From contig JBQLZK010000012.1 in assembly GCA_052168235.1 (NCBI GenBank), forward strand, positions 32,001-96,000: a stretch of 64,000 bases of DNA. Reading direction: 5' to 3'. Shown here one piece after another: positions 1-64,000 of the stretch. The position numbers and the translations under genes are program-made. Every line of letters starts with the position of its first letter. Within the stretch, counting starts at the first letter, position 1. The DNA is from Thainema sp. Lineage in GTDB: Bacteria > Cyanobacteriota > Cyanobacteriia > Phormidesmidales > Phormidesmidaceae. The notes below the pieces were generated by a model. The model made no database searches, had not been told where the DNA came from, and was given only the letters and a program-made list of their open reading frames with translations.

Positions 1-156
1 CTTTAACAAGTTACTATGCTGTCGTGCTTGATTCACGCCAATAACCGTATATGTCTGAGATTCTTCAGTTTGGAAAACATCTCCCAATGTCATTTTTTTC
101 TCGGACTTGAGCGTACCCAAAAAGCGCTGATGAGAATCGACAAGTAAGTATTGCAT
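1..156 (-). CDS. 5' part of a small hypothetical protein running off the left edge (MQYLLVDSHQRFLGTLKSEKKMTLGDVFQTEES...)
   Basis: Manual translation: ATG at 156-154 preceded by GAGG; frame open to position 1; not in the ORF track. Confidence 0.55.
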   Translation of the reverse strand, partial: MQYLLVDSHQRFLGTLKSEKKMTLGDVFQTEESQTYTVIGVNQARQHSNLLK

Positions 157-1144
157 AATGGCCTCAATGTTTACACTGCAAGGAATAGAGCGAACAGAGC
201 GCAGGCGCAACAAACTAACACAAGCCATTGCAACTATGTGAGATCGCAGGCTGGCGCTCCAAGAAACAACACGGTGATGTTGAGTTAAGCCTCAACAGCC
301 GTCATCAATTTCAGAGATTTTTTGTGATGCCAGTTATTCAGGTAAGCAACGATAACTATCCAACAATTTTCTACCTTTTACTGAATAACTGACTGCAACA
401 TTCTTAGACAACCATATTGATTAGTACGCGTGAATTAATCACGACTTATGGTTTTGATGTTGACACCCTTGTTATATCACCATGTTTTTCAAAAGCAACG
501 ATTTTAACAATCCTTAAAAGAGGACTGCATAACTTCAAGCGAACGTATCTTATTGTTCCAAGAAATTGCCGTTGTGCCGAGCGTAGAGAAGATTGTGAAT
601 GGAGGTGATTGTTTGGTAATACTGTACCTGCATTCGATATCTGCATCCGACATGTTGGCATTGCGTAGATTAACATCGGTGAGTTGGTATCGGCGAAGCA
701 TTAGCATGAACTGCATGCAAGGATTAATCTCAATACTCAATCGGCTTACGGGCTTCTCGCATTATGAGTGAGCTTACATCTTGCACAAAAATCCAAAGCG
801 GCAAGATAGTCGTTCGGTTTCTGATCCGCAAAGCGAAAATCAATGAAGCGGTAGGCCAGCACAGCCTGTTTCATCGCTGATAACTTCCGTTCGGGATTGC
901 AGTAGCTAAAGAAAACTAGCCAAAATGCTTGTGTCGTTCAGTTAGACAGGTTAAGCTTCTACTGCTTTAGGATGCTGGATAGGATCGGCAACTCTCGTTA
1001 GCATCATCGGCTACGGTTGTTCCAGCGTTTGACAAGGCTTTGTCAAGCCAATCGGTCAACCAGTATTCTACGGATGGATTTGCGATAGTGTCAGCAACAG
1101 TACTTGATTTCTAGATTGTTATTGCACGGATCAGCTGCACCGAT

Positions 1145-3163
1145 ATGTTTTATCGTCTTCACTGGATTGCTCTGAGCTTAGGAGCCGCGATCGCACTTGA
1201 TGGTTCCACTGCGATCGCACTACCTTCATCATCGTTGTCTAAGCAGCTAGAGTCCTCCACTCAGGAATCACAGAGTGAGCCACTTCCAGCACCGGATGCT
1301 ACACTCTTTGCTAAAAAAGGAGCTTTACTTGATTCACAGCGCGAATCACAACGCTCAGATGCGGCATCTGAGGCCAGTAATGCAGATGATTCAGATGAAC
1401 AGGCAATTGCTCAAGCGGATTCAGATACAGACTTAGATTCAACCGAGTCAACCGAGTCGACCGAAGAATCAACTACGGATGAATCGATTGCCGAGGACTC
1501 TGCTGAAGTAGACGAATCGCCCAACGCGTCTACTGATGTTGATACTGAAGGGGCCAACGCAGCAGCGGACGAGTCAATCGACATAGAGGACGCGATTGCT
1601 GAAGGTTCCACTGAAGCGGAAGAATCGACCGAAGTCGATGTCGAGACCACAGATGACGACGATGAGCTACTGATTCCGGAGGTGGATGTCGAAGCAGAAG
1701 ACGATATCGACGTTGAGGACTTGGTGCCCACGGTGGATGAAGATATCGATGATGACTTTGAGCTAGAGCCATTAGTAGATGAAATCAATCCGCCCGATTA
1801 CTTGAACGCCGATCCGAATCCGCTCCTTTATCCAACTCAGCCCGAAGAAGTTGAGATTATTGGAAATCAGCCAATTACCCTCGAAGAAGCCTATGCGATC
1901 GCACTTGGTAACAATCGCGATTTGCAAAGAGTCCAGCTAGAGCTGGAGCAGGCTGAAGCAGCACTGCGAGAGGCAAAAGCGGATACTCTACCCACGGTGC
2001 AAGCAGAAAGCAGCTTCTCAGCCTCAGAAAATACGCAGGAAAGCAACCCGCTTTTTAATACCAGCTCGGACGATATCAATTTGGACTTGTCTGGTACGGT
2101 TGGCTTAAGCTACGACCTCTTTACCTCTGGGAGGCGCTCATCCCAAATTGAAGCCGTAGAAACTCAAGTTCGCATCAGCAAACTCGAAGTTGAACGAATT
2201 GCTGAGGATACGCGCTTCGATGTCGCGGATCGATACTATGACTTGCAGCTAGCCGATGAACAAGTTGGAATCGCGGCGGCGTTTTTAGATGAAGCCCTGC
2301 AAAGTTTGCGAGATGCTCAGATCCGAGAACGGGCTGGTGTCGGCACTCGATTTGACGTGTTGCAGGCAGAAGTACAGGTCGCGAATGCGCGGCAAGAACT
2401 GACTCAGGCCCGCAGCAGTCAAATTATTTCCCGACGTGCATTAGCGGAAATTCTCAGCATTCCTTCTAATCTCTCTCCCCAATCGGTTGCGGTTGAAGTC
2501 GTTGAGGATTGGCCGCTATCGCTCGAAGAAAGTATTGTTTTGGCATTTCAAAATCGAGCTGAACTGCAACAGTTTTTGCTCCAGCGCGAAATCGCGCAAG
2601 AGCAGCGAGATATCGCGCTTTCAGCGTTAGGCCCTCAGGTTAGTCTCTTCGCTAACTACAACATCAACAATCGACTGAATGACGAAAGTAGTGGATTTCG
2701 GGATCAGTACACATTTGGGGCACAGCTGAACTGGCTGCTGTTTGATGGTGGTGCAGCACGGGCGCGAGCCTCACAGGAGGACAGTAACATTGAAATTGCT
2801 GAAACTCAGTTTGCCGATACGTTAGAGCTCATCCGACTACAGGTTGAGCAGTCTTTTTACGATCAGCAGGCGAATCAAGCCAATATTGAAACTGCTGAGA
2901 TTGCCGTGAATCAAGCTCGTGAGGCATTGCGGCTAGCTCGATTGCGTTTTCAGGCAGGTGTGGGTACGCAGTTAGAGGTAATTAATGCCCAGGCGGATCT
3001 GACCCAAGCAGAGGGTAATTTAGTGCAGGCGGTAATTGGCTACAATCGTGCGATCGCAGCTCTGCGCCGTTCAATTAGTAACCTACCTGAAACCCGCCTA
3101 GTTGACTCGCTGGAAATTCCGCCAGCGTCTGAGTTTGTTTTCCCGCTTGAACTGGGCGAATAG
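1145..3163 (+). CDS. tolC: TolC-family outer membrane efflux protein with long acidic N-terminal extension
   Basis: Signal peptide, D/E-rich region, then two OEP repeats (GVGTRFDVLQA; RFQAGVGTQLEVINAQ). Confidence 0.85.
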   Translation: MFYRLHWIALSLGAAIALDGSTAIALPSSSLSKQLESSTQESQSEPLPAPDATLFAKKGALLDSQRESQRSDAASEASNADDSDEQAIAQADSDTDLDSTESTESTEESTTDESIAEDSAEVDESPNASTDVDTEGANAAADESIDIEDAIAEGSTEAEESTEVDVETTDDDDELLIPEVDVEAEDDIDVEDLVPTVDEDIDDDFELEPLVDEINPPDYLNADPNPLLYPTQPEEVEIIGNQPITLEEAYAIALGNNRDLQRVQLELEQAEAALREAKADTLPTVQAESSFSASENTQESNPLFNTSSDDINLDLSGTVGLSYDLFTSGRRSSQIEAVETQVRISKLEVERIAEDTRFDVADRYYDLQLADEQVGIAAAFLDEALQSLRDAQIRERAGVGTRFDVLQAEVQVANARQELTQARSSQIISRRALAEILSIPSNLSPQSVAVEVVEDWPLSLEESIVLAFQNRAELQQFLLQREIAQEQRDIALSALGPQVSLFANYNINNRLNDESSGFRDQYTFGAQLNWLLFDGGAARARASQEDSNIEIAETQFADTLELIRLQVEQSFYDQQANQANIETAEIAVNQAREALRLARLRFQAGVGTQLEVINAQADLTQAEGNLVQAVIGYNRAIAALRRSISNLPETRLVDSLEIPPASEFVFPLELGE

Positions 3164-3332
3164 GGCAGTATTTTTACTTAAATCTTTGGTGGGATTTTGT
3201 TCGAATCTCACTGTGTTGAGATGCTTTTTTAACTCTCATTGGTATACCTTGTGTCTCTGACTGGAATTTGTCACCTTAAAATAAAGGCATGTCACATTCA
3301 GAACACTCTTACCGTTTATTCGCCCAAAAACC

Positions 3333-4034
3333 GTGAGTACTCCCAAGCGTCCGACTGATGAGCAGATGAAAGCCGACCGTAAGCAAGATGTCCTGTTGTT
3401 GTTGGAGCACCTTGCTTATAACGAACAAACGACTATTCGCTTAATTCTGGACTGTCTGTACGACATTGGGGCGACCAATCTGATTAACGAAAATATTCGA
3501 GTTCGTCCGCTGAATCGAGCGACGAGGGGAGTAGCACGAATTTCAAAACCCGTTTTTCGAGCCTATGCGCTGCGCTGGTTTCAGAAAAACTGCCCTGAGC
3601 TCATTGCCAATTGGCTGTTCAAGAAGGTGGAATTCACCCAAAAGGTCAAAAAGAAGGCCAAGCCTAAGGTTCAGCCCCTGGAAGTGATTAATCCAGATAA
3701 CTATGAATCAAGCTCCCCGCCGCCGTCGGCTCAAGTCCCTGCCCCAACGACCGCAGCCACTCCAGTCGCCGCAACCGTCGTGTCTCCAGAAGCGAAACTG
3801 CTCGATCAAGAAGTTCGCCAATTGCGAACTCAGGTGAAGCTGTTAACGGGAACGCTGGTATTTGCGATCGCAGCTTTGGGAGCCACCGTAGTCATCATAG
3901 GCGGCAATGCCCGCTTTAGCGGCTATCCCTTCGTGGAAGATCCCCATACGGCTCAGCTAAAAACCGTGGGCAGTCATACATCAGCAGCTTGTCCGACTTC
4001 TGGTGAGGATTCGAAGTTGACGAGTGTGAAATAG
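3333..4034 (+). CDS. Hypothetical protein with C-terminal coiled coil and TM helix
   Basis: 233-aa ORF, Pro/Ala linker, hydrophobic LLTGTLVFAIAALGATVVIIGG. Confidence 0.65.
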   Translation: MSTPKRPTDEQMKADRKQDVLLLLEHLAYNEQTTIRLILDCLYDIGATNLINENIRVRPLNRATRGVARISKPVFRAYALRWFQKNCPELIANWLFKKVEFTQKVKKKAKPKVQPLEVINPDNYESSSPPPSAQVPAPTTAATPVAATVVSPEAKLLDQEVRQLRTQVKLLTGTLVFAIAALGATVVIIGGNARFSGYPFVEDPHTAQLKTVGSHTSAACPTSGEDSKLTSVK

Positions 4035-4151
4035 GGAAGGTAAAGAGTGAGGCGAGAGGAGAGAGGCGTAAGAATCAAGGCAAGTTTTACGGCATTTTGA
4101 GCACCCGATCCTCAGTTCTCAAAATCCAAAATCCAAAGTCCACAGCACTTT

Positions 4152-5204
4152 TCACCAATTACCACAATCCCCAACAGCAACAGGTTGCCCGCCTTGGTTG
4201 AGTGAGGTGGTCAGTGCATTGAGGATACGAACCAGATCGGCACCGATTTCTCCGGGGGAGATTTGGGACGGTTGCGATCGCAGTATGCAGTCTACAAAAT
4301 GGTCGCAGACTGACCGCAGGGGTTCGGCGGCTGGAATGGGAAGTACTTCCCGGTTTTGATTGATTGGATGATATAAGCCATCTTTAGCTTGGAAGCTACC
4401 GTGCTGGAGCGTCAGCATATCGCTGGCGAGTTCGTCGAAGATCAGTGTTCCTTCGCTGCCGACGACGCAGAGGCGGCGCTGCTTATCGGGATTACACCAG
4501 CAGAGATGAATTTTGGCCTGGAAGCCACTGGCATAGGTTAATGTCACCCAAACCAAATCGGATAGCCCGTTGGGGAAAAAGGTGGCATCGCCAGCATCGG
4601 GCTGGAGCCAAACCTGCCCTTCAGCCTGTACCTGAATGGGAGAATCGCCTAGCCAAGCATTGAAAATTGCAATATCGTGAATCGCCAAATCCCACAGTGC
4701 ATCGACATCCCAGCGGACGGGACTCAAGTGCGATCGCGTTGCATAGCCATAGCGGGGCTGGCCTAACGTGCCGTTTTGCAGAACGGACTGGCCAGTGCGG
4801 ACTGCTGGATGAAATAAATAGGTGTGGTCAATTACCAAAAGTCGCTGCTGCTGTTTCGCTAAGGCACAGAGCGCCTGGGATTCCTCTGCTTTTAGAGTTA
4901 AGGGTTTTTCGGCCAGCACGTGCTTGTTTTGCTTCAGCGCTGTTTCTATCAACCAGTAGTGCGTAGTGGCAGGCGTGGCGATGACGACGGCATCAATTGT
5001 CGCCAATGACAGCACTGTGTCTGGATCAGTGGTCAGTACAACTTGGGAGTTGAGCTGAAATTGATCTGCGATCGCACTTAGCCGCTCGGCTGACGGATCG
5101 ACAACGGCAGTAACGTTAACCTGGGGATGAGCCAGAAAATTGCGCAGCAGATGGATGCCCCATCGACCCACGCCGAAGATGGCAATAGCAAGTTGGGCAG
5201 TCAT
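4152..5204 (-). CDS. Gfo/Idh/MocA family oxidoreductase
   Basis: GVGRWG Rossmann motif, HVLAEKP, DLAIHD. Confidence 0.9.
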   Translation of the reverse strand: MTAQLAIAIFGVGRWGIHLLRNFLAHPQVNVTAVVDPSAERLSAIADQFQLNSQVVLTTDPDTVLSLATIDAVVIATPATTHYWLIETALKQNKHVLAEKPLTLKAEESQALCALAKQQQRLLVIDHTYLFHPAVRTGQSVLQNGTLGQPRYGYATRSHLSPVRWDVDALWDLAIHDIAIFNAWLGDSPIQVQAEGQVWLQPDAGDATFFPNGLSDLVWVTLTYASGFQAKIHLCWCNPDKQRRLCVVGSEGTLIFDELASDMLTLQHGSFQAKDGLYHPINQNREVLPIPAAEPLRSVCDHFVDCILRSQPSQISPGEIGADLVRILNALTTSLNQGGQPVAVGDCGNW

Positions 5205-5258
5205 TTGGGCTGTAAAGGCTGTAAAGGGCTGTAATACGAAGTTCGGCTAAAACCCGAG

Positions 5259-5306
5259 AATTTATTTTGTCGAGACACGGCATGTCGTGTCCCAACAAAA
5301 TAAATT
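5259..5306. repeat. 48-nt near-perfect palindrome (REP-like) between glpK and the Gfo gene
   Basis: AATTTATTTTGTcgaGACACGGCA / TGTCGTGTCccaACAAAATAAATT. Confidence 0.7.
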
Positions 5307-5357
5307 GGTTCTTACAGACAGACTTGATACAAGGGTTGTAAAGGATGGTTGAGCTTA

Positions 5358-5381
5358 TAGTAGGTGCCAAAGCACCTACTA
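5358..5381. repeat. Small hairpin 20 nt downstream of the glpK stop
   Basis: TAGTAGGTGC-caaa-GCACCTACTA. Confidence 0.5.
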
Positions 5382-5400
5382 CAGTGAAAATCACCTAGCG

Positions 5401-6933
5401 TTAGTCTGCCCAGTTTTTGGCTCGCTGAACGGCTTTGAGCCAATATTGGAAATTGGCCTGTACTTGTTCGCTGTGTTCGCTGGGTTCAAAGACCCGATCC
5501 ACTTTGCGATCGCGCACCAGATCGTCGTAGCTTGACCAGAAATCAGAGGCTAAACCTGCGGCAAAAGCGGCACCTTGAGCGGTGGCGTCGAGGACGGCGG
5601 GACGCTCGACCGGGATACCGAGCGCATCGGCCTGAAACTGCATTAGAAAATTATTCTGGCTGGCACCACCATCGACCTTGAGCCGTTTAATCGGCGTACT
5701 GCCGTCTTCGTTCATCGCCTGCACCACTTCGGCCACTTCATAGGCGATCGCTTCCAGGACAGAGCGCACCATGTGTTCTCGCTGGACACCGCCTGTGATG
5801 CCGATAAATGTCGCGCGGGCGTTCATATCCCAGTGGGGTGCGCCCAAACCGCTGAGGGCAGGCACAAAGTAGACGCCGCCGTTATCTTCTACCTTTTTCG
5901 CCATATCTTCCGTATCGGCAGCGCTAGTAATCAGTTGAATGCCATCTCGCAGCCATTGGATACAGGCTCCAGCGGTAAACATGCTACCTTCGAGGGCATA
6001 GCCTACTTTAGTATCACCACCAGTATCACCACCGTTGCGTCCTGCTTCTGTCCAGGCGACAGTGGTGAGCAGGTTATTGTGCGATCGCACAATTTCTGAG
6101 CCGGTATGGGACACCAGAAAGGCTCCCGTCCCGTAGGTACACTTGAGCAAGCCAGGCCGATTACAGCCGTGAGCAAACAGAGCGGCCTGCTGGTCACCCA
6201 AGATCGCCATAATCGGAATTTCGGCCCCCATGACCTCCGGATCGGTAAAGCCAAACTTGCCCAAACTGGGACGAATTTCGGGCATGATATGGGCTGGAAT
6301 GCCAAAGATCTCCAGCAGTTTCGGATCCCACTGCCGCGACTCAATATTGAGCAGCATGGTGCGGCTGGCGTTGCTGTCATCCGTCGCGTGAACTTTGCGC
6401 CCGGTCAAATTCCACAGCACCCAGGTATCGACGGTGCCCGCTAGAACATTCTCAATTTCAAAGGGCGGATCAAGCTGCTCATTTTGCACCCGATCGAGCA
6501 GCCAAGCGAGCTTGCTAGCCGAGAAGTAAGCATCCAGCACCAGTCCAGTACGCTGTGCAATTTCGTCGGCCAGCCCTTTTTGCCGCAGTTCGTTGCACAA
6601 GGGAGCCGTCCGCCGATCCTGCCAGACGATTGCATTATGCAGGGGGCGCCCACTGCTTTTATCCCACAGCAAGCAGGTTTCCCGCTGTACCGTCAGCCCA
6701 ATGGCGGCAATTTCATCGGGTTGAATCCCGGCTCTTTGAATGGCGGTTTGAATAGCCCACTGGGTATCTTGCCAGATTTCGCGCGGATCATGATCCAGCC
6801 AGCCCGGTTGGGGATAATACTGGGTTAGTTCCTTATAGGCTTGTCCGGCGATTTCTCCTTCACGATTAAATAGAATGGCTCGATTCCCCGTAGTGCCTAG
6901 GTCTAGAGCCATGATGTAATCTTTATTTGCCAT
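5401..6933 (-). CDS. glpK: Glycerol kinase
   Basis: DLGTTGNR, QRET, NAIVWQDRRT, DAYFSASK, GDQQAALF, YFVPALSGLGAPHWD, VDGG. Confidence 0.95.
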   Translation of the reverse strand: MANKDYIMALDLGTTGNRAILFNREGEIAGQAYKELTQYYPQPGWLDHDPREIWQDTQWAIQTAIQRAGIQPDEIAAIGLTVQRETCLLWDKSSGRPLHNAIVWQDRRTAPLCNELRQKGLADEIAQRTGLVLDAYFSASKLAWLLDRVQNEQLDPPFEIENVLAGTVDTWVLWNLTGRKVHATDDSNASRTMLLNIESRQWDPKLLEIFGIPAHIMPEIRPSLGKFGFTDPEVMGAEIPIMAILGDQQAALFAHGCNRPGLLKCTYGTGAFLVSHTGSEIVRSHNNLLTTVAWTEAGRNGGDTGGDTKVGYALEGSMFTAGACIQWLRDGIQLITSAADTEDMAKKVEDNGGVYFVPALSGLGAPHWDMNARATFIGITGGVQREHMVRSVLEAIAYEVAEVVQAMNEDGSTPIKRLKVDGGASQNNFLMQFQADALGIPVERPAVLDATAQGAAFAAGLASDFWSSYDDLVRDRKVDRVFEPSEHSEQVQANFQYWLKAVQRAKNWAD

Positions 6934-7228
6934 CTCAATATCAATAAAACTTCCAAATCAACATGTCCCACATGGGTTGCTTGAAACCACAATGTCTGGG
7001 ATCAAGGGCTGATATCTATCCCAGGTGTCATTTGCACCCTAACACTTCAAATATCTGTCCCAAAAACTCCAAAAGTTGGATTCACTACTGCTTGAGACCA
7101 GATCGCTCGGCGGGACAAGGTCGGATTCTTTTTCGGTTGTAAATACAATCTGTAATATTTCAGCAACAGGTGACGACTGCTGAGCTTCTAAAATCGGCTA
7201 TTTTTTGAGGGGTCGTCCGAAAATAGAC

Positions 7229-7273
7229 AAAAAAAAGCCGGCAGAGGAAGTCCACCAAGGTACATCTGCCAGC
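7229..7273 (-). terminator. Rho-independent terminator
   Basis: GC-rich stem 7237-7245/7265-7273 followed on the minus strand by 8 T. Confidence 0.7.
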
Positions 7274-7334
7274 ACAGTCTCACCATGTAATGTTAGATAT
7301 GTCAGATAACTCGTTCGAGTTATTTGGCATATCT
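7229..7334 (-). ncRNA. Candidate ~105-nt small RNA (5' hairpin, unpaired linker, intrinsic terminator)
   Basis: Minus strand: TAATAT -10-like box at 7344-7339, hairpin 7334-7295, terminator stem GCTGGCAGA/TCTGCCGGC followed by T8. Confidence 0.4.
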
Positions 7335-7542
7335 CTCAATATTATCAACAACAACCTGATTTGATCAGCTCTATCTAAAGATAGATCTTAAAAAAGATGA
7401 ATTTTGTTTTTCAGGATATTATTCTGAGCCGGTAACCATCGACTAAAACAGCTCTGTTTTTTTCTACAGAGAAAGCCAATATTGTCAGGAAAATCCAGGA
7501 AAAGTTGATATCGCTGTAGCTTTATTAGATAGCTGGTGAACT

Positions 7543-7595
7543 ACGTTGATTATGAACAGGCCGCCCCAGCGGGGCGGCCTGTTCATAATCAACGT
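7543..7595. repeat. Perfect 25-bp-arm palindrome, 3-nt loop AGC
   Basis: ACGTTGATTATGAACAGGCCGCCCC-agc-GGGGCGGCCTGTTCATAATCAACGT. Confidence 0.9.
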
Positions 7596-7667
7596 TGCTA
7601 TAGTCATTAGCTGTTACAGTCTGTAACAGGACGATAACAGGACAGTAGCTTGTTGTTGAAAGACACC

Positions 7668-8777
7668 TCATTCACTGCCATAAGCTGATTGGGCAAACGG
7701 TAGCTCATTAATCCGGTTCCAGCGATAAATGCGATCGCGGAACGCCTTCCACCCTGTATAAATCTCTTGGAACGTCCCGTCCTCCTGCGCCATTTGGTCG
7801 TAAAGCGCCAACGAAGCCTCTTCTGCTGCCGCTAAAATCTCAGGGCTATAGGCAACCAGTTCCACCCCATCAGCCTGCAATCGCTCCAAAGCTTCTCCAT
7901 TGAGCGCATTGTACTGGGCCAGCGTAGTCAAGTTTGTCTCATAAGCGGCTGTGGCGAAGGCGGTTTGATAACTGGTGGGTAGTTCATCCCAAGCCGATTG
8001 GTTGACCAATGCTTCTAGCGTAGCGCTAGGTTCCCACCAGCCCGGATAGTAATAGTATTGAGCCGCTTTTTGCAGTCCCAGCTTTTCGTCATCATGGGGG
8101 CCGACCCATTCGGCAGCATCGATTGCGCCCCGCTCCAGCGCCAAAAAGATTTCGCCACCGGGTAGCACCTGCACACTAACACCTAGCTCCTGCATGATTT
8201 TGCCGCCCATGCCTGGAATGCGCATTTTTAATCCACCCAAATCAGAAATTGTTTGGACGGGTCGCTTAAACCAGCCACCCATTTGTGCCCCAGTGTTTCC
8301 TGCCGGAAAATTGATGATGCCAAAGTCAGCATAAATCTGGCGCAGCGCCTCTAGTCCGCCGCCGTAGTAGAGCCAGGCATTTTGCTGATCAGCCATCAAG
8401 CCAAAAGGCAATGCTGTGCCAAAGGCCAGCGCCGGATTTTTGCCCGTGTAGTAGTAACTGGCGGTATGGCCGCATTGAACAGCTCCGTTCTGCACAGCGT
8501 CTAAGACTTCCAGCCCTCCGACCAGCTCACCCGCAGAATAGGGTGTAATGACAAACTGACCATTGGTCATTTCAGAAACCCGTTGACAGAGCTGTTGGGC
8601 AGAACCGTATAACACGTCCAGCGCTTCTGGCCAGCTTGTCGCCATCCGCCACTCAACCGACGGTTGGCTGTTAGTCGTATTGGAACCCGATTCGGGTGCA
8701 GATGCAGTACAGCCATAGAGCAATGTCGTAGCTGCGGCACTTGTGGTAGCCGTACTGAGAAAGGATCGGCGTTTCAT
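7668..8777 (-). CDS. TRAP transporter substrate-binding protein (DctP/TakP-like), Tat lipoprotein-type signal
   Basis: Start re-placed at MKRRSFL; WRMATSWP, GNTGAQMGGWF, LKMRIPG, IDAAEWVGP, YYYYPGWWEP. Confidence 0.88.
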   Translation of the reverse strand: MKRRSFLSTATTSAAATTLLYGCTASAPESGSNTTNSQPSVEWRMATSWPEALDVLYGSAQQLCQRVSEMTNGQFVITPYSAGELVGGLEVLDAVQNGAVQCGHTASYYYTGKNPALAFGTALPFGLMADQQNAWLYYGGGLEALRQIYADFGIINFPAGNTGAQMGGWFKRPVQTISDLGGLKMRIPGMGGKIMQELGVSVQVLPGGEIFLALERGAIDAAEWVGPHDDEKLGLQKAAQYYYYPGWWEPSATLEALVNQSAWDELPTSYQTAFATAAYETNLTTLAQYNALNGEALERLQADGVELVAYSPEILAAAEEASLALYDQMAQEDGTFQEIYTGWKAFRDRIYRWNRINELPFAQSAYGSE

Positions 8778-9014
8778 TGTGATGTCGAGAAATGGTGATA
8801 TTGAGAAGTGATAAACGTAGCTTCGCTGTGAATGATTGAGCGATGAACGATTGATCGAATAGTAGAAGAGGATGGTAAGCCTTCCAGCGTATAGTTCGAA
8901 AGCTTTACATTCGCGGCATTTTGCCGATCGCATTTTAGGAAAACTGGATTGCTGCTCACAGCTGGCGGGTTTGCTGCAGCGAATGCTAGTTTTTTTTGTG
9001 GAACTACCTCAACA

Positions 9015-9049
9015 TAAAAATCCCAATCCAAGTCACTCAAGGATTGGGA
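9015..9049 (-). terminator. Possible intrinsic terminator
   Basis: TCCCAATCC-N11-GGATTGGGA followed by a T-run on the minus strand. Confidence 0.35.
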
Positions 9050-9276
9050 AATTTGGTGTCAAACCAAGCAACATTAGAGAGTTGACCTTATAATGCCCGC
9101 TTAATTTGAATGCCGCACAAAAACGCGCGGTTTTTCATCTTTTTGTAATTAAACGATACATACAGCGCCATGTTATCGTCATCTATCGTTTTTATCGTAA
9201 TAAAACTCCTACATAGGGACTAGCCAGATTGGAAAATGATCGCTAGCCTGACGGTGAAGTCTGAGGTCATTCCCCT

Positions 9277-10740
9277 ATGCAGATACACACTCCAGATTGG
9301 GTCAAACACGCCGTTTTTTATCAAATTTTTCCCGATCGCTTTGCCCGTAGTAGTCGCTCCCATCCAGATTCGATTCGTGAGATCACATTTGAAGACTGGG
9401 ATGTTGACCCTACGCTCCAGGGCTACAAGGGTGGCGATCTGTGGGGTGTTGTGGACAAGCTTGACTATCTGCAAGACTTAGGGATCAACGCCATTTATTT
9501 CACGCCAATTTTCCAATCCACCGCCAACCATCGCTATCACACCCACGACTACTATCAGGTTGATCCAATTCTGGGTGGTGACCCAGCCTTCTTTGAACTG
9601 CTCGAAGCGGCCCATCAGCGAGATATCAAAGTCGTGTTAGACGGCGTGTTTAACCACACGGGACGAGGGTTCTACTTTTTTAATGACATTCTCGAAAATG
9701 GCCCCTATTCTCCTTGGTTGCACTGGTTCAAGATTGAAGGTTGGCCCTTATCTGCTTATGATGGCAATTTCCCGGCTAACTATGTCGGCTGGGTCGGCAA
9801 TCGGGCACTGCCAGAGTTTAATCACGACAATCCAGCGGTGCGCGAGTACATTATGCGGGTGGGAGAATACTGGGTTAAGGCTGGCATAGATGGCTGGCGA
9901 TTAGATGTGGCGTTCGAAATTGAAACGCCTGGATTTTGGCAAGAATTTCGCGATCGCATCAAAGCTATTAATCCCGAAGCCTACATCGTGGGCGAAGTCT
10001 GGACCGATTCGCGCCAGTGGCTGGACGGCACCCAGTTTGACGGCGTGATGAACTATCTCTTCACAGGCCCAACAATGGCCTTCACCGCTGGCGATCGAGT
10101 CCAGCGAGAATACGTTGAAATTCCCGATTATTATCCTTATCCAGCTTTGGATGCGGCTGGCTATGCTGACAAGATTAAATCGCTCCTCCAGCTTTATCCG
10201 TGGGAAATCCAGCTCACTCAGTTGAACCTACTCTCCAGCCACGATACGGCTCGCATCCTGACGATTGTGGATCACGATCATGCCAGTGTAGAGCTGTCTA
10301 CGCTGCTAACGCTGACATTTCCCGGTGCGCCCAGCATTTACTACGGTGATGAAGTCGGCTTGCCCGGTGGTCTTGACCCCGATTCACGCCGAGTCTTCCC
10401 GAAACTGGAGAAATGGAACCAGGATTTATACAACTGTCACAAACAGCTTATTGCCTTACGTCATGCCCATCCGGCCCTGAGGACAGGCGATTATCACGTC
10501 CTGTTAGCAGACGGACTGCTGTATGTCTTTTTGCGATCGCTACCTGACGAAGAAATCATCGTCGCCGTCAATGCTGGCACTGAAACCGCAACGGCATCGG
10601 TTGCAATCAAGAATTTGCCGCTCAAAACCCAGCCCAGCCAAACCCTGTACGGAAAAGGGCAGTTAACCTACACAGACGACAGCGGGGAAACGCATTTGAG
10701 TGTGGAGGTTGCACCAAGAGCCGGGCTGATTGTTGGGTAG
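9277..10740 (+). CDS. GH13 alpha-amylase family (neopullulanase/cyclomaltodextrinase-like)
   Basis: FYQIFPDRF, GGDLWG, DGVFNH, DGWRLDVA, GEVW, SSHD, IYYGDE. Confidence 0.92.
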   Translation: MQIHTPDWVKHAVFYQIFPDRFARSSRSHPDSIREITFEDWDVDPTLQGYKGGDLWGVVDKLDYLQDLGINAIYFTPIFQSTANHRYHTHDYYQVDPILGGDPAFFELLEAAHQRDIKVVLDGVFNHTGRGFYFFNDILENGPYSPWLHWFKIEGWPLSAYDGNFPANYVGWVGNRALPEFNHDNPAVREYIMRVGEYWVKAGIDGWRLDVAFEIETPGFWQEFRDRIKAINPEAYIVGEVWTDSRQWLDGTQFDGVMNYLFTGPTMAFTAGDRVQREYVEIPDYYPYPALDAAGYADKIKSLLQLYPWEIQLTQLNLLSSHDTARILTIVDHDHASVELSTLLTLTFPGAPSIYYGDEVGLPGGLDPDSRRVFPKLEKWNQDLYNCHKQLIALRHAHPALRTGDYHVLLADGLLYVFLRSLPDEEIIVAVNAGTETATASVAIKNLPLKTQPSQTLYGKGQLTYTDDSGETHLSVEVAPRAGLIVG

Positions 10741-10844
10741 GAGTAAGAACTGTAGAAGCAGTCTGTACGGGTTGTAGAGGGTGCCATGCTAAAGGGTGTC
10801 AAGGAAAAGGGAAGTAAGGATTCAAATGCCCGAATCCCGTTTAC

Positions 10845-10886
10845 CCATCTACTCTCCCACCCATCCACTCATCCACCCTCCCACTC
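10845..10886. repeat. Degenerate CCCATCCA/CCCACTC short tandem repeats (STRR-like) between convergent genes
   Basis: cccatctactctcccacccatccactcatccaccctcccactc. Confidence 0.55.
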
Positions 10887-11346
10887 ACACAATCCACAAA
10901 TAAACAACCGATTCCTCCTCCGTCTGAGTCATGTAAATCACCTGATCCGGTGCCCAACCTTCGATGTCGAAGTGATGGGAAACGATACGGGTGCCAGGAC
11001 GGAGCTGTTTTAGCTTGGGTTGCAACCGCAGATTCAAATGAGGCAGCAAGTACAGGGTGACAACCGTGGCATCCTGAAAATCCGCTTCGAATAAATTCTC
11101 CTGGCGGAACTGAATGCGATCGCACATGCCTGCCTGTTGCGCTGCCCTTTGGCACTGCTGAATGCGCTCTGGGTCAATGTCGATGCCGACACCCCGTGCG
11201 CCAAATCGCTGTGCGGCTGTGATCAGCACCCGTCCGTCCCCACAACCCAGGTCATAGATCAGATCATTAGATTCAACCCCTGCAACGCTCAGCATCATAT
11301 CAACGGCAAGTTGGGGTGTCGGAATGTAGCCAATATCGGGTTTCAT
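10885..11346 (-). CDS. Class I SAM-dependent methyltransferase
   Basis: YIPTP, YDLGCGDGR, GVGIDID, TVVTLYL, GTRIVSH; ATGA overlap with the upstream gene. Confidence 0.88.
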   Translation of the reverse strand: MKPDIGYIPTPQLAVDMMLSVAGVESNDLIYDLGCGDGRVLITAAQRFGARGVGIDIDPERIQQCQRAAQQAGMCDRIQFRQENLFEADFQDATVVTLYLLPHLNLRLQPKLKQLRPGTRIVSHHFDIEGWAPDQVIYMTQTEEESVVYLWIV

Positions 11347-12716
11347 CGTTCAATACGGCCTTGCCACTCCAGCTTTTTCTCGGCTGAGTTGTTACCTAGC
11401 GATCGTCTCGCCATCACTTCAATCTCAACATACGTACCAGGCGTTAGATACTCTGCATCAATCGGCAAGCGACCAATGTCAATTACAAAGCGGTTGTGGT
11501 TGCGCTGCACCAAATCGGCGGGAACGGTTCCCTCATACCGCGTGCGATAGCGGGACGGGCGACGACGGCCACCTTCTCCAACTCGATAGCTGACGGTGAA
11601 GTCCGTTGCCACAATGTCGGACTTGCTGGCCAAATCCACCACGGCAAACGAAAGATCTTGACTCCAGCCGCTGACCTCGGCAATATCGAGATCGGTTGCT
11701 TCCTCAGCTCGAATCAGATTTGCGATCGCAACCGTGGTCAAATTACCGTTGCTCTCCGTCTGCGCATCAACCCACAAATCATCGGTAAAGTCCACAAAAA
11801 TCTGCTGGTTTTCCGTCAGCTCCACCGTCGCATTCTGGTTAAGGTAAGGAGTGATGGACTGATCCGTATCCCAAACCACCTGCACCTGTTTTTCCACTCG
11901 TCCGGCAAACTCGCGATATTCGTCGTTTACCACTGAACCAGTAGCCAGTAGCGCCGCTGCGCCTCGCTGCGTCCGCCAGAGATTACGGGACAGATTCAAA
12001 GTGCGATCGCTTAAGTCACTCAGCCGAATTGTTTGAGTCGGGGCATCAGCCGCCAGCGGCTCAAGCTGATTGATCACCGTCAGCATTCCCGCTCGTCCCC
12101 GTGCCCCGTCGCTCCCCATCCGACCATCGCGCCCATCCTGACCATCCGTACAGGTGTAGCGTTCTGTCCGACAGTTGCCGTTATTACAGGTTTCCACTTC
12201 CCAACTGCGGTCATAGCAGTTACAGCCATCGGTGCCGCGTCCACCGCGCCCACCGCGTCCGCTCACGCCGCCTTCGGCCTGAACATAGACCCGTCGTAGC
12301 GCACTGGGGTCGTTGTAGTAAACGGTAACGTTGCCGCCGCTACCGCCATTGCCGCCACGACCACCATCGCCGCCATTACCACCATCGGCTGCCCGCAGGT
12401 TGTAGCGCACCCCGCTAGCTTGCCGCTGACAGTTGGGATAGCCTGCATCTTGACCATCACTGCCATCGCTGCCTGCTTCTCCCATCGTTTCCACACGAAT
12501 ATCGCTGCCAGTGGCCGTCACGTTGCGTTCCGAACCGGATCGTCCATCACGACCTTCCCGACCATGATTTCCATCCCAGGCATCTCGCCCAAATTCACGG
12601 GTTTCCTGCGCCCAAGCAATACCAAAGCAACGTAAGGTCGGCGATGCGATCGCAATCGAACTTGCAACAGCCAACAGACCAGCCGATGCAGCCAGCGATT
12701 TTGTCCAGCGGCTCAT
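11343..12716 (-). CDS. Secreted collagen-like (Gly-X-X) protein
   Basis: Signal peptide; several G-x-x runs (GNHGREGRDGRSG; GGNGGDGGRGGNGGSGG); Cys-rich segment. Confidence 0.75.
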   Translation of the reverse strand: MSRWTKSLAASAGLLAVASSIAIASPTLRCFGIAWAQETREFGRDAWDGNHGREGRDGRSGSERNVTATGSDIRVETMGEAGSDGSDGQDAGYPNCQRQASGVRYNLRAADGGNGGDGGRGGNGGSGGNVTVYYNDPSALRRVYVQAEGGVSGRGGRGGRGTDGCNCYDRSWEVETCNNGNCRTERYTCTDGQDGRDGRMGSDGARGRAGMLTVINQLEPLAADAPTQTIRLSDLSDRTLNLSRNLWRTQRGAAALLATGSVVNDEYREFAGRVEKQVQVVWDTDQSITPYLNQNATVELTENQQIFVDFTDDLWVDAQTESNGNLTTVAIANLIRAEEATDLDIAEVSGWSQDLSFAVVDLASKSDIVATDFTVSYRVGEGGRRRPSRYRTRYEGTVPADLVQRNHNRFVIDIGRLPIDAEYLTPGTYVEIEVMARRSLGNNSAEKKLEWQGRIER

Positions 12717-12863
12717 ACAGTCTTTCTCCTCTTCTATGGCACAGCCGTCTAGGCTGTCCTCCTTTGGTGAGTAAGGTCATCCTCTTAGGTTCAGAGCACG
12801 CTCTAAACCCAATTGATCATTCCCAAATTGTCTAAGTAGGTTGGCATAAATAAACGCATCTAG

Positions 12864-12904
12864 AAAACCGGGGGAGCACTCCGGAGGGGTGCTCCCCCGG
12901 TTTT
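12864..12904. repeat. GC-rich hairpin with A/T tails between divergent genes
   Basis: AAAACCGGGGGAGCAC-tccggaggg-GTGCTCCCCCGGTTTT; imperfect pairing extends into the flanks (~12845-12928). Confidence 0.75.
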
Positions 12905-13174
12905 TTAGATATGCATTTATTTATATGCGGCTACTTAATCAATACCAAATCCGACTAGAAAGAACCCGAATTACTTTTTGTAAAAGCTGGTTTCTCCGAG
13001 TGGATTTCTTTCGTGTAATGACGCAGTCTCTATTTCAAAAGATCCATCGCAGCGGCAGCCTTACCGGAAAATTTGCTTTCAAGCTTTATGATTCTTCCAC
13101 TGAAAAACGCCGTGACTGTAAAAGACGGCAACAAAATGGCACAATGCGATTTTATTGGGTAGGTTGAAACGCTC

Positions 13175-13516
13175 ATGGATTACGCCACTGCTCACGATTT
13201 CATCCTGACTCAGGGTGCTGACTTCGAGAAATCGACTGAAACCTTTCTGCAACGGCTGCGACAGGGCCAGCCACCGATTCCGGGGCAGGTCACCTCACTG
13301 CTGCTAGCGCTTAAGGTCATGTTTGAAGGATTGCAGCAGGCTGAGCAGTTGGATCGCAGGTTGGTGTATGGCCTCTACATGCTGGCCAATGAAAGCCGCT
13401 ATTTGTATGAACAGGGCAAGCGTCAGGGGGTAATTTGGCCTCCGCTGCTGGACGAAGATCTGGGCCGAATTGCGAAGGCGGTTCGGAGCATCTTCTCTGG
13501 AACGTGGGAAAGCTAG
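13175..13516 (+). CDS. Small cyanobacterial protein of unknown function
   Basis: 113 aa; PPIPGQVTSLLLALK and WPPLLDEDLGRIA resemble a family often labelled dethiobiotin synthetase, but it has no P-loop. Confidence 0.7.
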   Translation: MDYATAHDFILTQGADFEKSTETFLQRLRQGQPPIPGQVTSLLLALKVMFEGLQQAEQLDRRLVYGLYMLANESRYLYEQGKRQGVIWPPLLDEDLGRIAKAVRSIFSGTWES

Positions 13517-13729
13517 CAATAGGTGCTTATGTAATAGGTACTTACTACTTACATAGATGGCCCGTCCGTGTAATGGTGATTGATGTAGCGGTTCGAGTAC
13601 ATTGCAATTGTTACAGTAGGTTGGAATAGATTGGCGACCAGTCGTTGACCCACTGGATTGACTCGGTTTCCATCGCTGATTTCGATTAATCGATTTCGTA
13701 GATGTCACTCAACTAAACGCTCAAGATTT

Positions 13730-14473
13730 GTGAACAAGATTTTAACGATTGTCCATCAAGAAACATCAAAACCTGGATTAGTCGGCGAGGTTCTGACCCA
13801 GCGCGGATATGAGTTGGAGTCGCGCTGTATTGCAATCGGAGACTCGCTACCGCAGACCGTGGATGAGTACGCAGCGGTCATTGTCTTCGGTGGGCCGATG
13901 AGCGCTAATGATGACCATGAACCCTATATCCGCGCTGAACTGGACTGGATTCCGACCGTTTTGGCAGCGGATAAGCCCTATTTGGGCATTTGCTTAGGAG
14001 CGCAGTTGCTTGCACGGGTACTCGGAGCCAACGTGCGGCCTCATCCCCACGATCAGCGAGAGATTGGCTATTATCCGATTTCGCCTGCCGCCAAGGTGCC
14101 TGAGTTTCGGCAATCGATGCACGTCTATCACTGGCATGGCGAAGGGTTTGAGCTGCCTAAGGATGCGGTGCTACTCGCTCAAGGCGGCGGGGCGTTTCCC
14201 AATCAGGCATTTCGCTATGGTCAACGGGCTTACGGCTTCCAGTTCCACCCCGAAATTACAGCCGACATGATTGACTTCTGGACAACCAATGGAGCCGATC
14301 AGCTCGATTTACCCGGTGCGCAGCCGCGCGATTTGCATTTTGCTAACCATCAGCAGTATGGCCATACGGTTGAACGCTGGCTCCATGCGTTTTTAGATCG
14401 CTGGTTAGGAATTGCCACCGATACGTCGGCTCATTCTCCCGTCACGATGCGATCGCTGCGTCAATCTGCTTAA
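13730..14473 (+). CDS. Type 1 glutamine amidotransferase-like protein
   Basis: GGPMS, LGICLGAQL (Cys nucleophile), WHGE, FQFHPE; probable GTG start. Confidence 0.88.
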   Translation: MNKILTIVHQETSKPGLVGEVLTQRGYELESRCIAIGDSLPQTVDEYAAVIVFGGPMSANDDHEPYIRAELDWIPTVLAADKPYLGICLGAQLLARVLGANVRPHPHDQREIGYYPISPAAKVPEFRQSMHVYHWHGEGFELPKDAVLLAQGGGAFPNQAFRYGQRAYGFQFHPEITADMIDFWTTNGADQLDLPGAQPRDLHFANHQQYGHTVERWLHAFLDRWLGIATDTSAHSPVTMRSLRQSA

Positions 14474-15032
14474 GCAAGTCGTCAACATCAGTGCGATTGT
14501 CCAACACTACATCGGCCTGATCCATCTTCTGCTCAATTGGCATTTGGCTCTGAATCCGCGACGTGGCCTGCTCCTGAGAAAGTTGATCTCGCTCCATTAA
14601 CCGCTGGATCTGCTGGCTGCGATCGCACATTACCACCCAAATTTCCGTTACCAAATGGGTCAAGTTGGCTTCAAACAGCAGCGGAATCGACATGACGATG
14701 GCGGGTTGATCGGTCAAATCCTGGGCATCCTGCAACATGCGATCGCGCACGTAGGGATGAATCTGCTGCTCCAGCCAGCGGCGCTCGTCCGGCTGCTGAA
14801 ATACGATATCCCCCAATTGCCGCCGATCTAAACTGCCGTCTGGCTGAAGGATATCCTCACCATAGCGCTGGGCAATCTGCTGCAAAATGGGTGATCCAAC
14901 TTCAACCGCTTGCCGCGCGTAGAGATCGGCATCCAGCACGGGTAGATGATACTGGCCGGCCAAATAGTTGGAGACGGTACTTTTGCCCATCCCCACGCCC
15001 CCCGTCAATCCAATGATCCGCTGACTTGTCAT
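14442..15032 (-). CDS. coaE: Dephospho-CoA kinase
   Basis: IGLTGGVGMGKST P-loop, LDAD, LDRRQLGDIVF, IHP, IPLLFE. Confidence 0.93.
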   Translation of the reverse strand: MTSQRIIGLTGGVGMGKSTVSNYLAGQYHLPVLDADLYARQAVEVGSPILQQIAQRYGEDILQPDGSLDRRQLGDIVFQQPDERRWLEQQIHPYVRDRMLQDAQDLTDQPAIVMSIPLLFEANLTHLVTEIWVVMCDRSQQIQRLMERDQLSQEQATSRIQSQMPIEQKMDQADVVLDNRTDVDDLLKQIDAAIAS

Positions 15033-15066
15033 TTCAACTACTAGTCTGCCAACTGTATTTTGATGG

Positions 15067-15117
15067 GTTGTGATGGTTGATGGGCCGCGCGAAGCGCGGC
15101 CCATCAACCATCACAAC
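15067..15117. repeat. Perfect 24-bp-arm palindrome, GAA loop
   Basis: GTTGTGATGGTTGATGGGCCGCGC-gaa-GCGCGGCCCATCAACCATCACAAC. Confidence 0.9.
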
Positions 15118-15132
15118 TTATTGGGCATAGTA

Positions 15133-15525
15133 CTACTTCTGGTGAAACCGTCGATACAGCATGGCCTGAATGGGTTGACCATCCCGCAAATGACGTTGAA
15201 CAATGGCAGGCACTTCTGCGACCTGCACCCGTTCGTACCAAATTTGATCCGGCAGCACCAGTACCATTGGCCCGCTGCCGCACTGTCCCAAACAGCGGCG
15301 ACCTTCGAGTTCAACATCAACGTCGGCATCTGCGATCGCAGTTTCAAATGCCTTGAGAACATTGGCTGACCCAGCTTTGCGGCAGGCGGTATTTTGACAG
15401 ACGATTACTAGTTGCTTGTTGCGATCGCAGTTGGGATTGGAATTAGAGTTGCAGGTGGAACTGCGATCGCGGTCTGTCTCGCGTTGGCTGAATGGCTCAG
15501 CAGCAGCCATAACTATGCGCCTCAA
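15133..15525 (-). CDS. Thioredoxin-like (2Fe-2S) ferredoxin
   Basis: CQNTAC ... CLGQCGSGPMVLVLPDQIWY. Confidence 0.85.
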   Translation of the reverse strand: MRRIVMAAAEPFSQRETDRDRSSTCNSNSNPNCDRNKQLVIVCQNTACRKAGSANVLKAFETAIADADVDVELEGRRCLGQCGSGPMVLVLPDQIWYERVQVAEVPAIVQRHLRDGQPIQAMLYRRFHQK

Positions 15526-15580
15526 AATTCAGCATTATTGGTCAGCACTAGAACTGTGAATCAAATACGTTCGATATCAA

Positions 15581-15646
15581 GTAGGGGCGGGTTCAGCAGG
15601 CCAATCTACACCGTGTCCTAGAGTTGACGGCAAAAAACGCCCCTAC
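15581..15646. repeat. GTAG-type REP-like inverted repeat
   Basis: GTAGGGGCG(GGTT)...(AAAA)CGCCCCTAC just after the cysteine synthase stop. Confidence 0.65.
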
Positions 15647-15666
15647 AGTTGGCGGATTGATTAAAT

Positions 15667-16665
15667 TCACTTGATATACGCTCGACCAATTTCGGGCACT
15701 TCTAAATTGCGGGATGCCAGCCACTCGGCGCTATATAAGCGGGACTGGTAGCGACCGCCCCCGTCACACAGCACGGTCACAATCGTATGTCCCGGCCCCA
15801 TTTGCTTGGCGAGTTCAACCGCTGCGCCAACATTAATCCCGACCGAACCGCCCATGAACAAGCCCTCTTCATACAGCAGCCGATAGATCACCTCTAAAGC
15901 CATTGGGTCATCAACTTGAATGGCATCGTCGATCGGAACGCCTTCCATGTTGGCCGTAATCCGGCTGTTGCCAATTCCTTCCGTGACGGAGCTGCCTTCG
16001 GTGGAAATTTCCCCGGTTTTGACGTAGCTGTAGAGACCGCTGCCCATCGGGTCGGCCACCACGCAGCAAATATTGGGGTTCTTCTCTTTCAGAAACAGGG
16101 ACACTCCGGCATAGGTGCCACCCGTTCCTGTTGCAGCAACCCAGCCGTCAACTTTTCCGTCGGTTTGCTGCCAAATTTCCGGCCCAGTGGTGGCGTAGTG
16201 GGCTTGGCGATTAGCCAGATTATCGAACTGGTTGGCCCAAATGGCGTTTTCCATTTCCTCGGCCAGGCGACCGGACACCTTCACATAGTTATTCGGGTCG
16301 CGATAGGGCACCGCAGGCACGGTTTTTACTTCTGCCCCCAGGGTTCGCAGCATGTCAATTTTTTCCTGAGACTGGGTTTCAGGAATCACGATCATGCAGC
16401 GATAGCCTTTGGCATTACAAATATGGGCCAGGCCAATCCCGGTGTTCCCTGCCGTGCCTTCCACCACCGTGCCACCGGGCTTGAGCAATCCCTTTTCTTC
16501 GGCATCTTGAATGATAAACAGCGCGGCCCGATCCTTGACTGAGCCGCCAGGATTAAGAAACTCGGCCTTTCCTAAAATTTCGCACCCCGTTTCCTCGCTA
16601 TACCGATTGAGGCGAATGAGCGGGGTGTTGCCGACTGTGCCAACGAAACCGTCCGTGATCTGCAT
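15667..16665 (-). CDS. Cysteine synthase A family (O-acetylserine thiol-lyase)
   Basis: GNTPL, KAEFLNPGGSVKDR (PLP Lys), EGTAGNTGIG, NQFDN, GTGGT, EGIG. Confidence 0.92.
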   Translation of the reverse strand: MQITDGFVGTVGNTPLIRLNRYSEETGCEILGKAEFLNPGGSVKDRAALFIIQDAEEKGLLKPGGTVVEGTAGNTGIGLAHICNAKGYRCMIVIPETQSQEKIDMLRTLGAEVKTVPAVPYRDPNNYVKVSGRLAEEMENAIWANQFDNLANRQAHYATTGPEIWQQTDGKVDGWVAATGTGGTYAGVSLFLKEKNPNICCVVADPMGSGLYSYVKTGEISTEGSSVTEGIGNSRITANMEGVPIDDAIQVDDPMALEVIYRLLYEEGLFMGGSVGINVGAAVELAKQMGPGHTIVTVLCDGGGRYQSRLYSAEWLASRNLEVPEIGRAYIK

Positions 16666-16703
16666 TACTCAAGCACTATTGATGGACTACGACGTTAAGT
16701 GTT

Positions 16704-16804
16704 CTCACATCTTGCATCAAAACCCAGGAGGATTATTTTGCCGCCGCATCGCGGCGGCAAAATAATCGTTTTGGGTTCTCGATTAGCAAGGTGCAAGATA
16801 TGAG
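16704..16804 (-). mobile_element. ~101-bp MITE-like palindromic element, family B copy 1
   Basis: Terminal IRs CTCACATCTTGCA / TGCAAGATATGAG; core GATTATTTTGCCGCCGC-atc-GCGGCGGCAAAATAATC; reverse complement aligns with 48715-48818. Confidence 0.75.
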
Positions 16805-16928
16805 TATTCGAGCGATCGCACCTAACTATAAGTTTGCGACCTGCTCAGCGTTCCCTTCCTATCCTAAAGGCAAATTGAGCAAGGGATAACGCCATCCGGT
16901 TTTGATTGTACTGATATCTGGCATTGAG

Positions 16929-16970
16929 CAAAACCAAAACCCGGAGAGACGCCTGCCTCTCCGGGTTTTG
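16929..16970 (-). terminator. Intrinsic terminator of the GAF histidine kinase gene
   Basis: CAAAACCCGGAGAG-N8-CTCTCCGGGTTTTG, ~40 nt past the stop, with T-runs. Confidence 0.7.
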
Positions 16971-17008
16971 CCAAGTGTTGTTGTAATTGATTGGGGTACA
17001 GTTAGCAG

Positions 17009-19132
17009 TTATGCAATGGAACTTGCTTGGGGTTGATGAATTAACGGAATATTCAGCTTAAAGGTGGTTTCCCACAGGTCATCTGTGATGACAGTACTCT
17101 CGACGGTAATTTTGCCGTTTAGCTGCTGTACTAAACAATGCACCAGCGCTAATCCTAATCCCGTACCTTGAATCGCCTGCTTCAGCGCCGCCTGTCCCCG
17201 TCGAAATTTTTCAAATACGTAGGGCAATTCTTCGGCTGGGATACCCGTCCCTCGGTTGGTCAGCGTCAAATTCATCACGGCTACATCATCAATTGAGATG
17301 GGCTGGATTTGCAAATAAATGGCTTGTCCCCGCTGGGAATACTTGCTGGCGTTGGTCAGTAGCTCTCGCAGGACGCGGTGCAGGCTGGTGACATCGGTTC
17401 TCATCACCAGCGGCTGCTCCGGCAAATCGACCTGTAGCTCAACGTTTTTGGTATCCCATAGGGGACGATTGGCCCGGATAATGTCCTGAACGTAGGCATT
17501 CAAATTAATTTCTTGCAGCTCAGCCTGGAGCGGCTGCGATTCGATACTCTGAAGCGCCAACAGGTCATTGATCAGGTCAGTTTCCTGGGAACACTGCTGC
17601 TCCAAGATATCCAAATACGCCTGTCGGCGTTCCGGCGGCAGGTCAGTTTGGCGCAGCATCCGAGCAGCCAGACGCATACTGGTCAGCGGTGTCAGCAACT
17701 CATGACTAATCGTACTGAGAAAGTCGTCTTTCAACTGGTTTAGACGGCGCAGTTGATCAATTTGGCGGCGGGTTTGCTCATAAAGCTTACCCTGCACTTC
17801 AATGCTTCGTTCCAGTTGGGCCGTGCGCTTTTCGACCATTGACTGGACTTGGCGCAGGGTTTGCACCTGCAAAATGGCTCCACTGAGTTGAGTGGCTACC
17901 GTTTCAACCAGCGCACATTCGTCATCGTGCCAAGACCGCGCTCCTAAATCGTGTAGGACAATAAAGCCCAGGATCTTGCCCCGATTCTCAATCGGCGTGA
18001 TCAGTAAGGCACTGTCCATCTGGTCTTGATACCAGTGCTGAAAATATAAATCCTCGACTGGATTGAGCTGAACCGTTTGGTCAGCAGGCTGAGCCTGAAG
18101 TTCGGTAGCAGAATGACTGGCTAGATGAGCAGACTGGATGGGGGTAGCCTGTCGCGACTGCACAGCTAACGACCGAGGCGCAACTTGAATCGCTTGCTGA
18201 ATAATGTTGCACTTCGACACCGGAAACATTGGCGAGTTGTAGCCACTTGCGGTTCGGGCAGCGTTAGGGGGAATAGGGTTTGATGAAGATGAATAAGTAG
18301 CCTCAGCCGACCAGGTATGAGCCAGCCGAAACCGAATATTCGTGAAATCAGAGAGGGACTGCTGGAGCACGGGCTGGGAGTATTTCAACAGCAAAATTGA
18401 AGCGTGCTGAAGCGCAAGACTCTGTCCCAAGCCATCCAGTGCGATCGCAAAAATATGATCAATTTCAGTGGTATTACTGATACTCTGCGCCAGTTGATAA
18501 ACCAGTTGCTGCTGGTGGATTCGCTGTTCGCAGGTTCTCTGGTTGAGCAACTGAGTCAGAGTGGCTACCGTGGGCACTAGCAATTCCTGGGCTTGCTTTA
18601 GCTCAGCTTGGCTCCAATTGCTTGGAGTAGAGCGAACCAGGATAAACTGCGCCTGCCTAGTGGGTGTAATCTGAACTGGAGCTGAAAGCGCGATCGCAGT
18701 TGAGGCCGATGTATTCATGAAAACATCAGCATCGAGTTGACAACTGCTTAACGTGATCTCAAAGTTTGCTACGTCTGAATATGAAATACTGGGTGAAGCG
18801 GCTTGTCCCCGCGCAATTTCAGGATTTGAGGCACTGCCTGATGCGTTATTTGATCTGCCGATCTGACCGATCATTTGCCGTACCATTGCCAAGCCTGCAA
18901 CAATAGATGCGTCAGGTATGTCATCCACCTTCCTATCGGTAGTTGAATGCCATTGAACACAGCGTTGAGATGGCGGTGAAGTTGTCAGATGCTGGGAGTC
19001 TTCTAAAACCACATAGACAGATTGTACCCGCAGTGCTTGGCCGAGTAGCGCAACAGCGGGTTGAATGGATTGCAAATTTTGACCCGCTGCAACAGTCTTC
19101 ATTGGCCAAGATAAAGGGGATGGAATGAACAT
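17009..19132 (-). CDS. GAF-domain sensor histidine kinase
   Basis: GAF (LLITPIENRGKILGFIVLH), H-box FLSTISHELLTPL, ELLTNASKY, GTGLGLA. Confidence 0.88.
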   Translation of the reverse strand: MFIPSPLSWPMKTVAAGQNLQSIQPAVALLGQALRVQSVYVVLEDSQHLTTSPPSQRCVQWHSTTDRKVDDIPDASIVAGLAMVRQMIGQIGRSNNASGSASNPEIARGQAASPSISYSDVANFEITLSSCQLDADVFMNTSASTAIALSAPVQITPTRQAQFILVRSTPSNWSQAELKQAQELLVPTVATLTQLLNQRTCEQRIHQQQLVYQLAQSISNTTEIDHIFAIALDGLGQSLALQHASILLLKYSQPVLQQSLSDFTNIRFRLAHTWSAEATYSSSSNPIPPNAARTASGYNSPMFPVSKCNIIQQAIQVAPRSLAVQSRQATPIQSAHLASHSATELQAQPADQTVQLNPVEDLYFQHWYQDQMDSALLITPIENRGKILGFIVLHDLGARSWHDDECALVETVATQLSGAILQVQTLRQVQSMVEKRTAQLERSIEVQGKLYEQTRRQIDQLRRLNQLKDDFLSTISHELLTPLTSMRLAARMLRQTDLPPERRQAYLDILEQQCSQETDLINDLLALQSIESQPLQAELQEINLNAYVQDIIRANRPLWDTKNVELQVDLPEQPLVMRTDVTSLHRVLRELLTNASKYSQRGQAIYLQIQPISIDDVAVMNLTLTNRGTGIPAEELPYVFEKFRRGQAALKQAIQGTGLGLALVHCLVQQLNGKITVESTVITDDLWETTFKLNIPLIHQPQASSIA

Positions 19133-19384
19133 GGGGCACCGATACGCTTGAATTCAGATGCCTAGCTGTGGCTAGAAACGCCACAGGCCACATACTGTCT
19201 ACAGACTACTATTCCCAAGTTGGCTTCGATATCCGTGTTTTCCCTAGATATCAGTACTCTTATCAACAAACTCTTGCTAAAGATAGAGTCTCATTTATGA
19301 GACGACCAACAAAAGTAAATTTTTTACGACGAAGTAATAAAGAATGTACTGATTCAGCTAGATGCTGCTGTCGAGTACCCGTCG

Positions 19385-19567
19385 CTAATGCCGCTTTCTA
19401 GCTTTCCAGGTGCCGCCATAGGTGTAATGCGGGTTGTGATGACGGACATCGGGCCAACAGCGATCGCAGATGAATTTCCATTCGCCTGTCTCGTCGATTT
19501 GCACTCGATACAGAATCAACCCTGGCTGATAACAGCGATCGCACATTTTTTCTCGAATTCGTCCCAT
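19385..19567 (-). CDS. Small protein with two CxxC motifs (putative Zn ribbon)
   Basis: CDRC...CDRC, YGGTWK; GAGGTG Shine-Dalgarno upstream. Confidence 0.7.
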   Translation of the reverse strand: MGRIREKMCDRCYQPGLILYRVQIDETGEWKFICDRCWPDVRHHNPHYTYGGTWKARKRH

Positions 19568-19673
19568 GTCTATCACCTCTCAGCACCTCTCAGGGCATTC
19601 CAGTCAGTCTCAGTTAAGCGCGGATGTCATCTCAATCACAGTCTGTGTATTCTAGAAGACTAAGATGAGCATT

Positions 19674-19762
19674 AGACTTTATTGGAAATAAAGTTTTTGG
19701 GGTTGGAAATTGTTTTGTAGCGCGGCGAAGCCGCGCTACAAAACAATTTCCGATAAAGTCTA
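19674..19762. repeat. Palindromic element: perfect 22-bp arms with GAA loop inside outer inverted repeats
   Basis: GGAAATTGTTTTGTAGCGCGGC-gaa-GCCGCGCTACAAAACAATTTCC (19705-19751); outer TAGACTTTATTGGAAAT / ATTTCCGATAAAGTCTA. Confidence 0.85.
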
Positions 19763-19789
19763 TTGATTTGCATTGGCTAAAGATTTGCA

Positions 19790-20509
19790 TTGGGTAAAGA
19801 TGTGAGGCGACATAGCAAGCAGAGACTGGAGCAAACTGTACTGCCACCGTTGGAATCAGCAACGGAACCATCATCAACTTCTTTGATGAAGTCGTTTTGG
19901 CTGATGGTAGGAGCATTTCTATTGAGCTTCGAGATTGCTCGTCTGCTGATGCCCAACCTGCGCGAGACGTTTTGGCTGTCACCAGCAGAGGGACAACTGA
20001 TTGAAGTGCTGGCGATGGTGCTCTATGCCGTTGGCTTTGGTTGGGGGGTGCGATCGCTGTTGCGTTTGCCCAAAGCAGCCCGCTGGCGCTATTTGCCTAT
20101 TCCTATTCTAAGTTTTTTGGGCTTTTGGGATGAGCTGAGCTTTACTGAAAGCGTATTACGGATTCCGGCAATGGACATTTACGGCGTCCGCTTTGATGCA
20201 CTGCACGATGTGCTTGAAATTGCCTATGTCGCGAGCCAGGAATATCGTTGGATTGCCCATAGTGCAGCGGGTCTAGCCCTAGCAGGCTTAGCCTTAATTG
20301 CGCTCAGGCATCGGCAGATCTGGCGCTTTTTAGTTCGCTATCCGGCCTATCGGTTTATTGCGATCGCGGCTGTGCTGTTAATTATCCCTATGATTATTGA
20401 CGTGATGTTTCCGCTCAATGCCGCTGTCAATCATTTTGAGGAACTACTGGAAACGAGCGCAGCACTGGCGTTTGTGTTTGCGGCTGCGAGTTACGGCGTT
20501 CACCGCTAA
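19790..20509 (+). CDS. Hypothetical multi-pass membrane protein (true start may be ATG 19886)
   Basis: About six hydrophobic segments; WDELSF, LHD and FEELLE motifs. Confidence 0.65.
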   Translation: MGKDVRRHSKQRLEQTVLPPLESATEPSSTSLMKSFWLMVGAFLLSFEIARLLMPNLRETFWLSPAEGQLIEVLAMVLYAVGFGWGVRSLLRLPKAARWRYLPIPILSFLGFWDELSFTESVLRIPAMDIYGVRFDALHDVLEIAYVASQEYRWIAHSAAGLALAGLALIALRHRQIWRFLVRYPAYRFIAIAAVLLIIPMIIDVMFPLNAAVNHFEELLETSAALAFVFAAASYGVHR

Positions 20510-20514
20510 TGTTG

Positions 20515-23500
20515 CTACCAAGGGCTACCCACCAAGGTAAAGGCTGACCAGTAAAACGGATGCGATAAATCGGAATTACCGACACTCTCTTGACCCTCCT
20601 GCCTATCGAGCGGTGGCGAAAAGCCGAATTCCTGGGCTTCCTCAATTGTCCTCTCGTCTATCTGCACTTGGCCTTGCAGCATCGCGATCTGGGTTTGGCG
20701 GAGCGCTTCTGCTTTGATGGGTGAGGTTTGCAGCTGATTGTAAAACTCTGTCATTAAAGCCAGTGTTCCCTCGTCGCTGACGTACCAAAGGCTAGCAAGG
20801 GCCGATTTGACTCCCGCCTGGAGCGCTAGCCCTGCAAAACCCAGTTCAGCATCTTCATTGCCAATAGCCGTGCGACAAGCGCTGAGCACCAAGAGTTCAA
20901 CGGGTGGCTCATTTAAGCCCAGTTCTCGGAGTTCACTGAGTTTGAGCCGCTGGTCATTAAACTGAATAAACGAATTGCTGGGATCACCAGGCAGAAATTC
21001 GGCGTGACTGGCAATGTGAATAATGCCAAATGGCGTTATTTGCCGTTCCTTTTTCAAGTTATCGATGGTGAACGCCTCGTCTACTAGCGTTTCACCTGTC
21101 CACGTGTCGCCGATGGCCGCGAGTTCAACGGGGACAGCAGGCAAAGCCGGTAAATCCTTGAATTTATCAGTGCCCATTGCCAATACTTGACTGTTACGCA
21201 CATCTTCATAGCGTGTGTCGATGAGATTCAGGCTCGGCATTAGCCCTAAACTGTACTGCTCAATCAAAAATTGCTGACCATCATATAGGGCTGCGACGGG
21301 TAGCGATCGCAACTTGGAGGGCATGATGAAGGCAATATTTTCAACTTCCTGAGCGACCAAATCAGCTTGTAGTGTGCCGATGATCCACTGATAAAGCTGC
21401 TGAGCAGACTGACGATAAGCCGTGGATTGAATGAGGCGCGGATCGGTCAGTTGAGTTTGTAAATCAACGGCTGCGGCTTCTACCTGTTGACGAGTGATGC
21501 CTGGAACCCGACGGCGCACGGGAGGCTGATTGGCAGTCACCAACAGCAGTTCGAGTTCATCGGTAGGCTGAGGTGCCAGATCGAATGCAATGCCGCGAGA
21601 CTGGTCTGAACGATTTAAATAGTTGGCAATTTCCTGAGAAGCCGTTGCTTCCAACTCCGAAAATCCTGGATTGACTGCTAAGGTTGCGGGCAAATAGTTG
21701 ACATAGATCAGCGCGGGCTCGATGCCCGTTTTGTCGGCGATATCCTGTAAGACTGCTTGAGCTTCATCAATGGTAATCGGCGGTAGCACCTCGCCTCCCG
21801 AAGGATTTTCATCGACATCTAAGGGCGGTTCCCCTCCGCAGAATGGTGGACACACCGGATCTTGAAACGTGATGTCTTCGGGTTCGGGTTTCGGTTCAGG
21901 GTTCGGGTTTGGGTTTGGGTTCGGGTTTGGTTCGGGTATTTCTCCAGTTTGGAAGGTGATGGTAACAGCTGCCGAATCTGCTAAACCATCATTCACAACC
22001 AGCGTGAATGCATCAATCGCCGTTGTGGCTGTCCCAGCAGGCACATAGATTAGCGTTTCGCTCTCGGTGACTGTATCACCTGCTAGCACGGGCGTAACAC
22101 CATCCGCTCGGAAGAGTTCACCGTCCAAAATGCTGTCAATCTGATATGTCAAGTTGTCGGCGTTGCTGTCGCCAGTAGCGGGAGTAAAACTCGCAATCGT
22201 GAACAAGATAGGGGCATTGGTTGGCGAGGACAGACTATTTGTTGTTGTACTGAGATTGGGAGCAATGTTATTAAATGTGATGCTGATGGTGCCATTGGTA
22301 GCCGTTTCTGTTCCCGCATTTGGGAATGTGGCTAGAGGTGCGATCGCATCTGCATTGGTGACGATATCACCTGCGGTTCCATTGGTTGACGCATCACCGA
22401 CTGTAAACGGCACGTTATCCGGGCCACCGTCATGGGTAATGGCAACAGTGCCGCCTGCTGTTGAACCTTCAGCATTAATCGTTCTGCCTAGCAGATCTTG
22501 CCCTGTCCCTTGTACCGTGCCGTCACTTGCGGTAACGGTAACGTTATTGGCGATGCCAGGGCCAGCAAGAGAGCTTGCGCTGGTATCAATCCGAGTAAAT
22601 TGAATGTTGCTTTGCCCCGGCGTTGCGCCAGCGATTAGTTGCACTTCTCCTGCCTGAGCGGTTGACGCTGGAGTTGTTGCGGTCGCGATCACATTGGCTG
22701 CTGTAATACTTTGTCCGGCTTGGACAGTGATGTCACCTGCGATCGCATTCAAAGTAGACTCAACACCTGGTACAAAACCAGGATTCATTTCAGCGGATGT
22801 ATCCAAGTCACCAACCGTAACCGAACCCGCCGATGAAATAATTTGAATCTCTCCACCCTGGGAAAAAATGCCAAAGTCGATTTGAGGATCTGAGACCACC
22901 AGTGTTGTGATTGCTCCATTCGCCGTGATGTCACCACTGGCCTGTAGGGTTACGTCTCCACCTTCGCCGCCATAGGCATTTAAGGAAGAAGTATCAATGG
23001 CAGCCACTTCGATTGCGCCGCTTGGGGCCAGAATCGTAACATCACCGCTGGTATCTGGCCCAAACTCCGAATCGGTGCCAGTGAGAATGGTGCCGCCGAT
23101 GTCTACATTTCCGCGCGCATCGACCACCACATCACCACCATATCCACCAAACGGCGATGATGTATCGATGGTGCCGCCAACGGTGATATTACCGCCAGCG
23201 ACGGCATTGGGGGCATATTGAGTCGTTAAGAAAACCTCAGTGAGATTATTGGGGCTAAACGGAGCAACCTGAATATTGCCGCCAATCGTGATGTTGGCTG
23301 CTGTTGGTGCAGCGGTTAGGACAGGATTCCCAGGCGTAAAGCCGGAACCGGGTGGTGGAATAAGGGGCGCACCTCCTATTGCTGTTGTACCAGCCCGAAT
23401 ATCCAGTGTTGGCACACTGGCACCATCAATGTTAATTGCCGTGCCGTTGGACAAGCCAATATTGTTTTCAGTAATTGAATCGACTGCATCCGGTGCATTA

Positions 23501-25635
23501 ATGGTGATGTTGCCTGTAACTGTGACGCTTCCACCCGCAAATATATGCAGGGAAGCTCCAGTGTAGCTATCAAACGAGACGTTACCTGCCGAGCGAACAA
23601 CCGGATCATAGGGGCTGAACCAACTGCCCTCGCTGCCATCTAGCGTTTCAATTTGGAAGTTGCCGCCTGACCAGTAATGAGCGTCGCCACCAACGGTATT
23701 GGCCGATCGCAAAGTTAAATCATTACCTGCAACGAGGCCACTTTGGTCATGATTAAGGGCAAAAATATCGATTTGCTGATTGCCCTGAACGGTTAAGTCA
23801 TTGCCTGCCGAGAGTAAAACCGGATTGTCTACCGTATCGCGAATCTGTACCGTATCGCCAGCTTGCAGCGTCAGATTGCCTGTCGTAACAACGGTACTTT
23901 CCGGCAAAAATAGGCTTTGTTGGGCAGAGAACAAGGCGCGATCGCTGTTGGCCGATTGCACCATCACATCACCTGCATTAACTGAGGAGCCACTAGCGGC
24001 CAGGACAACTTGACCCTCGCTGGTGATTTGAATCTGATCGGCATCCGCAAACTGTCCAGTTAGCAACTCTGGCAGGGAGAGAACGGGTAACGTCCAGGTA
24101 TTATCTGCGCTGGGAGAACTGGTGAGAGGCTGAACTTCTAAACTGAGTAAGTTTCCGGGCTGGCTAATTTGGACTAGGCTTTCACCCGGTACGGCGGCAA
24201 CGGTTAGCGCTCCATTGGGGGCTGATAGCTTTCCGGTGCTGACGACAGAACCACCGAGAAGCGTTAGTGAGCCATTCGTTACCGTTAAATTGCCGAGATT
24301 TGCGATCGCACCTGGTTCTGCCACTGTAAAACGATAGCCATTCGGTTCACCCACCAAGCTGCTGTAGTCATTGGTGCCAATCGCATTCCACCAGCCGTTG
24401 CCAAACCGTAGGCCATCTGCGGTGGAGACAGTTAGCGAACCAGGCAAATCGAGCCTTGCATTGGCTCCAAATAAAATGCCGCTGGGATTAATCAAATACA
24501 AATTGGCGTTGCTACCCGTAAGCTGAAGCAAACCATTGATCACCGACGCATCGCCGCCCATAATTCGGCCCAAAACGTTCATCGTTTCGGGTGGAGCAAT
24601 GAAGTTCGCGCTTTCGTTGGACTCTAGGCCAAACCGATCAAAGCTGTGGAACAGGTTAGCGCCATCGCTGGAAGATGAGCCGCCCGTGATTTGATACTGA
24701 CTGCCACTGGGTGAAACGATCGTGCCCGTACCATCAGCAGCGGGTGTGATGGACTGTGCGATGAGGTTGGTGTCAGAAGTTAGTCCCACTGGATTGAGCG
24801 TATTGCCCCAGGTTGGGGTTGCCCAGCCGAGCCAAGGAAGTGCGATCGCAGCTACAGCCGAAGCCGCAACGGGTAATGCACGGCGGCGTAATCTAGCAGG
24901 TTGATTAACCCGATCAACGATGAGCCGCTGTCGTCGATTCAGCGCTTGTTCCACCGCACAAAAGGCCCAGTGGGTTTGCTCAGCGGCTTTGCGATGGGAA
25001 TTATTGGCCGCGTAATACCGATAGAAATAGAGCGGCTTTTTCAGCGGATAAACATCTGTCACTTCCGACAGCCGCAAACAGAGGTCGTAATCGTAAGCGT
25101 AGGGAAAGGCGAGGTGAATGCCGCCAATTTGGTCATATACCGAGCGGCGCAGCAGCCGGAAGTGGAAGGTGATGAACTTGTGCAGCAGGGCTTCTCGCGA
25201 ATAGGGAATCTGGCAGCGAGAGCCGAGTCCGGTCACTTGACTCTCGGCGTCCATCACTAAATAGTCGGTGTAGACCATGCCGACGCGGGGATGGGATTCT
25301 AGGACGGCTACCGTTTCGGCCAATGCGGTCGGTGCCAGGATGTCGTCGCTGTCTACCCAGCCGAGGTAGCGTCCAGTTAACTGTGCGATCGCAGCCGTGC
25401 GGGAGCGAGGAATACCCTGGTGTGGTGCGGCGATTACCCGAATTCGCTGATCCTGTGCTGCAAACTGCTGGGCAATCTCGACGGAGCGATCGGTTGAGCC
25501 ATCGTCCCAAATAATCAGCTCAAAATCGGTAAACGTCTGAGCTAACACACTTTTAATTGCCGTTGCCAAGTAGCGATCGCGGTTGCGATTCGTAATCAGC
25601 AGCGAAACAAGTGGTGAGACAGGAGCAGTCGTCAT
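20515..25635 (-). CDS. Fusion of a GT2 glycosyltransferase, a filamentous-haemagglutinin (TPS) domain, beta-helical repeats and a CHAT caspase-like protease
   Basis: N-term DDGSTD/WVDSDD/DYDLCLRLSE; NLFHSF..., LINPSGILFG; PNPNPN linker; CHAT dyad HIASHAEF and LSACRTA; ends HPFYWSAFTLVGSPW. Confidence 0.88.
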   Translation of the reverse strand: MTTAPVSPLVSLLITNRNRDRYLATAIKSVLAQTFTDFELIIWDDGSTDRSVEIAQQFAAQDQRIRVIAAPHQGIPRSRTAAIAQLTGRYLGWVDSDDILAPTALAETVAVLESHPRVGMVYTDYLVMDAESQVTGLGSRCQIPYSREALLHKFITFHFRLLRRSVYDQIGGIHLAFPYAYDYDLCLRLSEVTDVYPLKKPLYFYRYYAANNSHRKAAEQTHWAFCAVEQALNRRQRLIVDRVNQPARLRRRALPVAASAVAAIALPWLGWATPTWGNTLNPVGLTSDTNLIAQSITPAADGTGTIVSPSGSQYQITGGSSSSDGANLFHSFDRFGLESNESANFIAPPETMNVLGRIMGGDASVINGLLQLTGSNANLYLINPSGILFGANARLDLPGSLTVSTADGLRFGNGWWNAIGTNDYSSLVGEPNGYRFTVAEPGAIANLGNLTVTNGSLTLLGGSVVSTGKLSAPNGALTVAAVPGESLVQISQPGNLLSLEVQPLTSSPSADNTWTLPVLSLPELLTGQFADADQIQITSEGQVVLAASGSSVNAGDVMVQSANSDRALFSAQQSLFLPESTVVTTGNLTLQAGDTVQIRDTVDNPVLLSAGNDLTVQGNQQIDIFALNHDQSGLVAGNDLTLRSANTVGGDAHYWSGGNFQIETLDGSEGSWFSPYDPVVRSAGNVSFDSYTGASLHIFAGGSVTVTGNITINAPDAVDSITENNIGLSNGTAINIDGASVPTLDIRAGTTAIGGAPLIPPPGSGFTPGNPVLTAAPTAANITIGGNIQVAPFSPNNLTEVFLTTQYAPNAVAGGNITVGGTIDTSSPFGGYGGDVVVDARGNVDIGGTILTGTDSEFGPDTSGDVTILAPSGAIEVAAIDTSSLNAYGGEGGDVTLQASGDITANGAITTLVVSDPQIDFGIFSQGGEIQIISSAGSVTVGDLDTSAEMNPGFVPGVESTLNAIAGDITVQAGQSITAANVIATATTPASTAQAGEVQLIAGATPGQSNIQFTRIDTSASSLAGPGIANNVTVTASDGTVQGTGQDLLGRTINAEGSTAGGTVAITHDGGPDNVPFTVGDASTNGTAGDIVTNADAIAPLATFPNAGTETATNGTISITFNNIAPNLSTTTNSLSSPTNAPILFTIASFTPATGDSNADNLTYQIDSILDGELFRADGVTPVLAGDTVTESETLIYVPAGTATTAIDAFTLVVNDGLADSAAVTITFQTGEIPEPNPNPNPNPNPEPKPEPEDITFQDPVCPPFCGGEPPLDVDENPSGGEVLPPITIDEAQAVLQDIADKTGIEPALIYVNYLPATLAVNPGFSELEATASQEIANYLNRSDQSRGIAFDLAPQPTDELELLLVTANQPPVRRRVPGITRQQVEAAAVDLQTQLTDPRLIQSTAYRQSAQQLYQWIIGTLQADLVAQEVENIAFIMPSKLRSLPVAALYDGQQFLIEQYSLGLMPSLNLIDTRYEDVRNSQVLAMGTDKFKDLPALPAVPVELAAIGDTWTGETLVDEAFTIDNLKKERQITPFGIIHIASHAEFLPGDPSNSFIQFNDQRLKLSELRELGLNEPPVELLVLSACRTAIGNEDAELGFAGLALQAGVKSALASLWYVSDEGTLALMTEFYNQLQTSPIKAEALRQTQIAMLQGQVQIDERTIEEAQEFGFSPPLDRQEGQESVGNSDLSHPFYWSAFTLVGSPW

Positions 25636-25894
25636 AACCAGGAAACCACGAAAGATCAGCTGAGTATTCTAACGCTACGCGATTCGACTCTTCGCATCAG
25701 GAAATTGCAAGAAAATTTAGGGGATAGGCAGCCACCTAGGCGCGCCACCAGTGGCACACTTGCCAAATCATCCTACGCACGGCTACGACACTCGATTCAA
25801 TCCTGATACGCTAAACTCAGGCTTTAATGCATTTTCGTTATCAGCCTAAATACATCGGTCATTAGCAACCATCTCAGAGTGTTTCGATTTGCCC

Positions 25895-26854
25895 ATGAAG
25901 TCCTTATTTTTCAGCGTTGTCATTCCCACCTATAACCGCAAGCCAATTCTGGAAAAGTGCTTAAGGGCGATGGAGCAGCAGGAGATCCCCGCCAATAGCG
26001 CGATCGCAGAGTACGAAATTATCGTGGTTGATGATGGGTCAACGGACGGGACGGTGGCGTGGCTGACGGAATCCGCATCGGAGTTTCCCCATGTGCGCCT
26101 GTTTCAGCAGGAACACCTTGGCCCGTCTGCGGCTCGCAATTTGGGGGTTGAAGCGGCTCAGGGTGACACGATTATCTTTATCGACAGTGATTTAGTTGTA
26201 ACCGAATGCTTTTTGCAGTCCCATGCCGATGCGCTCCAGCAGGGGTACGCTCAACTTGGTTGCGATCGCTGTTTCACCTATGGCGCGGTGATCAATACCT
26301 GCAATTTTGACAATCCAACTGCTGAACCTTATAAGGTAACTGACTTTTCAGCCGCCTACTTTGCGACGGGTAATGTTGCGATCGCAAAACACTGGCTAGA
26401 GGAAGCGGGACTGTTTGATACCGGATTTCAGCTCTATGGCTGGGAAGATTTGGAGCTGGGCGTGCGGCTGAAAAAGCTGGGGCTAAAGCTGATCAAGTGC
26501 CCCGCCGCTGTTGGCTATCACTGGCATCCCCCGTTTAAGCTAGCGGATATTCCTAATTTGATTGATAAGGAAATTCAGCGCGGTCGGATGGGCGTTTTGT
26601 TCTATCAAAAGCACCCCACCTGGAACGTCCGCATGATGATTCAAATGACTTGGCTGCATCGAGTGCTGTGGGGGTTGCTCTCGCTCGGTGGACGGCTAAA
26701 TGAACGGACAATGGCCCCACTTTTGCAATGGCTGATTAATAGTGGTCGGCCTCAGCTTGCCCTAGAACTAGCACGGGTATTTCTCAACTGGTACAACGTT
26801 CGGGGTGTCTATGCGGCCTATGCAGAAATGCAGCAGAGTCCAGTAAATAAATAA
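25895..26854 (+). CDS. Glycosyltransferase family 2
   Basis: SVVIPTYNR, VDDGSTD, ARNLG, FIDSD, YGWEDLELG. Confidence 0.92.
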   Translation: MKSLFFSVVIPTYNRKPILEKCLRAMEQQEIPANSAIAEYEIIVVDDGSTDGTVAWLTESASEFPHVRLFQQEHLGPSAARNLGVEAAQGDTIIFIDSDLVVTECFLQSHADALQQGYAQLGCDRCFTYGAVINTCNFDNPTAEPYKVTDFSAAYFATGNVAIAKHWLEEAGLFDTGFQLYGWEDLELGVRLKKLGLKLIKCPAAVGYHWHPPFKLADIPNLIDKEIQRGRMGVLFYQKHPTWNVRMMIQMTWLHRVLWGLLSLGGRLNERTMAPLLQWLINSGRPQLALELARVFLNWYNVRGVYAAYAEMQQSPVNK

Positions 26855-26898
26855 CAACAAGCCGTCGCCTGGCTACCAGGCGACGGCTTGTTGTTATT
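26850..26898. terminator. Perfect 23-bp-arm hairpin (CTA loop) between convergent genes, likely bidirectional terminator
   Basis: AATAACAACAAGCCGTCGCCTGG-cta-CCAGGCGACGGCTTGTTGTTATT. Confidence 0.75.
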
Positions 26899-26907
26899 GT
26901 TCATTGA

Positions 26908-28188
26908 TTAAGCGCTAATCGTAGACTTGTACATTGCTTCGCGGGTGGCGACCATACCCTGGACGAGGCGATCCATTTCCTCGCGGGTGTGGAGCGCATT
27001 CGCAGTCACGCGGATGCGGGGCTTGGCAATGAACCAGATGGGAGAAACCCAGATGCCGTGCGTGTCCATTAGCTGGCGAGCAAAAACCTTAGGATTAATA
27101 TCCACAGGTAGCAGAATGGGTAACACATTGGTTTCACCAATGACTTCGAAATCATTGGCCGCAAGCTGCGATCGCAGATAGCGAGTATTTTCCTGCAGGC
27201 GCTGCACCAGTTCCGGGGACTGACGCACGCGGCGAATGCTCTGGAGGGCGGCTGCCGTTAGCGGTGGCGCGAGAGAAATCGTGCCAATCGACGTAGGCGA
27301 TACGTTCAATAGCGGCTTTAGCTCAGCGGTAGCGGAACTAATCGCAGCCCCAGCAGACGCGGCAAACTTCGAGAATGTGGTCATGATGATTGGCTCAACG
27401 CCGCGATCTAGCGCATATTGAGGCGTGATGCCAAAGTGCTCATAAACACCGCGTCCAGTTGCACCAATGGCTCCACTAGCATGGGCTTCATCCATCACTA
27501 AAGTTGTATCCTCATAGGCCGAGAGGATATCAATCATCTCCGGCAGGGGCACAACGTCCCCATCCATTGAGAACACAGCGTCAGAAATCACCAAAATGCG
27601 ATCGCCCGGGCGGGCATAACGCTTCAGCTTGCGGGCCAAATCTTCCATATCGCAGTGGCGGTAGGCCCGCACCCGTACCCGTGGGCTATGGCCAAATAGC
27701 TTGCCAGAGCGTGTACCTGCGTTTGTAACAGCGGAAATAATGCAACCGTGGTTGAGCACATCCGTCAAAATCAGCGTTTCGCGGGTGTGCTGAAATCCCG
27801 GCACGGGAATGGCTAAATGACAATAGGCATCCATCAGCGCCTGTAGCGCCATCCACGCATTCAAAAATAGCTGCGTGTGCGGTAAATGCTTAAAGTCCGA
27901 AATTTCATCTTCGAGTTGGCGATGGAGATCGATGCGACCGCTCAAGACAGAGCAAGAGCTATTGGATGTCCCGTAGTGCTGAATCGAATCAATTGCAGCT
28001 TGCTGAACGGATTTGTCTTGAACTAACCCGAGGACATCGTTGGTGCAGAAGGTCAGCACGCGACGCCGGATGCCAGTGGCAGATTCCTCAATATCGACGA
28101 TGTTGCCATGTTTGGCATGACAAATGTATTCGTCCGGATCAAGGCCACTTTGATACCACTTTTGGACGTATTCTTTAACAACTTGCAC
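26908..28188 (-). CDS. PLP-dependent alpha-oxoamine synthase family protein (BioF/Kbl/SPT/CqsA-like)
   Basis: NDVLGL, DVLNHGCI, YRHCD, DAVFSMDGD, DEAHASG, TFSK (PLP Lys), RIRVT. Confidence 0.85.
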   Translation of the reverse strand: MQVVKEYVQKWYQSGLDPDEYICHAKHGNIVDIEESATGIRRRVLTFCTNDVLGLVQDKSVQQAAIDSIQHYGTSNSSCSVLSGRIDLHRQLEDEISDFKHLPHTQLFLNAWMALQALMDAYCHLAIPVPGFQHTRETLILTDVLNHGCIISAVTNAGTRSGKLFGHSPRVRVRAYRHCDMEDLARKLKRYARPGDRILVISDAVFSMDGDVVPLPEMIDILSAYEDTTLVMDEAHASGAIGATGRGVYEHFGITPQYALDRGVEPIIMTTFSKFAASAGAAISSATAELKPLLNVSPTSIGTISLAPPLTAAALQSIRRVRQSPELVQRLQENTRYLRSQLAANDFEVIGETNVLPILLPVDINPKVFARQLMDTHGIWVSPIWFIAKPRIRVTANALHTREEMDRLVQGMVATREAMYKSTISA

Positions 28189-28966
28189 AGCTCACTCCTC
28201 TCACCTAGTTCCTCAATCGCCAAGCTCTGTGTTTCATGAAATCCAAATCGTTTCAATGTAATGAGATCGCTCGGTATTCTGCTCTAACGTATCGGATGAT
28301 ATCCCGCTTGGATCAGGGTGATCCTACAGATTTTTAACTGGCACACCACTTATCCAAAGGCACATGCTACAAAGCAGCTTGCTATAGAATGCCCCTTATT
28401 TCCTAGAGGGGTAGAACCCTGTCAGAGTAAGCACCAATTATAGAACCGGACGATTGTATCAATCCTTTCTGGCTTCTTTACAAATGTCAACTATTGCTAA
28501 GCATACGCTGATTTCGACCGATAGGCTATAAAACGCTCGAATCTAGCGGGATTAGGGGATTTACGTGCTCTGGAGCTGAGCTTGACGACCTGTCGCATTT
28601 ATTTCTTAAGGCACAGTTATCGTTTAGCTCCAAAAAATTATTGGGCAGTAGTCTGTCAACTTTATTTTGCTGAGTTTGATGGCTGGTGTGCTGAACGAAG
28701 CGCAGCCCATCAGCCTGAATATAACAGCGGTAATTTAGGTCGTGATTTTTGAGGATACCAATCCGTGTTCTTGGAACATATCCAAGTCCAAGGGTTGTGG
28801 ATTAAATGGCCTGTAAACCCTTCCATCCTTGGGGGCATGGCATTATGTGTCGCTGCCACAAAGACTTCACCTGATTAAATCCGCGTTCCTGAGTGGATTG
28901 CCTTTAGAGATAAAGTGTCTAATATGAATGTGAACGGCGCGATTGAGGAAGTACGGGGGAAATACT

Positions 28967-29962
28967 ATGTCATCTGATCCAGCCACATCTACGCCACCTG
29001 TTGACCCCAACCGCACAGGCCGTCAATCTTCGGTTGAGACGCAGTATTACACCTGGCGTGGCCATCATTGTGCCTATGATGTGCTCACCCGAGATCGCAC
29101 CTTAAATAATCCGAGTATTTCCGACGCGTCCGATTCCGATCAACCCGCTATTCTGCTGCTCCATCCGATCGGTGTTGGCTTATCGCGCCAGTTTTGGCAG
29201 CGGTTTGCCGAGGCTTGGTTTGAGGCTGGAGAAACCGCTCCTCTATATAATCCCGACTTATTGGGCAATGGTGAGAGCGGCATGCCCCATGTGGCTTACT
29301 ATCCAGCCGACTGGGCCGAACAGCTAGAGTACTTTATCCAAACGGTGATTCGCCGCCCCGTTATTTTGATTTCCCAAGGGGCGCTGTTTCCAGTTGCGAT
29401 CGCGCTGACTCAGCGATCCAACAGCCTAGAACTTATCCAAGGCTTAATTCTGGCTGGCCCTCCGGCCTGGTCAATCATGACTACTCCCTCACCCACATGG
29501 CAAAATCGCCTGCTGTGGAGTCTATTCGATTCTCCCCTGGGTCAGGCGTTCTATCGCTATGCCCGCCGCGAAGATTTTTTGCGCTCCTTTTCAATTAAGC
29601 AGCTTTTTGATGATGCCGCCGATGTCGATGCTGAGTGGCTCAACATGCTGCAAGCGGGTGCTACCGACCCAGCCAGCCGTCATGCTGTCTTTTCCTTCCT
29701 AGCAGGCTTTTGGCGGCGAGACTACACGGAAGCGATGCAGCGGATTCCGCAGCCAACGCTAGTTGTCTTTGGTGAAACAGCCTCTAGTATTAGTCGCTCG
29801 GGTAAAAACGAATCGCCACAAGATCGAATGACGGATTATCTCAAGCATTTACCCCATGTAGAAGGACGATTTATGTCAGGGCGCAATGTGCTGCCTTATG
29901 AGCGGCCAGTTGAATTTGTGCAAACGATATCATCCTTCGTTCACCAGCTTGCTCAAGCCTAG
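28967..29962 (+). CDS. Alpha/beta-hydrolase-fold protein with degenerate catalytic residues
   Basis: LLLHPIG, PDLLGNGES; elbow reads SQGAL; the usual GH position reads GRN. Confidence 0.8.
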   Translation: MSSDPATSTPPVDPNRTGRQSSVETQYYTWRGHHCAYDVLTRDRTLNNPSISDASDSDQPAILLLHPIGVGLSRQFWQRFAEAWFEAGETAPLYNPDLLGNGESGMPHVAYYPADWAEQLEYFIQTVIRRPVILISQGALFPVAIALTQRSNSLELIQGLILAGPPAWSIMTTPSPTWQNRLLWSLFDSPLGQAFYRYARREDFLRSFSIKQLFDDAADVDAEWLNMLQAGATDPASRHAVFSFLAGFWRRDYTEAMQRIPQPTLVVFGETASSISRSGKNESPQDRMTDYLKHLPHVEGRFMSGRNVLPYERPVEFVQTISSFVHQLAQA

Positions 29963-29966
29963 ATGT

Positions 29967-30371
29967 CTATTCTTTCTCGATGCTGACGCGATCAGTTTCG
30001 ATATGTTTTGTCCCATCGACCTGGCGAACAACATCTATAACGTGATCCAGTTCGATTCTGCTGGGAACCTGTCCTTCAAAAATGACGGAATCGCCGAATT
30101 GAATTAGCCGCAGTTGCTCTAGGTCAGACGCAACTGGATCATCTTCAAGTGCGATCGCGGCTCGCTTGGCCAATCCACTAGGATCATATTCTCCATTCAG
30201 GCCCATGAACTCCGGCGGTGGTGGTGGCATGTGAGTCCCCGCATCTTCCCGGAGCTGAGCATTGTAGTCCTGCCCAAAGCCCGGCTGCATGCGTGATTCC
30301 GCATCGAAATCGTGGGTCGGCTGCGTCAATTCCCCAACTTGTTGCACATAGGCGCGCTGTAACCAGGTCAT
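29967..30371 (-). CDS. BON-like / phospholipid-binding small protein
   Basis: GLNGEYDPSGLAKR..., VIFEGQVPS, VRQVDGTKHIETD. Confidence 0.65.
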   Translation of the reverse strand: MTWLQRAYVQQVGELTQPTHDFDAESRMQPGFGQDYNAQLREDAGTHMPPPPPEFMGLNGEYDPSGLAKRAAIALEDDPVASDLEQLRLIQFGDSVIFEGQVPSRIELDHVIDVVRQVDGTKHIETDRVSIEKE

Positions 30372-30508
30372 AACTTTGTCTTAAATAAGATACTGCTTCT
30401 CTATTACAGCGTGGATACATTGCCCCTACATCATCCCAGTGTGATAGGTCAAGTCAACTTGATGGCTTCAAAAGGGAGAAATATAGCGCCGTCATTTTGA
30501 TTGCAGTA

Positions 30509-30583
30509 TTTAAACCAAATCCAGGTTGAAAAGTAGAGCTTTCCCTCAGGGAAAGCTCTACTTTTCAACCCTGTTGGGGTTTA
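30509..30583 (+). mobile_element. 75-bp palindromic dispersed repeat, family A copy 1
   Basis: Arms GGTTGAAAAGTAGAGCTTTCCC-tca-GGGAAAGCTCTACTTTTCAACC; ends TAAACC / GGTTTA; 73/75 identical to 54650-54724. Confidence 0.9.
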
Positions 30584-30727
30584 TACAATCTGATGTTTCA
30601 ACATTTGAAATTCAACAGTTGAAAATTTTCTATTGGTTTTCTGTTGGTTTGATTTTGGAGCGCTGCTTATCTGTCACTTTACAAACAGTTTCGCAGTATG
30701 AATTTTGAGTATCACCTTTTTGTCAAT

Positions 30728-30741
30728 GTAGCGGATTATAC
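30728..30741 (+). promoter_or_regulatory. Possible NtcA site upstream of the NRPS-like gene
   Basis: tGTA-GCGGATTA-TAC matches GTA-N8-TAC; no good TAN3T box at the canonical spacing. Confidence 0.25.
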
Positions 30742-30908
30742 GAAGCGGGATCAATGATAGTAATTATTGCCCTTGGGAATAATAATTGAGAACGCTAGTT
30801 TTACCGAATTAAATCGCCTGCATCTGCTCATTTCAACTGACTATCAGCCGACTATCAGTGATTCGGTATACGAGATTAAAGTCGTTTGCATAAGAGTAAT
30901 TACGTAGA

Positions 30909-33900
30909 ATGATGTTAGGCCACTCTTTCAGTCACACCACTATTCATGAAGCGATTGAACACCAAGCGCGCCAAACACCGCAGGCTAAAGCAATCATTTG
31001 GCAACAAACGAGCTTAACCTATGCAGAACTTAATCAGCGGGCCAATCAGTTAGCCCACTATTTAATTCATTCAGGTGTTCAACCAGAATGTTTTGTAGGA
31101 GTTTGTTTAGAGCGATCGCTTGATATGGTGGTGGCGCTGTTGGCGATTCTTAAGGCTGGAGGGGCTTATGTACCTTTGGATCCCACCTATCCTTCCGATC
31201 GCCTCGCTTTCATTATTGAAGATACTCAGCTTCCTTTGGTCATTACTCAAGTGAGCCTGCAACCGTGTCTACCGGAGTATCAGGCCAAAGCTATCTATCT
31301 AGATACCGAGCAGTCAACGCTGGAGCAGTTTTCGATCCAAAATCCAGACACTTGGCAAAATCCGGCTCAGGGCGTGAACCCTCACAACCTGGCTTACGTG
31401 ATTTACACCTCTGGGTCAACTGGCCGACCCAAAGGTGTCGCGATTGAACACCGCAATGCGATCGCACTGATTGACTGGGCACGAGAACTCTATACTTCTG
31501 AACAGTTGGCTGGCGTACTGGCCGCAACGTCACTCTGCTTTGATTTGTCGATTTTTGAACTGTTCGTTACGTTAAGCTGTGGCGGCACGGTGATTTTAGC
31601 CAAGGATGCTCTCCAGTTGCCCCGTCTACCGGCTGCGAATCAGGTGACGTTAATTAATACAGTGCCATCTGCGATCGCAGAACTGTTGAGGATTGACGGT
31701 ATTCCAACTTCTGTTAAAACCATTAATCTTGCGGGCGAACCACTACAAAATACGCTAGCCCAGCAGCTTTATCAGCTTGACCACGTTGAGCAAGTTTATA
31801 ACCTATATGGGCCGTCCGAAGATACCACCTACTCTACTGTCGCCCTAGTCCAAAAAGGCGCAACAACTTCGCCCTCAATTGGCCGTCCGATCAGCAATAC
31901 CCAAATTTATCTGTTAGACAGCCGCCTCAACCTGGTGCAGGAAGGAGCGGAAGGCGAAATCTATATCAGTGGAGCAGGCATTGCCCGGGAATATCTCAAC
32001 CGACCGGATTTAACCGCTGAACGATTTTTGCCCAATCCCTACAATAAGCAAGCACCCCATGATCGACTCTACAAAACCGGGGATTTAGCGACTTACTCTG
32101 CCGACGGCACACTCAACTACTTAGGGCGAATTGATCATCAAGTCAAAGTGCGCGGTTTTCGGATCGAACTGGGTGAAATTGAGTTTGCGCTGAGCGAGTA
32201 TCCCGACATTCGTCAGGTTGTCGTCGTGGCCCGAGGTGATGCACCAGACCGCACGAATAAGCGATTGGTTGCCTATGTTGTACCAGATGTTGTACCAGAG
32301 ATAAATGAGCATCTAACAAGCATTACACCTCGAAGCTTACGAGACTATCTTCAGCAGAAACTCCCAAACTACATGATCCCGTCAGCGTTCATGCTGCTGG
32401 ATGAGATGCCTTTGACCTTAAATGGCAAGGTCGATCGACGGGCTCTCCCTGTTCCAAAATGGTCGCGTATGGAAGAAGGCACCTATGTTCCTCCCAGCCG
32501 TCCACTAGAGATTCAACTGGCGTACATTTGGTCTCAGCTACTGGGTGTGGAGCACATTGGCATCCATGACGGATTCTGTGAGTTAGGTGGGCATTCACTC
32601 CTCTCGGTTCAGCTCATGGCGCAACTCCAGCAAACTTTAAATGTTGAAGTTCCGTTGGAAGTCTTTTTAGAAACTCCAACCATTGCAGGACTAGCCCAAG
32701 CGATTGAATATCTTCAGCAAGGCCAGCAATTATTCACTTCGATTGATAGCATCGAAGCCAGTATTCAGCTTGATGCAAGGGTTCAACCTCAGCATCAGTT
32801 AACTGCACCCGTTATGAACTTCTTTTTAACAGGTGCGACTGGTTTCCTAGGCGGTTTTATTCTGCATGAGCTGCTTGAACAGACCCATGCCGATGTTTAT
32901 TGTTTGGTGCGAGCCGATAGTTTGGAAGAGGGCCGAGCCCGATTGCAACAGGTGCTTCAGCGTTATTACCTGTGGGAAGAAGCCTTCGACTATCGCATTA
33001 TTCCGGTACTGGGAGACTTGAGTAAGCCAGAACTCGGAATTGAGCCTGCTCTGTTTCAGCGGCTGAGCGAAAAAATTGATGCCATTTATCACTGCGGTGC
33101 TTGGGTCAACATGGTTTATCCCTACGCCACTCTGGAGCCTACCAATGTTAAAGGAACGCAGGAAGTTTTGAGACTAGCCAGTCAAAGCCATCCTAAGCCC
33201 GTTCACTATGTCTCTACGACCGATGTGTTTTCTACTGCTGCCCGAGCAGGTCTGCATTCAGTTTGTGAACTTACCCCCATTGGGCCAGCTAAGGCTCTGT
33301 ATAGCGGCTATGCTCAAACGAAGTATGCGGCAGAACGTCTCGTCATGGCAGCGCGCGATCGCGGTTTACCGGTTGCGATTTATCGACCTGGAAATATCAT
33401 TGGTTCTCAACAAACGGGGATCTGTCAGACCAGTGACTTCGTCGCAAAGCTACTCAAGGGCTGCCTGCAAGCCGGAGCTGCTCCCCAGATTGAAGCAAGT
33501 TTAAACCTGTCGCCGGTTGATTTCGTCAGTCGCACCATCGTGCGGCTATCTTGCCACACCCTCCCGCAGGGACAAGCATTTCTGGTCGTTAATCCTGATT
33601 CGTTGTCCTGGAGCCAATCTATAGACCGGTTGAGACAAGCTGGATATTCTTTGCAAACCCTACCCTATGAGGCTTGGTACAGCCTCCTTCTGAAGCAGAT
33701 TGCTCAAACCACTTCTATAAAAGACCCCGATAGTAACGTATTGGCTCCTTTGGTTTCACTTCTCACTTACCAAGGCTTTGTACAAAAGCTGTTAGGAGCC
33801 CTTGAGTTTGATCAATTGAGGCAGCTTAGTCAATTAACTCGCTATGCGATTGAGTATCCTCCATCAGCCATAGATTCACTCGATTTATATATTTCTTACT

Positions 33901-33956
33901 TGAGTCAGTGTCGTTTCCTCCCCAAGCCAGTGCTTTCTAGCCAACTCATGGCTTGA
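30909..33956 (+). CDS. Stand-alone NRPS-like A-T-R enzyme (adenylation, carrier, thioester reductase), predicted Ala-specific
   Basis: YTSGSTGRPKG, NLYGPSE, YKTGD, QVKVRGFRIELGEIE, NGKVDR; carrier GGHSL; reductase TGATGFLG and YAQTK; no C domain. Confidence 0.93.
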   Translation: MMLGHSFSHTTIHEAIEHQARQTPQAKAIIWQQTSLTYAELNQRANQLAHYLIHSGVQPECFVGVCLERSLDMVVALLAILKAGGAYVPLDPTYPSDRLAFIIEDTQLPLVITQVSLQPCLPEYQAKAIYLDTEQSTLEQFSIQNPDTWQNPAQGVNPHNLAYVIYTSGSTGRPKGVAIEHRNAIALIDWARELYTSEQLAGVLAATSLCFDLSIFELFVTLSCGGTVILAKDALQLPRLPAANQVTLINTVPSAIAELLRIDGIPTSVKTINLAGEPLQNTLAQQLYQLDHVEQVYNLYGPSEDTTYSTVALVQKGATTSPSIGRPISNTQIYLLDSRLNLVQEGAEGEIYISGAGIAREYLNRPDLTAERFLPNPYNKQAPHDRLYKTGDLATYSADGTLNYLGRIDHQVKVRGFRIELGEIEFALSEYPDIRQVVVVARGDAPDRTNKRLVAYVVPDVVPEINEHLTSITPRSLRDYLQQKLPNYMIPSAFMLLDEMPLTLNGKVDRRALPVPKWSRMEEGTYVPPSRPLEIQLAYIWSQLLGVEHIGIHDGFCELGGHSLLSVQLMAQLQQTLNVEVPLEVFLETPTIAGLAQAIEYLQQGQQLFTSIDSIEASIQLDARVQPQHQLTAPVMNFFLTGATGFLGGFILHELLEQTHADVYCLVRADSLEEGRARLQQVLQRYYLWEEAFDYRIIPVLGDLSKPELGIEPALFQRLSEKIDAIYHCGAWVNMVYPYATLEPTNVKGTQEVLRLASQSHPKPVHYVSTTDVFSTAARAGLHSVCELTPIGPAKALYSGYAQTKYAAERLVMAARDRGLPVAIYRPGNIIGSQQTGICQTSDFVAKLLKGCLQAGAAPQIEASLNLSPVDFVSRTIVRLSCHTLPQGQAFLVVNPDSLSWSQSIDRLRQAGYSLQTLPYEAWYSLLLKQIAQTTSIKDPDSNVLAPLVSLLTYQGFVQKLLGALEFDQLRQLSQLTRYAIEYPPSAIDSLDLYISYLSQCRFLPKPVLSSQLMA

Positions 33957-33978
33957 GCTTTCTTCAATGCAACAAGCT

Positions 33979-34023
33979 AAAGGTTTACTTACTGAGACAT
34001 CACAGCAGTCAGTAAACCTTTTT
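33979..34023 (+). terminator. Hairpin after the NRPS-like gene
   Basis: AAAGGTTTACT...AGTAAACCTTT(TT), ~22 nt past the stop. Confidence 0.5.
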
Positions 34024-34231
34024 CCAAACACTTTTGAATCCAATATTTACCGATATTTATATGCGGCCAAACAATTTTCTCTGCGCAATGTTATTTCAAA
34101 AGTCAACTTGGGTACTTTGAAGGTGAGCAAGAGAGTCAGTTGATGCCGTGGCTCAAGCCCATGCCAAGGTATCAACTGAAGCGTCATACGAATAAAAGTT
34201 GAAAATAACTTACCGAGTTTGTGGCGTAACC

Positions 34232-37162
34232 ATGAAAAAAATCGGCTTTTCAAAAGAGAATTGGGACGGAATCCATAATGCCCAGCAATATAAAGGATCC
34301 ATCACTCGAAAGACTCTGGTTACGACCGCTATCAGTATCAGTGTTGTGATCGTTGCTTCTACGGGCATCGCCTATCGGCAACTTGTTTCAAGGATCACAG
34401 ATGAAACCTTAGCTCAAGTTGAAAAGTATGCTCAGCTCCGAGCAGAACGGGAACGAGCCGTTTTTCAACTAGCAGAAGATAACCATATTTTGCTCAAAGA
34501 GGCTTTACTCACCGAGCTTGAACAAAATCGCGATCGCGCCAGTAGCATATCTGCATTTAACCAGCTTTTTGAAAGACAGGCAGACGGTACATTTCGCAAT
34601 CGAGAAGAATTCTTTAACGTCGAAGAAACCCCTGGTATTTTCTTAGGTGCCAACGTTAACGTTGACCAAAATATGCAGCACCGAGTTATCTCATACTTCA
34701 ATGTTCTAGAAGCCTATGGGCCAGCTTGGCGAAACCGGTTTGTCAATACCTATATGCAGATTCCAGAGAATGGAATTGCAATCTACATGCCAACCTATCC
34801 CTGGGTTCAAAATGCGCCATCTGATCCTGCATTTAGAGTCACGGATGATGAGTCATTCTATATCACGGACAAGGAACATAACCCAATTCGCGAGACAGTA
34901 TGGACAGGTATTTACTATGACCAAGTTGCACGTGCTTGGATGGCATCCTGTGTGACTCCAGTTGATGTGAATAGTCAGCATATCGCCACGATTGGGCACG
35001 ATATTCTAATTACTGAACTGCAAGATCGAACGATTAATGAAACCCTAGAGGGAACTTACAACATGATCTTTCGGGCAGATGGTCGTTTGGTGGCCCACCC
35101 CGAATTAATGGATGAAATTCAACAGAACCGAGGTAAATTTAATATCTCTCAGTCTGACGATTCTCGGCTTCGCCAAATCTTTGAACTTGTAACTCAAAAG
35201 TCAGACGGTCAAATTATCTTAGATCACGTTGAACATGATGAATACTTAGCTGTTACTTCAATCGAAGGCCCCGATTGGTATCTCGTGACGGTTTTTCCAA
35301 AGGCTTTAGTTCAGCAACAGGCATTCATAACAGCACGCCTAGTTTTACTCCTCGGTTTCTTTTCGTTATTGATTGAAGTCATCGTTATTTTCTTCATTCT
35401 GCGACGCCAAATTTCCACACCGCTTGCTAGTCTAATGGCAGCAACTGAAAGTGTTGCTAGTGGAAATTTGGACATCGATCTCAATACAGATCGTCAAGAT
35501 GAGCTTGGTCGTTTGGCTTTTCTCTTCAACAAAATGGCCCAGCAGTTAAAGGCATCATTTGAAAAGCTAGCCAAATCAAATGAAATACTTGAAGCTCGTG
35601 TTGAAGAACGTACGGCTGAATTAAAGCAGGCTAAGGAAGTGGCTGATGCTGCTAATCAAGCCAAGAGCGAGTTCTTAGCAAATATGAGTCATGAATTAAG
35701 AACACCGCTAAATGGCATTTTGGGCTATGCTCAAATTTTAAGACGTTCTGATACATTTACGGCTGATGAAAAACAAGGATTGAATATTATCTATCAGTGT
35801 GGATCGCATCTGTTAACGTTGATTAACGATATTTTAGATCTTGCAAAAATTGAAGCTCGAAAGATGGAGCTACATCCAACTCATATTCATTTTCCATCTT
35901 TTCTTCAGGGTGTATACGAAGTTTGTCAGATCAGAGCTCAGCAGAAACAGATCGATTTCACTTATCGGTCTGATCCAAATCTGCCAACTAGTATTTTATC
36001 CGACGAAAAACGACTCAGGCAGATCCTGATTAATCTCATCAGTAATGCAATTAAGTTTACAGAGTATGGCTCTGTCGTATTTAGCGTACAAGTTATCGAT
36101 TCCGTTGCTCAATGTGCCAATAGTCCATCTCAATTGAATCCAGAAATAGCGGCTGTAAATAAATCTACAGATCAAAGCGATATATTGAAAGACTCAAATA
36201 CGTTAAGAATTCGCTTTGAGGTGCAGGATACTGGCGTCGGTATGACCGATGAACAAGTGCAAAAAATCTTCTTGCCATTTGAGCAGGTTGGCAACGTTAA
36301 GAAGCAATCTGAGGGGACTGGTCTAGGGCTTTCTATTAGTCAAACGTTTGTTCAAATGATGGGTGGTTCATTGAATGTTAGGAGTCAGCTAGGGCAAGGT
36401 AGTACGTTTTGGTTTGACGTTGACTTTTATGAAGTTGAGGCATGGGATGAACAGTCAAAAATCACATCGAATTTAGGCAAGGTTACTGGCTTTGAAGGAT
36501 CTGAGATACCTATCTTGCTCGTTGATGATCGGTGGGAAAACCGAGTTGTCATTCGAAAACTCCTGGAACCACTCGGATTCAAGATTACAGAGGCTGAAGA
36601 TGGTCAAGAGGCTTTAGAAAAAGCAGAGCATTTTCTTCCTCATTTAATTATTACTGATTTAGCTATGCCAGTTATGGGTGGGTATGAGTTGTTAAAAGCA
36701 CTTCAACAAACTGATGTATTAAAAGATATACCTGTCATTATTTCTTCTGCAAGCGTTTTTAATTCAGAACAATATAAAAGTATGAAAGCAGGTGCAAAAG
36801 CCTTCTTAGCTAAGCCTATTCAGGCGGAAGAACTATTTGATGCGCTAGAAAAATATCTAAACATTAAATGGATCTATGAAACCGAAAATCTAGCATTAAT
36901 AGGTCAAGCAGATCATCCTTGTTCTGATATTTTTAGTATTGGAGAGGATGTTTTAGTTCCATCTCATGAAGAACTTATTCAGCTTTATGAATATGCTCAA
37001 AAAGGTCGCATACTGAATTTAGAGCAGAGAGTTGAAGAGCTAAGATTGGAAAATCAAGAACTGGCCGCGTTTGCCAGCCAAATTCGTATGTTAACTCGGA
37101 ACTTTAAACTAGAAAGGATTCAAGATTTGTTGAGGGATTATCTCAATGTTGATCCGAAATAG
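34232..37162 (+). CDS. Membrane hybrid sensor kinase: TM-dCache-TM-HAMP-HisKA-HATPase-REC
   Basis: VWTGIYYD...IGHDI (dCache), RQDELGRLA (HAMP), [38 protein letters not shown]. Confidence 0.92.
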
Positions 37163-37243
37163 TGCCGTGAAGCAATTTTTAAGTGTATCCCTGCTGAAAG
37201 ATATTCTGATGAATGAAAATAAACATAAAGTTTGGTGGATAGC

Positions 37244-38689
37244 ATGGTTGATACCGTATGTGATCTTATTCTAATCGTGGATGATAATCCTACTAATCTT
37301 GAGGTTCTCTCTAAGTCAATTAGTAGCACAGGTTATTCTATTGCCGTTGCTACGAGTGGTGAGAATGCTCTTAAGCAGATAGGTTACGAACGACCGTCTC
37401 TCATTCTGCTAGATGTCATGATGCCTGGTATCGATGGCTTTGAAACTTGTCGTCGCCTTAAAGCCGATCCAACAACCAGTGCTATTCCAGTTATTTTTAT
37501 GACGGCTTTATCAGACATTGAAAACAAAATTAAAGGTTTATCTTTAGGCGCAGTTGATTATATTACCAAACCTTTCCAGCAAGAAGAGGTCATTGCTCGG
37601 ATTAAAATTCATTTAAAGATTCAAACGTTAACTCAAACCCTTGCCTGTCAAAATGAACTGTTGCGACAAGAAATTCAGCATCGAGAGCAGGCTGAGGCAC
37701 AGCTGCAATTACTTAATCATGAATTAGAAGTACGAGTTGCAAATAGAACAGCAGAATTATCTACTGCGCTTCATCAGCTACAGCAAACGCAGGTACAGCT
37801 TGTCCAAAAAGAAAAGCTATCAACACTGGGTGAACTGGTTGCAGGAGTCGCCCATGAAATTAACAATCCAATTGGTTTTATTGCCAATAATTTAGAACCG
37901 GCCATGGAATATGTGGCGGATATCGCGCAGGTTATTCGCCTTTATCAACAGAATTATCCGAATCCAAGTATTGAAATCTCCCGATTTGTAGAAGATATTG
38001 ATCTTGATTTTGCTTTGGATGATTTAGCAAAGCTTTTAGCTTCTATGCAACTTGGGACAGAGCGCATTCGGGAAATATCGATGTCCCTGCGCAATTTTTC
38101 TCGCTCGGATACAAAGTGTTTGATGCCTGTTAATATTCATCAGGGATTGGATAGTACACTGCTGATTTTGAAACATCGATTAAAAGAAAATGAGTATCGG
38201 CAGGCTATTAGCGTCGTTCGAAATTACGGAAATCTGCCCGAAATAACGTGTTATCCGGGGCAGATTAATCAGGTTTTTATGAATCTTTTATCTAATGCAA
38301 TTGATGCATTAGATGAAGGTAGTCAATCTAATCAAGTTGTCACCAATACCAATTCAACTCATATATTACCGATTAGTTCTAAGTCTTTAGAACCCACTAT
38401 TTGCATTAGCACAGAGTATGCTGGCGGTAATTGCGCCACAATTCGCATTATCGATAACGGCCCTGGGATGGCAGATACCATTCGCGATCGCTTATTTGAG
38501 CCTCTATTTACTACTAAAAAAGTAAATCAGGGTACTGGTTTAGGACTGTCGATTAGCCGTCAAATTGTGGTTGAGCGACATGGGGGGCAGTTGACGTGCC
38601 AGTCTCACCCTGGCAAAGGCGCTGAGTTTGTGATTGATTTACCAATCAATGCTGAGGTTGCAGCCAGTCAAGCACTACTTGTTTCTTAG
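37244..38689 (+). CDS. Cytoplasmic REC-HisKA-HATPase hybrid kinase
   Basis: LIVDDNPTN, LLDVMMPGIDG, DYITKPF; VAHEINNP, NLLSNAIDA, GTGLGLS. Confidence 0.92.
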   Translation: MVDTVCDLILIVDDNPTNLEVLSKSISSTGYSIAVATSGENALKQIGYERPSLILLDVMMPGIDGFETCRRLKADPTTSAIPVIFMTALSDIENKIKGLSLGAVDYITKPFQQEEVIARIKIHLKIQTLTQTLACQNELLRQEIQHREQAEAQLQLLNHELEVRVANRTAELSTALHQLQQTQVQLVQKEKLSTLGELVAGVAHEINNPIGFIANNLEPAMEYVADIAQVIRLYQQNYPNPSIEISRFVEDIDLDFALDDLAKLLASMQLGTERIREISMSLRNFSRSDTKCLMPVNIHQGLDSTLLILKHRLKENEYRQAISVVRNYGNLPEITCYPGQINQVFMNLLSNAIDALDEGSQSNQVVTNTNSTHILPISSKSLEPTICISTEYAGGNCATIRIIDNGPGMADTIRDRLFEPLFTTKKVNQGTGLGLSISRQIVVERHGGQLTCQSHPGKGAEFVIDLPINAEVAASQALLVS

Positions 38690-39618
38690 GCACCGAGAAT
38701 TTGGTCGTCTAGGGAGAAGTCAACCTCAGCTTGATCTCGGCCAGATGAAAGATAGTCGTTCTGGAAAGAATCCTTTAAGCCTGAAACGAGATCAAACTGG
38801 GGTTGCCAATTGAGTTCGGTTTGAGCTTTATGAATATCGGCAAAAAAGTGTTGTACTCGCATTGGAAATGCTTTGCGCTTGCCAAAATTAAACTGCTTCG
38901 GATCGTAGTGAACCAGTTCCAGCGCAGCGGGATCTTTTCCGGCTGCGATCGCACATGCCTTTGCTAAACCATCAAAGGTCACGTAGCGATCGCCAGAGAT
39001 ATTGTAAATCTGTCCAATAGCTTGAGAATTACCGAGTACAGCTGCCATTGCTTGGGCTAAATCCTGCACATGGCCGAGCTGAGTGATGTGCATACCGTTG
39101 CCGGGAATGGGCACAGTGCGATCTCGGATAACCCGGTCAAAGAACCAGGCTTCGACATCGTTGTAATTCTGTGGGCCGTAGATGTAAACCGGACGAACAG
39201 AGGTGAAGGGGATCTTCTGTTCCGCTAAGTATGTTTCAGTCTCAAATTTTCCTTTGTGGCGACTGTTCGGATCGACGGCATCGGCTTCCCGATGGGGTAA
39301 CTGGTCGGTCTTGAGATACACACCCGCAGAACTAACATAGACAAAATGCTGTACCCGATCGCCGAACAGTTCAACCAAAGGCTTTGTGTCGCTCAGTTCT
39401 CGCCCGTTGTTGTCAAAAATGGCATCAAATGATTGGCCGGATAGCTTATCTTTAAGCTGTGCTGCATCTTTGCGATCGCAGTGAATTTGCTGGATGCCCT
39501 CGACTGGAGCAGGCTTGTTGCCGCGATTGAGTAAAACAACCTCATGGCCTTGCTCAACCAAGATCCGAGTGAGGTACACACCAATAAAGCGAGTACCACC
39601 CATAACTAAAACTCTCAT
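38686..39618 (-). CDS. NAD-dependent epimerase/dehydratase family, CSP41b-like RNA-binding protein
   Basis: MGGTRFIG, DNNGRE, SSAGVY, RPVYIYGPQNYN, KAFPMRVQHFF. Confidence 0.88.
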   Translation of the reverse strand: MRVLVMGGTRFIGVYLTRILVEQGHEVVLLNRGNKPAPVEGIQQIHCDRKDAAQLKDKLSGQSFDAIFDNNGRELSDTKPLVELFGDRVQHFVYVSSAGVYLKTDQLPHREADAVDPNSRHKGKFETETYLAEQKIPFTSVRPVYIYGPQNYNDVEAWFFDRVIRDRTVPIPGNGMHITQLGHVQDLAQAMAAVLGNSQAIGQIYNISGDRYVTFDGLAKACAIAAGKDPAALELVHYDPKQFNFGKRKAFPMRVQHFFADIHKAQTELNWQPQFDLVSGLKDSFQNDYLSSGRDQAEVDFSLDDQILGA

Positions 39619-39776
39619 CCGGCTATCCTCCCAGCGATCACTGCTTTTCATCTTATACCGTTGCGTGATCCGGCCAAATGTCTACTATATTGGGAATCCT
39701 AATACCAGCCCTATAGAAAACGAGCGCTATGGACGAATTCAGTGCTGAGTCTGAAGACTGAGGGGCAGAAATACGC

Positions 39777-40316
39777 TTACGCCTCTCGCCTCACGTTATC
39801 GTGAGACAGCGTGACGCCTAATTTCTGAGACAGCCACACCTCAGTATTACGAATCAGGTACTTGCGGGGCATTTGGGTTGGGTCAACCATTGGCTCGACC
39901 AAAATGGTATACATGCCTAACCGATTGCCAACTAGCACGTCCGTAAACAAGCGATCGCCTACCATGCCAACCTGCTCAACTGGCAAACCTAACTCCTGTA
40001 GAGCCAAGCGCACCTTGCGCCGCGATGGCTTGCGGGCACCAAGAATATAGGGCAGATCTAATGCTTGTGCAATCCGACCAATCCGAACCTGACTCAAATT
40101 GTTGCTAACGAGCCAAATACCCTTGAGATGAGGGCGCAGATCGGCTAACCAATCTTTCAATTCAGCCGTAATCTGGGATGAATTAAATGGCACCAGAGTT
40201 TCATCCACATCAAGCACCAGGCCATTTAAACCGCCACGCTGAATGGTTTCCGCCGTTAGGCTGAGAATACTGTCTCCCAGAACGAGATCAGGCTGTAATA
40301 ACTTCCCCCAGGTCAT
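39777..40316 (-). CDS. yqeG: YqeG family HAD IIIA phosphatase
   Basis: LDVDETLV, VSNN, ARKP, MVGDRLFTDVLVGNRLG. Confidence 0.88.
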   Translation of the reverse strand: MTWGKLLQPDLVLGDSILSLTAETIQRGGLNGLVLDVDETLVPFNSSQITAELKDWLADLRPHLKGIWLVSNNLSQVRIGRIAQALDLPYILGARKPSRRKVRLALQELGLPVEQVGMVGDRLFTDVLVGNRLGMYTILVEPMVDPTQMPRKYLIRNTEVWLSQKLGVTLSHDNVRREA

Positions 40317-40420
40317 GCCAGTGCGCGCATTTCACAATTTATCGAGCTGAACTATCAGCTTACACCGAGCCTACAACTTTACTCGCGATTTGTCGAAAAC
40401 CGACATGTCCTGTTACCGAC

Positions 40421-41542
40421 CTACGAATTATCCGCACTGTCACCCGATTGACTACGAGCCTCTACCGCGTCGCGAATGGCATTTTGAGCGGCTTGATGTG
40501 CCTCTAGCGTTTCGCTAAATACATGCGTGCCGTCGTAGCGAGCCACAAAGAAGAGATAGTTTGTATCGGCGGGATAGAGAGTGGCTTCTAAACTGGCTAA
40601 ACCGGGACTTGCGATCGCAGTTGGCGGTAAACCCGCATTCATGTATGTGTTATAGGGTGAAGGCGTTTCCACTTGGGCAAAGGTCAGCGGCTGCTCAACG
40701 GTTTGGCGAATGCCTAGAGCATATTCAACGGTCGGATCGGCTTCTAAGCGCATTCCTTCGCGCAAGCGATTGGTAAACACACCAGCAATAACGGATCGCT
40801 CATCGGCAACGACCGATTCTTTCTCAACAATACTGGCTAGTGTGACCCATTCCAGCAGACTCAAACTAGTTTGATCTTGGCCCTCCTGATACAGCGGTAA
40901 GGCGACTTGCTCAAACCGGCTGAGCATTTGATTGATAAAGGAGGTCGGTGAGACCACGTCACTGGCCAACTGGTAGGTGTCGGGATATAAAAAGCCCTCT
41001 AAATGGGGCAAATCGGCAGGCAACCAAGGATACTGATCGTAAGGAATTTGACGAGTGGCTGCTTTAAACTCCTCCGCTGAGAAAAAGCCCTGTTCCTCAA
41101 AGGACTCAGCCATCTGATCGATCGACCAGCCTTCTGGTACCGTAAAGCTGGTTTGCAGTACATCGCCTTGCCAGATCTGATTGGCAATTTCTTCCATTGA
41201 CTGATTGGGAGATAGCTCATAAACCCCAGCCTGAAAATCCCCTGTCCGATTTGAAAGATGTTGCCAGCGTGTCCACAAATCCCAGGCTGTTGCAGAACGG
41301 ATTAGACCAGTCGTTTCCAAATTCTTTCCAATTTGCTGACCCGGTGTACCGGGCGGAATTTCAATCTGAATTTCCGCCTCAGTGCCATCTGCCGGGCTTT
41401 CCGCTGTACTGTTTGACTCCGATTCGGCAGCCGTGACTGGGGCACTGGCCCAACTCCACCACGCCCAACCTTGCCAGGCACAAACGCCTAGCACAGCCGC
41501 TCCGAAGAGAAGAAATAACAGTCCTTTAAAACGCGATTTCAT
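40421..41542 (-). CDS. mltG: Endolytic transglycosylase MltG
   Basis: N-terminal TM, TVPEG, LEGFLYPDTY, ASIVEKE, SPYNTY...GLPPTAIASPG, YLFFVA. Confidence 0.93.
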   Translation of the reverse strand: MKSRFKGLLFLLFGAAVLGVCAWQGWAWWSWASAPVTAAESESNSTAESPADGTEAEIQIEIPPGTPGQQIGKNLETTGLIRSATAWDLWTRWQHLSNRTGDFQAGVYELSPNQSMEEIANQIWQGDVLQTSFTVPEGWSIDQMAESFEEQGFFSAEEFKAATRQIPYDQYPWLPADLPHLEGFLYPDTYQLASDVVSPTSFINQMLSRFEQVALPLYQEGQDQTSLSLLEWVTLASIVEKESVVADERSVIAGVFTNRLREGMRLEADPTVEYALGIRQTVEQPLTFAQVETPSPYNTYMNAGLPPTAIASPGLASLEATLYPADTNYLFFVARYDGTHVFSETLEAHQAAQNAIRDAVEARSQSGDSADNS

Positions 41543-41632
41543 AATGCTAGCCGTGAGTAGGGGACTATTAGCACAACCCAAAGTTAGCCTGTCGGATTGA
41601 TGCCAACCGCAATAGTATCAATCCAACCTCAA

Positions 41633-42205
41633 TTAATCATCTAGTACATCAAATAGCTGATCTTCGAGTTGTGGTCGCATCTGCTGAAACTCAGTTGGTG
41701 ATAATAACCTTGGCTTTCCAGTTTCATCTAGCCGGGCAAAGAATAGCAGCGGATCAAGCGGCGTGCACGCGATATACTCTTGGTCCTGATAGTAAAACGT
41801 GGTCAGCTGTTGAAACTGCTCTAAGTCAGCCTCACCTTTACCTTCGTCTTCTTCTTCAACATCAAGCGAAATCACCTCGTCTTCGTCAACCTCTGGTAAA
41901 TCACCCGCTGCAGTTAGTGTCAATGCTGTCCGATATAGCCGTAAATCCTGTTCGGCCAGCACAGCTTTCGCGGTTTCGAACACGCTGTCGATTTCTTCCT
42001 CTTCGACATCAACCAGGAATTCTTCTTCGCCCGTTTCATCGTCTTGCCAAGCAAATATCTCGATGGGGGCATGAACTGGCATGAGCAGCAGATAAGTTTC
42101 ACCGTCGATCTCGAAACTGCGCTCAACATAGCACGGCAAATCTCGACCGGCTTCATCCGTTAACGCCACCGTCGGCATATCTAAATCTGTATCGTCGTCG
42201 TGCAT
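41633..42205 (-). CDS. DUF3727/DUF1292-like acidic protein
   Basis: LTDEAGRDLPCYVE, AVLAEQDL, TPLDPLLFFAR; located between ruvX and mltG. Confidence 0.75.
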   Translation of the reverse strand: MHDDDTDLDMPTVALTDEAGRDLPCYVERSFEIDGETYLLLMPVHAPIEIFAWQDDETGEEEFLVDVEEEEIDSVFETAKAVLAEQDLRLYRTALTLTAAGDLPEVDEDEVISLDVEEEDEGKGEADLEQFQQLTTFYYQDQEYIACTPLDPLLFFARLDETGKPRLLSPTEFQQMRPQLEDQLFDVLDD

Positions 42206-42324
42206 GCTTGCTAAACCTTTGTTTGATCAACCTTACTCATCAATCCTTATAGCAGTTTATGAGCAGGTTCGGGTAAAGCATACCTTTAAACCCTAACTGC
42301 TACATGGAGTTTAAATGCTGGGCA

Positions 42325-42747
42325 CTACCGTTGGTCAAGCCACTGCTGCAAAATGATGGCGGCAGCTTTGCGGTCAATTAAAGCTTTATGGTGAGCAGGA
42401 GATCGCCGTTCAGCCTGCAACAGTTGCTCCGCTTCATAGGAGGTCAATCGCTCATCAACATACTCAATTGGCAAATTGAGCGCCTGGGATAATCGTTCCG
42501 CGACTTTCTGGATCTGTCGTGCCTGATGCCCGATCGTGCCATCCATTGAGTAAGGCATACCGATCACAAGCAATTGAACCTGGCGCTCATTGACCAGTTC
42601 TTGGAGTGCTTCAACTAAATGATCAAACGATCGGCGCTGAATCGTCGTCAACCCTGTCGCGATCAGTCCCATGCCATCGCAGCCCGCGACACCGACCCGC
42701 TTGCGGCCAATATCTAATCCCAATGCTGAAACACGCGACGCTGCCAT
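42325..42747 (-). CDS. ruvX: YqgF/RuvX RNase H-like nuclease
   Basis: LGLDIGRKRVGVA, VIGMP, VDERLTS, IDRKAAAIILQQWL. Confidence 0.93.
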   Translation of the reverse strand: MAASRVSALGLDIGRKRVGVAGCDGMGLIATGLTTIQRRSFDHLVEALQELVNERQVQLLVIGMPYSMDGTIGHQARQIQKVAERLSQALNLPIEYVDERLTSYEAEQLLQAERRSPAHHKALIDRKAAAIILQQWLDQR

Positions 42748-42755
42748 ATTTTTGT

Positions 42756-44096
42756 TTAACCAGACGACCCATCCTGAGATAGATCAGGGAAATTTCGCCC
42801 CGGTTTGGGTCGATTGGGTTCAGAGGCAAAATCGCGATCGCGATTTTGCCCTCCGCTACCATTACCGTTGCCGTTGCCACCTACTTCAGTATCCGGCAGA
42901 GCGGTTGACTCGTGATACGGAAGCAAGGGTTCGGACGACGGCGACATCCGCCAAGACATCCGACCGGGTACAGGCTTGCGTGAAGGCTGTAATCCTTGCA
43001 GCATATCCGATAGCTGAAGCGCATCCAACGAAACAGGCTTCGATTCCCGCAGCTTGTGCCACACCGAACGAGACATCATTAGCGTTTGCTCAATCGGGCT
43101 AGCCTCAATCCGCGTTAGGTACTCTTCTCGCTCTGGCTGATAATCCGAAGACGACAAATGCAGGGTCTGCTCAGGAAAGGTTTGGACAATCCGCGCCATT
43201 TGAGAAACCAGTTCTGGATACAGCCAGGTATAAGCCGGATGTACCGTTAGTTTGGCTCGATGGGCGCGACTGCCATCGCGACAGCATTCCACTCGGAAAT
43301 AGCCGATAGCAGCCTTGCGCTGTGACTCAAACACATAACCGCTGACTACTTCAGTGCGATTGAGCCAGTGGCGCATCGTGTCGATGCAGGAACTGAGCAA
43401 TCCCGTCTTAAAATCTTGAATTTGATGGTCAAAAACCTGCCGTACCAGTGGCGGCATGGAAGCGGTGTCGAGTTGATATAGCAATTGAGCATCGGCGTTA
43501 CTCACTGGCAGCAGATTAGGTAGAGTCGGTTCCTGCTCAGCGAGAGTCTTGAGCTGCTCGGGTTTGAGCGCCCAATAGGTCAGATGGGCTAGGGGTTGGA
43601 ATCCGTTTTGCCGATAGAGAGCCAGCGAATCTTTGTCGTTGACGCTGACTTCTAACAGCCAAGTCCGAGCTTCCCAAAAGGACTCGAAACAGTGCCGCAG
43701 TAGCAGCGAACCAGCATCCGATGCTAACTTAAGCTGCTCATCATCTGATGATCCATTCAACTTGGTGGAATCAACTGCCACTTGATCTACTCGCCATGTG
43801 CTGCGGGTGCGGTTGAAGGGAGAAACCTGGATTAACCCGCAGAGTTGGTTGCTCTGAACCGCCACATATGTATAGAACAATTGCTTGATCGGGCGCGGCA
43901 TCAGGCTGAGGAACTTCAGCGGTACATACCACCGCCGCATTTGCTCAAATCGCTGGTGGGTCGGCATATCCGGATAGAGCTGGTTGGCAACGCTACCGTC
44001 CTCTTCTTTCTCAAAGAACGACTCAAGTTCGTCCAGATCTTTGTACTGAACTGGACGAATAACAAAGGAAGTGTTTTGGGAGGTTGCTAAGGCCAT
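42756..44096 (-). CDS. GNAT family N-acetyltransferase
   Basis: IRPVQYKDL, VSPFNRTRSTWRV, ALYRQNGFQPLA. Confidence 0.8.
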   Translation of the reverse strand: MALATSQNTSFVIRPVQYKDLDELESFFEKEEDGSVANQLYPDMPTHQRFEQMRRWYVPLKFLSLMPRPIKQLFYTYVAVQSNQLCGLIQVSPFNRTRSTWRVDQVAVDSTKLNGSSDDEQLKLASDAGSLLLRHCFESFWEARTWLLEVSVNDKDSLALYRQNGFQPLAHLTYWALKPEQLKTLAEQEPTLPNLLPVSNADAQLLYQLDTASMPPLVRQVFDHQIQDFKTGLLSSCIDTMRHWLNRTEVVSGYVFESQRKAAIGYFRVECCRDGSRAHRAKLTVHPAYTWLYPELVSQMARIVQTFPEQTLHLSSSDYQPEREEYLTRIEASPIEQTLMMSRSVWHKLRESKPVSLDALQLSDMLQGLQPSRKPVPGRMSWRMSPSSEPLLPYHESTALPDTEVGGNGNGNGSGGQNRDRDFASEPNRPKPGRNFPDLSQDGSSG

Positions 44097-44162
44097 TGGA
44101 GTCCAACCTAAATACAACGGACGAGCCAGACACCCAAAGTACCCTTCTATGAAAGACCCTTG

Positions 44163-45353
44163 CTACTTGGTCAGAGTTGGCGCAACAGCGGGGCGAATTA
44201 AAACGAGTGGCGTTTGCTCATCTGCATTACCCGCTGGATTGTCAATCAAAGCCCGTTCCAGTAGGGGAAGGGATACGTCAGACGTTGCTGCCAATATCTT
44301 AACCGCTTTTAAGTCGTTCACGTCTACGATCGCAGCCGCGAGACCTGTTTCGGCTCGGATTTGGTCAACAACCTGCTGTGGATTATCTGGGCCCAGTACG
44401 ATGAATTGATCATAGGGGGGAAGAGTTCCCGTGACATCATCAATTAGGCGGGCTTGTTCCCCTGCTAGCTGATAGAAACCGCCTCTATATCTAAAGAATA
44501 GGCGCATTAAGCTGCCGCCGATAAATGCAAAGGCCACCCGCCACGCACCGACTTGATCCACCAGCGTTTGCATCCCACAGGCGGTTGCCAAACTGGACGT
44601 GGGTAAAAAGTAATAGCAAATGTGTCGCGCCAGCCAACCCGGCTTAACGTCTGTCGGATGCCGCCAGCGCCCCTGCATGATAGCAACTGGAGTTTCTCCC
44701 AGCGTGACGATATCGCCCGGTTGAGCATAGGGTGCGACGTAGCGCTTTACAATTTCAACTGGAGTGTCGAGGTGCGTCAATAAATGGGTGGGAATGGGCA
44801 AGATATCTGCATCAGCCGTGGGACGCCAAGCAGCCTGATTGGGATCAACGGTGGGAAATTTCAGCGGCACCACCACGTGTTTGCGTTTGGGAATTCGTCC
44901 TTGCGGACCGTAAGTGACGTATTCAATTCTCACCCAGAGGGCTTTGAGGTTCCGCAGCTCTGGGCCACTGATCTCGATTTCGATTTCGAGATGGGTCGTT
45001 TTTGCGCCTTTGACAATGTATGCAAACCAGTAGTCATCGGGCCGAGACGACATATCGGGATGATTGGGACGGAGGCGCACGGTATGCGTCGTCTGAGTTA
45101 AAGAACTGCCGGATAGCAGAGTTGCTTCGGCATGTACCTCGGGTACCATAATCTCTAACTTACGGGTCAGGTTTTGAAACTCTAAATCCCCCAATATGCG
45201 GTAGTAATCTGGCTCGTAAGCCTCAATGTTCCAGTCGCCAGAGGTCAGCGCCAAGGCATTTCCCTGACGTCGGCGATACTGAAGCTCAAACAGCACTAGC
45301 CCTAGAATCACCAGGAGCACTAGAATGCCAATGCCAATGCCGATTAATGCCAT
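44163..45353 (-). CDS. F420-0:gamma-glutamyl ligase-like protein with N-terminal membrane anchor
   Basis: GETPVAIMQGR, IDDVTGTLPPYD, VDVNDL, DNPAGNADEQTP. Confidence 0.75.
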   Translation of the reverse strand: MALIGIGIGILVLLVILGLVLFELQYRRRQGNALALTSGDWNIEAYEPDYYRILGDLEFQNLTRKLEIMVPEVHAEATLLSGSSLTQTTHTVRLRPNHPDMSSRPDDYWFAYIVKGAKTTHLEIEIEISGPELRNLKALWVRIEYVTYGPQGRIPKRKHVVVPLKFPTVDPNQAAWRPTADADILPIPTHLLTHLDTPVEIVKRYVAPYAQPGDIVTLGETPVAIMQGRWRHPTDVKPGWLARHICYYFLPTSSLATACGMQTLVDQVGAWRVAFAFIGGSLMRLFFRYRGGFYQLAGEQARLIDDVTGTLPPYDQFIVLGPDNPQQVVDQIRAETGLAAAIVDVNDLKAVKILAATSDVSLPLLERALIDNPAGNADEQTPLVLIRPAVAPTLTK

Positions 45354-45613
45354 AGTCTTATATCCTCAAGTTGCCTCATTCGAGAACTACCATGCACGAT
45401 TCCTTTAAGAGACTATCGAAAAATGGCTCGGTCGGAATGATTTTTTGCCCGGATTTTGCGAGGGTATGTAGTTCGGAGGTGCGATCGCACTTCAAATCCA
45501 AACAAGCTCAAAGTTTACAAAACTTATAAGTTGCGGCACGATGTAGAGAAATCTGAGTAGCAAAAGAAATCTAAGCGATATTGCTGCGAGTGGCAGTTGG
45601 GGAGAATTCAGTC

Positions 45614-46561
45614 ATGAATCGGTTGATAGTTGCAGAACGGTATTGTCTAATTGGGCATATTGTGTCGATGGCATTTGGCCTCGCAGGTCTGCTGTTGGTG
45701 GTGCCCCATCCAGAGTTTTTAGATCATGTCCCAGCCGGCCATACGATGTTTAGCTGGAGTATGGCGGGTGGTGGCGTGTCCTACATTCTGCTGGGTGCGA
45801 TTGCAGTTGCCATCTATGCCTATCGCAATTTGGGCACGAAAATCTGGCTGGCGTTCATGATTCCAGCGATTTTGATTTCACTGGGTAGTGAACTATTGGG
45901 AACCAGCACGGGCTTCCCCTTTGGCGACTACAGCTATCTGAGCGGATTAGGCTACAAGATTGCTGGACTTGTCCCCTTCACCATTCCCCTCTCGTGGTTT
46001 TACTTAGGCCTTTCCGCTTACCTGCTGGCACGGGGCGGTCTCGCGCGCGTGAGCAACGGTGTCACCATTCCAATGGGCGTTGGTCGTCAGTTGATCTGCA
46101 TTGGGTTGGGTGCCCTGCTGCTCACCTCTTGGGACTTTGTGCTGGATCCAGCCATGAGCCAAACAGGGATGCCGTTCTGGTACTGGCATCAGGAAGGGGC
46201 ATTTTTTGGTATGCCCTATCAGAACTTTGCCGGCTGGCTCGGCACAGGTGCAACCTTTATGACCATTGCCGCACTGTTGTGGCGCAAGCGGGTCTTTGCC
46301 TTTACTCAAACGCAATTAACGCTGCCCTTGGTGATTTATCTGAGCAACTTTGCCTTCGCCATGATCATGAGTTTGGCGGGTGGCATCATTACTCCGGTAC
46401 TTTTGGGACTGGTATTGGGTGCGGTTCCTGCCGTTGTTTGCTGGTATTTGACACCTAAAGTTGCCGTTGCGCCATCACTGGCTGAGGCACCTGTGATGGG
46501 TACGGCTCCGCAAGAACTAGGTTCTGAAGTAACCACAACAACAGTCGGTGTTTTGAAATAA
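45614..46561 (+). CDS. cruF: Gamma-carotene 1'-hydroxylase (myxoxanthophyll pathway)
   Basis: SELLGTSTGFPFG, VPFTIPLSWFY, WDFVLDPAM, GMPYQNFAGW; adjacent to cruG. Confidence 0.88.
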   Translation: MNRLIVAERYCLIGHIVSMAFGLAGLLLVVPHPEFLDHVPAGHTMFSWSMAGGGVSYILLGAIAVAIYAYRNLGTKIWLAFMIPAILISLGSELLGTSTGFPFGDYSYLSGLGYKIAGLVPFTIPLSWFYLGLSAYLLARGGLARVSNGVTIPMGVGRQLICIGLGALLLTSWDFVLDPAMSQTGMPFWYWHQEGAFFGMPYQNFAGWLGTGATFMTIAALLWRKRVFAFTQTQLTLPLVIYLSNFAFAMIMSLAGGIITPVLLGLVLGAVPAVVCWYLTPKVAVAPSLAEAPVMGTAPQELGSEVTTTTVGVLK

Positions 46562-46591
46562 ATGGCATCGGTTAGACATCATTGGTTGGAT

Positions 46592-46614
46592 GGGGTGGGC
46601 ACTGCCCACCCTAC
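46592..46614 (-). repeat. GTAG-type REP-like hairpin between cruF and cruG
   Basis: Minus strand GTAGGGTGGGCAgTGCCCACCC. Confidence 0.65.
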
Positions 46615-46654
46615 AGAGGCACGGTTAATCTGAAGAATTTGGGTAGGCGCAGGT

Positions 46655-47863
46655 TTGGCAGGATTTGAATTCGGGATTAATGCGATCGCACTCATTCTCT
46701 TAGTGCTGCAAGTACCTGCGATCGCGGTTTTACTGTCGCGTTTATTACAAGGGCCAAAGCGCAAAGCGCCGATATCTCCCCAACCTCCTCATCCAGGTTT
46801 ACTGGGTCAGGTTAGCGTCGTAGTGCCAACGCTGAATGAAGCGGAGCGGATTCAGCCTTGTCTAGACGGCCTCAGCCAGCAGAGCTATGAACTGCGAGAG
46901 GTGATCGTCGTAGACAGCCGCTCTCAGGATGGCACACAAGATCTAGTCAAGCAGCAGCAGCAGCGCGATCCTCGCTTTCGGCTGATTGAGGATGATCCCT
47001 TGCCTGCCGATTGGGTCGGTCGGCCCTGGGCGCTGCATACGGGCTTTTTGCATAGCAGTGAGCAGAGTCAATGGGTGCTGGGCATTGATGCCGATACGAA
47101 ACCCAAGCCAGGCTTAATCGCAGGTCTAATCACTGCTGCCGAGTCCGCTGGTTATGACCTTGTTTCGCTTTCTCCCCAATTCATTTTGAAAACCGCTGGA
47201 GAATGCTGGCTTCAGCCCGCACTGTTGATGACGCTGGTCTACCGCTTTGGGCCGTCTGGCGCAGGTGAGGGTACGGCTGAGCGAGTCATGGCCAATGGCC
47301 AGTGTTTTCTCTGTCGGCGGTCGGTATTAGCAAGTCTGGGAGGCTACAGCAGCGCTCGCCAGTCCTTCTGTGATGACGTGACGCTGGCTCGCTATGCGGC
47401 GGCCAATGGTGCCAAAGTCGGCTTCTGGGACGGAGCCAAGCTGATTCAGGTGCGGATGTATGAAGGGATGGCGGAAACCTGGCGCGAATGGGGCCGCTCG
47501 CTGGATTTGAAAGATGCCTGTTCCGTCGGTCAAAAGTGGGGCGATTTAGGTTTTCTCACGGCGGTTCAGGGCTTACCGTGGATTCTCACGCCTATATTTA
47601 CTGGCCTCTATGCGTCGGGTTATGAGAGCTTACCTGTGCTGGCCGTTGGCCTGAGTAACGGGATTTTGTGCCTGATTCGGTTTGCGCTACTAGCTGCGAT
47701 CGCACCTTCCTATGATCTCACTGAAGCAAAAGGTGCATGGGCATTCTGGCTCTCACCTTTGGCTGATCCGCTAGCGGTAATTCGGATCTATCTTTCATCC
47801 CTACAGACGCCAAAAAACTGGCGAGGCCGCATTTACAATTGGTCTAGCGAATGGTCTCACTAA
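46655..47863 (+). CDS. cruG: Myxol 2'-O-glycosyltransferase
   Basis: VVVPTLNE, WVGRPWAL, GIDADT, MANGQC, SFCDDV, EWGRSLDLKD; follows cruF; start uncertain. Confidence 0.85.
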   Translation: MAGFEFGINAIALILLVLQVPAIAVLLSRLLQGPKRKAPISPQPPHPGLLGQVSVVVPTLNEAERIQPCLDGLSQQSYELREVIVVDSRSQDGTQDLVKQQQQRDPRFRLIEDDPLPADWVGRPWALHTGFLHSSEQSQWVLGIDADTKPKPGLIAGLITAAESAGYDLVSLSPQFILKTAGECWLQPALLMTLVYRFGPSGAGEGTAERVMANGQCFLCRRSVLASLGGYSSARQSFCDDVTLARYAAANGAKVGFWDGAKLIQVRMYEGMAETWREWGRSLDLKDACSVGQKWGDLGFLTAVQGLPWILTPIFTGLYASGYESLPVLAVGLSNGILCLIRFALLAAIAPSYDLTEAKGAWAFWLSPLADPLAVIRIYLSSLQTPKNWRGRIYNWSSEWSH

Positions 47864-47916
47864 ATTTTGAATTAATACATCGAAATCAATTGTGAACTTA
47901 ACTTGAGATTTAAATC

Positions 47917-48699
47917 GTGGAATCAAATTCCATCATCTGGCTGGGACTACTCGCTAGTTTCGTCGCAGGTCTAGGAACTGGCGTTGGCTCACTGCCTATC
48001 CTATTTCTGCGGCAAATTTCTAAGAATGTACAGGGCATCATGCTCGGCTTTGGTGCGGGCGTCATGCTGGCGGCATCGGCCTTTTCTCTAATCGTTCCCG
48101 GTGTAGAAGCCGCAGTTGAAGTCACGGGCAATGAGCTACTATCCGCTCTAATTGTGGCAGCAGGTGTGATTCTAGGTGGCGTTTTTCTCTGGCTGAGCAA
48201 TCGCTACTTTCCCCACGAACACTTTATTAAGGGGCCGGAAGGTTCCAACATTCAAAACCTACGGCGCGTCTGGCTGTTTATCATCGCGATCACCATTCAC
48301 AATTTCCCAGAAGGCTTAGCGGTCGGAGTCGGTTTCGGTGGGGGGGATGTGTCCAACGGCATCGCGTTGGCAACGGGCATCGGTCTGCAAAACATACCAG
48401 AGGGGCTGGTCGTTGCCCTATCTCTTATTACGGAACGCTATTCTCGCTTGAGCGCTCTGGGCATTAGCCTCGCGACCGGGCTCGTGGAACCTGTAGGCGG
48501 ACTGATTGGGGCCGCAGCGGTTTCCGTGGCGCAGCCGATTCTTCCTTGGGCAATGGGCTTTGCCGCTGGCGCAATGCTGTTTGTAATTAGTGATGAAATT
48601 ATTCCAGAATCCAATCGCTTAGGCTATGAGCAGGCGGCAACCGTTGGTTTGATGACGGGCTTTGTAGTGATGATGGTGCTGGATGTTTCGCTGGGTTAG
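47917..48699 (+). CDS. ZIP family metal transporter (GufA/ZupT-like)
   Basis: PHEH, HNFPEGLAVG, IGLQNIPEG, EPVG, DEIIPE. Confidence 0.92.
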   Translation: MESNSIIWLGLLASFVAGLGTGVGSLPILFLRQISKNVQGIMLGFGAGVMLAASAFSLIVPGVEAAVEVTGNELLSALIVAAGVILGGVFLWLSNRYFPHEHFIKGPEGSNIQNLRRVWLFIIAITIHNFPEGLAVGVGFGGGDVSNGIALATGIGLQNIPEGLVVALSLITERYSRLSALGISLATGLVEPVGGLIGAAAVSVAQPILPWAMGFAAGAMLFVISDEIIPESNRLGYEQAATVGLMTGFVVMMVLDVSLG

Positions 48700-48714
48700 G
48701 TGTGTTTGGGTTAT

Positions 48715-48818
48715 CTCACATCTTGCACCTTGCAAACCAAAGACCCAGAAGGGTGATTTTGCCGCCGCGTCGCGGCGGCAAAATCACCCTTCTGGGTCTT
48801 TGGTTTGCAAGATGTGAG
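48715..48818 (+). mobile_element. 104-bp MITE-like palindromic element, family B copy 2, with perfect 40-bp arms
   Basis: CTCACATCTTGCA...TGCAAGATGTGAG ends; arms 48729-48768 and 48772-48811 around GTC; between convergent genes. Confidence 0.88.
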
Positions 48819-48827
48819 GTTATGGGA

Positions 48828-49613
48828 TCACTGAGAAGTATCACTGTATAAACTGGCTAGCTCATCTAAACCAATTGTTGACAACGTGCTGAGCCAGAGC
48901 GCATCGGCTTCTTCCTGTTCGCTGGGGGGTAAAGCTGCGATCGCATCTAGATAGTCAAACCAAAGGCCGTTGGTGCCGTAGATTTCAATTCGTTCTTCTA
49001 GATCGGCATCGGCCAGTTGAGTTGCAACTTCAGAATCCAGCATCATCCGCTGCACCCAGCCCATGATATTCAGGTTGCCCGCCGGATTTTCGGCATTACA
49101 GATCAGATCCACTGACCAGCGATAGGTGCGTCCCATAACCAGCGGTTGTGCTTCACCCGTTGGCGGCAGCGTTAGGCTGACCATACCGCCTTCGGTCGGT
49201 GCAGGCTGTACGGTTTCGTAGATCAGCATGCCCTCGGAATCCGTTCGATTGGGATCAGCCGCGTAAAGTTGAAAACGCATGGCCTCAGCGTTGGACTGGG
49301 GCACATACCAGCGAAAGGTCGGAAATGCCTGGGTGGTTTGTCCCACGTTGCTATCTGGCAGTAAGGCAATTAGGTTTGATGGGCGACCTACGGCACAGCC
49401 GCCACGGGTGCCGCCACTAGCTCGTCGTCCCGGTAAACCCGCATCAGGCGGTACAAACTGCGCTGCTGCTGGCACTGTCCACAGCGGTAGGGTTAGGCAC
49501 AGACTGCCAACTAATAATCCAAATCGTCGGCATAGCCATGCTTGCGGTGACTTGACGGTCGCAGCGAGGGGAGTGCGATCGCAAAACGGGCGAAACCAAA
49601 ACGAACGAATCAT
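48828..49613 (-). CDS. DUF928 domain protein, exported
   Basis: PGRRASGGTRG, PTFRWYVP, YRWSVDLIC, GWVQR, GLWFD. Confidence 0.85.
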   Translation of the reverse strand: MIRSFWFRPFCDRTPLAATVKSPQAWLCRRFGLLVGSLCLTLPLWTVPAAAQFVPPDAGLPGRRASGGTRGGCAVGRPSNLIALLPDSNVGQTTQAFPTFRWYVPQSNAEAMRFQLYAADPNRTDSEGMLIYETVQPAPTEGGMVSLTLPPTGEAQPLVMGRTYRWSVDLICNAENPAGNLNIMGWVQRMMLDSEVATQLADADLEERIEIYGTNGLWFDYLDAIAALPPSEQEEADALWLSTLSTIGLDELASLYSDTSQ

Positions 49614-49967
49614 AACAAGATAGGGGGGATAAGCGAATACAGGTGGGCAAAACTGCATCCAGCCTACTTTGTTTTTTCAGCAAATCGCTATGGCTATCCG
49701 GAACAAATGCGATTTTGCGATCGCAACTTTAACATCTTGACAGTAAGGCTTAGCTGTATGGCTAGCTGTGCCGTGCTCAACTTGAGCAAATTCACCATAA
49801 CCAGGTTGATCAATCGGCAGTTTCGCTTTAGAACGTAGAGGGATCTCCATGAACCTGACTACAGGTGAGGGCTCACCGCACAAATGTAGCCTTCATCTTT
49901 TAGTGAAGAAATCACCCGTAACGACCGTCACGCTTTGTTCGTCTTGATCTAAGTAAGGCACCTACTC

Positions 49968-51410
49968 ATGGATTTTTTGTCAGATAGCATTGTGCTGTCG
50001 CGGATGCAGTTTGCGATGACAGCCATTTTCCACATGCTCTGGCCTGTGTTGACCACTGGTTTAGGCATTTATCTAGTTGTCATTGAGGCTATATGGCTGA
50101 AAACGCGCAATCCTGATTATTACTATCACGCCCGCTTTTGGTCAAAGCTCTATATTTTGAATTTTGGCATCGGCGTGGCCACAGGCATTCCGATGGAGTT
50201 TCAGTTCGGCACCAACTGGGCCCCCTTTTCAGAAGCCGTGGGCAACTTCTTTGGTAGCATCATCGGCTTTGAGGCGTCCTTTGCCTTCATGCTGGAGGCC
50301 GCGTTCCTGGGCATCATGGTGTTTGGCTGGGAGCGCGTCAATCCCGTTATTCACTTCTTGGCGACGATTCTGGTGGCCTTTGGTGCCAATCTGTCTACGT
50401 TCTGGATTTTGACTGCCAACTCTTGGATGCAGACACCCGCCGGAGGCGAATTTGTTGACGGCAAATTCATCGTTAGCGATTATTTTCAGGCAATTTTGAA
50501 TCCGTTCATGGCCGTGAGCATTTCCCACATGTTCCTGGCCACGCTGGAAACCTCGCTGTTTGTGATTGGCGGCATCAGCGCCTGGTACATCATCAATCGG
50601 CGCAATCCAGCGTTCTTCCAGAAAGCCTTCAAGATTGTGCTGGTGGTTGCGATTGTCGTTGCTCCTTTGCAGATATACGTGGGACACCTGAGTGGCGAGC
50701 AGGTCTATCGTGAGCAGCCGACCAAGATGGCCGCTATGGAAGCGCTTTGGGAAACTGTGCCTGCCGGAGGCCCTGCCGACTGGAGTTTGGTTGCATTACC
50801 GAATACCCAAACCGAGCGCAACGACTGGGAAATCAAAATTCCCAATGCTCTGGGCTATATCCTGGAACTGAAATCCGATTTGTCAGAACCCGTGCAGGGG
50901 TTGAAAGAGTATCCACCCGAAGATCGACCCAGCATGGTGGGACTGGTCTACTACTCGTTTCGGATCATGATTGCCATTGGCTTCTTCTTGGCCGGACTGA
51001 TGGGATTAACCTTACTTCAGTGGCTGCGAGGCAAATTATCAGCAGATGCGATCGCAGATCAGCGCTGGCTGATGCGAGCTTGGATTTTCTCAGCACCGCT
51101 GGGATATATCGCCGTGGAATCTGGCTGGATCGTTCGCTGTGTGGGACGGCAACCCTGGGTTGTTTACGGTGAAATTCGCACCGTAGACGCGGTCTCAAAC
51201 CTGCCACCTGCTGATATCTTGGGTTCGCTGACGGGCTTCGCTGCCGCCTACACCATTTTGTTTATTGCCGCCCTCTACTTCGGCAGCCGCATCATCCGCC
51301 GTGGCCCCAGGCTCGATCTACCCATTCCCGGTATCGAAACTAAACCCGCCGTCAATACCGAACCCGCCGAATTTGTTCCCGACGAACGCCCCGTCGAAGC
51401 CAAGCAATAG
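49968..51410 (+). CDS. cydA: Cytochrome bd-type quinol oxidase subunit I
   Basis: AIFHML, MEFQFGTNW, ANSWMQTPAG, QPTKMAAMEA, FRIM, GRQPW. Confidence 0.95.
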   Translation: MDFLSDSIVLSRMQFAMTAIFHMLWPVLTTGLGIYLVVIEAIWLKTRNPDYYYHARFWSKLYILNFGIGVATGIPMEFQFGTNWAPFSEAVGNFFGSIIGFEASFAFMLEAAFLGIMVFGWERVNPVIHFLATILVAFGANLSTFWILTANSWMQTPAGGEFVDGKFIVSDYFQAILNPFMAVSISHMFLATLETSLFVIGGISAWYIINRRNPAFFQKAFKIVLVVAIVVAPLQIYVGHLSGEQVYREQPTKMAAMEALWETVPAGGPADWSLVALPNTQTERNDWEIKIPNALGYILELKSDLSEPVQGLKEYPPEDRPSMVGLVYYSFRIMIAIGFFLAGLMGLTLLQWLRGKLSADAIADQRWLMRAWIFSAPLGYIAVESGWIVRCVGRQPWVVYGEIRTVDAVSNLPPADILGSLTGFAAAYTILFIAALYFGSRIIRRGPRLDLPIPGIETKPAVNTEPAEFVPDERPVEAKQ

Positions 51411-51429
51411 CAATTATCTATTCCTATCC

Positions 51430-52446
51430 ATGAACACATTGACCTACTTCCTGCCCCAGGTTTGGTTTGGCATTCTGGCGTTATTCCTCTTCCTCTATGT
51501 CATGCTGGATGGCTTTGATCTGGGTGTAGGTATCCTCTCACTCACGTCATCCTCCGAAGAACGCCGGGGTTTGCTCATGACCAGCCTCAGCAACATTTGG
51601 GACGCAAACGAAACTTGGCTAGTCTTAATGGGAGGTGCTCTGTTTGGCGCGTTTCCCTTGGCGTATGGCACCATTCTCAACGCGCTATATATCCCCGTTT
51701 TGCTGATGATCTTTGGATTTATCTTTCGGGGAGTCGCCTTTGAGTTTCGAGAACAGTCAAACCGTAAGCTGTTTTGGAACTATTCATTTGGGATTGGCAG
51801 CTTGCTGGCCGCGACTGGACAAGGTTTTGCGCTAGGGGGAGTATTAGCGGGAATTCCGGTTGATGAAAGCGGCCATTTTATCGGCAACACGCTGGAGTGT
51901 TTCAACCTGCCGTCTGTGCTAGTGACGCTGACGCTGATTCAAGGCTATGTGCTGATTGGTTCCACCTACCTCGTGTGGAAAACGGAAGGCGAACTGCAAG
52001 AGACCCACTACAAAACGGCTCGCATTGCAGCAATCACGACCTTAGCAGGCGCGATTTTAATTACGATCGCAACTCCAATTTTTTATGAATATGCCCGCAC
52101 TCGCCTGTTCCAAGCGCCGCAGGTTTATATCTTTGCAGCCATTCCTATCTTGGGCGTATTGCTGATCACGCTGCTGCTCAGAAGTCTGAACAAAAAGCAG
52201 GAACGCTGGCCATTTGTCTGGACGATCTTGCTGTTTGTGCTGACGTTTCTGGGCCTAGCACTGGTAGTGTTTCCCTATATCATTCCGACGCAAATCACCA
52301 TTTACGAAGCCGCTGCCGATCCGAGTGCGCTGGTGTTTATGCTGATTTTCATTGGTGGTCTGATTCCGATCATGCTGTTCTACAACGTTTATCAATACAT
52401 CGTCTTTCGCGGCAAAGTCACCACGGATGTCTATGGTGGCGAATAA
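51430..52446 (+). CDS. cydB: Cytochrome bd-type quinol oxidase subunit II
   Basis: LDGFDLGVG, WDANETWLV, FRGVAFEFR. Confidence 0.95.
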   Translation: MNTLTYFLPQVWFGILALFLFLYVMLDGFDLGVGILSLTSSSEERRGLLMTSLSNIWDANETWLVLMGGALFGAFPLAYGTILNALYIPVLLMIFGFIFRGVAFEFREQSNRKLFWNYSFGIGSLLAATGQGFALGGVLAGIPVDESGHFIGNTLECFNLPSVLVTLTLIQGYVLIGSTYLVWKTEGELQETHYKTARIAAITTLAGAILITIATPIFYEYARTRLFQAPQVYIFAAIPILGVLLITLLLRSLNKKQERWPFVWTILLFVLTFLGLALVVFPYIIPTQITIYEAAADPSALVFMLIFIGGLIPIMLFYNVYQYIVFRGKVTTDVYGGE

Positions 52447-52464
52447 GTGAATAGGGCAATAAAG

Positions 52465-52503
52465 GTCAGCTTGTGCCGCTGCATCGCAGCGGCACAAGCT
52501 GAC
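52465..52503. repeat. Perfect 18-bp-arm palindrome (ATC loop) after cydB
   Basis: GTCAGCTTGTGCCGCTGC-atc-GCAGCGGCACAAGCTGAC; no U-tract. Confidence 0.85.
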
Positions 52504-52597
52504 TCCAAGTTTTCGGGTGAGCCGCAACTATAGGAAAATGTAGGGAGCAAAACTAAAATCGTCGCGTCTGTGAACCTATTGCGTCAAAGAAAAGACC

Positions 52598-53833
52598 ATG
52601 AAACAGCAGTGGACACCAAACTGGATGAAGCGGTATTCAAAGCCCCTTTCCCTAGTGCTTTTAGCGTTAGCAGGAACAGCAGCACAATCATTTACTAACT
52701 TGCCCCAATCGTCCTACTCTCAATCGCGATCTCACCTTCCCATCGCTACAGATCAAATCCTAGTCAGCCAGGTGCCAGCCGGAGGACGCACGGGCCTCAT
52801 TCAGGCAACAACGGGCAGCAGCTTTATTGCCGATGCTGTTGAACAAGTTGGCCCCGCCGTTGTCCGAATCAACGCCTCTCGCACCGTTGAAACGCAGGTG
52901 CCCTCTGTCTTTCGCGATCCCTTTTTCCGCCGCTTCTTTGGCGAGATTCCCGACATTCCCTCAACGCGGGTCGAACGGGGTACAGGCTCAGGTTTCATCA
53001 TTGATCGTGATGGCTTGATTCTGACCAATGCTCACGTGGTTGAAGGTGCAACCGATGTGACCGTGACGTTGAAAGATGGGCGCGAGCTACAGGGACGTGT
53101 GTTGGGCCGCGATCCGCTGACCGATGTGGCTGTGGTTCGGGTGGAAGAAGGCAATCTGCCCGTTGTTAACCTGGGCGATTCGAATCAGCTTCGACCTGGA
53201 GAATGGGCGATCGCAATTGGCAATCCACTGGGCTTGGACAACACCGTAACCGCAGGCATCATCAGCGCCACGGGTCGCAGCAGTTCCCAAGTCCGTATTC
53301 CCGACAAGCGAATTGACTTTATCCAAACCGATGCGGCGATTAATCCGGGAAATTCCGGTGGCCCGTTGCTGAATGAGCGGGGTGAAGTAATCGGCATGAA
53401 CACCGCAATCATCGGCGGTGCCCAAGGTCTCGGTTTTGCGATTCCTATCAACGAAGCGCGAGAAATTGCTGACCAGCTGATTGCTACGGGTTCTGTTCAG
53501 CACCCCTATATCGGCATTCGGATGCAAACGCTAACGCCGGAACTGCGCGACGCCATCAACCGTGATCCTCGCTTTAACCTCCGAGTACAAGATGATGCGG
53601 GCGTAATTGTGATTGCTATCGTTGAAGGCTCTCCCGCTGCCAAAGCAGGACTGCGCCCCGGTGACGTAATTCGACAAATTAACGAGCGTGACATTGCTCG
53701 CGCTGAAGACGTACAGTCACTGGTGGAACAGTCTTCCATTGGCGACACGCTCCAGCTTGAACTGCGACGCAATGGTCAAAATGTGACTGCGTCGATCCGC
53801 CCAGAGGCGCTGCCGGAGCAGTTGTTGAACTAG
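52598..53833 (+). CDS. HtrA/HhoA/HhoB (Deg) serine protease with PDZ domain
   Basis: [47 protein letters not shown]. Confidence 0.93.
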
Positions 53834-53933
53834 CGCTCCTTCAGGATTATTTCTCTTCTCCTCTGGATAGACCGAGTAGGGGAGCGAGGGGACAAGGGAG
53901 AGCGCGCGGGTGTCATTAGTGGCTGAAGTGGAT

Positions 53934-53986
53934 AAACGTTTGAACGTTCAAAACGTTTCAACGTTCAAACGTTTCAACGCTTTCAA
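53934..53986. repeat. AACGTT(C/T)(A/C/G) short tandem repeat between convergent genes
   Basis: aaacgtttgaacgttcaaaacgtttcaacgttcaaacgtttcaacgctttcaaa. Confidence 0.75.
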
Positions 53987-54015
53987 ATTCCCTAATGTCT
54001 TAACCGATGTGGTTG

Positions 54016-54618
54016 CTATATCGTGGTGTTGGTCTGTTTGCGTGAACTGAGATCGCACCTGATCCGCCGCCAGCCCCATAATCCTGCCAGTGCGATCGCA
54101 CTGTAGGCTAGCTCAACTCGAATAAATTCTAGATGTCCCCAGTAGAGCAGTCCTTCTGAATGATGCACGGATGGAAAAAGGGGTTGAGCGGCTTGAAAAT
54201 ATTGATCTGAAAACGGCTGCAAGAGCTGCATACCGGGGCCGCCTGCCGTGAAGTAGTCCAGCAGTAAATGGCTACCGTACACCATTAGCGTCAGGCCACA
54301 GCTCATCATCGCAATTCTCATCAAACGATGACGATTGAGCCGATAACCTATCTGGAAACCAACAAAAAACAGTAAACCTGCGATCGCACTGACGACCAGC
54401 ATCGCCATCAAACTATGGCTAATGCCGCGATGCTTCCCCAGGCCAATCATCTGCCCTAGGAAATCTAGATCTGCTAAATTGCCGACCAACACACCGTACA
54501 GTCCTAGCAATCGGGCCGAAGCTGAGCGAGTGAAGGGCGATACTGCTTGAACGATACGCGGCGGCAGTAAACTTGCGCAAATATAACCTGCAACAGAATG
54601 TGCGATCGGAGAGGGCAT
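54016..54618 (-). CDS. YdjM-like membrane metal-dependent hydrolase
   Basis: MPSPIAH, LADLD, HRGISHS, SHLLLD, GMQLLQPF. Confidence 0.85.
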   Translation of the reverse strand: MPSPIAHSVAGYICASLLPPRIVQAVSPFTRSASARLLGLYGVLVGNLADLDFLGQMIGLGKHRGISHSLMAMLVVSAIAGLLFFVGFQIGYRLNRHRLMRIAMMSCGLTLMVYGSHLLLDYFTAGGPGMQLLQPFSDQYFQAAQPLFPSVHHSEGLLYWGHLEFIRVELAYSAIALAGLWGWRRIRCDLSSRKQTNTTI

Positions 54619-54649
54619 AGTGGCTCAAAATCTAAACAAGTTAATCGTG

Positions 54650-54724
54650 TTTAAACCAAATCCAGGTTGAAAAGTAGAGTTTTCCCTCAGGGAAAACTCT
54701 ACTTTTCAACCCTGTTGGGGTTTA
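54650..54724 (+). mobile_element. 75-bp palindromic dispersed repeat, family A copy 2
   Basis: Same as 30509-30583 apart from a compensatory C-G to T-A pair in the stem. Confidence 0.9.
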
Positions 54725-55070
54725 GAGTCCTGTTTTTGTAATAACTGAATAATGTTGATACTGCTACTCTTCTGTTGCTCCACTCCAGATACAGGGGAAC
54801 ACTGAAACCATCTTATTTGGAGCAAATTCTTGCGTCCAAAATGCCTGTTTTGGGGTTTAATTGCAACCTTGCAAAATTAAGTCTTCATATTTATCTGTGC
54901 ATTGCTGCTAAAGCATAAACTTTGGGACAAGAAGCCGGAACGCTGTGCAGATAGCTGTATTACTGCACAGTGCCAGGGAAGTCTAGTAATTAGGATAACC
55001 AATCAGGTTAGTGTCTACGTCACGTTAAACCACCGCACTCCGCTCACTCTCACCATGTCACCTTCGGCTC

Positions 55071-55856
55071 ATGAATCTTTTAGACGATACAGCGGTTCGA
55101 CAAGTTGCCATTCCAGGAATTTTGGGTGGGCTTGGCCCCCTTGCCCATATTGAATTTGAGCGACGTCTGCTGTCGGAAAGCACCAGACGAGGGGCGCGCT
55201 GCGATCAAGACCATCCCACTTGGCTACTCGTTAATGCCACGGCTATCCCCGATCGCAGTCGCAGCATTGCTGGAAAAGTTGAAGATTGTACGCCTTGGCT
55301 TGTGAGATATGGTCAGCTGCTGGAATCAGCGGGTGTGAGTTTTCTAATTGTGCCCTGTAATACGGCCCACGCCTTCTACGACCGAGTCCAGCCACAGCTC
55401 AACATTCCCTGGATTCACCTGATGACCTGTACATCGAAACACATTGTGGAGACTTATCCGACTGCGCAGCGGATTGGTGTCCTGGCTACCGACGGCACCT
55501 TGAAAACCGGCTTATACAGCAGAAGTTTAGCCCGTGCAGGTCTAATTCCCATCATGCCTGCACTCGATTCGGACATTCAGCAGAAAATTATGCAGGTTAT
55601 TTATGACCCAAATTGGGGAATTAAAGCATCAGGAACTTGGATTTCTGATCAAGTCCTAACTCTTCTGGAGGACATCTCAGGCTGGTATGCCAAGCAAGGA
55701 GCCGATTTGCTGATTGCTGGCTGCACTGAGCTATCCGTTGGTTTCGCTCGTGCTCAAAACTTGGCCGTACCGTGGGTTGATCCACTGGATGCGGCTTCCA
55801 AAATCACGCTGGATTTGGCATTTGGTCTGCGTCACATCCATTCGTTTGCCGCTTAG
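55071..55856 (+). CDS. Aspartate/glutamate racemase (cofactor-independent)
   Basis: GILGGLGPLA, DQDH, IPDR, both catalytic cysteines (VPCNTAH, AGCTEL), GVLATDGT. Confidence 0.92.
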   Translation: MNLLDDTAVRQVAIPGILGGLGPLAHIEFERRLLSESTRRGARCDQDHPTWLLVNATAIPDRSRSIAGKVEDCTPWLVRYGQLLESAGVSFLIVPCNTAHAFYDRVQPQLNIPWIHLMTCTSKHIVETYPTAQRIGVLATDGTLKTGLYSRSLARAGLIPIMPALDSDIQQKIMQVIYDPNWGIKASGTWISDQVLTLLEDISGWYAKQGADLLIAGCTELSVGFARAQNLAVPWVDPLDAASKITLDLAFGLRHIHSFAA

Positions 55857-55866
55857 GAGAAACTCA

Positions 55867-57198
55867 ATGTTCAAAAAGACAAGGCAATCCGCCCACAAAA
55901 CCTTGCTGAGGTTAGGACTACTGACGGTGGTTGGGCTATTCATCGTTGGGTTCTCCCAACTGATCCCGCTGAAGGCTGTGGCGACGACCAGCCCATCTGC
56001 GCCAGCGGTGGAAATGACAGTGGCGCAAGCTCCAACTAATAACGTGACCGATAGCGTGACCGACAGCGCGATGGGCAGCACGGATGATACCAATGCGCCT
56101 CAACAAACGCTACGGGTCGGCAGCCGGGGTGAAGCGGTTAAACAACTGCAAACTAAGCTCCAGCAGCTAGGCTATTTTGCTGGCACTGTTGATGGTGTCT
56201 ACGGCAACGCAACTCGTCAGGCTGTTCTAGAATTTCAGACGGCAACTGGTCTGTCAGGTGACGGCATAGCTGGAGCTGAAACTGTTGCTCAGTTACAGAC
56301 GGCCTCTCCTAAACCAACCCGTGAGCCGGAGGCAAGTAATACGGAAGTTGAAATTGCGATCGCAACCTCAACAAACTCAACTTCAAACCCAGCACCTGCC
56401 GCAGTTCCAACTCGTGCAGAAGATACAGCCTTGATGCCACCGGATCTCCAGCGGATTCTCGACCGGGGCAAACTAATTGTGGCGGTTTTAAATGAAGACA
56501 ATCCACCCTTCTTCATGGCTGGCGAGAGCGACGCACTGGATGGTTCTGATATTCAACTGGCCCGCGATATCGCTCAACAGCTTGGCATAGACGTGGAATT
56601 TCAGCGCGGCGCACAAACCTTCAATGAAGTCGCCGATACGGTTTACCAACGCGACGCCGACATGGCAATCTCGAAACTCAGCCGCACCATGCAGCGGGCG
56701 CAGCGAGTTCGATTTTCACGCCCCTATCTCAACATGCGCCACGGTCTGCTGGTCAATCGGCTGCAAATGGCTCAGCAAGCGAAAGGCCGCAGCATGACCG
56801 AGGTGATTCGCAATTTGGAAGGTCGTGTCGGCGTGATTGAAGGCTCGTCCTATGTTGGCTTTACCAAACAGAAGTTCCCCAAAGCCGAAGTCGTCGAATA
56901 CCCATCCTGGCCCGCTGTCGTAGAAGCCGTTACCCAAGGTGATATTTTGCTGGCCTACCGTGATGAGCTAGAGGTGAAGAAAATCGTTCGCAGTCAGCCC
57001 GACGCCGCCCTGAACTTTCAAACTGTGGCTTTAACTGACACCAACGATTTTATTGCGATCGCAGTTCCTTGGGAAAGTACTCACCTTCTTGCCTTTGTTG
57101 ATCAGTACCTCGAAACCTCTAGCACCACCTATACCGCAGATTCCCTGCTAGAGCAGTATTCAGTCTATTTTCAACCCAAACCCGCTGAAGAATCGTGA
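55867..57198 (+). CDS. Exported fusion of a peptidoglycan-binding domain and a polar amino-acid substrate-binding protein
   Basis: AGGAGA RBS; signal/TM; PG_binding_1 (LRVGSRGEAVKQLQ...VDGVYGNATRQAVLEFQ...DGIAG); SBP (RILDRGKL, PPF, FSRPY, GVIEGSSY). Confidence 0.88.
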   Translation: MFKKTRQSAHKTLLRLGLLTVVGLFIVGFSQLIPLKAVATTSPSAPAVEMTVAQAPTNNVTDSVTDSAMGSTDDTNAPQQTLRVGSRGEAVKQLQTKLQQLGYFAGTVDGVYGNATRQAVLEFQTATGLSGDGIAGAETVAQLQTASPKPTREPEASNTEVEIAIATSTNSTSNPAPAAVPTRAEDTALMPPDLQRILDRGKLIVAVLNEDNPPFFMAGESDALDGSDIQLARDIAQQLGIDVEFQRGAQTFNEVADTVYQRDADMAISKLSRTMQRAQRVRFSRPYLNMRHGLLVNRLQMAQQAKGRSMTEVIRNLEGRVGVIEGSSYVGFTKQKFPKAEVVEYPSWPAVVEAVTQGDILLAYRDELEVKKIVRSQPDAALNFQTVALTDTNDFIAIAVPWESTHLLAFVDQYLETSSTTYTADSLLEQYSVYFQPKPAEES

Positions 57199-57294
57199 GA
57201 CAGAGTGCGAGTGAGTGCTCAGTAAAGTGCTGAGTGCTGAATTCTGAGGTCTGAGTTAAAGAAAATTTCGCCTCACGCCTCACTTTCTTTATAA

Positions 57295-57365
57295 CCCCCT
57301 ACAACCCTCCTACCCATCTACCCATCCCCCCATCCACCCTCCTACTCTCCCACCCTTTCACCCCA
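57295..57365. repeat. C-rich STRR-like tandem repeats inside the racemase cluster
   Basis: ctacccatctacccatcccccatccaccctcctactctcccaccc; GTGCTGA-type repeats just upstream (~57227-57256). Confidence 0.55.
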
Positions 57366-57372
57366 AAACATC

Positions 57373-58662
57373 ATGACTATCGCTAGCCGCTTTAAGCGTC
57401 CGCCCAGCTTCTCGATTCACTGGCTCCGCAGCCCTTGGGCTATTCTCATCAGCGTCATTTTGGGAGTCTACATTGGCACGTCCCATCACGGCATCGCTGA
57501 TCTGATTACACCGATTGGGGAACTGTATCTTGGCATATTGAAAATGTGCGTCATGCCCATCCTGCTGGCCGCTATCACCACCAGTATTGGGCGGCTCATG
57601 GGCACCAGCAATGCCGGACAGTACATCCGCCGCATTTTGATTGTGTTTCCGGTTAGCCTGCTGCTGATCAGTACCTTGTCCCTGGTAATTGCCATGATTA
57701 CTGGGCCGGGTCGCAACTTGTCCGTCTCCACGCTGGAAACGCTGGGAGTGCTGGTCAATAACTCCGGCATCGATATGGAGATCTCCCTAACTGGCCCGAT
57801 TCAAGAGGCAGAAGAAACCTTGGGGCTGACTACCTTCTTTTTGAATATGGTGCCAGAGAATATCTTTACCGCTTTGAGTGAGGGCCAAACGCTAAAGGTA
57901 CTGGTTTTCTCAATTGTTTTTGGCGTTACGCTGGGCTTGATTCAGGAGCCGATTACGCAATCCGTTTTTGACGCCTTGGAAAGCATTTATAAAGCGTTCA
58001 ACCGAATCATTCACTGGATGACCTATCTGCTGCCCTTTGGTTTGTGTAGCTTGTTGGCCCATCAGTTGTCTCAACTGGGCTTGGATGTGATGTTCTCTAT
58101 GCTGAACTTCATCCTGGTTGCGATCGCAACTTTTGCCACCATCTACATCCTCTGCACCCTGATCATCTGGTACCGCGCCAAGGTCTCCCTACTCAAGGTG
58201 CTATCGGTTGTGAAAGAGCCCACAATTCTAGCGCTTGCCACCTCCAGTAGCTTGGCCTGCCTGCCCTCGGCGATTTCCACCCTGCACGAAGAACTGAAGT
58301 TTGAGGCACAGGCAACGAGCTTGGTTACACCTTTGTCGATTACGATTGGCCGCTTTGGGTCGGTGATCTACTTTGTGCTGGCCTCGGTCTTCGTTGCGCA
58401 ACTTTATGATGCGAAATTGGGCTTATCTGGGCTGTTCATTATTATCATTGGTTCTATCTTCGCGGGGATGGCGACCTCTGGCGTCACGGGCATTCTCACC
58501 CTCACCATGATGGGACTGGTGCTCGAACCGCTGAAGCTGCCTCTCGAAGCGGTATTGGTGCTATTCATTGCCATTGACCCCATCATGGATCCCTTCCGCA
58601 CGCTGGGCATCGTTCACACCGGAATGGCAACAACCGCAATGGTGGCTGATTTAGAGTCTTAG
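57373..58662 (+). CDS. Dicarboxylate/amino acid:cation symporter (DAACS) family, non-canonical
   Basis: LKMCVMP, NMVPENIF, ATSSSLACLP, AIDPIMDPFRT; NMDGT motif reads GRFGS. Confidence 0.88.
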   Translation: MTIASRFKRPPSFSIHWLRSPWAILISVILGVYIGTSHHGIADLITPIGELYLGILKMCVMPILLAAITTSIGRLMGTSNAGQYIRRILIVFPVSLLLISTLSLVIAMITGPGRNLSVSTLETLGVLVNNSGIDMEISLTGPIQEAEETLGLTTFFLNMVPENIFTALSEGQTLKVLVFSIVFGVTLGLIQEPITQSVFDALESIYKAFNRIIHWMTYLLPFGLCSLLAHQLSQLGLDVMFSMLNFILVAIATFATIYILCTLIIWYRAKVSLLKVLSVVKEPTILALATSSSLACLPSAISTLHEELKFEAQATSLVTPLSITIGRFGSVIYFVLASVFVAQLYDAKLGLSGLFIIIIGSIFAGMATSGVTGILTLTMMGLVLEPLKLPLEAVLVLFIAIDPIMDPFRTLGIVHTGMATTAMVADLES

Positions 58663-58694
58663 GTTATTCTGTCCCCTTTCTCACGGGTTTTGTT

Positions 58695-60155
58695 ATGCAG
58701 CGTTCTCCGTCTCGCCAGCGTTTAAATACGCGATCGCGCTTTGGCCTCAAAACCACCCTTGTGGGCGCTATCTTGCTCATCGTCAGCGCCACGGCCACGG
58801 TCGTTTATATTCCTTGGTGGTTGATGTCCCAAAGAAATATCAAAACTATCGTCAACCAGGTCAACAAAGAAATCATTCAGGGTACCTCCCAAGAAGTGGA
58901 GCGTCTATTTGCTTCCAACGAATCTGCCCATCAGCTTATTCTCAGCAGCATCAACCGCAACTTGCTGACGCTAGATCGGGCTGAAGAGCGAGAAAACTAT
59001 TTAATTAGTGTCCTAGAGGCCAATCCAAACTTTACTTGGGTGCAGTTTGGCTATAGCAATGGCGATTTTATTGGGGCCCAGCGTACGACGGATGGACTAA
59101 TCAAGTATCACAATCGAGACTGGAATCCAGAAACTCAAAAAACGGTTGCTACAATCCGCACGTACCAGAATGATGAAGGCAACCTGGAACTGCTGGATCA
59201 GGAAATCGCCGAAAGGAATCCGCCCTACTATGCACCGGATCGTCCTTGGTATCAGAATGCCGTCGAGAAACAGGGTGAAACAGCCTGGACTATCTACATC
59301 TACAGTTCGAGTAGCACTCCGGGCATGGATTCGAGTGTCGTGCTTGAACGAGATGGTGAGGTACTTGGCGTCATTGGTGTTGGGATGGAACTGACCCAGC
59401 TATCTGAGTATTTATCGCGACTCCAAGGCGATCGAGCGGGTGAAATTTTCATCATCAATGCCCAGGAAGAGCTGATTGCAGCAAGTAACCCAGCTGCTGT
59501 TTTGCCCGAAGCTGGGATGGAAACCAATATGCAGCAATTCAACAATACTGATGATTTAATGCTGCAGTTGGCTTACCAGGGGTTTCAGACCGAGAATATT
59601 ACAAACCAGCTGGTTAATGAGCTAGAGAAAGGTGAGTCACAGAAATTTGTCTACGCTGACCCCGACTCCGGTGAAAAGTATTTAATTTCATTTGCTCCCA
59701 TTGGGCGAAACAACTGGATTTTAGGGACTATCATTCCGTCTGATAGCTACTTGGCCACTATTCGTCGCAATCAGCAGATCCTACTGGTGGCGATTCTGTT
59801 TTTTATCATTGGTGCAGCGGGCATTGCCATCCTGATTTCCGATCGCCTAATTGCTCGGCCTATTCTCAAAATTGCCAATATGGCCACCGACATTGAAACT
59901 GGCCAGTTCGAAGTGCATCAGCTCGCTGAAGTCGCTGAGCGCCAGGACGAACTGGGTCGGCTAGCTCGCGTGTTTCAAACAATGGCGCAGCAGGTTTATG
60001 AGCGGGAATACAAAATGCGGCAGCAAATTGAAGAACTCGGCTTCAAGGCCGATCAAGCCGAACTACAGCAGCTCAATCTCGATCAAGTTGACAGCTACCA
60101 GCAGTTGCTAATCAAATCCCGCCGCCTGCGCGGCAGCCTACAGCAAAAGCGCTAA
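58695..60155 (+). CDS. TM-dCache-TM-HAMP protein with a short coiled-coil tail and no catalytic output domain
   Basis: YYAPDRPWY, two TM helices, [16 protein letters not shown], ends ~50 aa later. Confidence 0.85.
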   Translation: MQRSPSRQRLNTRSRFGLKTTLVGAILLIVSATATVVYIPWWLMSQRNIKTIVNQVNKEIIQGTSQEVERLFASNESAHQLILSSINRNLLTLDRAEERENYLISVLEANPNFTWVQFGYSNGDFIGAQRTTDGLIKYHNRDWNPETQKTVATIRTYQNDEGNLELLDQEIAERNPPYYAPDRPWYQNAVEKQGETAWTIYIYSSSSTPGMDSSVVLERDGEVLGVIGVGMELTQLSEYLSRLQGDRAGEIFIINAQEELIAASNPAAVLPEAGMETNMQQFNNTDDLMLQLAYQGFQTENITNQLVNELEKGESQKFVYADPDSGEKYLISFAPIGRNNWILGTIIPSDSYLATIRRNQQILLVAILFFIIGAAGIAILISDRLIARPILKIANMATDIETGQFEVHQLAEVAERQDELGRLARVFQTMAQQVYEREYKMRQQIEELGFKADQAELQQLNLDQVDSYQQLLIKSRRLRGSLQQKR

Positions 60156-60871
60156 GCTGACGACGCCTGCTCGATCGATTCGGTTGATTCTGCCTCAGCA
60201 TGGGGCTGATAACCATCGGGAAAAATCGCGCCTTCGAGCTGGGCATCGGTAAAGTCCACTCCATTCAGGCTGGCATTGCTGAAATCAGCCCCATGCAGCG
60301 TCGCGTGACTGAACTTGGCTCCATCTAGATTCGCACCGTTGAAATTGGCCTGAATTAAGTCAGCCTCGCTCAAGTCTGCCCCACTCAAATCGGCATTACT
60401 AAAGTCAGCCCGAATCAAGCTACTGCCCGTAAAAATCGTGCCGATCAAATCCGCCCCGGTAAAGTCAGTCTCAATCAGGCTGGCATGACTCAGATCGGCC
60501 CGAATCAGTGCCGCATAGCTGAGATTGGCGTGGCTAAAATCAGCCCGACGCGAATCTGTTTCAATTAAATTGGCGTGGGGCAGCTCGGCCTCGCTTAGAT
60601 CCGTTTTCCGCAGTTCGGCACCGCTCATGTCAGCTTCTGACAAATCTGCTTGACTCAAATCAGCCGCAATCAAATCATTGCGGTGCAGGTTCGCATCTGA
60701 CAAATCCGCACCGCTATAGTGCCCGCCCCGCAAGAGACTGGCACCGCTCAAATCGGGCCGAATATCCTGGTGCTCTGCTCGCCACTGATTCCACTCTTCA
60801 ACGTCCTGCTGGATCAAAGCCAGATGATCTGGATTTGCCAAAATGCCTCCTTCGGCAATCGTGTGCGCCAT
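60152..60871 (-). CDS. Pentapeptide repeat protein
   Basis: WNQWR...PDLSGA followed by many A(D/N)L/Fxx repeats. Confidence 0.92.
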   Translation of the reverse strand: MAHTIAEGGILANPDHLALIQQDVEEWNQWRAEHQDIRPDLSGASLLRGGHYSGADLSDANLHRNDLIAADLSQADLSEADMSGAELRKTDLSEAELPHANLIETDSRRADFSHANLSYAALIRADLSHASLIETDFTGADLIGTIFTGSSLIRADFSNADLSGADLSEADLIQANFNGANLDGAKFSHATLHGADFSNASLNGVDFTDAQLEGAIFPDGYQPHAEAESTESIEQASSA

Positions 60872-60942
60872 TCACGCTTAATGACTCAATCAGCATATCC
60901 AGAGTGAAAGTGCGATCGCATCCATCCCAATCTAGATTCTCA

Positions 60943-61839
60943 TCACTTTTTCAATCCCCAAACACTCTCCCTCTGCCGCTCCGACAGCGTCACCTGCAAA
61001 TACGGCAGTCCCTGGTGAAATGACGTGGCACTGCACAGCTCTGGCCAGCGCGGTTGATGAGAGGTGTAAGCGAAAAAGACGGCAACGCGCTCCGTCTGCG
61101 GCACCCGTCCGTGATGAAACACTTTAGCGGTGTCAGTGAAAATAACGGTTCCGGCTTTGCCCGTGCAGACTTGCCACTGGTCTGGCGGCACCACCTGGGC
61201 CATGTCGGAATTGGAGATTTGGTAGTTCACGGCCTTGAACTGCTTGTAGGAGGGCGATTGCGACTTGGGGATGTACTCAAAGGGGCCGTCGGTCTCGCCC
61301 ACGTCCGTCAGATAAATAATGATTTTGACCACATGGCGATCTTCGCCATCGCGGTGCCAGAAACGAGTGCCAATCTGCTGCCCATCCACCACGTCCCGCC
61401 GCAGATTGACGCCCTGGCAAGCAACGGGAGCCTGCATGTAGACTTCCAGAATATTCAAAATGCGATCGCACAATCCCCAGGTAAATAGGGCTGAATAATC
61501 CCTGGCAATCTGAATTGGGCTAGCGGGGACGGCGTGACTAAAAGCGTTCTGTCGATCATGGGGTCGAGGTGCGATCGCAGGTTGCGTTTGTAGCTCGGCC
61601 ATCAGCGCTTGAGCGGCTTGCATAAACTGCTCGGTATCTGGGATTGCCAGTTCAGCTAGCGAGGAAACCGCTACACCGTCTTGTTTAATAACTGACACAA
61701 TTCGCTGATCAACCGGATGGAGTAGCGCCCGCTGTGTCTCAATCTGAGGTGCATAGCGCTGCTGTTCCAGCCAAAACTTGACCTCCGACTGAGCCACCTG
61801 CCACTTGCGCCGAATCTTTTGCGGGAGCGTCTGAAGCAT
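60943..61839 (-). CDS. Fe(II)/2-oxoglutarate dioxygenase (PhyH-like)
   Basis: WHRD, IIYLTDV...GPFEYIP, GTVIFTDT..FHHG..P...R. Confidence 0.8.
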   Translation of the reverse strand: MLQTLPQKIRRKWQVAQSEVKFWLEQQRYAPQIETQRALLHPVDQRIVSVIKQDGVAVSSLAELAIPDTEQFMQAAQALMAELQTQPAIAPRPHDRQNAFSHAVPASPIQIARDYSALFTWGLCDRILNILEVYMQAPVACQGVNLRRDVVDGQQIGTRFWHRDGEDRHVVKIIIYLTDVGETDGPFEYIPKSQSPSYKQFKAVNYQISNSDMAQVVPPDQWQVCTGKAGTVIFTDTAKVFHHGRVPQTERVAVFFAYTSHQPRWPELCSATSFHQGLPYLQVTLSERQRESVWGLKK

Positions 61840-61893
61840 TTGCGAAATTCCTCAGCGTTGACTGAACTAATCTATAAATAGCGCACTCAAAGC

Positions 61894-62805
61894 TTAAGAA
61901 TCGGCTGGATTGCGCGATAAGGTTGCGCCGATGGCGGCCAGTGTGACCAGCGCGATCGCAACTACGGATCTCATGGTCAAGACCTCGTGTAGGAATAGAA
62001 GACCCACCAAAGCTGCGATCGCAGGTTCGATACTAATCAACACGCCGAAGACGCGGGGCGGCATCCGCTTAAGGGCATTGAACTCCAGCGAGTAGGGGAT
62101 GACAGTGCCCAGAACGGCCACGCCTAGCCCAATCAGCAAGGCTGGGGGACTGAGCAAGGCGGTACCCGCTTGCCCAATGCCAAACGGCAGCAGCAGCAAG
62201 GCGGCAATCGTCATCGCTAGCGTTAGGCCGACTTTGCCAGAAAAGGCTTGTCCCACGGCTCGCGACAGCAGGATATAGCCCGCCCAGCAGGCTCCCGCGA
62301 TCAGCGCCAGGGCAACTCCAAGTGGGTCGAGCGTCATGGAGTGTAGGGGATTGAACAGCAGTACCCCAGTGGTGGCTAAGCCAGCCCAGAGGAAATCGAG
62401 CCGCTGCCGTGAACCGAGAATTGCCACGCTCAGCGGTCCCAGGAATTCCAGCGTGGAGGCGACACCCAGGGGAATCCGGTCAATGGCGCTGTAGATGGCC
62501 AGGGACATGCTCGCCATTGTCAGTCCCATGAGGCCAACCAGTAAATAGCTGCGGCGCGAGTAGTCCCAGCGATAGAACCGACAGGTGGCCAGCAGAAATA
62601 AAGCTGCGATCGCTTTATATAAAAATGAGGCTCCCACCACGCCCAGCGTCTCGAACATGGACTTGGCAAAGACGGACGCGAGCTGAATGGCAAAGCTGGA
62701 CAGCAGCACCAAACCGCTGGGCGGCATGGCTCCCGCTAGGCGCTGAAGAGTTTGAGCCGGACGGGTAACGGCGACCGACCAATCGGAACGAATGGGGTAA
62801 ATCAC
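61894..62805 (-). CDS. EamA/DMT transporter (RhtA-like); start may be ATG 62727
   Basis: AIDRIPLGVASTLEFLGPL, CWAGYIL, IPYSLE, ISIEPAIAA. Confidence 0.88.
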   Translation of the reverse strand: MIYPIRSDWSVAVTRPAQTLQRLAGAMPPSGLVLLSSFAIQLASVFAKSMFETLGVVGASFLYKAIAALFLLATCRFYRWDYSRRSYLLVGLMGLTMASMSLAIYSAIDRIPLGVASTLEFLGPLSVAILGSRQRLDFLWAGLATTGVLLFNPLHSMTLDPLGVALALIAGACWAGYILLSRAVGQAFSGKVGLTLAMTIAALLLLPFGIGQAGTALLSPPALLIGLGVAVLGTVIPYSLEFNALKRMPPRVFGVLISIEPAIAALVGLLFLHEVLTMRSVVAIALVTLAAIGATLSRNPADS

Positions 62806-62900
62806 GATAGATGTGCGGATAGGTTATTGCTTGGATTGATCATCATAGGATGTGGGGGGTGTTGGGAGATAGTGTTTAGGCAAGGGGTTTGAGGCTGTAG

Positions 62901-62956
62901 AGGGGAGTGGGGGAGTGGGGAGTAGGGGAGTAGGGAGTAGGGGAGTGGGAGAGGGA
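62901..62956 (+). repeat. GGGGAGT(A/G) tandem repeat (STRR-like, G-quadruplex capable)
   Basis: aggggagtgggggagtggggagtaggggagtagggagtaggggagtggggagaggg. Confidence 0.8.
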
Positions 62957-63055
62957 AAGAATGTGGGGAGTCGAGGGGGTAGGTGTGAGGGAGCGGCTTG
63001 GATGGGTGAACGTTAGAATAATTTGGGTAGATTTACTGCTTTGTTTTCGACTCCT

Positions 63056-63976
63056 ATGACGCAAACTGCCGCGATCTCAGATTCTAATCCTAGTCCAAAC
63101 TCCAATTCAGAAACCTATTGGACGTGGCGTGACCAGCCGATTCACTACGTCAAGGCGGGTTCGCGTGCTGACCGTCCGCCGCTGCTGCTGATTCATGGCT
63201 TTGGCGCTTCGACCGATCACTGGCGCAAGAATATTGCTCAGCTCCAGCATGAGTTTGAGGTGTGGGCGGTTGACCTGCTGGGCTTTGGACGTTCGGCTAA
63301 GCCGGACTGGCAATATAGCGGTGATGTCTGGCGCGATCAGCTCCATGATTTTGTGCAGCATAAAATTGGTCGCCCGGCAGTGCTGGCGGGCAATTCGCTG
63401 GGCGGTTATGCCTCGCTTTGTGTGGCGGCACAGCGACCGGAATCGGCGGCGGGTGTGGTGCTGCTGAATAGTGCTGGCCCGTTTTCGGAACCCGTCCCGG
63501 CTGGGGCGGAGGCGGAGCAGGTAGCGAAGTCGAATCCGCTCCAGCAGGCGGTTCGCATGTTTATGCTACAGCCGTTGCCAAGCTGGGTGCTGTTCCAGTA
63601 CACGCGGCGGCGCTCGACGATTCGGCGGGTGCTGAAGCAGGTCTATCTGGACGAGTCGGCGGTGACCGATCAACTGGTGGAAGATATTTATCGGCCTTCC
63701 TGCGATCCGGGGGCGGCGCGGGTGTTTGCGTCGGTGTTTAAGTCGCCACGGGGCGAAACGGTGGACAAGCTGCTGGAGCAGTTGAAGCACCCGCTGCTGC
63801 TGCTCTGGGGCGAGGGTGACCCCTGGATGAATGCCCGCGATCGCGGTGTCAAGTTTCGCCAATATTATCCTGATCTAACGGAGCATTATCTCCAAGCGGG
63901 GCACTGTCCCCACGATGAGGTGCCGCATCAGGTGAATGAGCTAATGACCCATTGGGTGCTGCAAAACTGTATGTAG
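63056..63976 (+). CDS. Alpha/beta hydrolase
   Basis: LIHGFGAS, DLLGFGRS, GNSLGG nucleophile, WGEGDPW, AGHCPHDE. Confidence 0.92.
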   Translation: MTQTAAISDSNPSPNSNSETYWTWRDQPIHYVKAGSRADRPPLLLIHGFGASTDHWRKNIAQLQHEFEVWAVDLLGFGRSAKPDWQYSGDVWRDQLHDFVQHKIGRPAVLAGNSLGGYASLCVAAQRPESAAGVVLLNSAGPFSEPVPAGAEAEQVAKSNPLQQAVRMFMLQPLPSWVLFQYTRRRSTIRRVLKQVYLDESAVTDQLVEDIYRPSCDPGAARVFASVFKSPRGETVDKLLEQLKHPLLLLWGEGDPWMNARDRGVKFRQYYPDLTEHYLQAGHCPHDEVPHQVNELMTHWVLQNCM

Positions 63977-64000
63977 GTTTGAGCCAATTTCACGTTAAGG

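Follow-up and report, generated by a model that had tools for sequence, protein, structure and literature searches.

Autoinducer synthesis and detection can be encoded side by side, as in CqsA/CqsS and LuxM/LuxN, where the synthase gene adjoins that of a membrane hybrid kinase sensing the product, and the signal feeds a phosphorelay. Small NRPS enzymes have also been associated with signalling; PvfC, the NRPS of the Pseudomonas virulence factor (Pvf) system, is an A-T-R enzyme whose substrate is a small aliphatic amino acid. In the account of PMC10194917, this enzyme acts as core synthase for a diffusible signal of the autoinducer type, and the Pvf receptor is not encoded alongside. Regarding receptors, V. 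cholerae CqsR is described as a dCache hybrid-kinase quorum-sensing receptor whose own signal is unknown; its ligands include ethanolamine and L-alaninol (Tm raised from 46 to 60 C), but not D-alaninol (PMC7046293). In the dCache domain of PctA, the ligand carboxylate is reported to be held by R126 and W128, and the amino group by Y144 and D173 (PMC8915833), and dCache amine binders are described as retaining the Asp and having lost the basic residue (PMC10589655).

In this work, we characterized a window of 64,000 nt from the cyanobacterium Thainema sp., in which a stand-alone NRPS-like adenylation-thiolation-reductase gene (ATR) is followed by those of a membrane hybrid histidine kinase (HK1) and a soluble REC-histidine kinase (HK2); the three plus-strand ORFs lie as laid out in a preliminary description of this DNA. 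The locus resembles CqsA/CqsS and LuxM/LuxN in having one synthase gene beside a membrane hybrid kinase that would detect the product, but differs from them in chemistry (reductive release from an NRPS-like enzyme, as opposed to PLP-dependent acyl transfer or AHL synthesis) and in sensor type (dCache rather than multi-TM). Pvf requires the N-oxygenase PvfB together with PvfA and PvfD, whereas no such genes stand beside ATR, whose candidate receptor is a conserved neighbour, whose predicted substrate is alanine, and whose host belongs to another phylum. The diatom PtNRPS1 (A-T-R1-R2) is likewise an NRPS-like enzyme that reduces a free amino acid, yielding an amino alcohol with regulatory activity, tryptophanol, but is eukaryotic, uses tryptophan, carries two R domains and, as described, has no linked receptor (PMC13194791). 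As for CqsR, its described layout, a periplasmic dCache_1 domain between two TM helices followed by kinase and receiver, is that of HK1, and its two essential pocket Asp residues and stereospecific amino-alcohol binding (PMC7046293) find a parallel in Asp 241 and the acidic D217/E218 of HK1, a likeness drawn by description and not by sequence; conversely, HK1 carries HAMP and ends in a conserved four-helix tail, and CqsR has no reported neighbouring synthase gene.

The ATR enzyme and its surroundings

The ATR gene (30909..33956, plus strand) encodes a protein of 1015 aa, delimited by its ORF and by Pfam and NCBIfam matches. Pfam hits comprised AMP-binding (1.9e-83, residues 17-363), AMP-binding_C, PP-binding (540-599) and NAD_binding_4 (1.3e-68, 640-877), and NCBIfam models TIGR01733 and TIGR01746 (thioester-reductase) scored 428.5 and 318.2 bits, above their cut-offs of 317.4 and 213.35, respectively. 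No condensation domain was detected in the Pfam search of the whole protein, in agreement with the single-module A-T-R enzyme previously proposed. The adenylation domain (aa 17-513, 30957..32447) is followed by a thiolation (carrier) domain (32526..32705; PF00550, 2.4e-15) with the phosphopantetheine site LGGHSLL at residues 559-565, including Ser 563, and by a thioester reductase domain (aa 639-1003, 32823..33917) recognized by TIGR01746, by the nucleotide-binding motif TGATGFLG (641-648) and by YxxxK (Y801, K805); the best solved structure matching only the R domain is that of MxaA (4u7w, 1.2e-82).

The specificity pocket consists of D212, L213, F216, N250, N273, A275, L299, T307, Y308 and K507. 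This code, DLFNNALTYK, had been read correctly by hand in the preliminary description, and is identical at all ten positions to that of McyA2 (PDB 8JBR), which among solved structures matches the pocket region best (7.4e-112; phmmer, ATR residues 195-520, pocket motifs ungapped). Its conversion to GrsA (1AMU) numbering goes through McyA2 and through assumed motif anchors, not through a direct GrsA alignment. The McyA2 code is listed as Ala (PMC3640908, Table 2), and L-Ala is described as the best substrate of the McyA2 C-A unit, with a crystal structure containing L-Ala (bioRxiv 10.1101/2023.11.13.566838). Judged by this identity to a domain with experimental L-Ala activation, the earlier assignment of alanine to ATR is upheld as a prediction. 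McyA2 belongs to an internal C-A-T-E module of the large microcystin synthetase line, and ATR is a stand-alone loading-and-release enzyme. Orthologues formed 44 clusters in cyanobacteria (52-63% identity); the ten pocket residues were invariant in 31/31 aligned orthologues and in all 45 stand-alone proteins 996-1055 aa long, a set that includes the window's ATR, and S563 and the reductase motifs were likewise invariant across the aligned orthologues. Furthermore, all 22 methyltransferase-interrupted relatives had the same nine pocket residues.

The claim that ATR has no adjacent tailoring genes proved nearly right: there is an alpha/beta-hydrolase gene (28943-29962) upstream of ATR, and HK2 is directly adjoined by a gene of the SDR/epimerase family (38686-39651, minus strand); both were recognized by Pfam, and the related loci have no equivalent of either. 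Between ATR and HK1 there is a spacer of 275 nt containing an inverted repeat (33979..34021, plus strand), a hairpin noted earlier and borne out by its folding energy (11+4 bp stem, -18.4 kcal/mol, z = -3.37), which none of 200 shuffles equalled. It has a loop of 11 nt and a T run mostly within the stem, was not called by the terminator scan, and is possibly a partial terminator or a processing site. A low-G+C block (33800..38600; about 0.34-0.44, with flanks at about 0.47-0.53) covers exactly HK1 and HK2, and GC3 values were 0.34 and 0.33 for these genes, 0.46 for ATR and 0.48-0.58 for seven genes nearby. Such a shift suggests replacement or acquisition of the two kinase genes at this site. 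That the window kinases are compositionally foreign to ATR, and are set apart from it by the spacer and hairpin, counts against a module.

The HK1 sensor and the HK2 kinase

The HK1 ORF spans 34199-37162; its database form of 976 aa places the start at the ATG at 34232, giving a gene at 34232..37162 (plus strand). Pfam (dCache_1, HAMP, HisKA, HATPase_c, REC), hydropathy, motifs and a model of the C-terminus define a TM segment (aa 40-59), an extracytoplasmic dCache domain, a second TM segment (379-401), HAMP, HisKA (His 498), HATPase, REC (Asp 820) and a four-helix tail with no invariant His; the dCache_1 match, at 40 bits, falls under the Pfam cut-off of 45 bits. The AlphaFold model of the sensor (aa 60-378, 34376..35332, plus strand) reached a pLDDT of 92.1, and its top Foldseek matches in the PDB were the amino-acid-binding dCache domains of Mlp37, Mlp24, PctA and CtaA (probability 1.00), with weak pairwise sequence likeness to solved domains (E 0.0007-0.3). 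HK1 has the fold of the dCache_1AA and dCache_1AM sensors (PctA, Mlp37, PctD), its closest solved structures, and it keeps their Trp and amino-binding Asp. Conserved residues include W202, D217/E218, F220, Y239, Y240 and D241, and both W202 and D241 were kept in 120/120 sensor relatives. At the position matching PctA R126, placed, as the whole N-terminal half of the motif, by sequence pattern and predicted secondary-structure order and not by residue-level superposition, Y was found in 85, N in 15 and V in 8 of these 120 relatives, and Arg was not among the five commonest residues. Since the Arg of the amino-acid motif is missing, HK1 is not a dCache_1AA member, and we favour, from pattern and model, a pocket suited to an amine without carboxylate, such as alaninol or alaninal; 2,5-dimethylpyrazine would fit less well because it has no protonatable primary amine. 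Sensors of this type were also found fused to PP2C phosphatase and STAS outputs.

HK2 (37232..38689, plus strand) was defined by Pfam REC and HATPase_c matches and by motifs, with REC Asp 61 and H-box His 208. Its database form has 481 aa, with a probable start at the ATG at 37244, and hydropathy revealed no hydrophobic segment.

Linkage in other genomes

We fetched 78 NRPS loci, 8 of which span A, T and R, and 3 of these 8 are stand-alone genes: those of Desmonostoc, of a Microcystaceae MAG and of Tolypothrix tenuis, the last with a methyltransferase insertion. A dCache hybrid kinase lies directly downstream on the same strand in all three, being 57% identical to HK1 after a gap of 5-11 nt in Desmonostoc, 42% after 13 nt in the MAG, and 42% after 247 nt in T. 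tenuis, whose sensor is 23% identical to that of HK1; no near-full-length HK1-like match was present in the other 75 loci. By our own arithmetic, which ignores relatedness, the chance of picking those 3 of 78 is 1 in 76,076. No other window neighbours recur in the three loci. HK2 was intact in one, a shortened remnant in another and swapped for REC plus REC-phosphatase in the remaining one, its T. tenuis counterpart being a neighbour with 56% identity; HK2 is an accessory that varies from cassette to cassette, not a fixed partner.

Further, in 16 of the 44 ATR clusters the longest contig had exactly the size of that of an HK1-sensor homologue, a proxy and not coordinates. Seven of these 16 contigs measure only 8-27 kb, so both 3-kb genes must sit close together, and organism names agree in seven pairs (two Phormidesmis, Nostoc, Gloeocapsopsis, Stenomitos, Spirulina and Scytolyngbya), the named genera covering four orders (Nostocales, Leptolyngbyales, Chroococcidiopsidales and Spirulinales). 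HK1-type sensors were also present on eight large contigs or genomes whose lengths agree with no ATR cluster among the 120 ATR matches listed (Nostoc linckia NIES-25, Calothrix PCC 7507, Chroococcidiopsis TS-821, Scytonema millei, Nostoc sphaeroides, Nodularia NIES-3585, Synechococcus PCC 7502 and Cylindrospermum stagnale), so the receptor may exist without the synthase. The preliminary description had named linkage of homologues to both kinases as its own test, and the linkage held for the dCache kinase, in the stand-alone loci and by the contig proxy, and in part for HK2. Direct neighbourhood support for a module comes from three loci, the contig matches being a proxy, which weighs against it.

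A candidate signal module and its alternatives

Our preferred reading is that ATR and HK1 are the synthase and receptor of an L-alaninal or L-alaninol signal, forming a two-gene module with a variable third gene, which we judge to be about as likely as not. In such a module, cytoplasmic ATR would adenylate L-alanine and load the thioester onto its own carrier domain, and NAD(P)H-dependent reduction would release L-alaninal, perhaps proceeding to L-alaninol, (S)-2-amino-1-propanol; this product, as well as the choice between two- and four-electron reduction, is predicted. The small amine would then exit the cell and presumably bind the membrane-distal pocket of the extracytoplasmic dCache domain, with its amino group gripped by Asp 241 and a second acidic residue, and no Arg for a carboxylate. 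Binding would flip HK1 between kinase and phosphatase states, in either direction, and the phosphoryl signal might pass to receiver proteins, putatively HK2 in the window and a REC-PP2C phosphatase elsewhere. Autoinduction or cell-density dependence is conceivable on this basis. As the cassette contains no exporter, DNA-binding regulator or HPt domain, and the HK1 tail no invariant His, no complete loop linking the signal to gene expression can be seen.

Biosynthetic genes often adjoin their regulators, and conserved adjacency shows functional coupling, not its direction. HK1 might be a cluster-situated regulator that responds to an amine or amino-acid-like cue from outside and governs when ATR is expressed, the ATR product being non-signalling (a volatile pyrazine, or a reactive amino aldehyde for defence or allelopathy). 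The sensors apparently lacking ATR in several genomes, and those on other outputs, are as expected of a general environmental sensor, and CqsR is described as responding to host-derived ethanolamine as an outside cue (PMC7046293). However, the cassette has no DNA-binding response regulator to act on the ATR promoter, a kinase gene only 5-13 nt after ATR in Desmonostoc and the MAG points to co-production rather than separate-promoter control, coincidence would have to explain why a pocket with Asp and without Arg suits an alanine-derived amine that has no carboxylate, and the sensor is divergent where the synthase gains a methyltransferase; we consider this reading rather doubtful. Amino aldehydes released by R domains can dimerise, and the sensed molecule could be 2,5-dimethylpyrazine or a dihydropyrazine formed spontaneously from two alaninal molecules, in parallel to pyrazine and pyrazinone signals elsewhere in bacteria. 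In two loci (L032 and L036), an A-T-C-A-T-R enzyme, an architecture that we take to be typical of pyrazinone synthetases, adjoins a large multi-domain histidine kinase. The insert of the methyltransferase-interrupted relatives, presumably an N-methyltransferase from its position in the A domain, would yield N-methyl-alaninal, which cannot aromatise to a pyrazine. PvfC-type enzymes have been tied to autoinducer production (PMC10194917), but the HK1 pocket keeps the Asp described as serving a protonated amino group (PMC8915833, PMC10589655), which a pyrazine does not offer, and we find a pyrazine signal improbable.

Finally, adjacency could be inherited gene order or chance, with ATR acting in ordinary metabolism. 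Cyanobacteria have histidine kinases in great numbers (for the HK2 family alone, 7943 matches were obtained at E <= 1e-40), and the window kinases differ from ATR in base composition. Against this, the pair recurs in the four named orders while all other neighbours differ, it separates the stand-alone loci from the remaining 75, the seven short contigs must carry both genes near each other, and the composition break, if it reflects replacement or acquisition of the kinases, would argue for selection on the pairing; the absence of any functional link appears highly improbable. We found no earlier description of this type of pairing in the literature. Taken together, the ATR/HK1 pair makes a strong candidate for a system of signalling between cells, though not a proven one.

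An alanine-type stand-alone reductase

Three open reading frames were called on one strand of the window between positions 30909 and 38689, and the best matches of all three products are cyanobacterial. The first gene (30909-33956, plus strand) encodes ATR, a protein of 1015 aa in which Pfam recognized adenylation (A), carrier (T) and thioester-reductase (R) domains. The A domain begins 16 residues after the protein start and is matched by PF00501 (1.9e-83) and TIGR01733 (428.5 bits, cut-off 317.4), with its core motifs located; the carrier domain (PF00550, 2.4e-15) displays LGGHSLL at residues 559-565, and its serine S563 is invariant in all 31 aligned orthologues; the C-terminal SDR-type thioester reductase (TIGR01746, 318.2 bits, cut-off 213.35) contains the nucleotide-binding motif TGATGFLG (641-648) and the catalytic residues Y801 and K805. 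Neither a condensation domain (no PF00668 match with Pfam) nor a second module is present. By sequence criteria, ATR corresponds to a monomodular NRPS-like A-T-R amino-acid reductase, for which reductive release of an aldehyde or an alcohol is predicted; the choice between these products, i.e., between two- and four-electron reduction, is not readable from sequence. The best solved R-only relative of the reductase domain is MxaA, an alcohol-forming reductase.

The preliminary description had derived the pocket code D-L-F-N-N-A-L-T-Y-K by manual alignment to GrsA and associated it with Ala. We read the pocket against McyA2, the L-Ala-activating A domain of microcystin synthetase (PDB 8JBR), GrsA (1AMU) being only the 25th-ranked match; residues 195-520 of ATR align to McyA2 at 7.4e-112, with no gap in the pocket motifs and the same residue at each pocket position, which bears out the assigned code. 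The McyA2 code is tabulated as D-L-F-N-N-A-L-T-Y-K, with Ala as both the predicted and the observed substrate (PMC3640908, Table 2), and L-Ala is reported as the best-activated substrate of the McyA2 C-A didomain, which was crystallized with it (bioRxiv 10.1101/2023.11.13.566838). The measured activation is that of McyA2, whose code DLFNNALTYK is shared by ATR at the sequence level. The ten pocket residues are invariant in 31 of 31 aligned ATR orthologues, and likewise in each of the 45 stand-alone forms (996-1055 aa) among 120 listed proteins. Since ATR has no epimerization domain, the L configuration should be kept.

Linkage of ATR to dCache hybrid kinases

Downstream of ATR lies HK1 (open reading frame from 34199; ATG at 34232 implied by the 976-aa database form), which encodes a sensor followed by HAMP, HisKA, HATPase_c and receiver domains, and then HK2 (37232-38689), which encodes a soluble receiver-kinase. 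Scanning genome contigs with the motifs CFDLS[VI]FE and NLYGP[ST]EDT returned at least 78 loci; among the 78 listed, 70 represent other NRPS genes whose A domain is of the Ala type, and stand-alone ATR orthologues number only 3. The eight loci matching ATR over A, T and R comprise these 3 and 5 terminal modules of larger NRPS genes, as divided by ORF calling and Pfam, with L004, L041 and L049 classed from ORF length alone. The stand-alone genes belong to Desmonostoc geniculatum (L001, 1043 aa), a Microcystaceae MAG (L011, 960 aa) and Tolypothrix tenuis PCC 7101 (L005, 1453 aa, its A domain interrupted by a methyltransferase). A further scanned locus, a 1554-nt contig (L002) binned as Candidatus Saccharibacteria, carries a fragment with 64% identity to ATR, and is probably a mis-binned cyanobacterial contig.

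The proposal in the preliminary description, a synthase linked to its neighbouring kinases, depended on such linkage recurring in other genomes, and for the dCache kinase it does: a dCache hybrid kinase gene lies directly downstream on the same strand in 3 of 3 stand-alone loci, vs. no near-full-length HK1-like match in any of the 75 other listed loci, among which only L063 and L025 gave short kinase-core or receiver matches. These kinases are 57% (L001), 42% (L011) and 42% (L005) identical to HK1, at distances of 5-11, 13 and 247 nt from the stand-alone gene, respectively. By our own arithmetic, which ignores relatedness, the chance of drawing exactly those 3 loci out of 78 is 1 in 76,076. 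None of the other neighbours in the window (GT2, BioF-like, hydrolase, BON-like, SDR, HAD and YceG genes) recurs in the fetched loci. The BioF/Kbl-family gene at 26908-28188 (minus strand) was considered for a role and discarded: this alpha-oxoamine synthase falls below all family cut-offs (best NCBIfam model 223 bits vs. 426; CqsA-type autoinducer synthase model 88 vs. 428) and is absent from the related loci. Further upstream, 20515-25635 (minus strand) encodes a 1706-aa protein in which Pfam recognized a GT2 glycosyltransferase, a TPS secretion domain and a C-terminal CHAT protease-like domain, an unusual fusion.

The claim that both kinases accompany the enzyme stood for HK1 and only in part for HK2, which has an intact counterpart only in L005 (56% identical). 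At L001, positions 15990-16240, right after the HK1 orthologue, encode a truncated HK2-like receiver that meets a stop after about 80 residues (68% identity over 72) and has the look of a decayed third gene; next to it, on the opposite strand, lies a DUF29 gene. At L011, a single receiver and then a HisKA-receiver-PP2C phosphatase take the place of HK2. HK2 is no constant member of the cassette. Its family is large (7943 matches at E <= 1e-40), and only four contigs were size-matched among 120 listed HK2 relatives: one of 11,027 nt shared with the closest HK1 homologue, one of 39,932 nt with another HK1 homologue, one of 16,402 nt with an ATR cluster and one of 13,924 nt with a methyltransferase form. 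Receiver-PP2C (SpoIIE) phosphatases recur downstream of the cassette (L011, 15763-17801; L005, 21273-23858, where a REC-LuxR regulator is also found), and in Microcoleus proteins an HK1-type sensor is fused to SpoIIE; partner-switching or phosphatase output may be the shared downstream route.

Linkage was extended to protein clusters by a proxy, in which the longest contig of an ATR cluster is exactly equal in size to that of an HK1-sensor homologue, coordinates not being compared. Leaving out the window's own, at least 16 of 44 clusters of stand-alone ATR orthologues were paired in this manner, a lower bound given that at least 7 ATR contigs are under 6 kb, that clusters collapse at 90% identity and that the best 120 of 190 sensor matches were used. 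Seven of the paired contigs measure 8,046 to 27,402 nt and would have room for two 3-kb genes only in close proximity. Organism names agree wherever both paired proteins bear names, namely in cf. Phormidesmis sp. LEGE 11477, a Phormidesmis MAG, Nostoc sp. ChiQUE01b, Gloeocapsopsis sp. IPPAS B-1203, Stenomitos sp., Spirulina sp. SIO3F2 and Scytolyngbya sp. HA4215-MV1, genera that span Nostocales, Leptolyngbyales, Chroococcidiopsidales and Spirulinales. On plasmids, the HK1 sensor gave one match, an Indioceanicola sensor-HAMP-GGDEF protein (32% identical) that lacks an ATR gene in its vicinity and is too remote to inform on the pairing; no ATR orthologue was found there (best match 47.5% identical), and the two plasmid ATR matches inspected proved to be the last modules of multimodular NRPS genes, without an adjoining kinase.

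The family also displays variation in the enzyme. Of the 120 listed ATR relatives, 22 are interrupted by a methyltransferase and keep the nine N-terminal pocket residues, and their contigs gave no size match among the best 120 of 190 HK1-sensor homologues. In P0048 (1117 aa) and P0059 (1111 aa), a PilZ domain lies inside the C-terminal subdomain of the A domain, the same place that the methyltransferase occupies elsewhere, and both proteins are paired with an HK1-sensor homologue by equal contig size. The PilZ fold typically binds c-di-GMP, and we know of no described adenylation domain interrupted by PilZ.

Regarding composition, a sharply bounded low-G+C block (about 33800-38600) covers exactly HK1 and HK2, whose GC3 values are 0.34 and 0.33, compared with 0.46 for ATR and 0.48-0.58 for seven neighbouring genes; at L001, L005 and L011, all cassette genes fit a background of about 40% G+C. 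The closest listed relatives of HK1 (81% identical) and HK2 (79%) lie on one 11-kb contig, and that of ATR is 63% identical. The low-G+C block together with the closer kinase relatives suggests that the kinase pair was acquired horizontally or replaced at this position. The hairpin reported at 33979-34023, within the 275-nt spacer between ATR and HK1, proved real (33979-34021, -18.4 kcal/mol, z -3.37); it was not called in the terminator scan and is not a textbook terminator. Rfam at gathering thresholds gave no RNA family across the whole window.

The HK1 sensor and its predicted ligand

Hydrophobic segments at residues 40-59 and 379-401 of HK1 flank a sensor of about 320 residues, whose Pfam score for dCache_1 (40 bits) is below the cut-off of 45. 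A structural model of residues 40-395, built with 29 relatives, reached a pLDDT of 92.1 and a pTM of 0.84, and the closest solved folds are the ligand-binding domains of Mlp37, Mlp24, PctA, PctB and CtaA (E about 1e-10, probability 1.00); as modelled, the sensor is a double-Cache fold between two predicted transmembrane helices.

In the PctA-type amino-acid motif, Y121, R126 and W128 are described as holding the carboxylate and Y144 and D173 the amino group, with a 61-fold loss of affinity in R126A and abolished binding in D173A (PMC8915833). In amine-binding dCache domains, according to PMC10589655, the aromatic pair and the Asp are kept and the aromatic and basic positions with which the motif begins are lost. 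Sequence alignments place Y-Y-D of HK1 (239-241) on the Y-x-D of Mlp24, Mlp37 and a proline-binding dCache domain; the profile search against solved structures covered the C-terminal half of the pocket motif only, and the N-terminal half was placed by sequence pattern, with which the predicted order of a strand, a short helix starting from the Trp, a helix and a strand with the Asp agrees. Across 120 sensor relatives, D241 and W202 are conserved in all, Y196 in 115, F220 in 116 and E218 in 118, and an acidic residue occupies position 217 in all 120; at position 200, the R126 equivalent by pattern, 85 have Tyr, 15 Asn and 8 Val, and Arg does not figure among the top five residues. On this mapping, pattern-based in its N-terminal half, the sensor appears to depart from the motif of dCache_1AA, the universal amino-acid sensor, keeping the Trp and Asp with no common Arg at the R126 equivalent. 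The motif of the amine sensors, dCache_1AM, further includes an insertion whose Arg-Asp pair lies above the pocket and an aromatic residue for a cation-pi contact; its shared Asp and aromatic positions are found in HK1, a possible member, and PctD ranks only 50th in the fold search. A ligand bearing a primary amino group and lacking a carboxylate would fit the predicted pocket pattern.

As for signal transmission, the H-box SHELRTPLN (497-505) and the receiver motif (817-828), providing the putative phospho-His and phospho-Asp, together with HATPase_c, identify HK1 as a predicted hybrid histidine kinase. Following the receiver, a C-terminal extension (residues 885-987, window 36851-37159) is confidently modelled as a set of four short helices; nothing in Pfam, HPt included, matches it even at E 10, and it is conserved, its only invariant residue being a Pro, with no invariant His. 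The cassette contains neither an HPt gene (Pfam) nor a DNA-binding regulator.

Relation to known systems and functional interpretation

Adjacent pairs of autoinducer synthase and sensor kinase are known, and the logic of the cassette resembles them. As a receptor, HK1 resembles CqsR of Vibrio cholerae, a quorum-sensing hybrid kinase with a periplasmic dCache_1 domain that, according to PMC7046293, binds ethanolamine, L-alaninol (Tm 46 to 60 C) and serinol and not D-alaninol, and needs two pocket Asp residues equivalent to D172 and D201 of Mlp37; its authors regard its own signal as still unknown (PMC7046293). The synthase for CqsR is likewise unknown, and amino-alcohol binding is a property of CqsR that is predicted for HK1; the L enantiomer of alaninol is just what a reductase specific for L-Ala would produce. 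As a synthase, ATR resembles Pvf in its chemistry, the receptor of the latter being unknown (PMC10194917), and no domain of pvfA, pvfB (diiron N-oxygenase) or pvfD was found in the 14 window proteins scanned or in the neighbours at L001, L005 and L011. AusA-type pyrazinone synthetases are dimodular (A-T-C-A-T-R), whereas ATR is a single module. A defining feature of each of the Pvf, AusA and dCache_1AA families failed, which places the cassette outside all three. The A-T-C-A-T-R layout, typical of pyrazinone synthetases, was observed at L032 (719-13006) and L036 (505-13033), where enzymes of 2113 and 2123 aa adjoin a Ser/Thr-kinase-AAA-GAF-histidine-kinase of about 1830 aa whose kinase core shares 46-49% identity with HK2; here a reductase-terminated NRPS and a kinase are paired a second time, in a different form. 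No prior description of the ATR-HK1 pair was found in the full-text literature searched, subscription-only work and supplements lying outside its scope, and two cyanobacterial genome-mining papers searched by term (PMC4247773, PMC12184294; supplements aside) make no mention of histidine kinases and describe no stand-alone A-T-R enzyme.

Taken together, the recurrence of the same type of neighbour in all three stand-alone loci and the contigs matched by size make it very probable that the ATR gene and the HK1-type kinase are functionally coupled. Against strict coupling count the HK1-type sensors on eight large contigs or genomes without a matching ATR cluster, among the 120 listed ATR relatives, as well as HK1-type sensors fused to PP2C phosphatase and STAS outputs; even so, that the two genes have no functional link at all is highly improbable. 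What HK1 responds to is a separate matter. That its ligand is the product of ATR, an alanine-derived amine free of carboxylate and most simply L-alaninol or L-alaninal, we hold to be an evenly balanced proposition, which draws on the alanine code of the enzyme and the pocket pattern of the sensor. At L005, where the enzyme is the methyltransferase form, the sensor is 23% identical to that of HK1 and the whole kinase 42%; this divergence is what co-variation of ligand and receptor would look like, in one locus. The linkage is also open to the reading that HK1 merely regulates the ATR enzyme in response to another cue, which we consider rather unlikely. A pyrazine dimer as the sensed species, one of the products named in the preliminary description, would be a further outcome of an amino aldehyde, and it seems quite improbable beside a pocket whose pattern would suit a primary amine.

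Cell-to-cell chemical signalling in cyanobacteria is poorly defined, and we know of no signal synthase and receptor that form a widely conserved pair in these organisms. We put forward, as a tentative possibility, that the cassette constitutes a one-enzyme/one-receptor language of many cyanobacteria, in which ATR would make diffusible L-alaninol or L-alaninal and HK1 would be its dedicated receptor, with dialects represented by the methyltransferase synthase and its divergent sensor, by the PilZ-gated form and by eavesdropping receptor solos. The cassette is minimal, with one synthase and one receptor, is conserved in at least four orders, and is testable with cheap, commercial L-alaninol. Should the coupling alone hold, with the kinase as regulator of the enzyme, the cassette would still be a conserved unit of regulation for an orphan biosynthetic gene that is widespread. 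If the one-enzyme/one-receptor reading is true, it would be the first synthase-receptor pair for amino-alcohol signalling, and would hint at the kind of molecule that CqsR-type receptors of Vibrio evolved to detect. Amino alcohols would then join the known classes of self-made signals, dCache receptors such as CqsR would gain a synthase paradigm, NRPS-like reductases would emerge as signal synthases outside proteobacteria, and a handle would be available on the collective behaviour of filamentous and mat-forming cyanobacteria.
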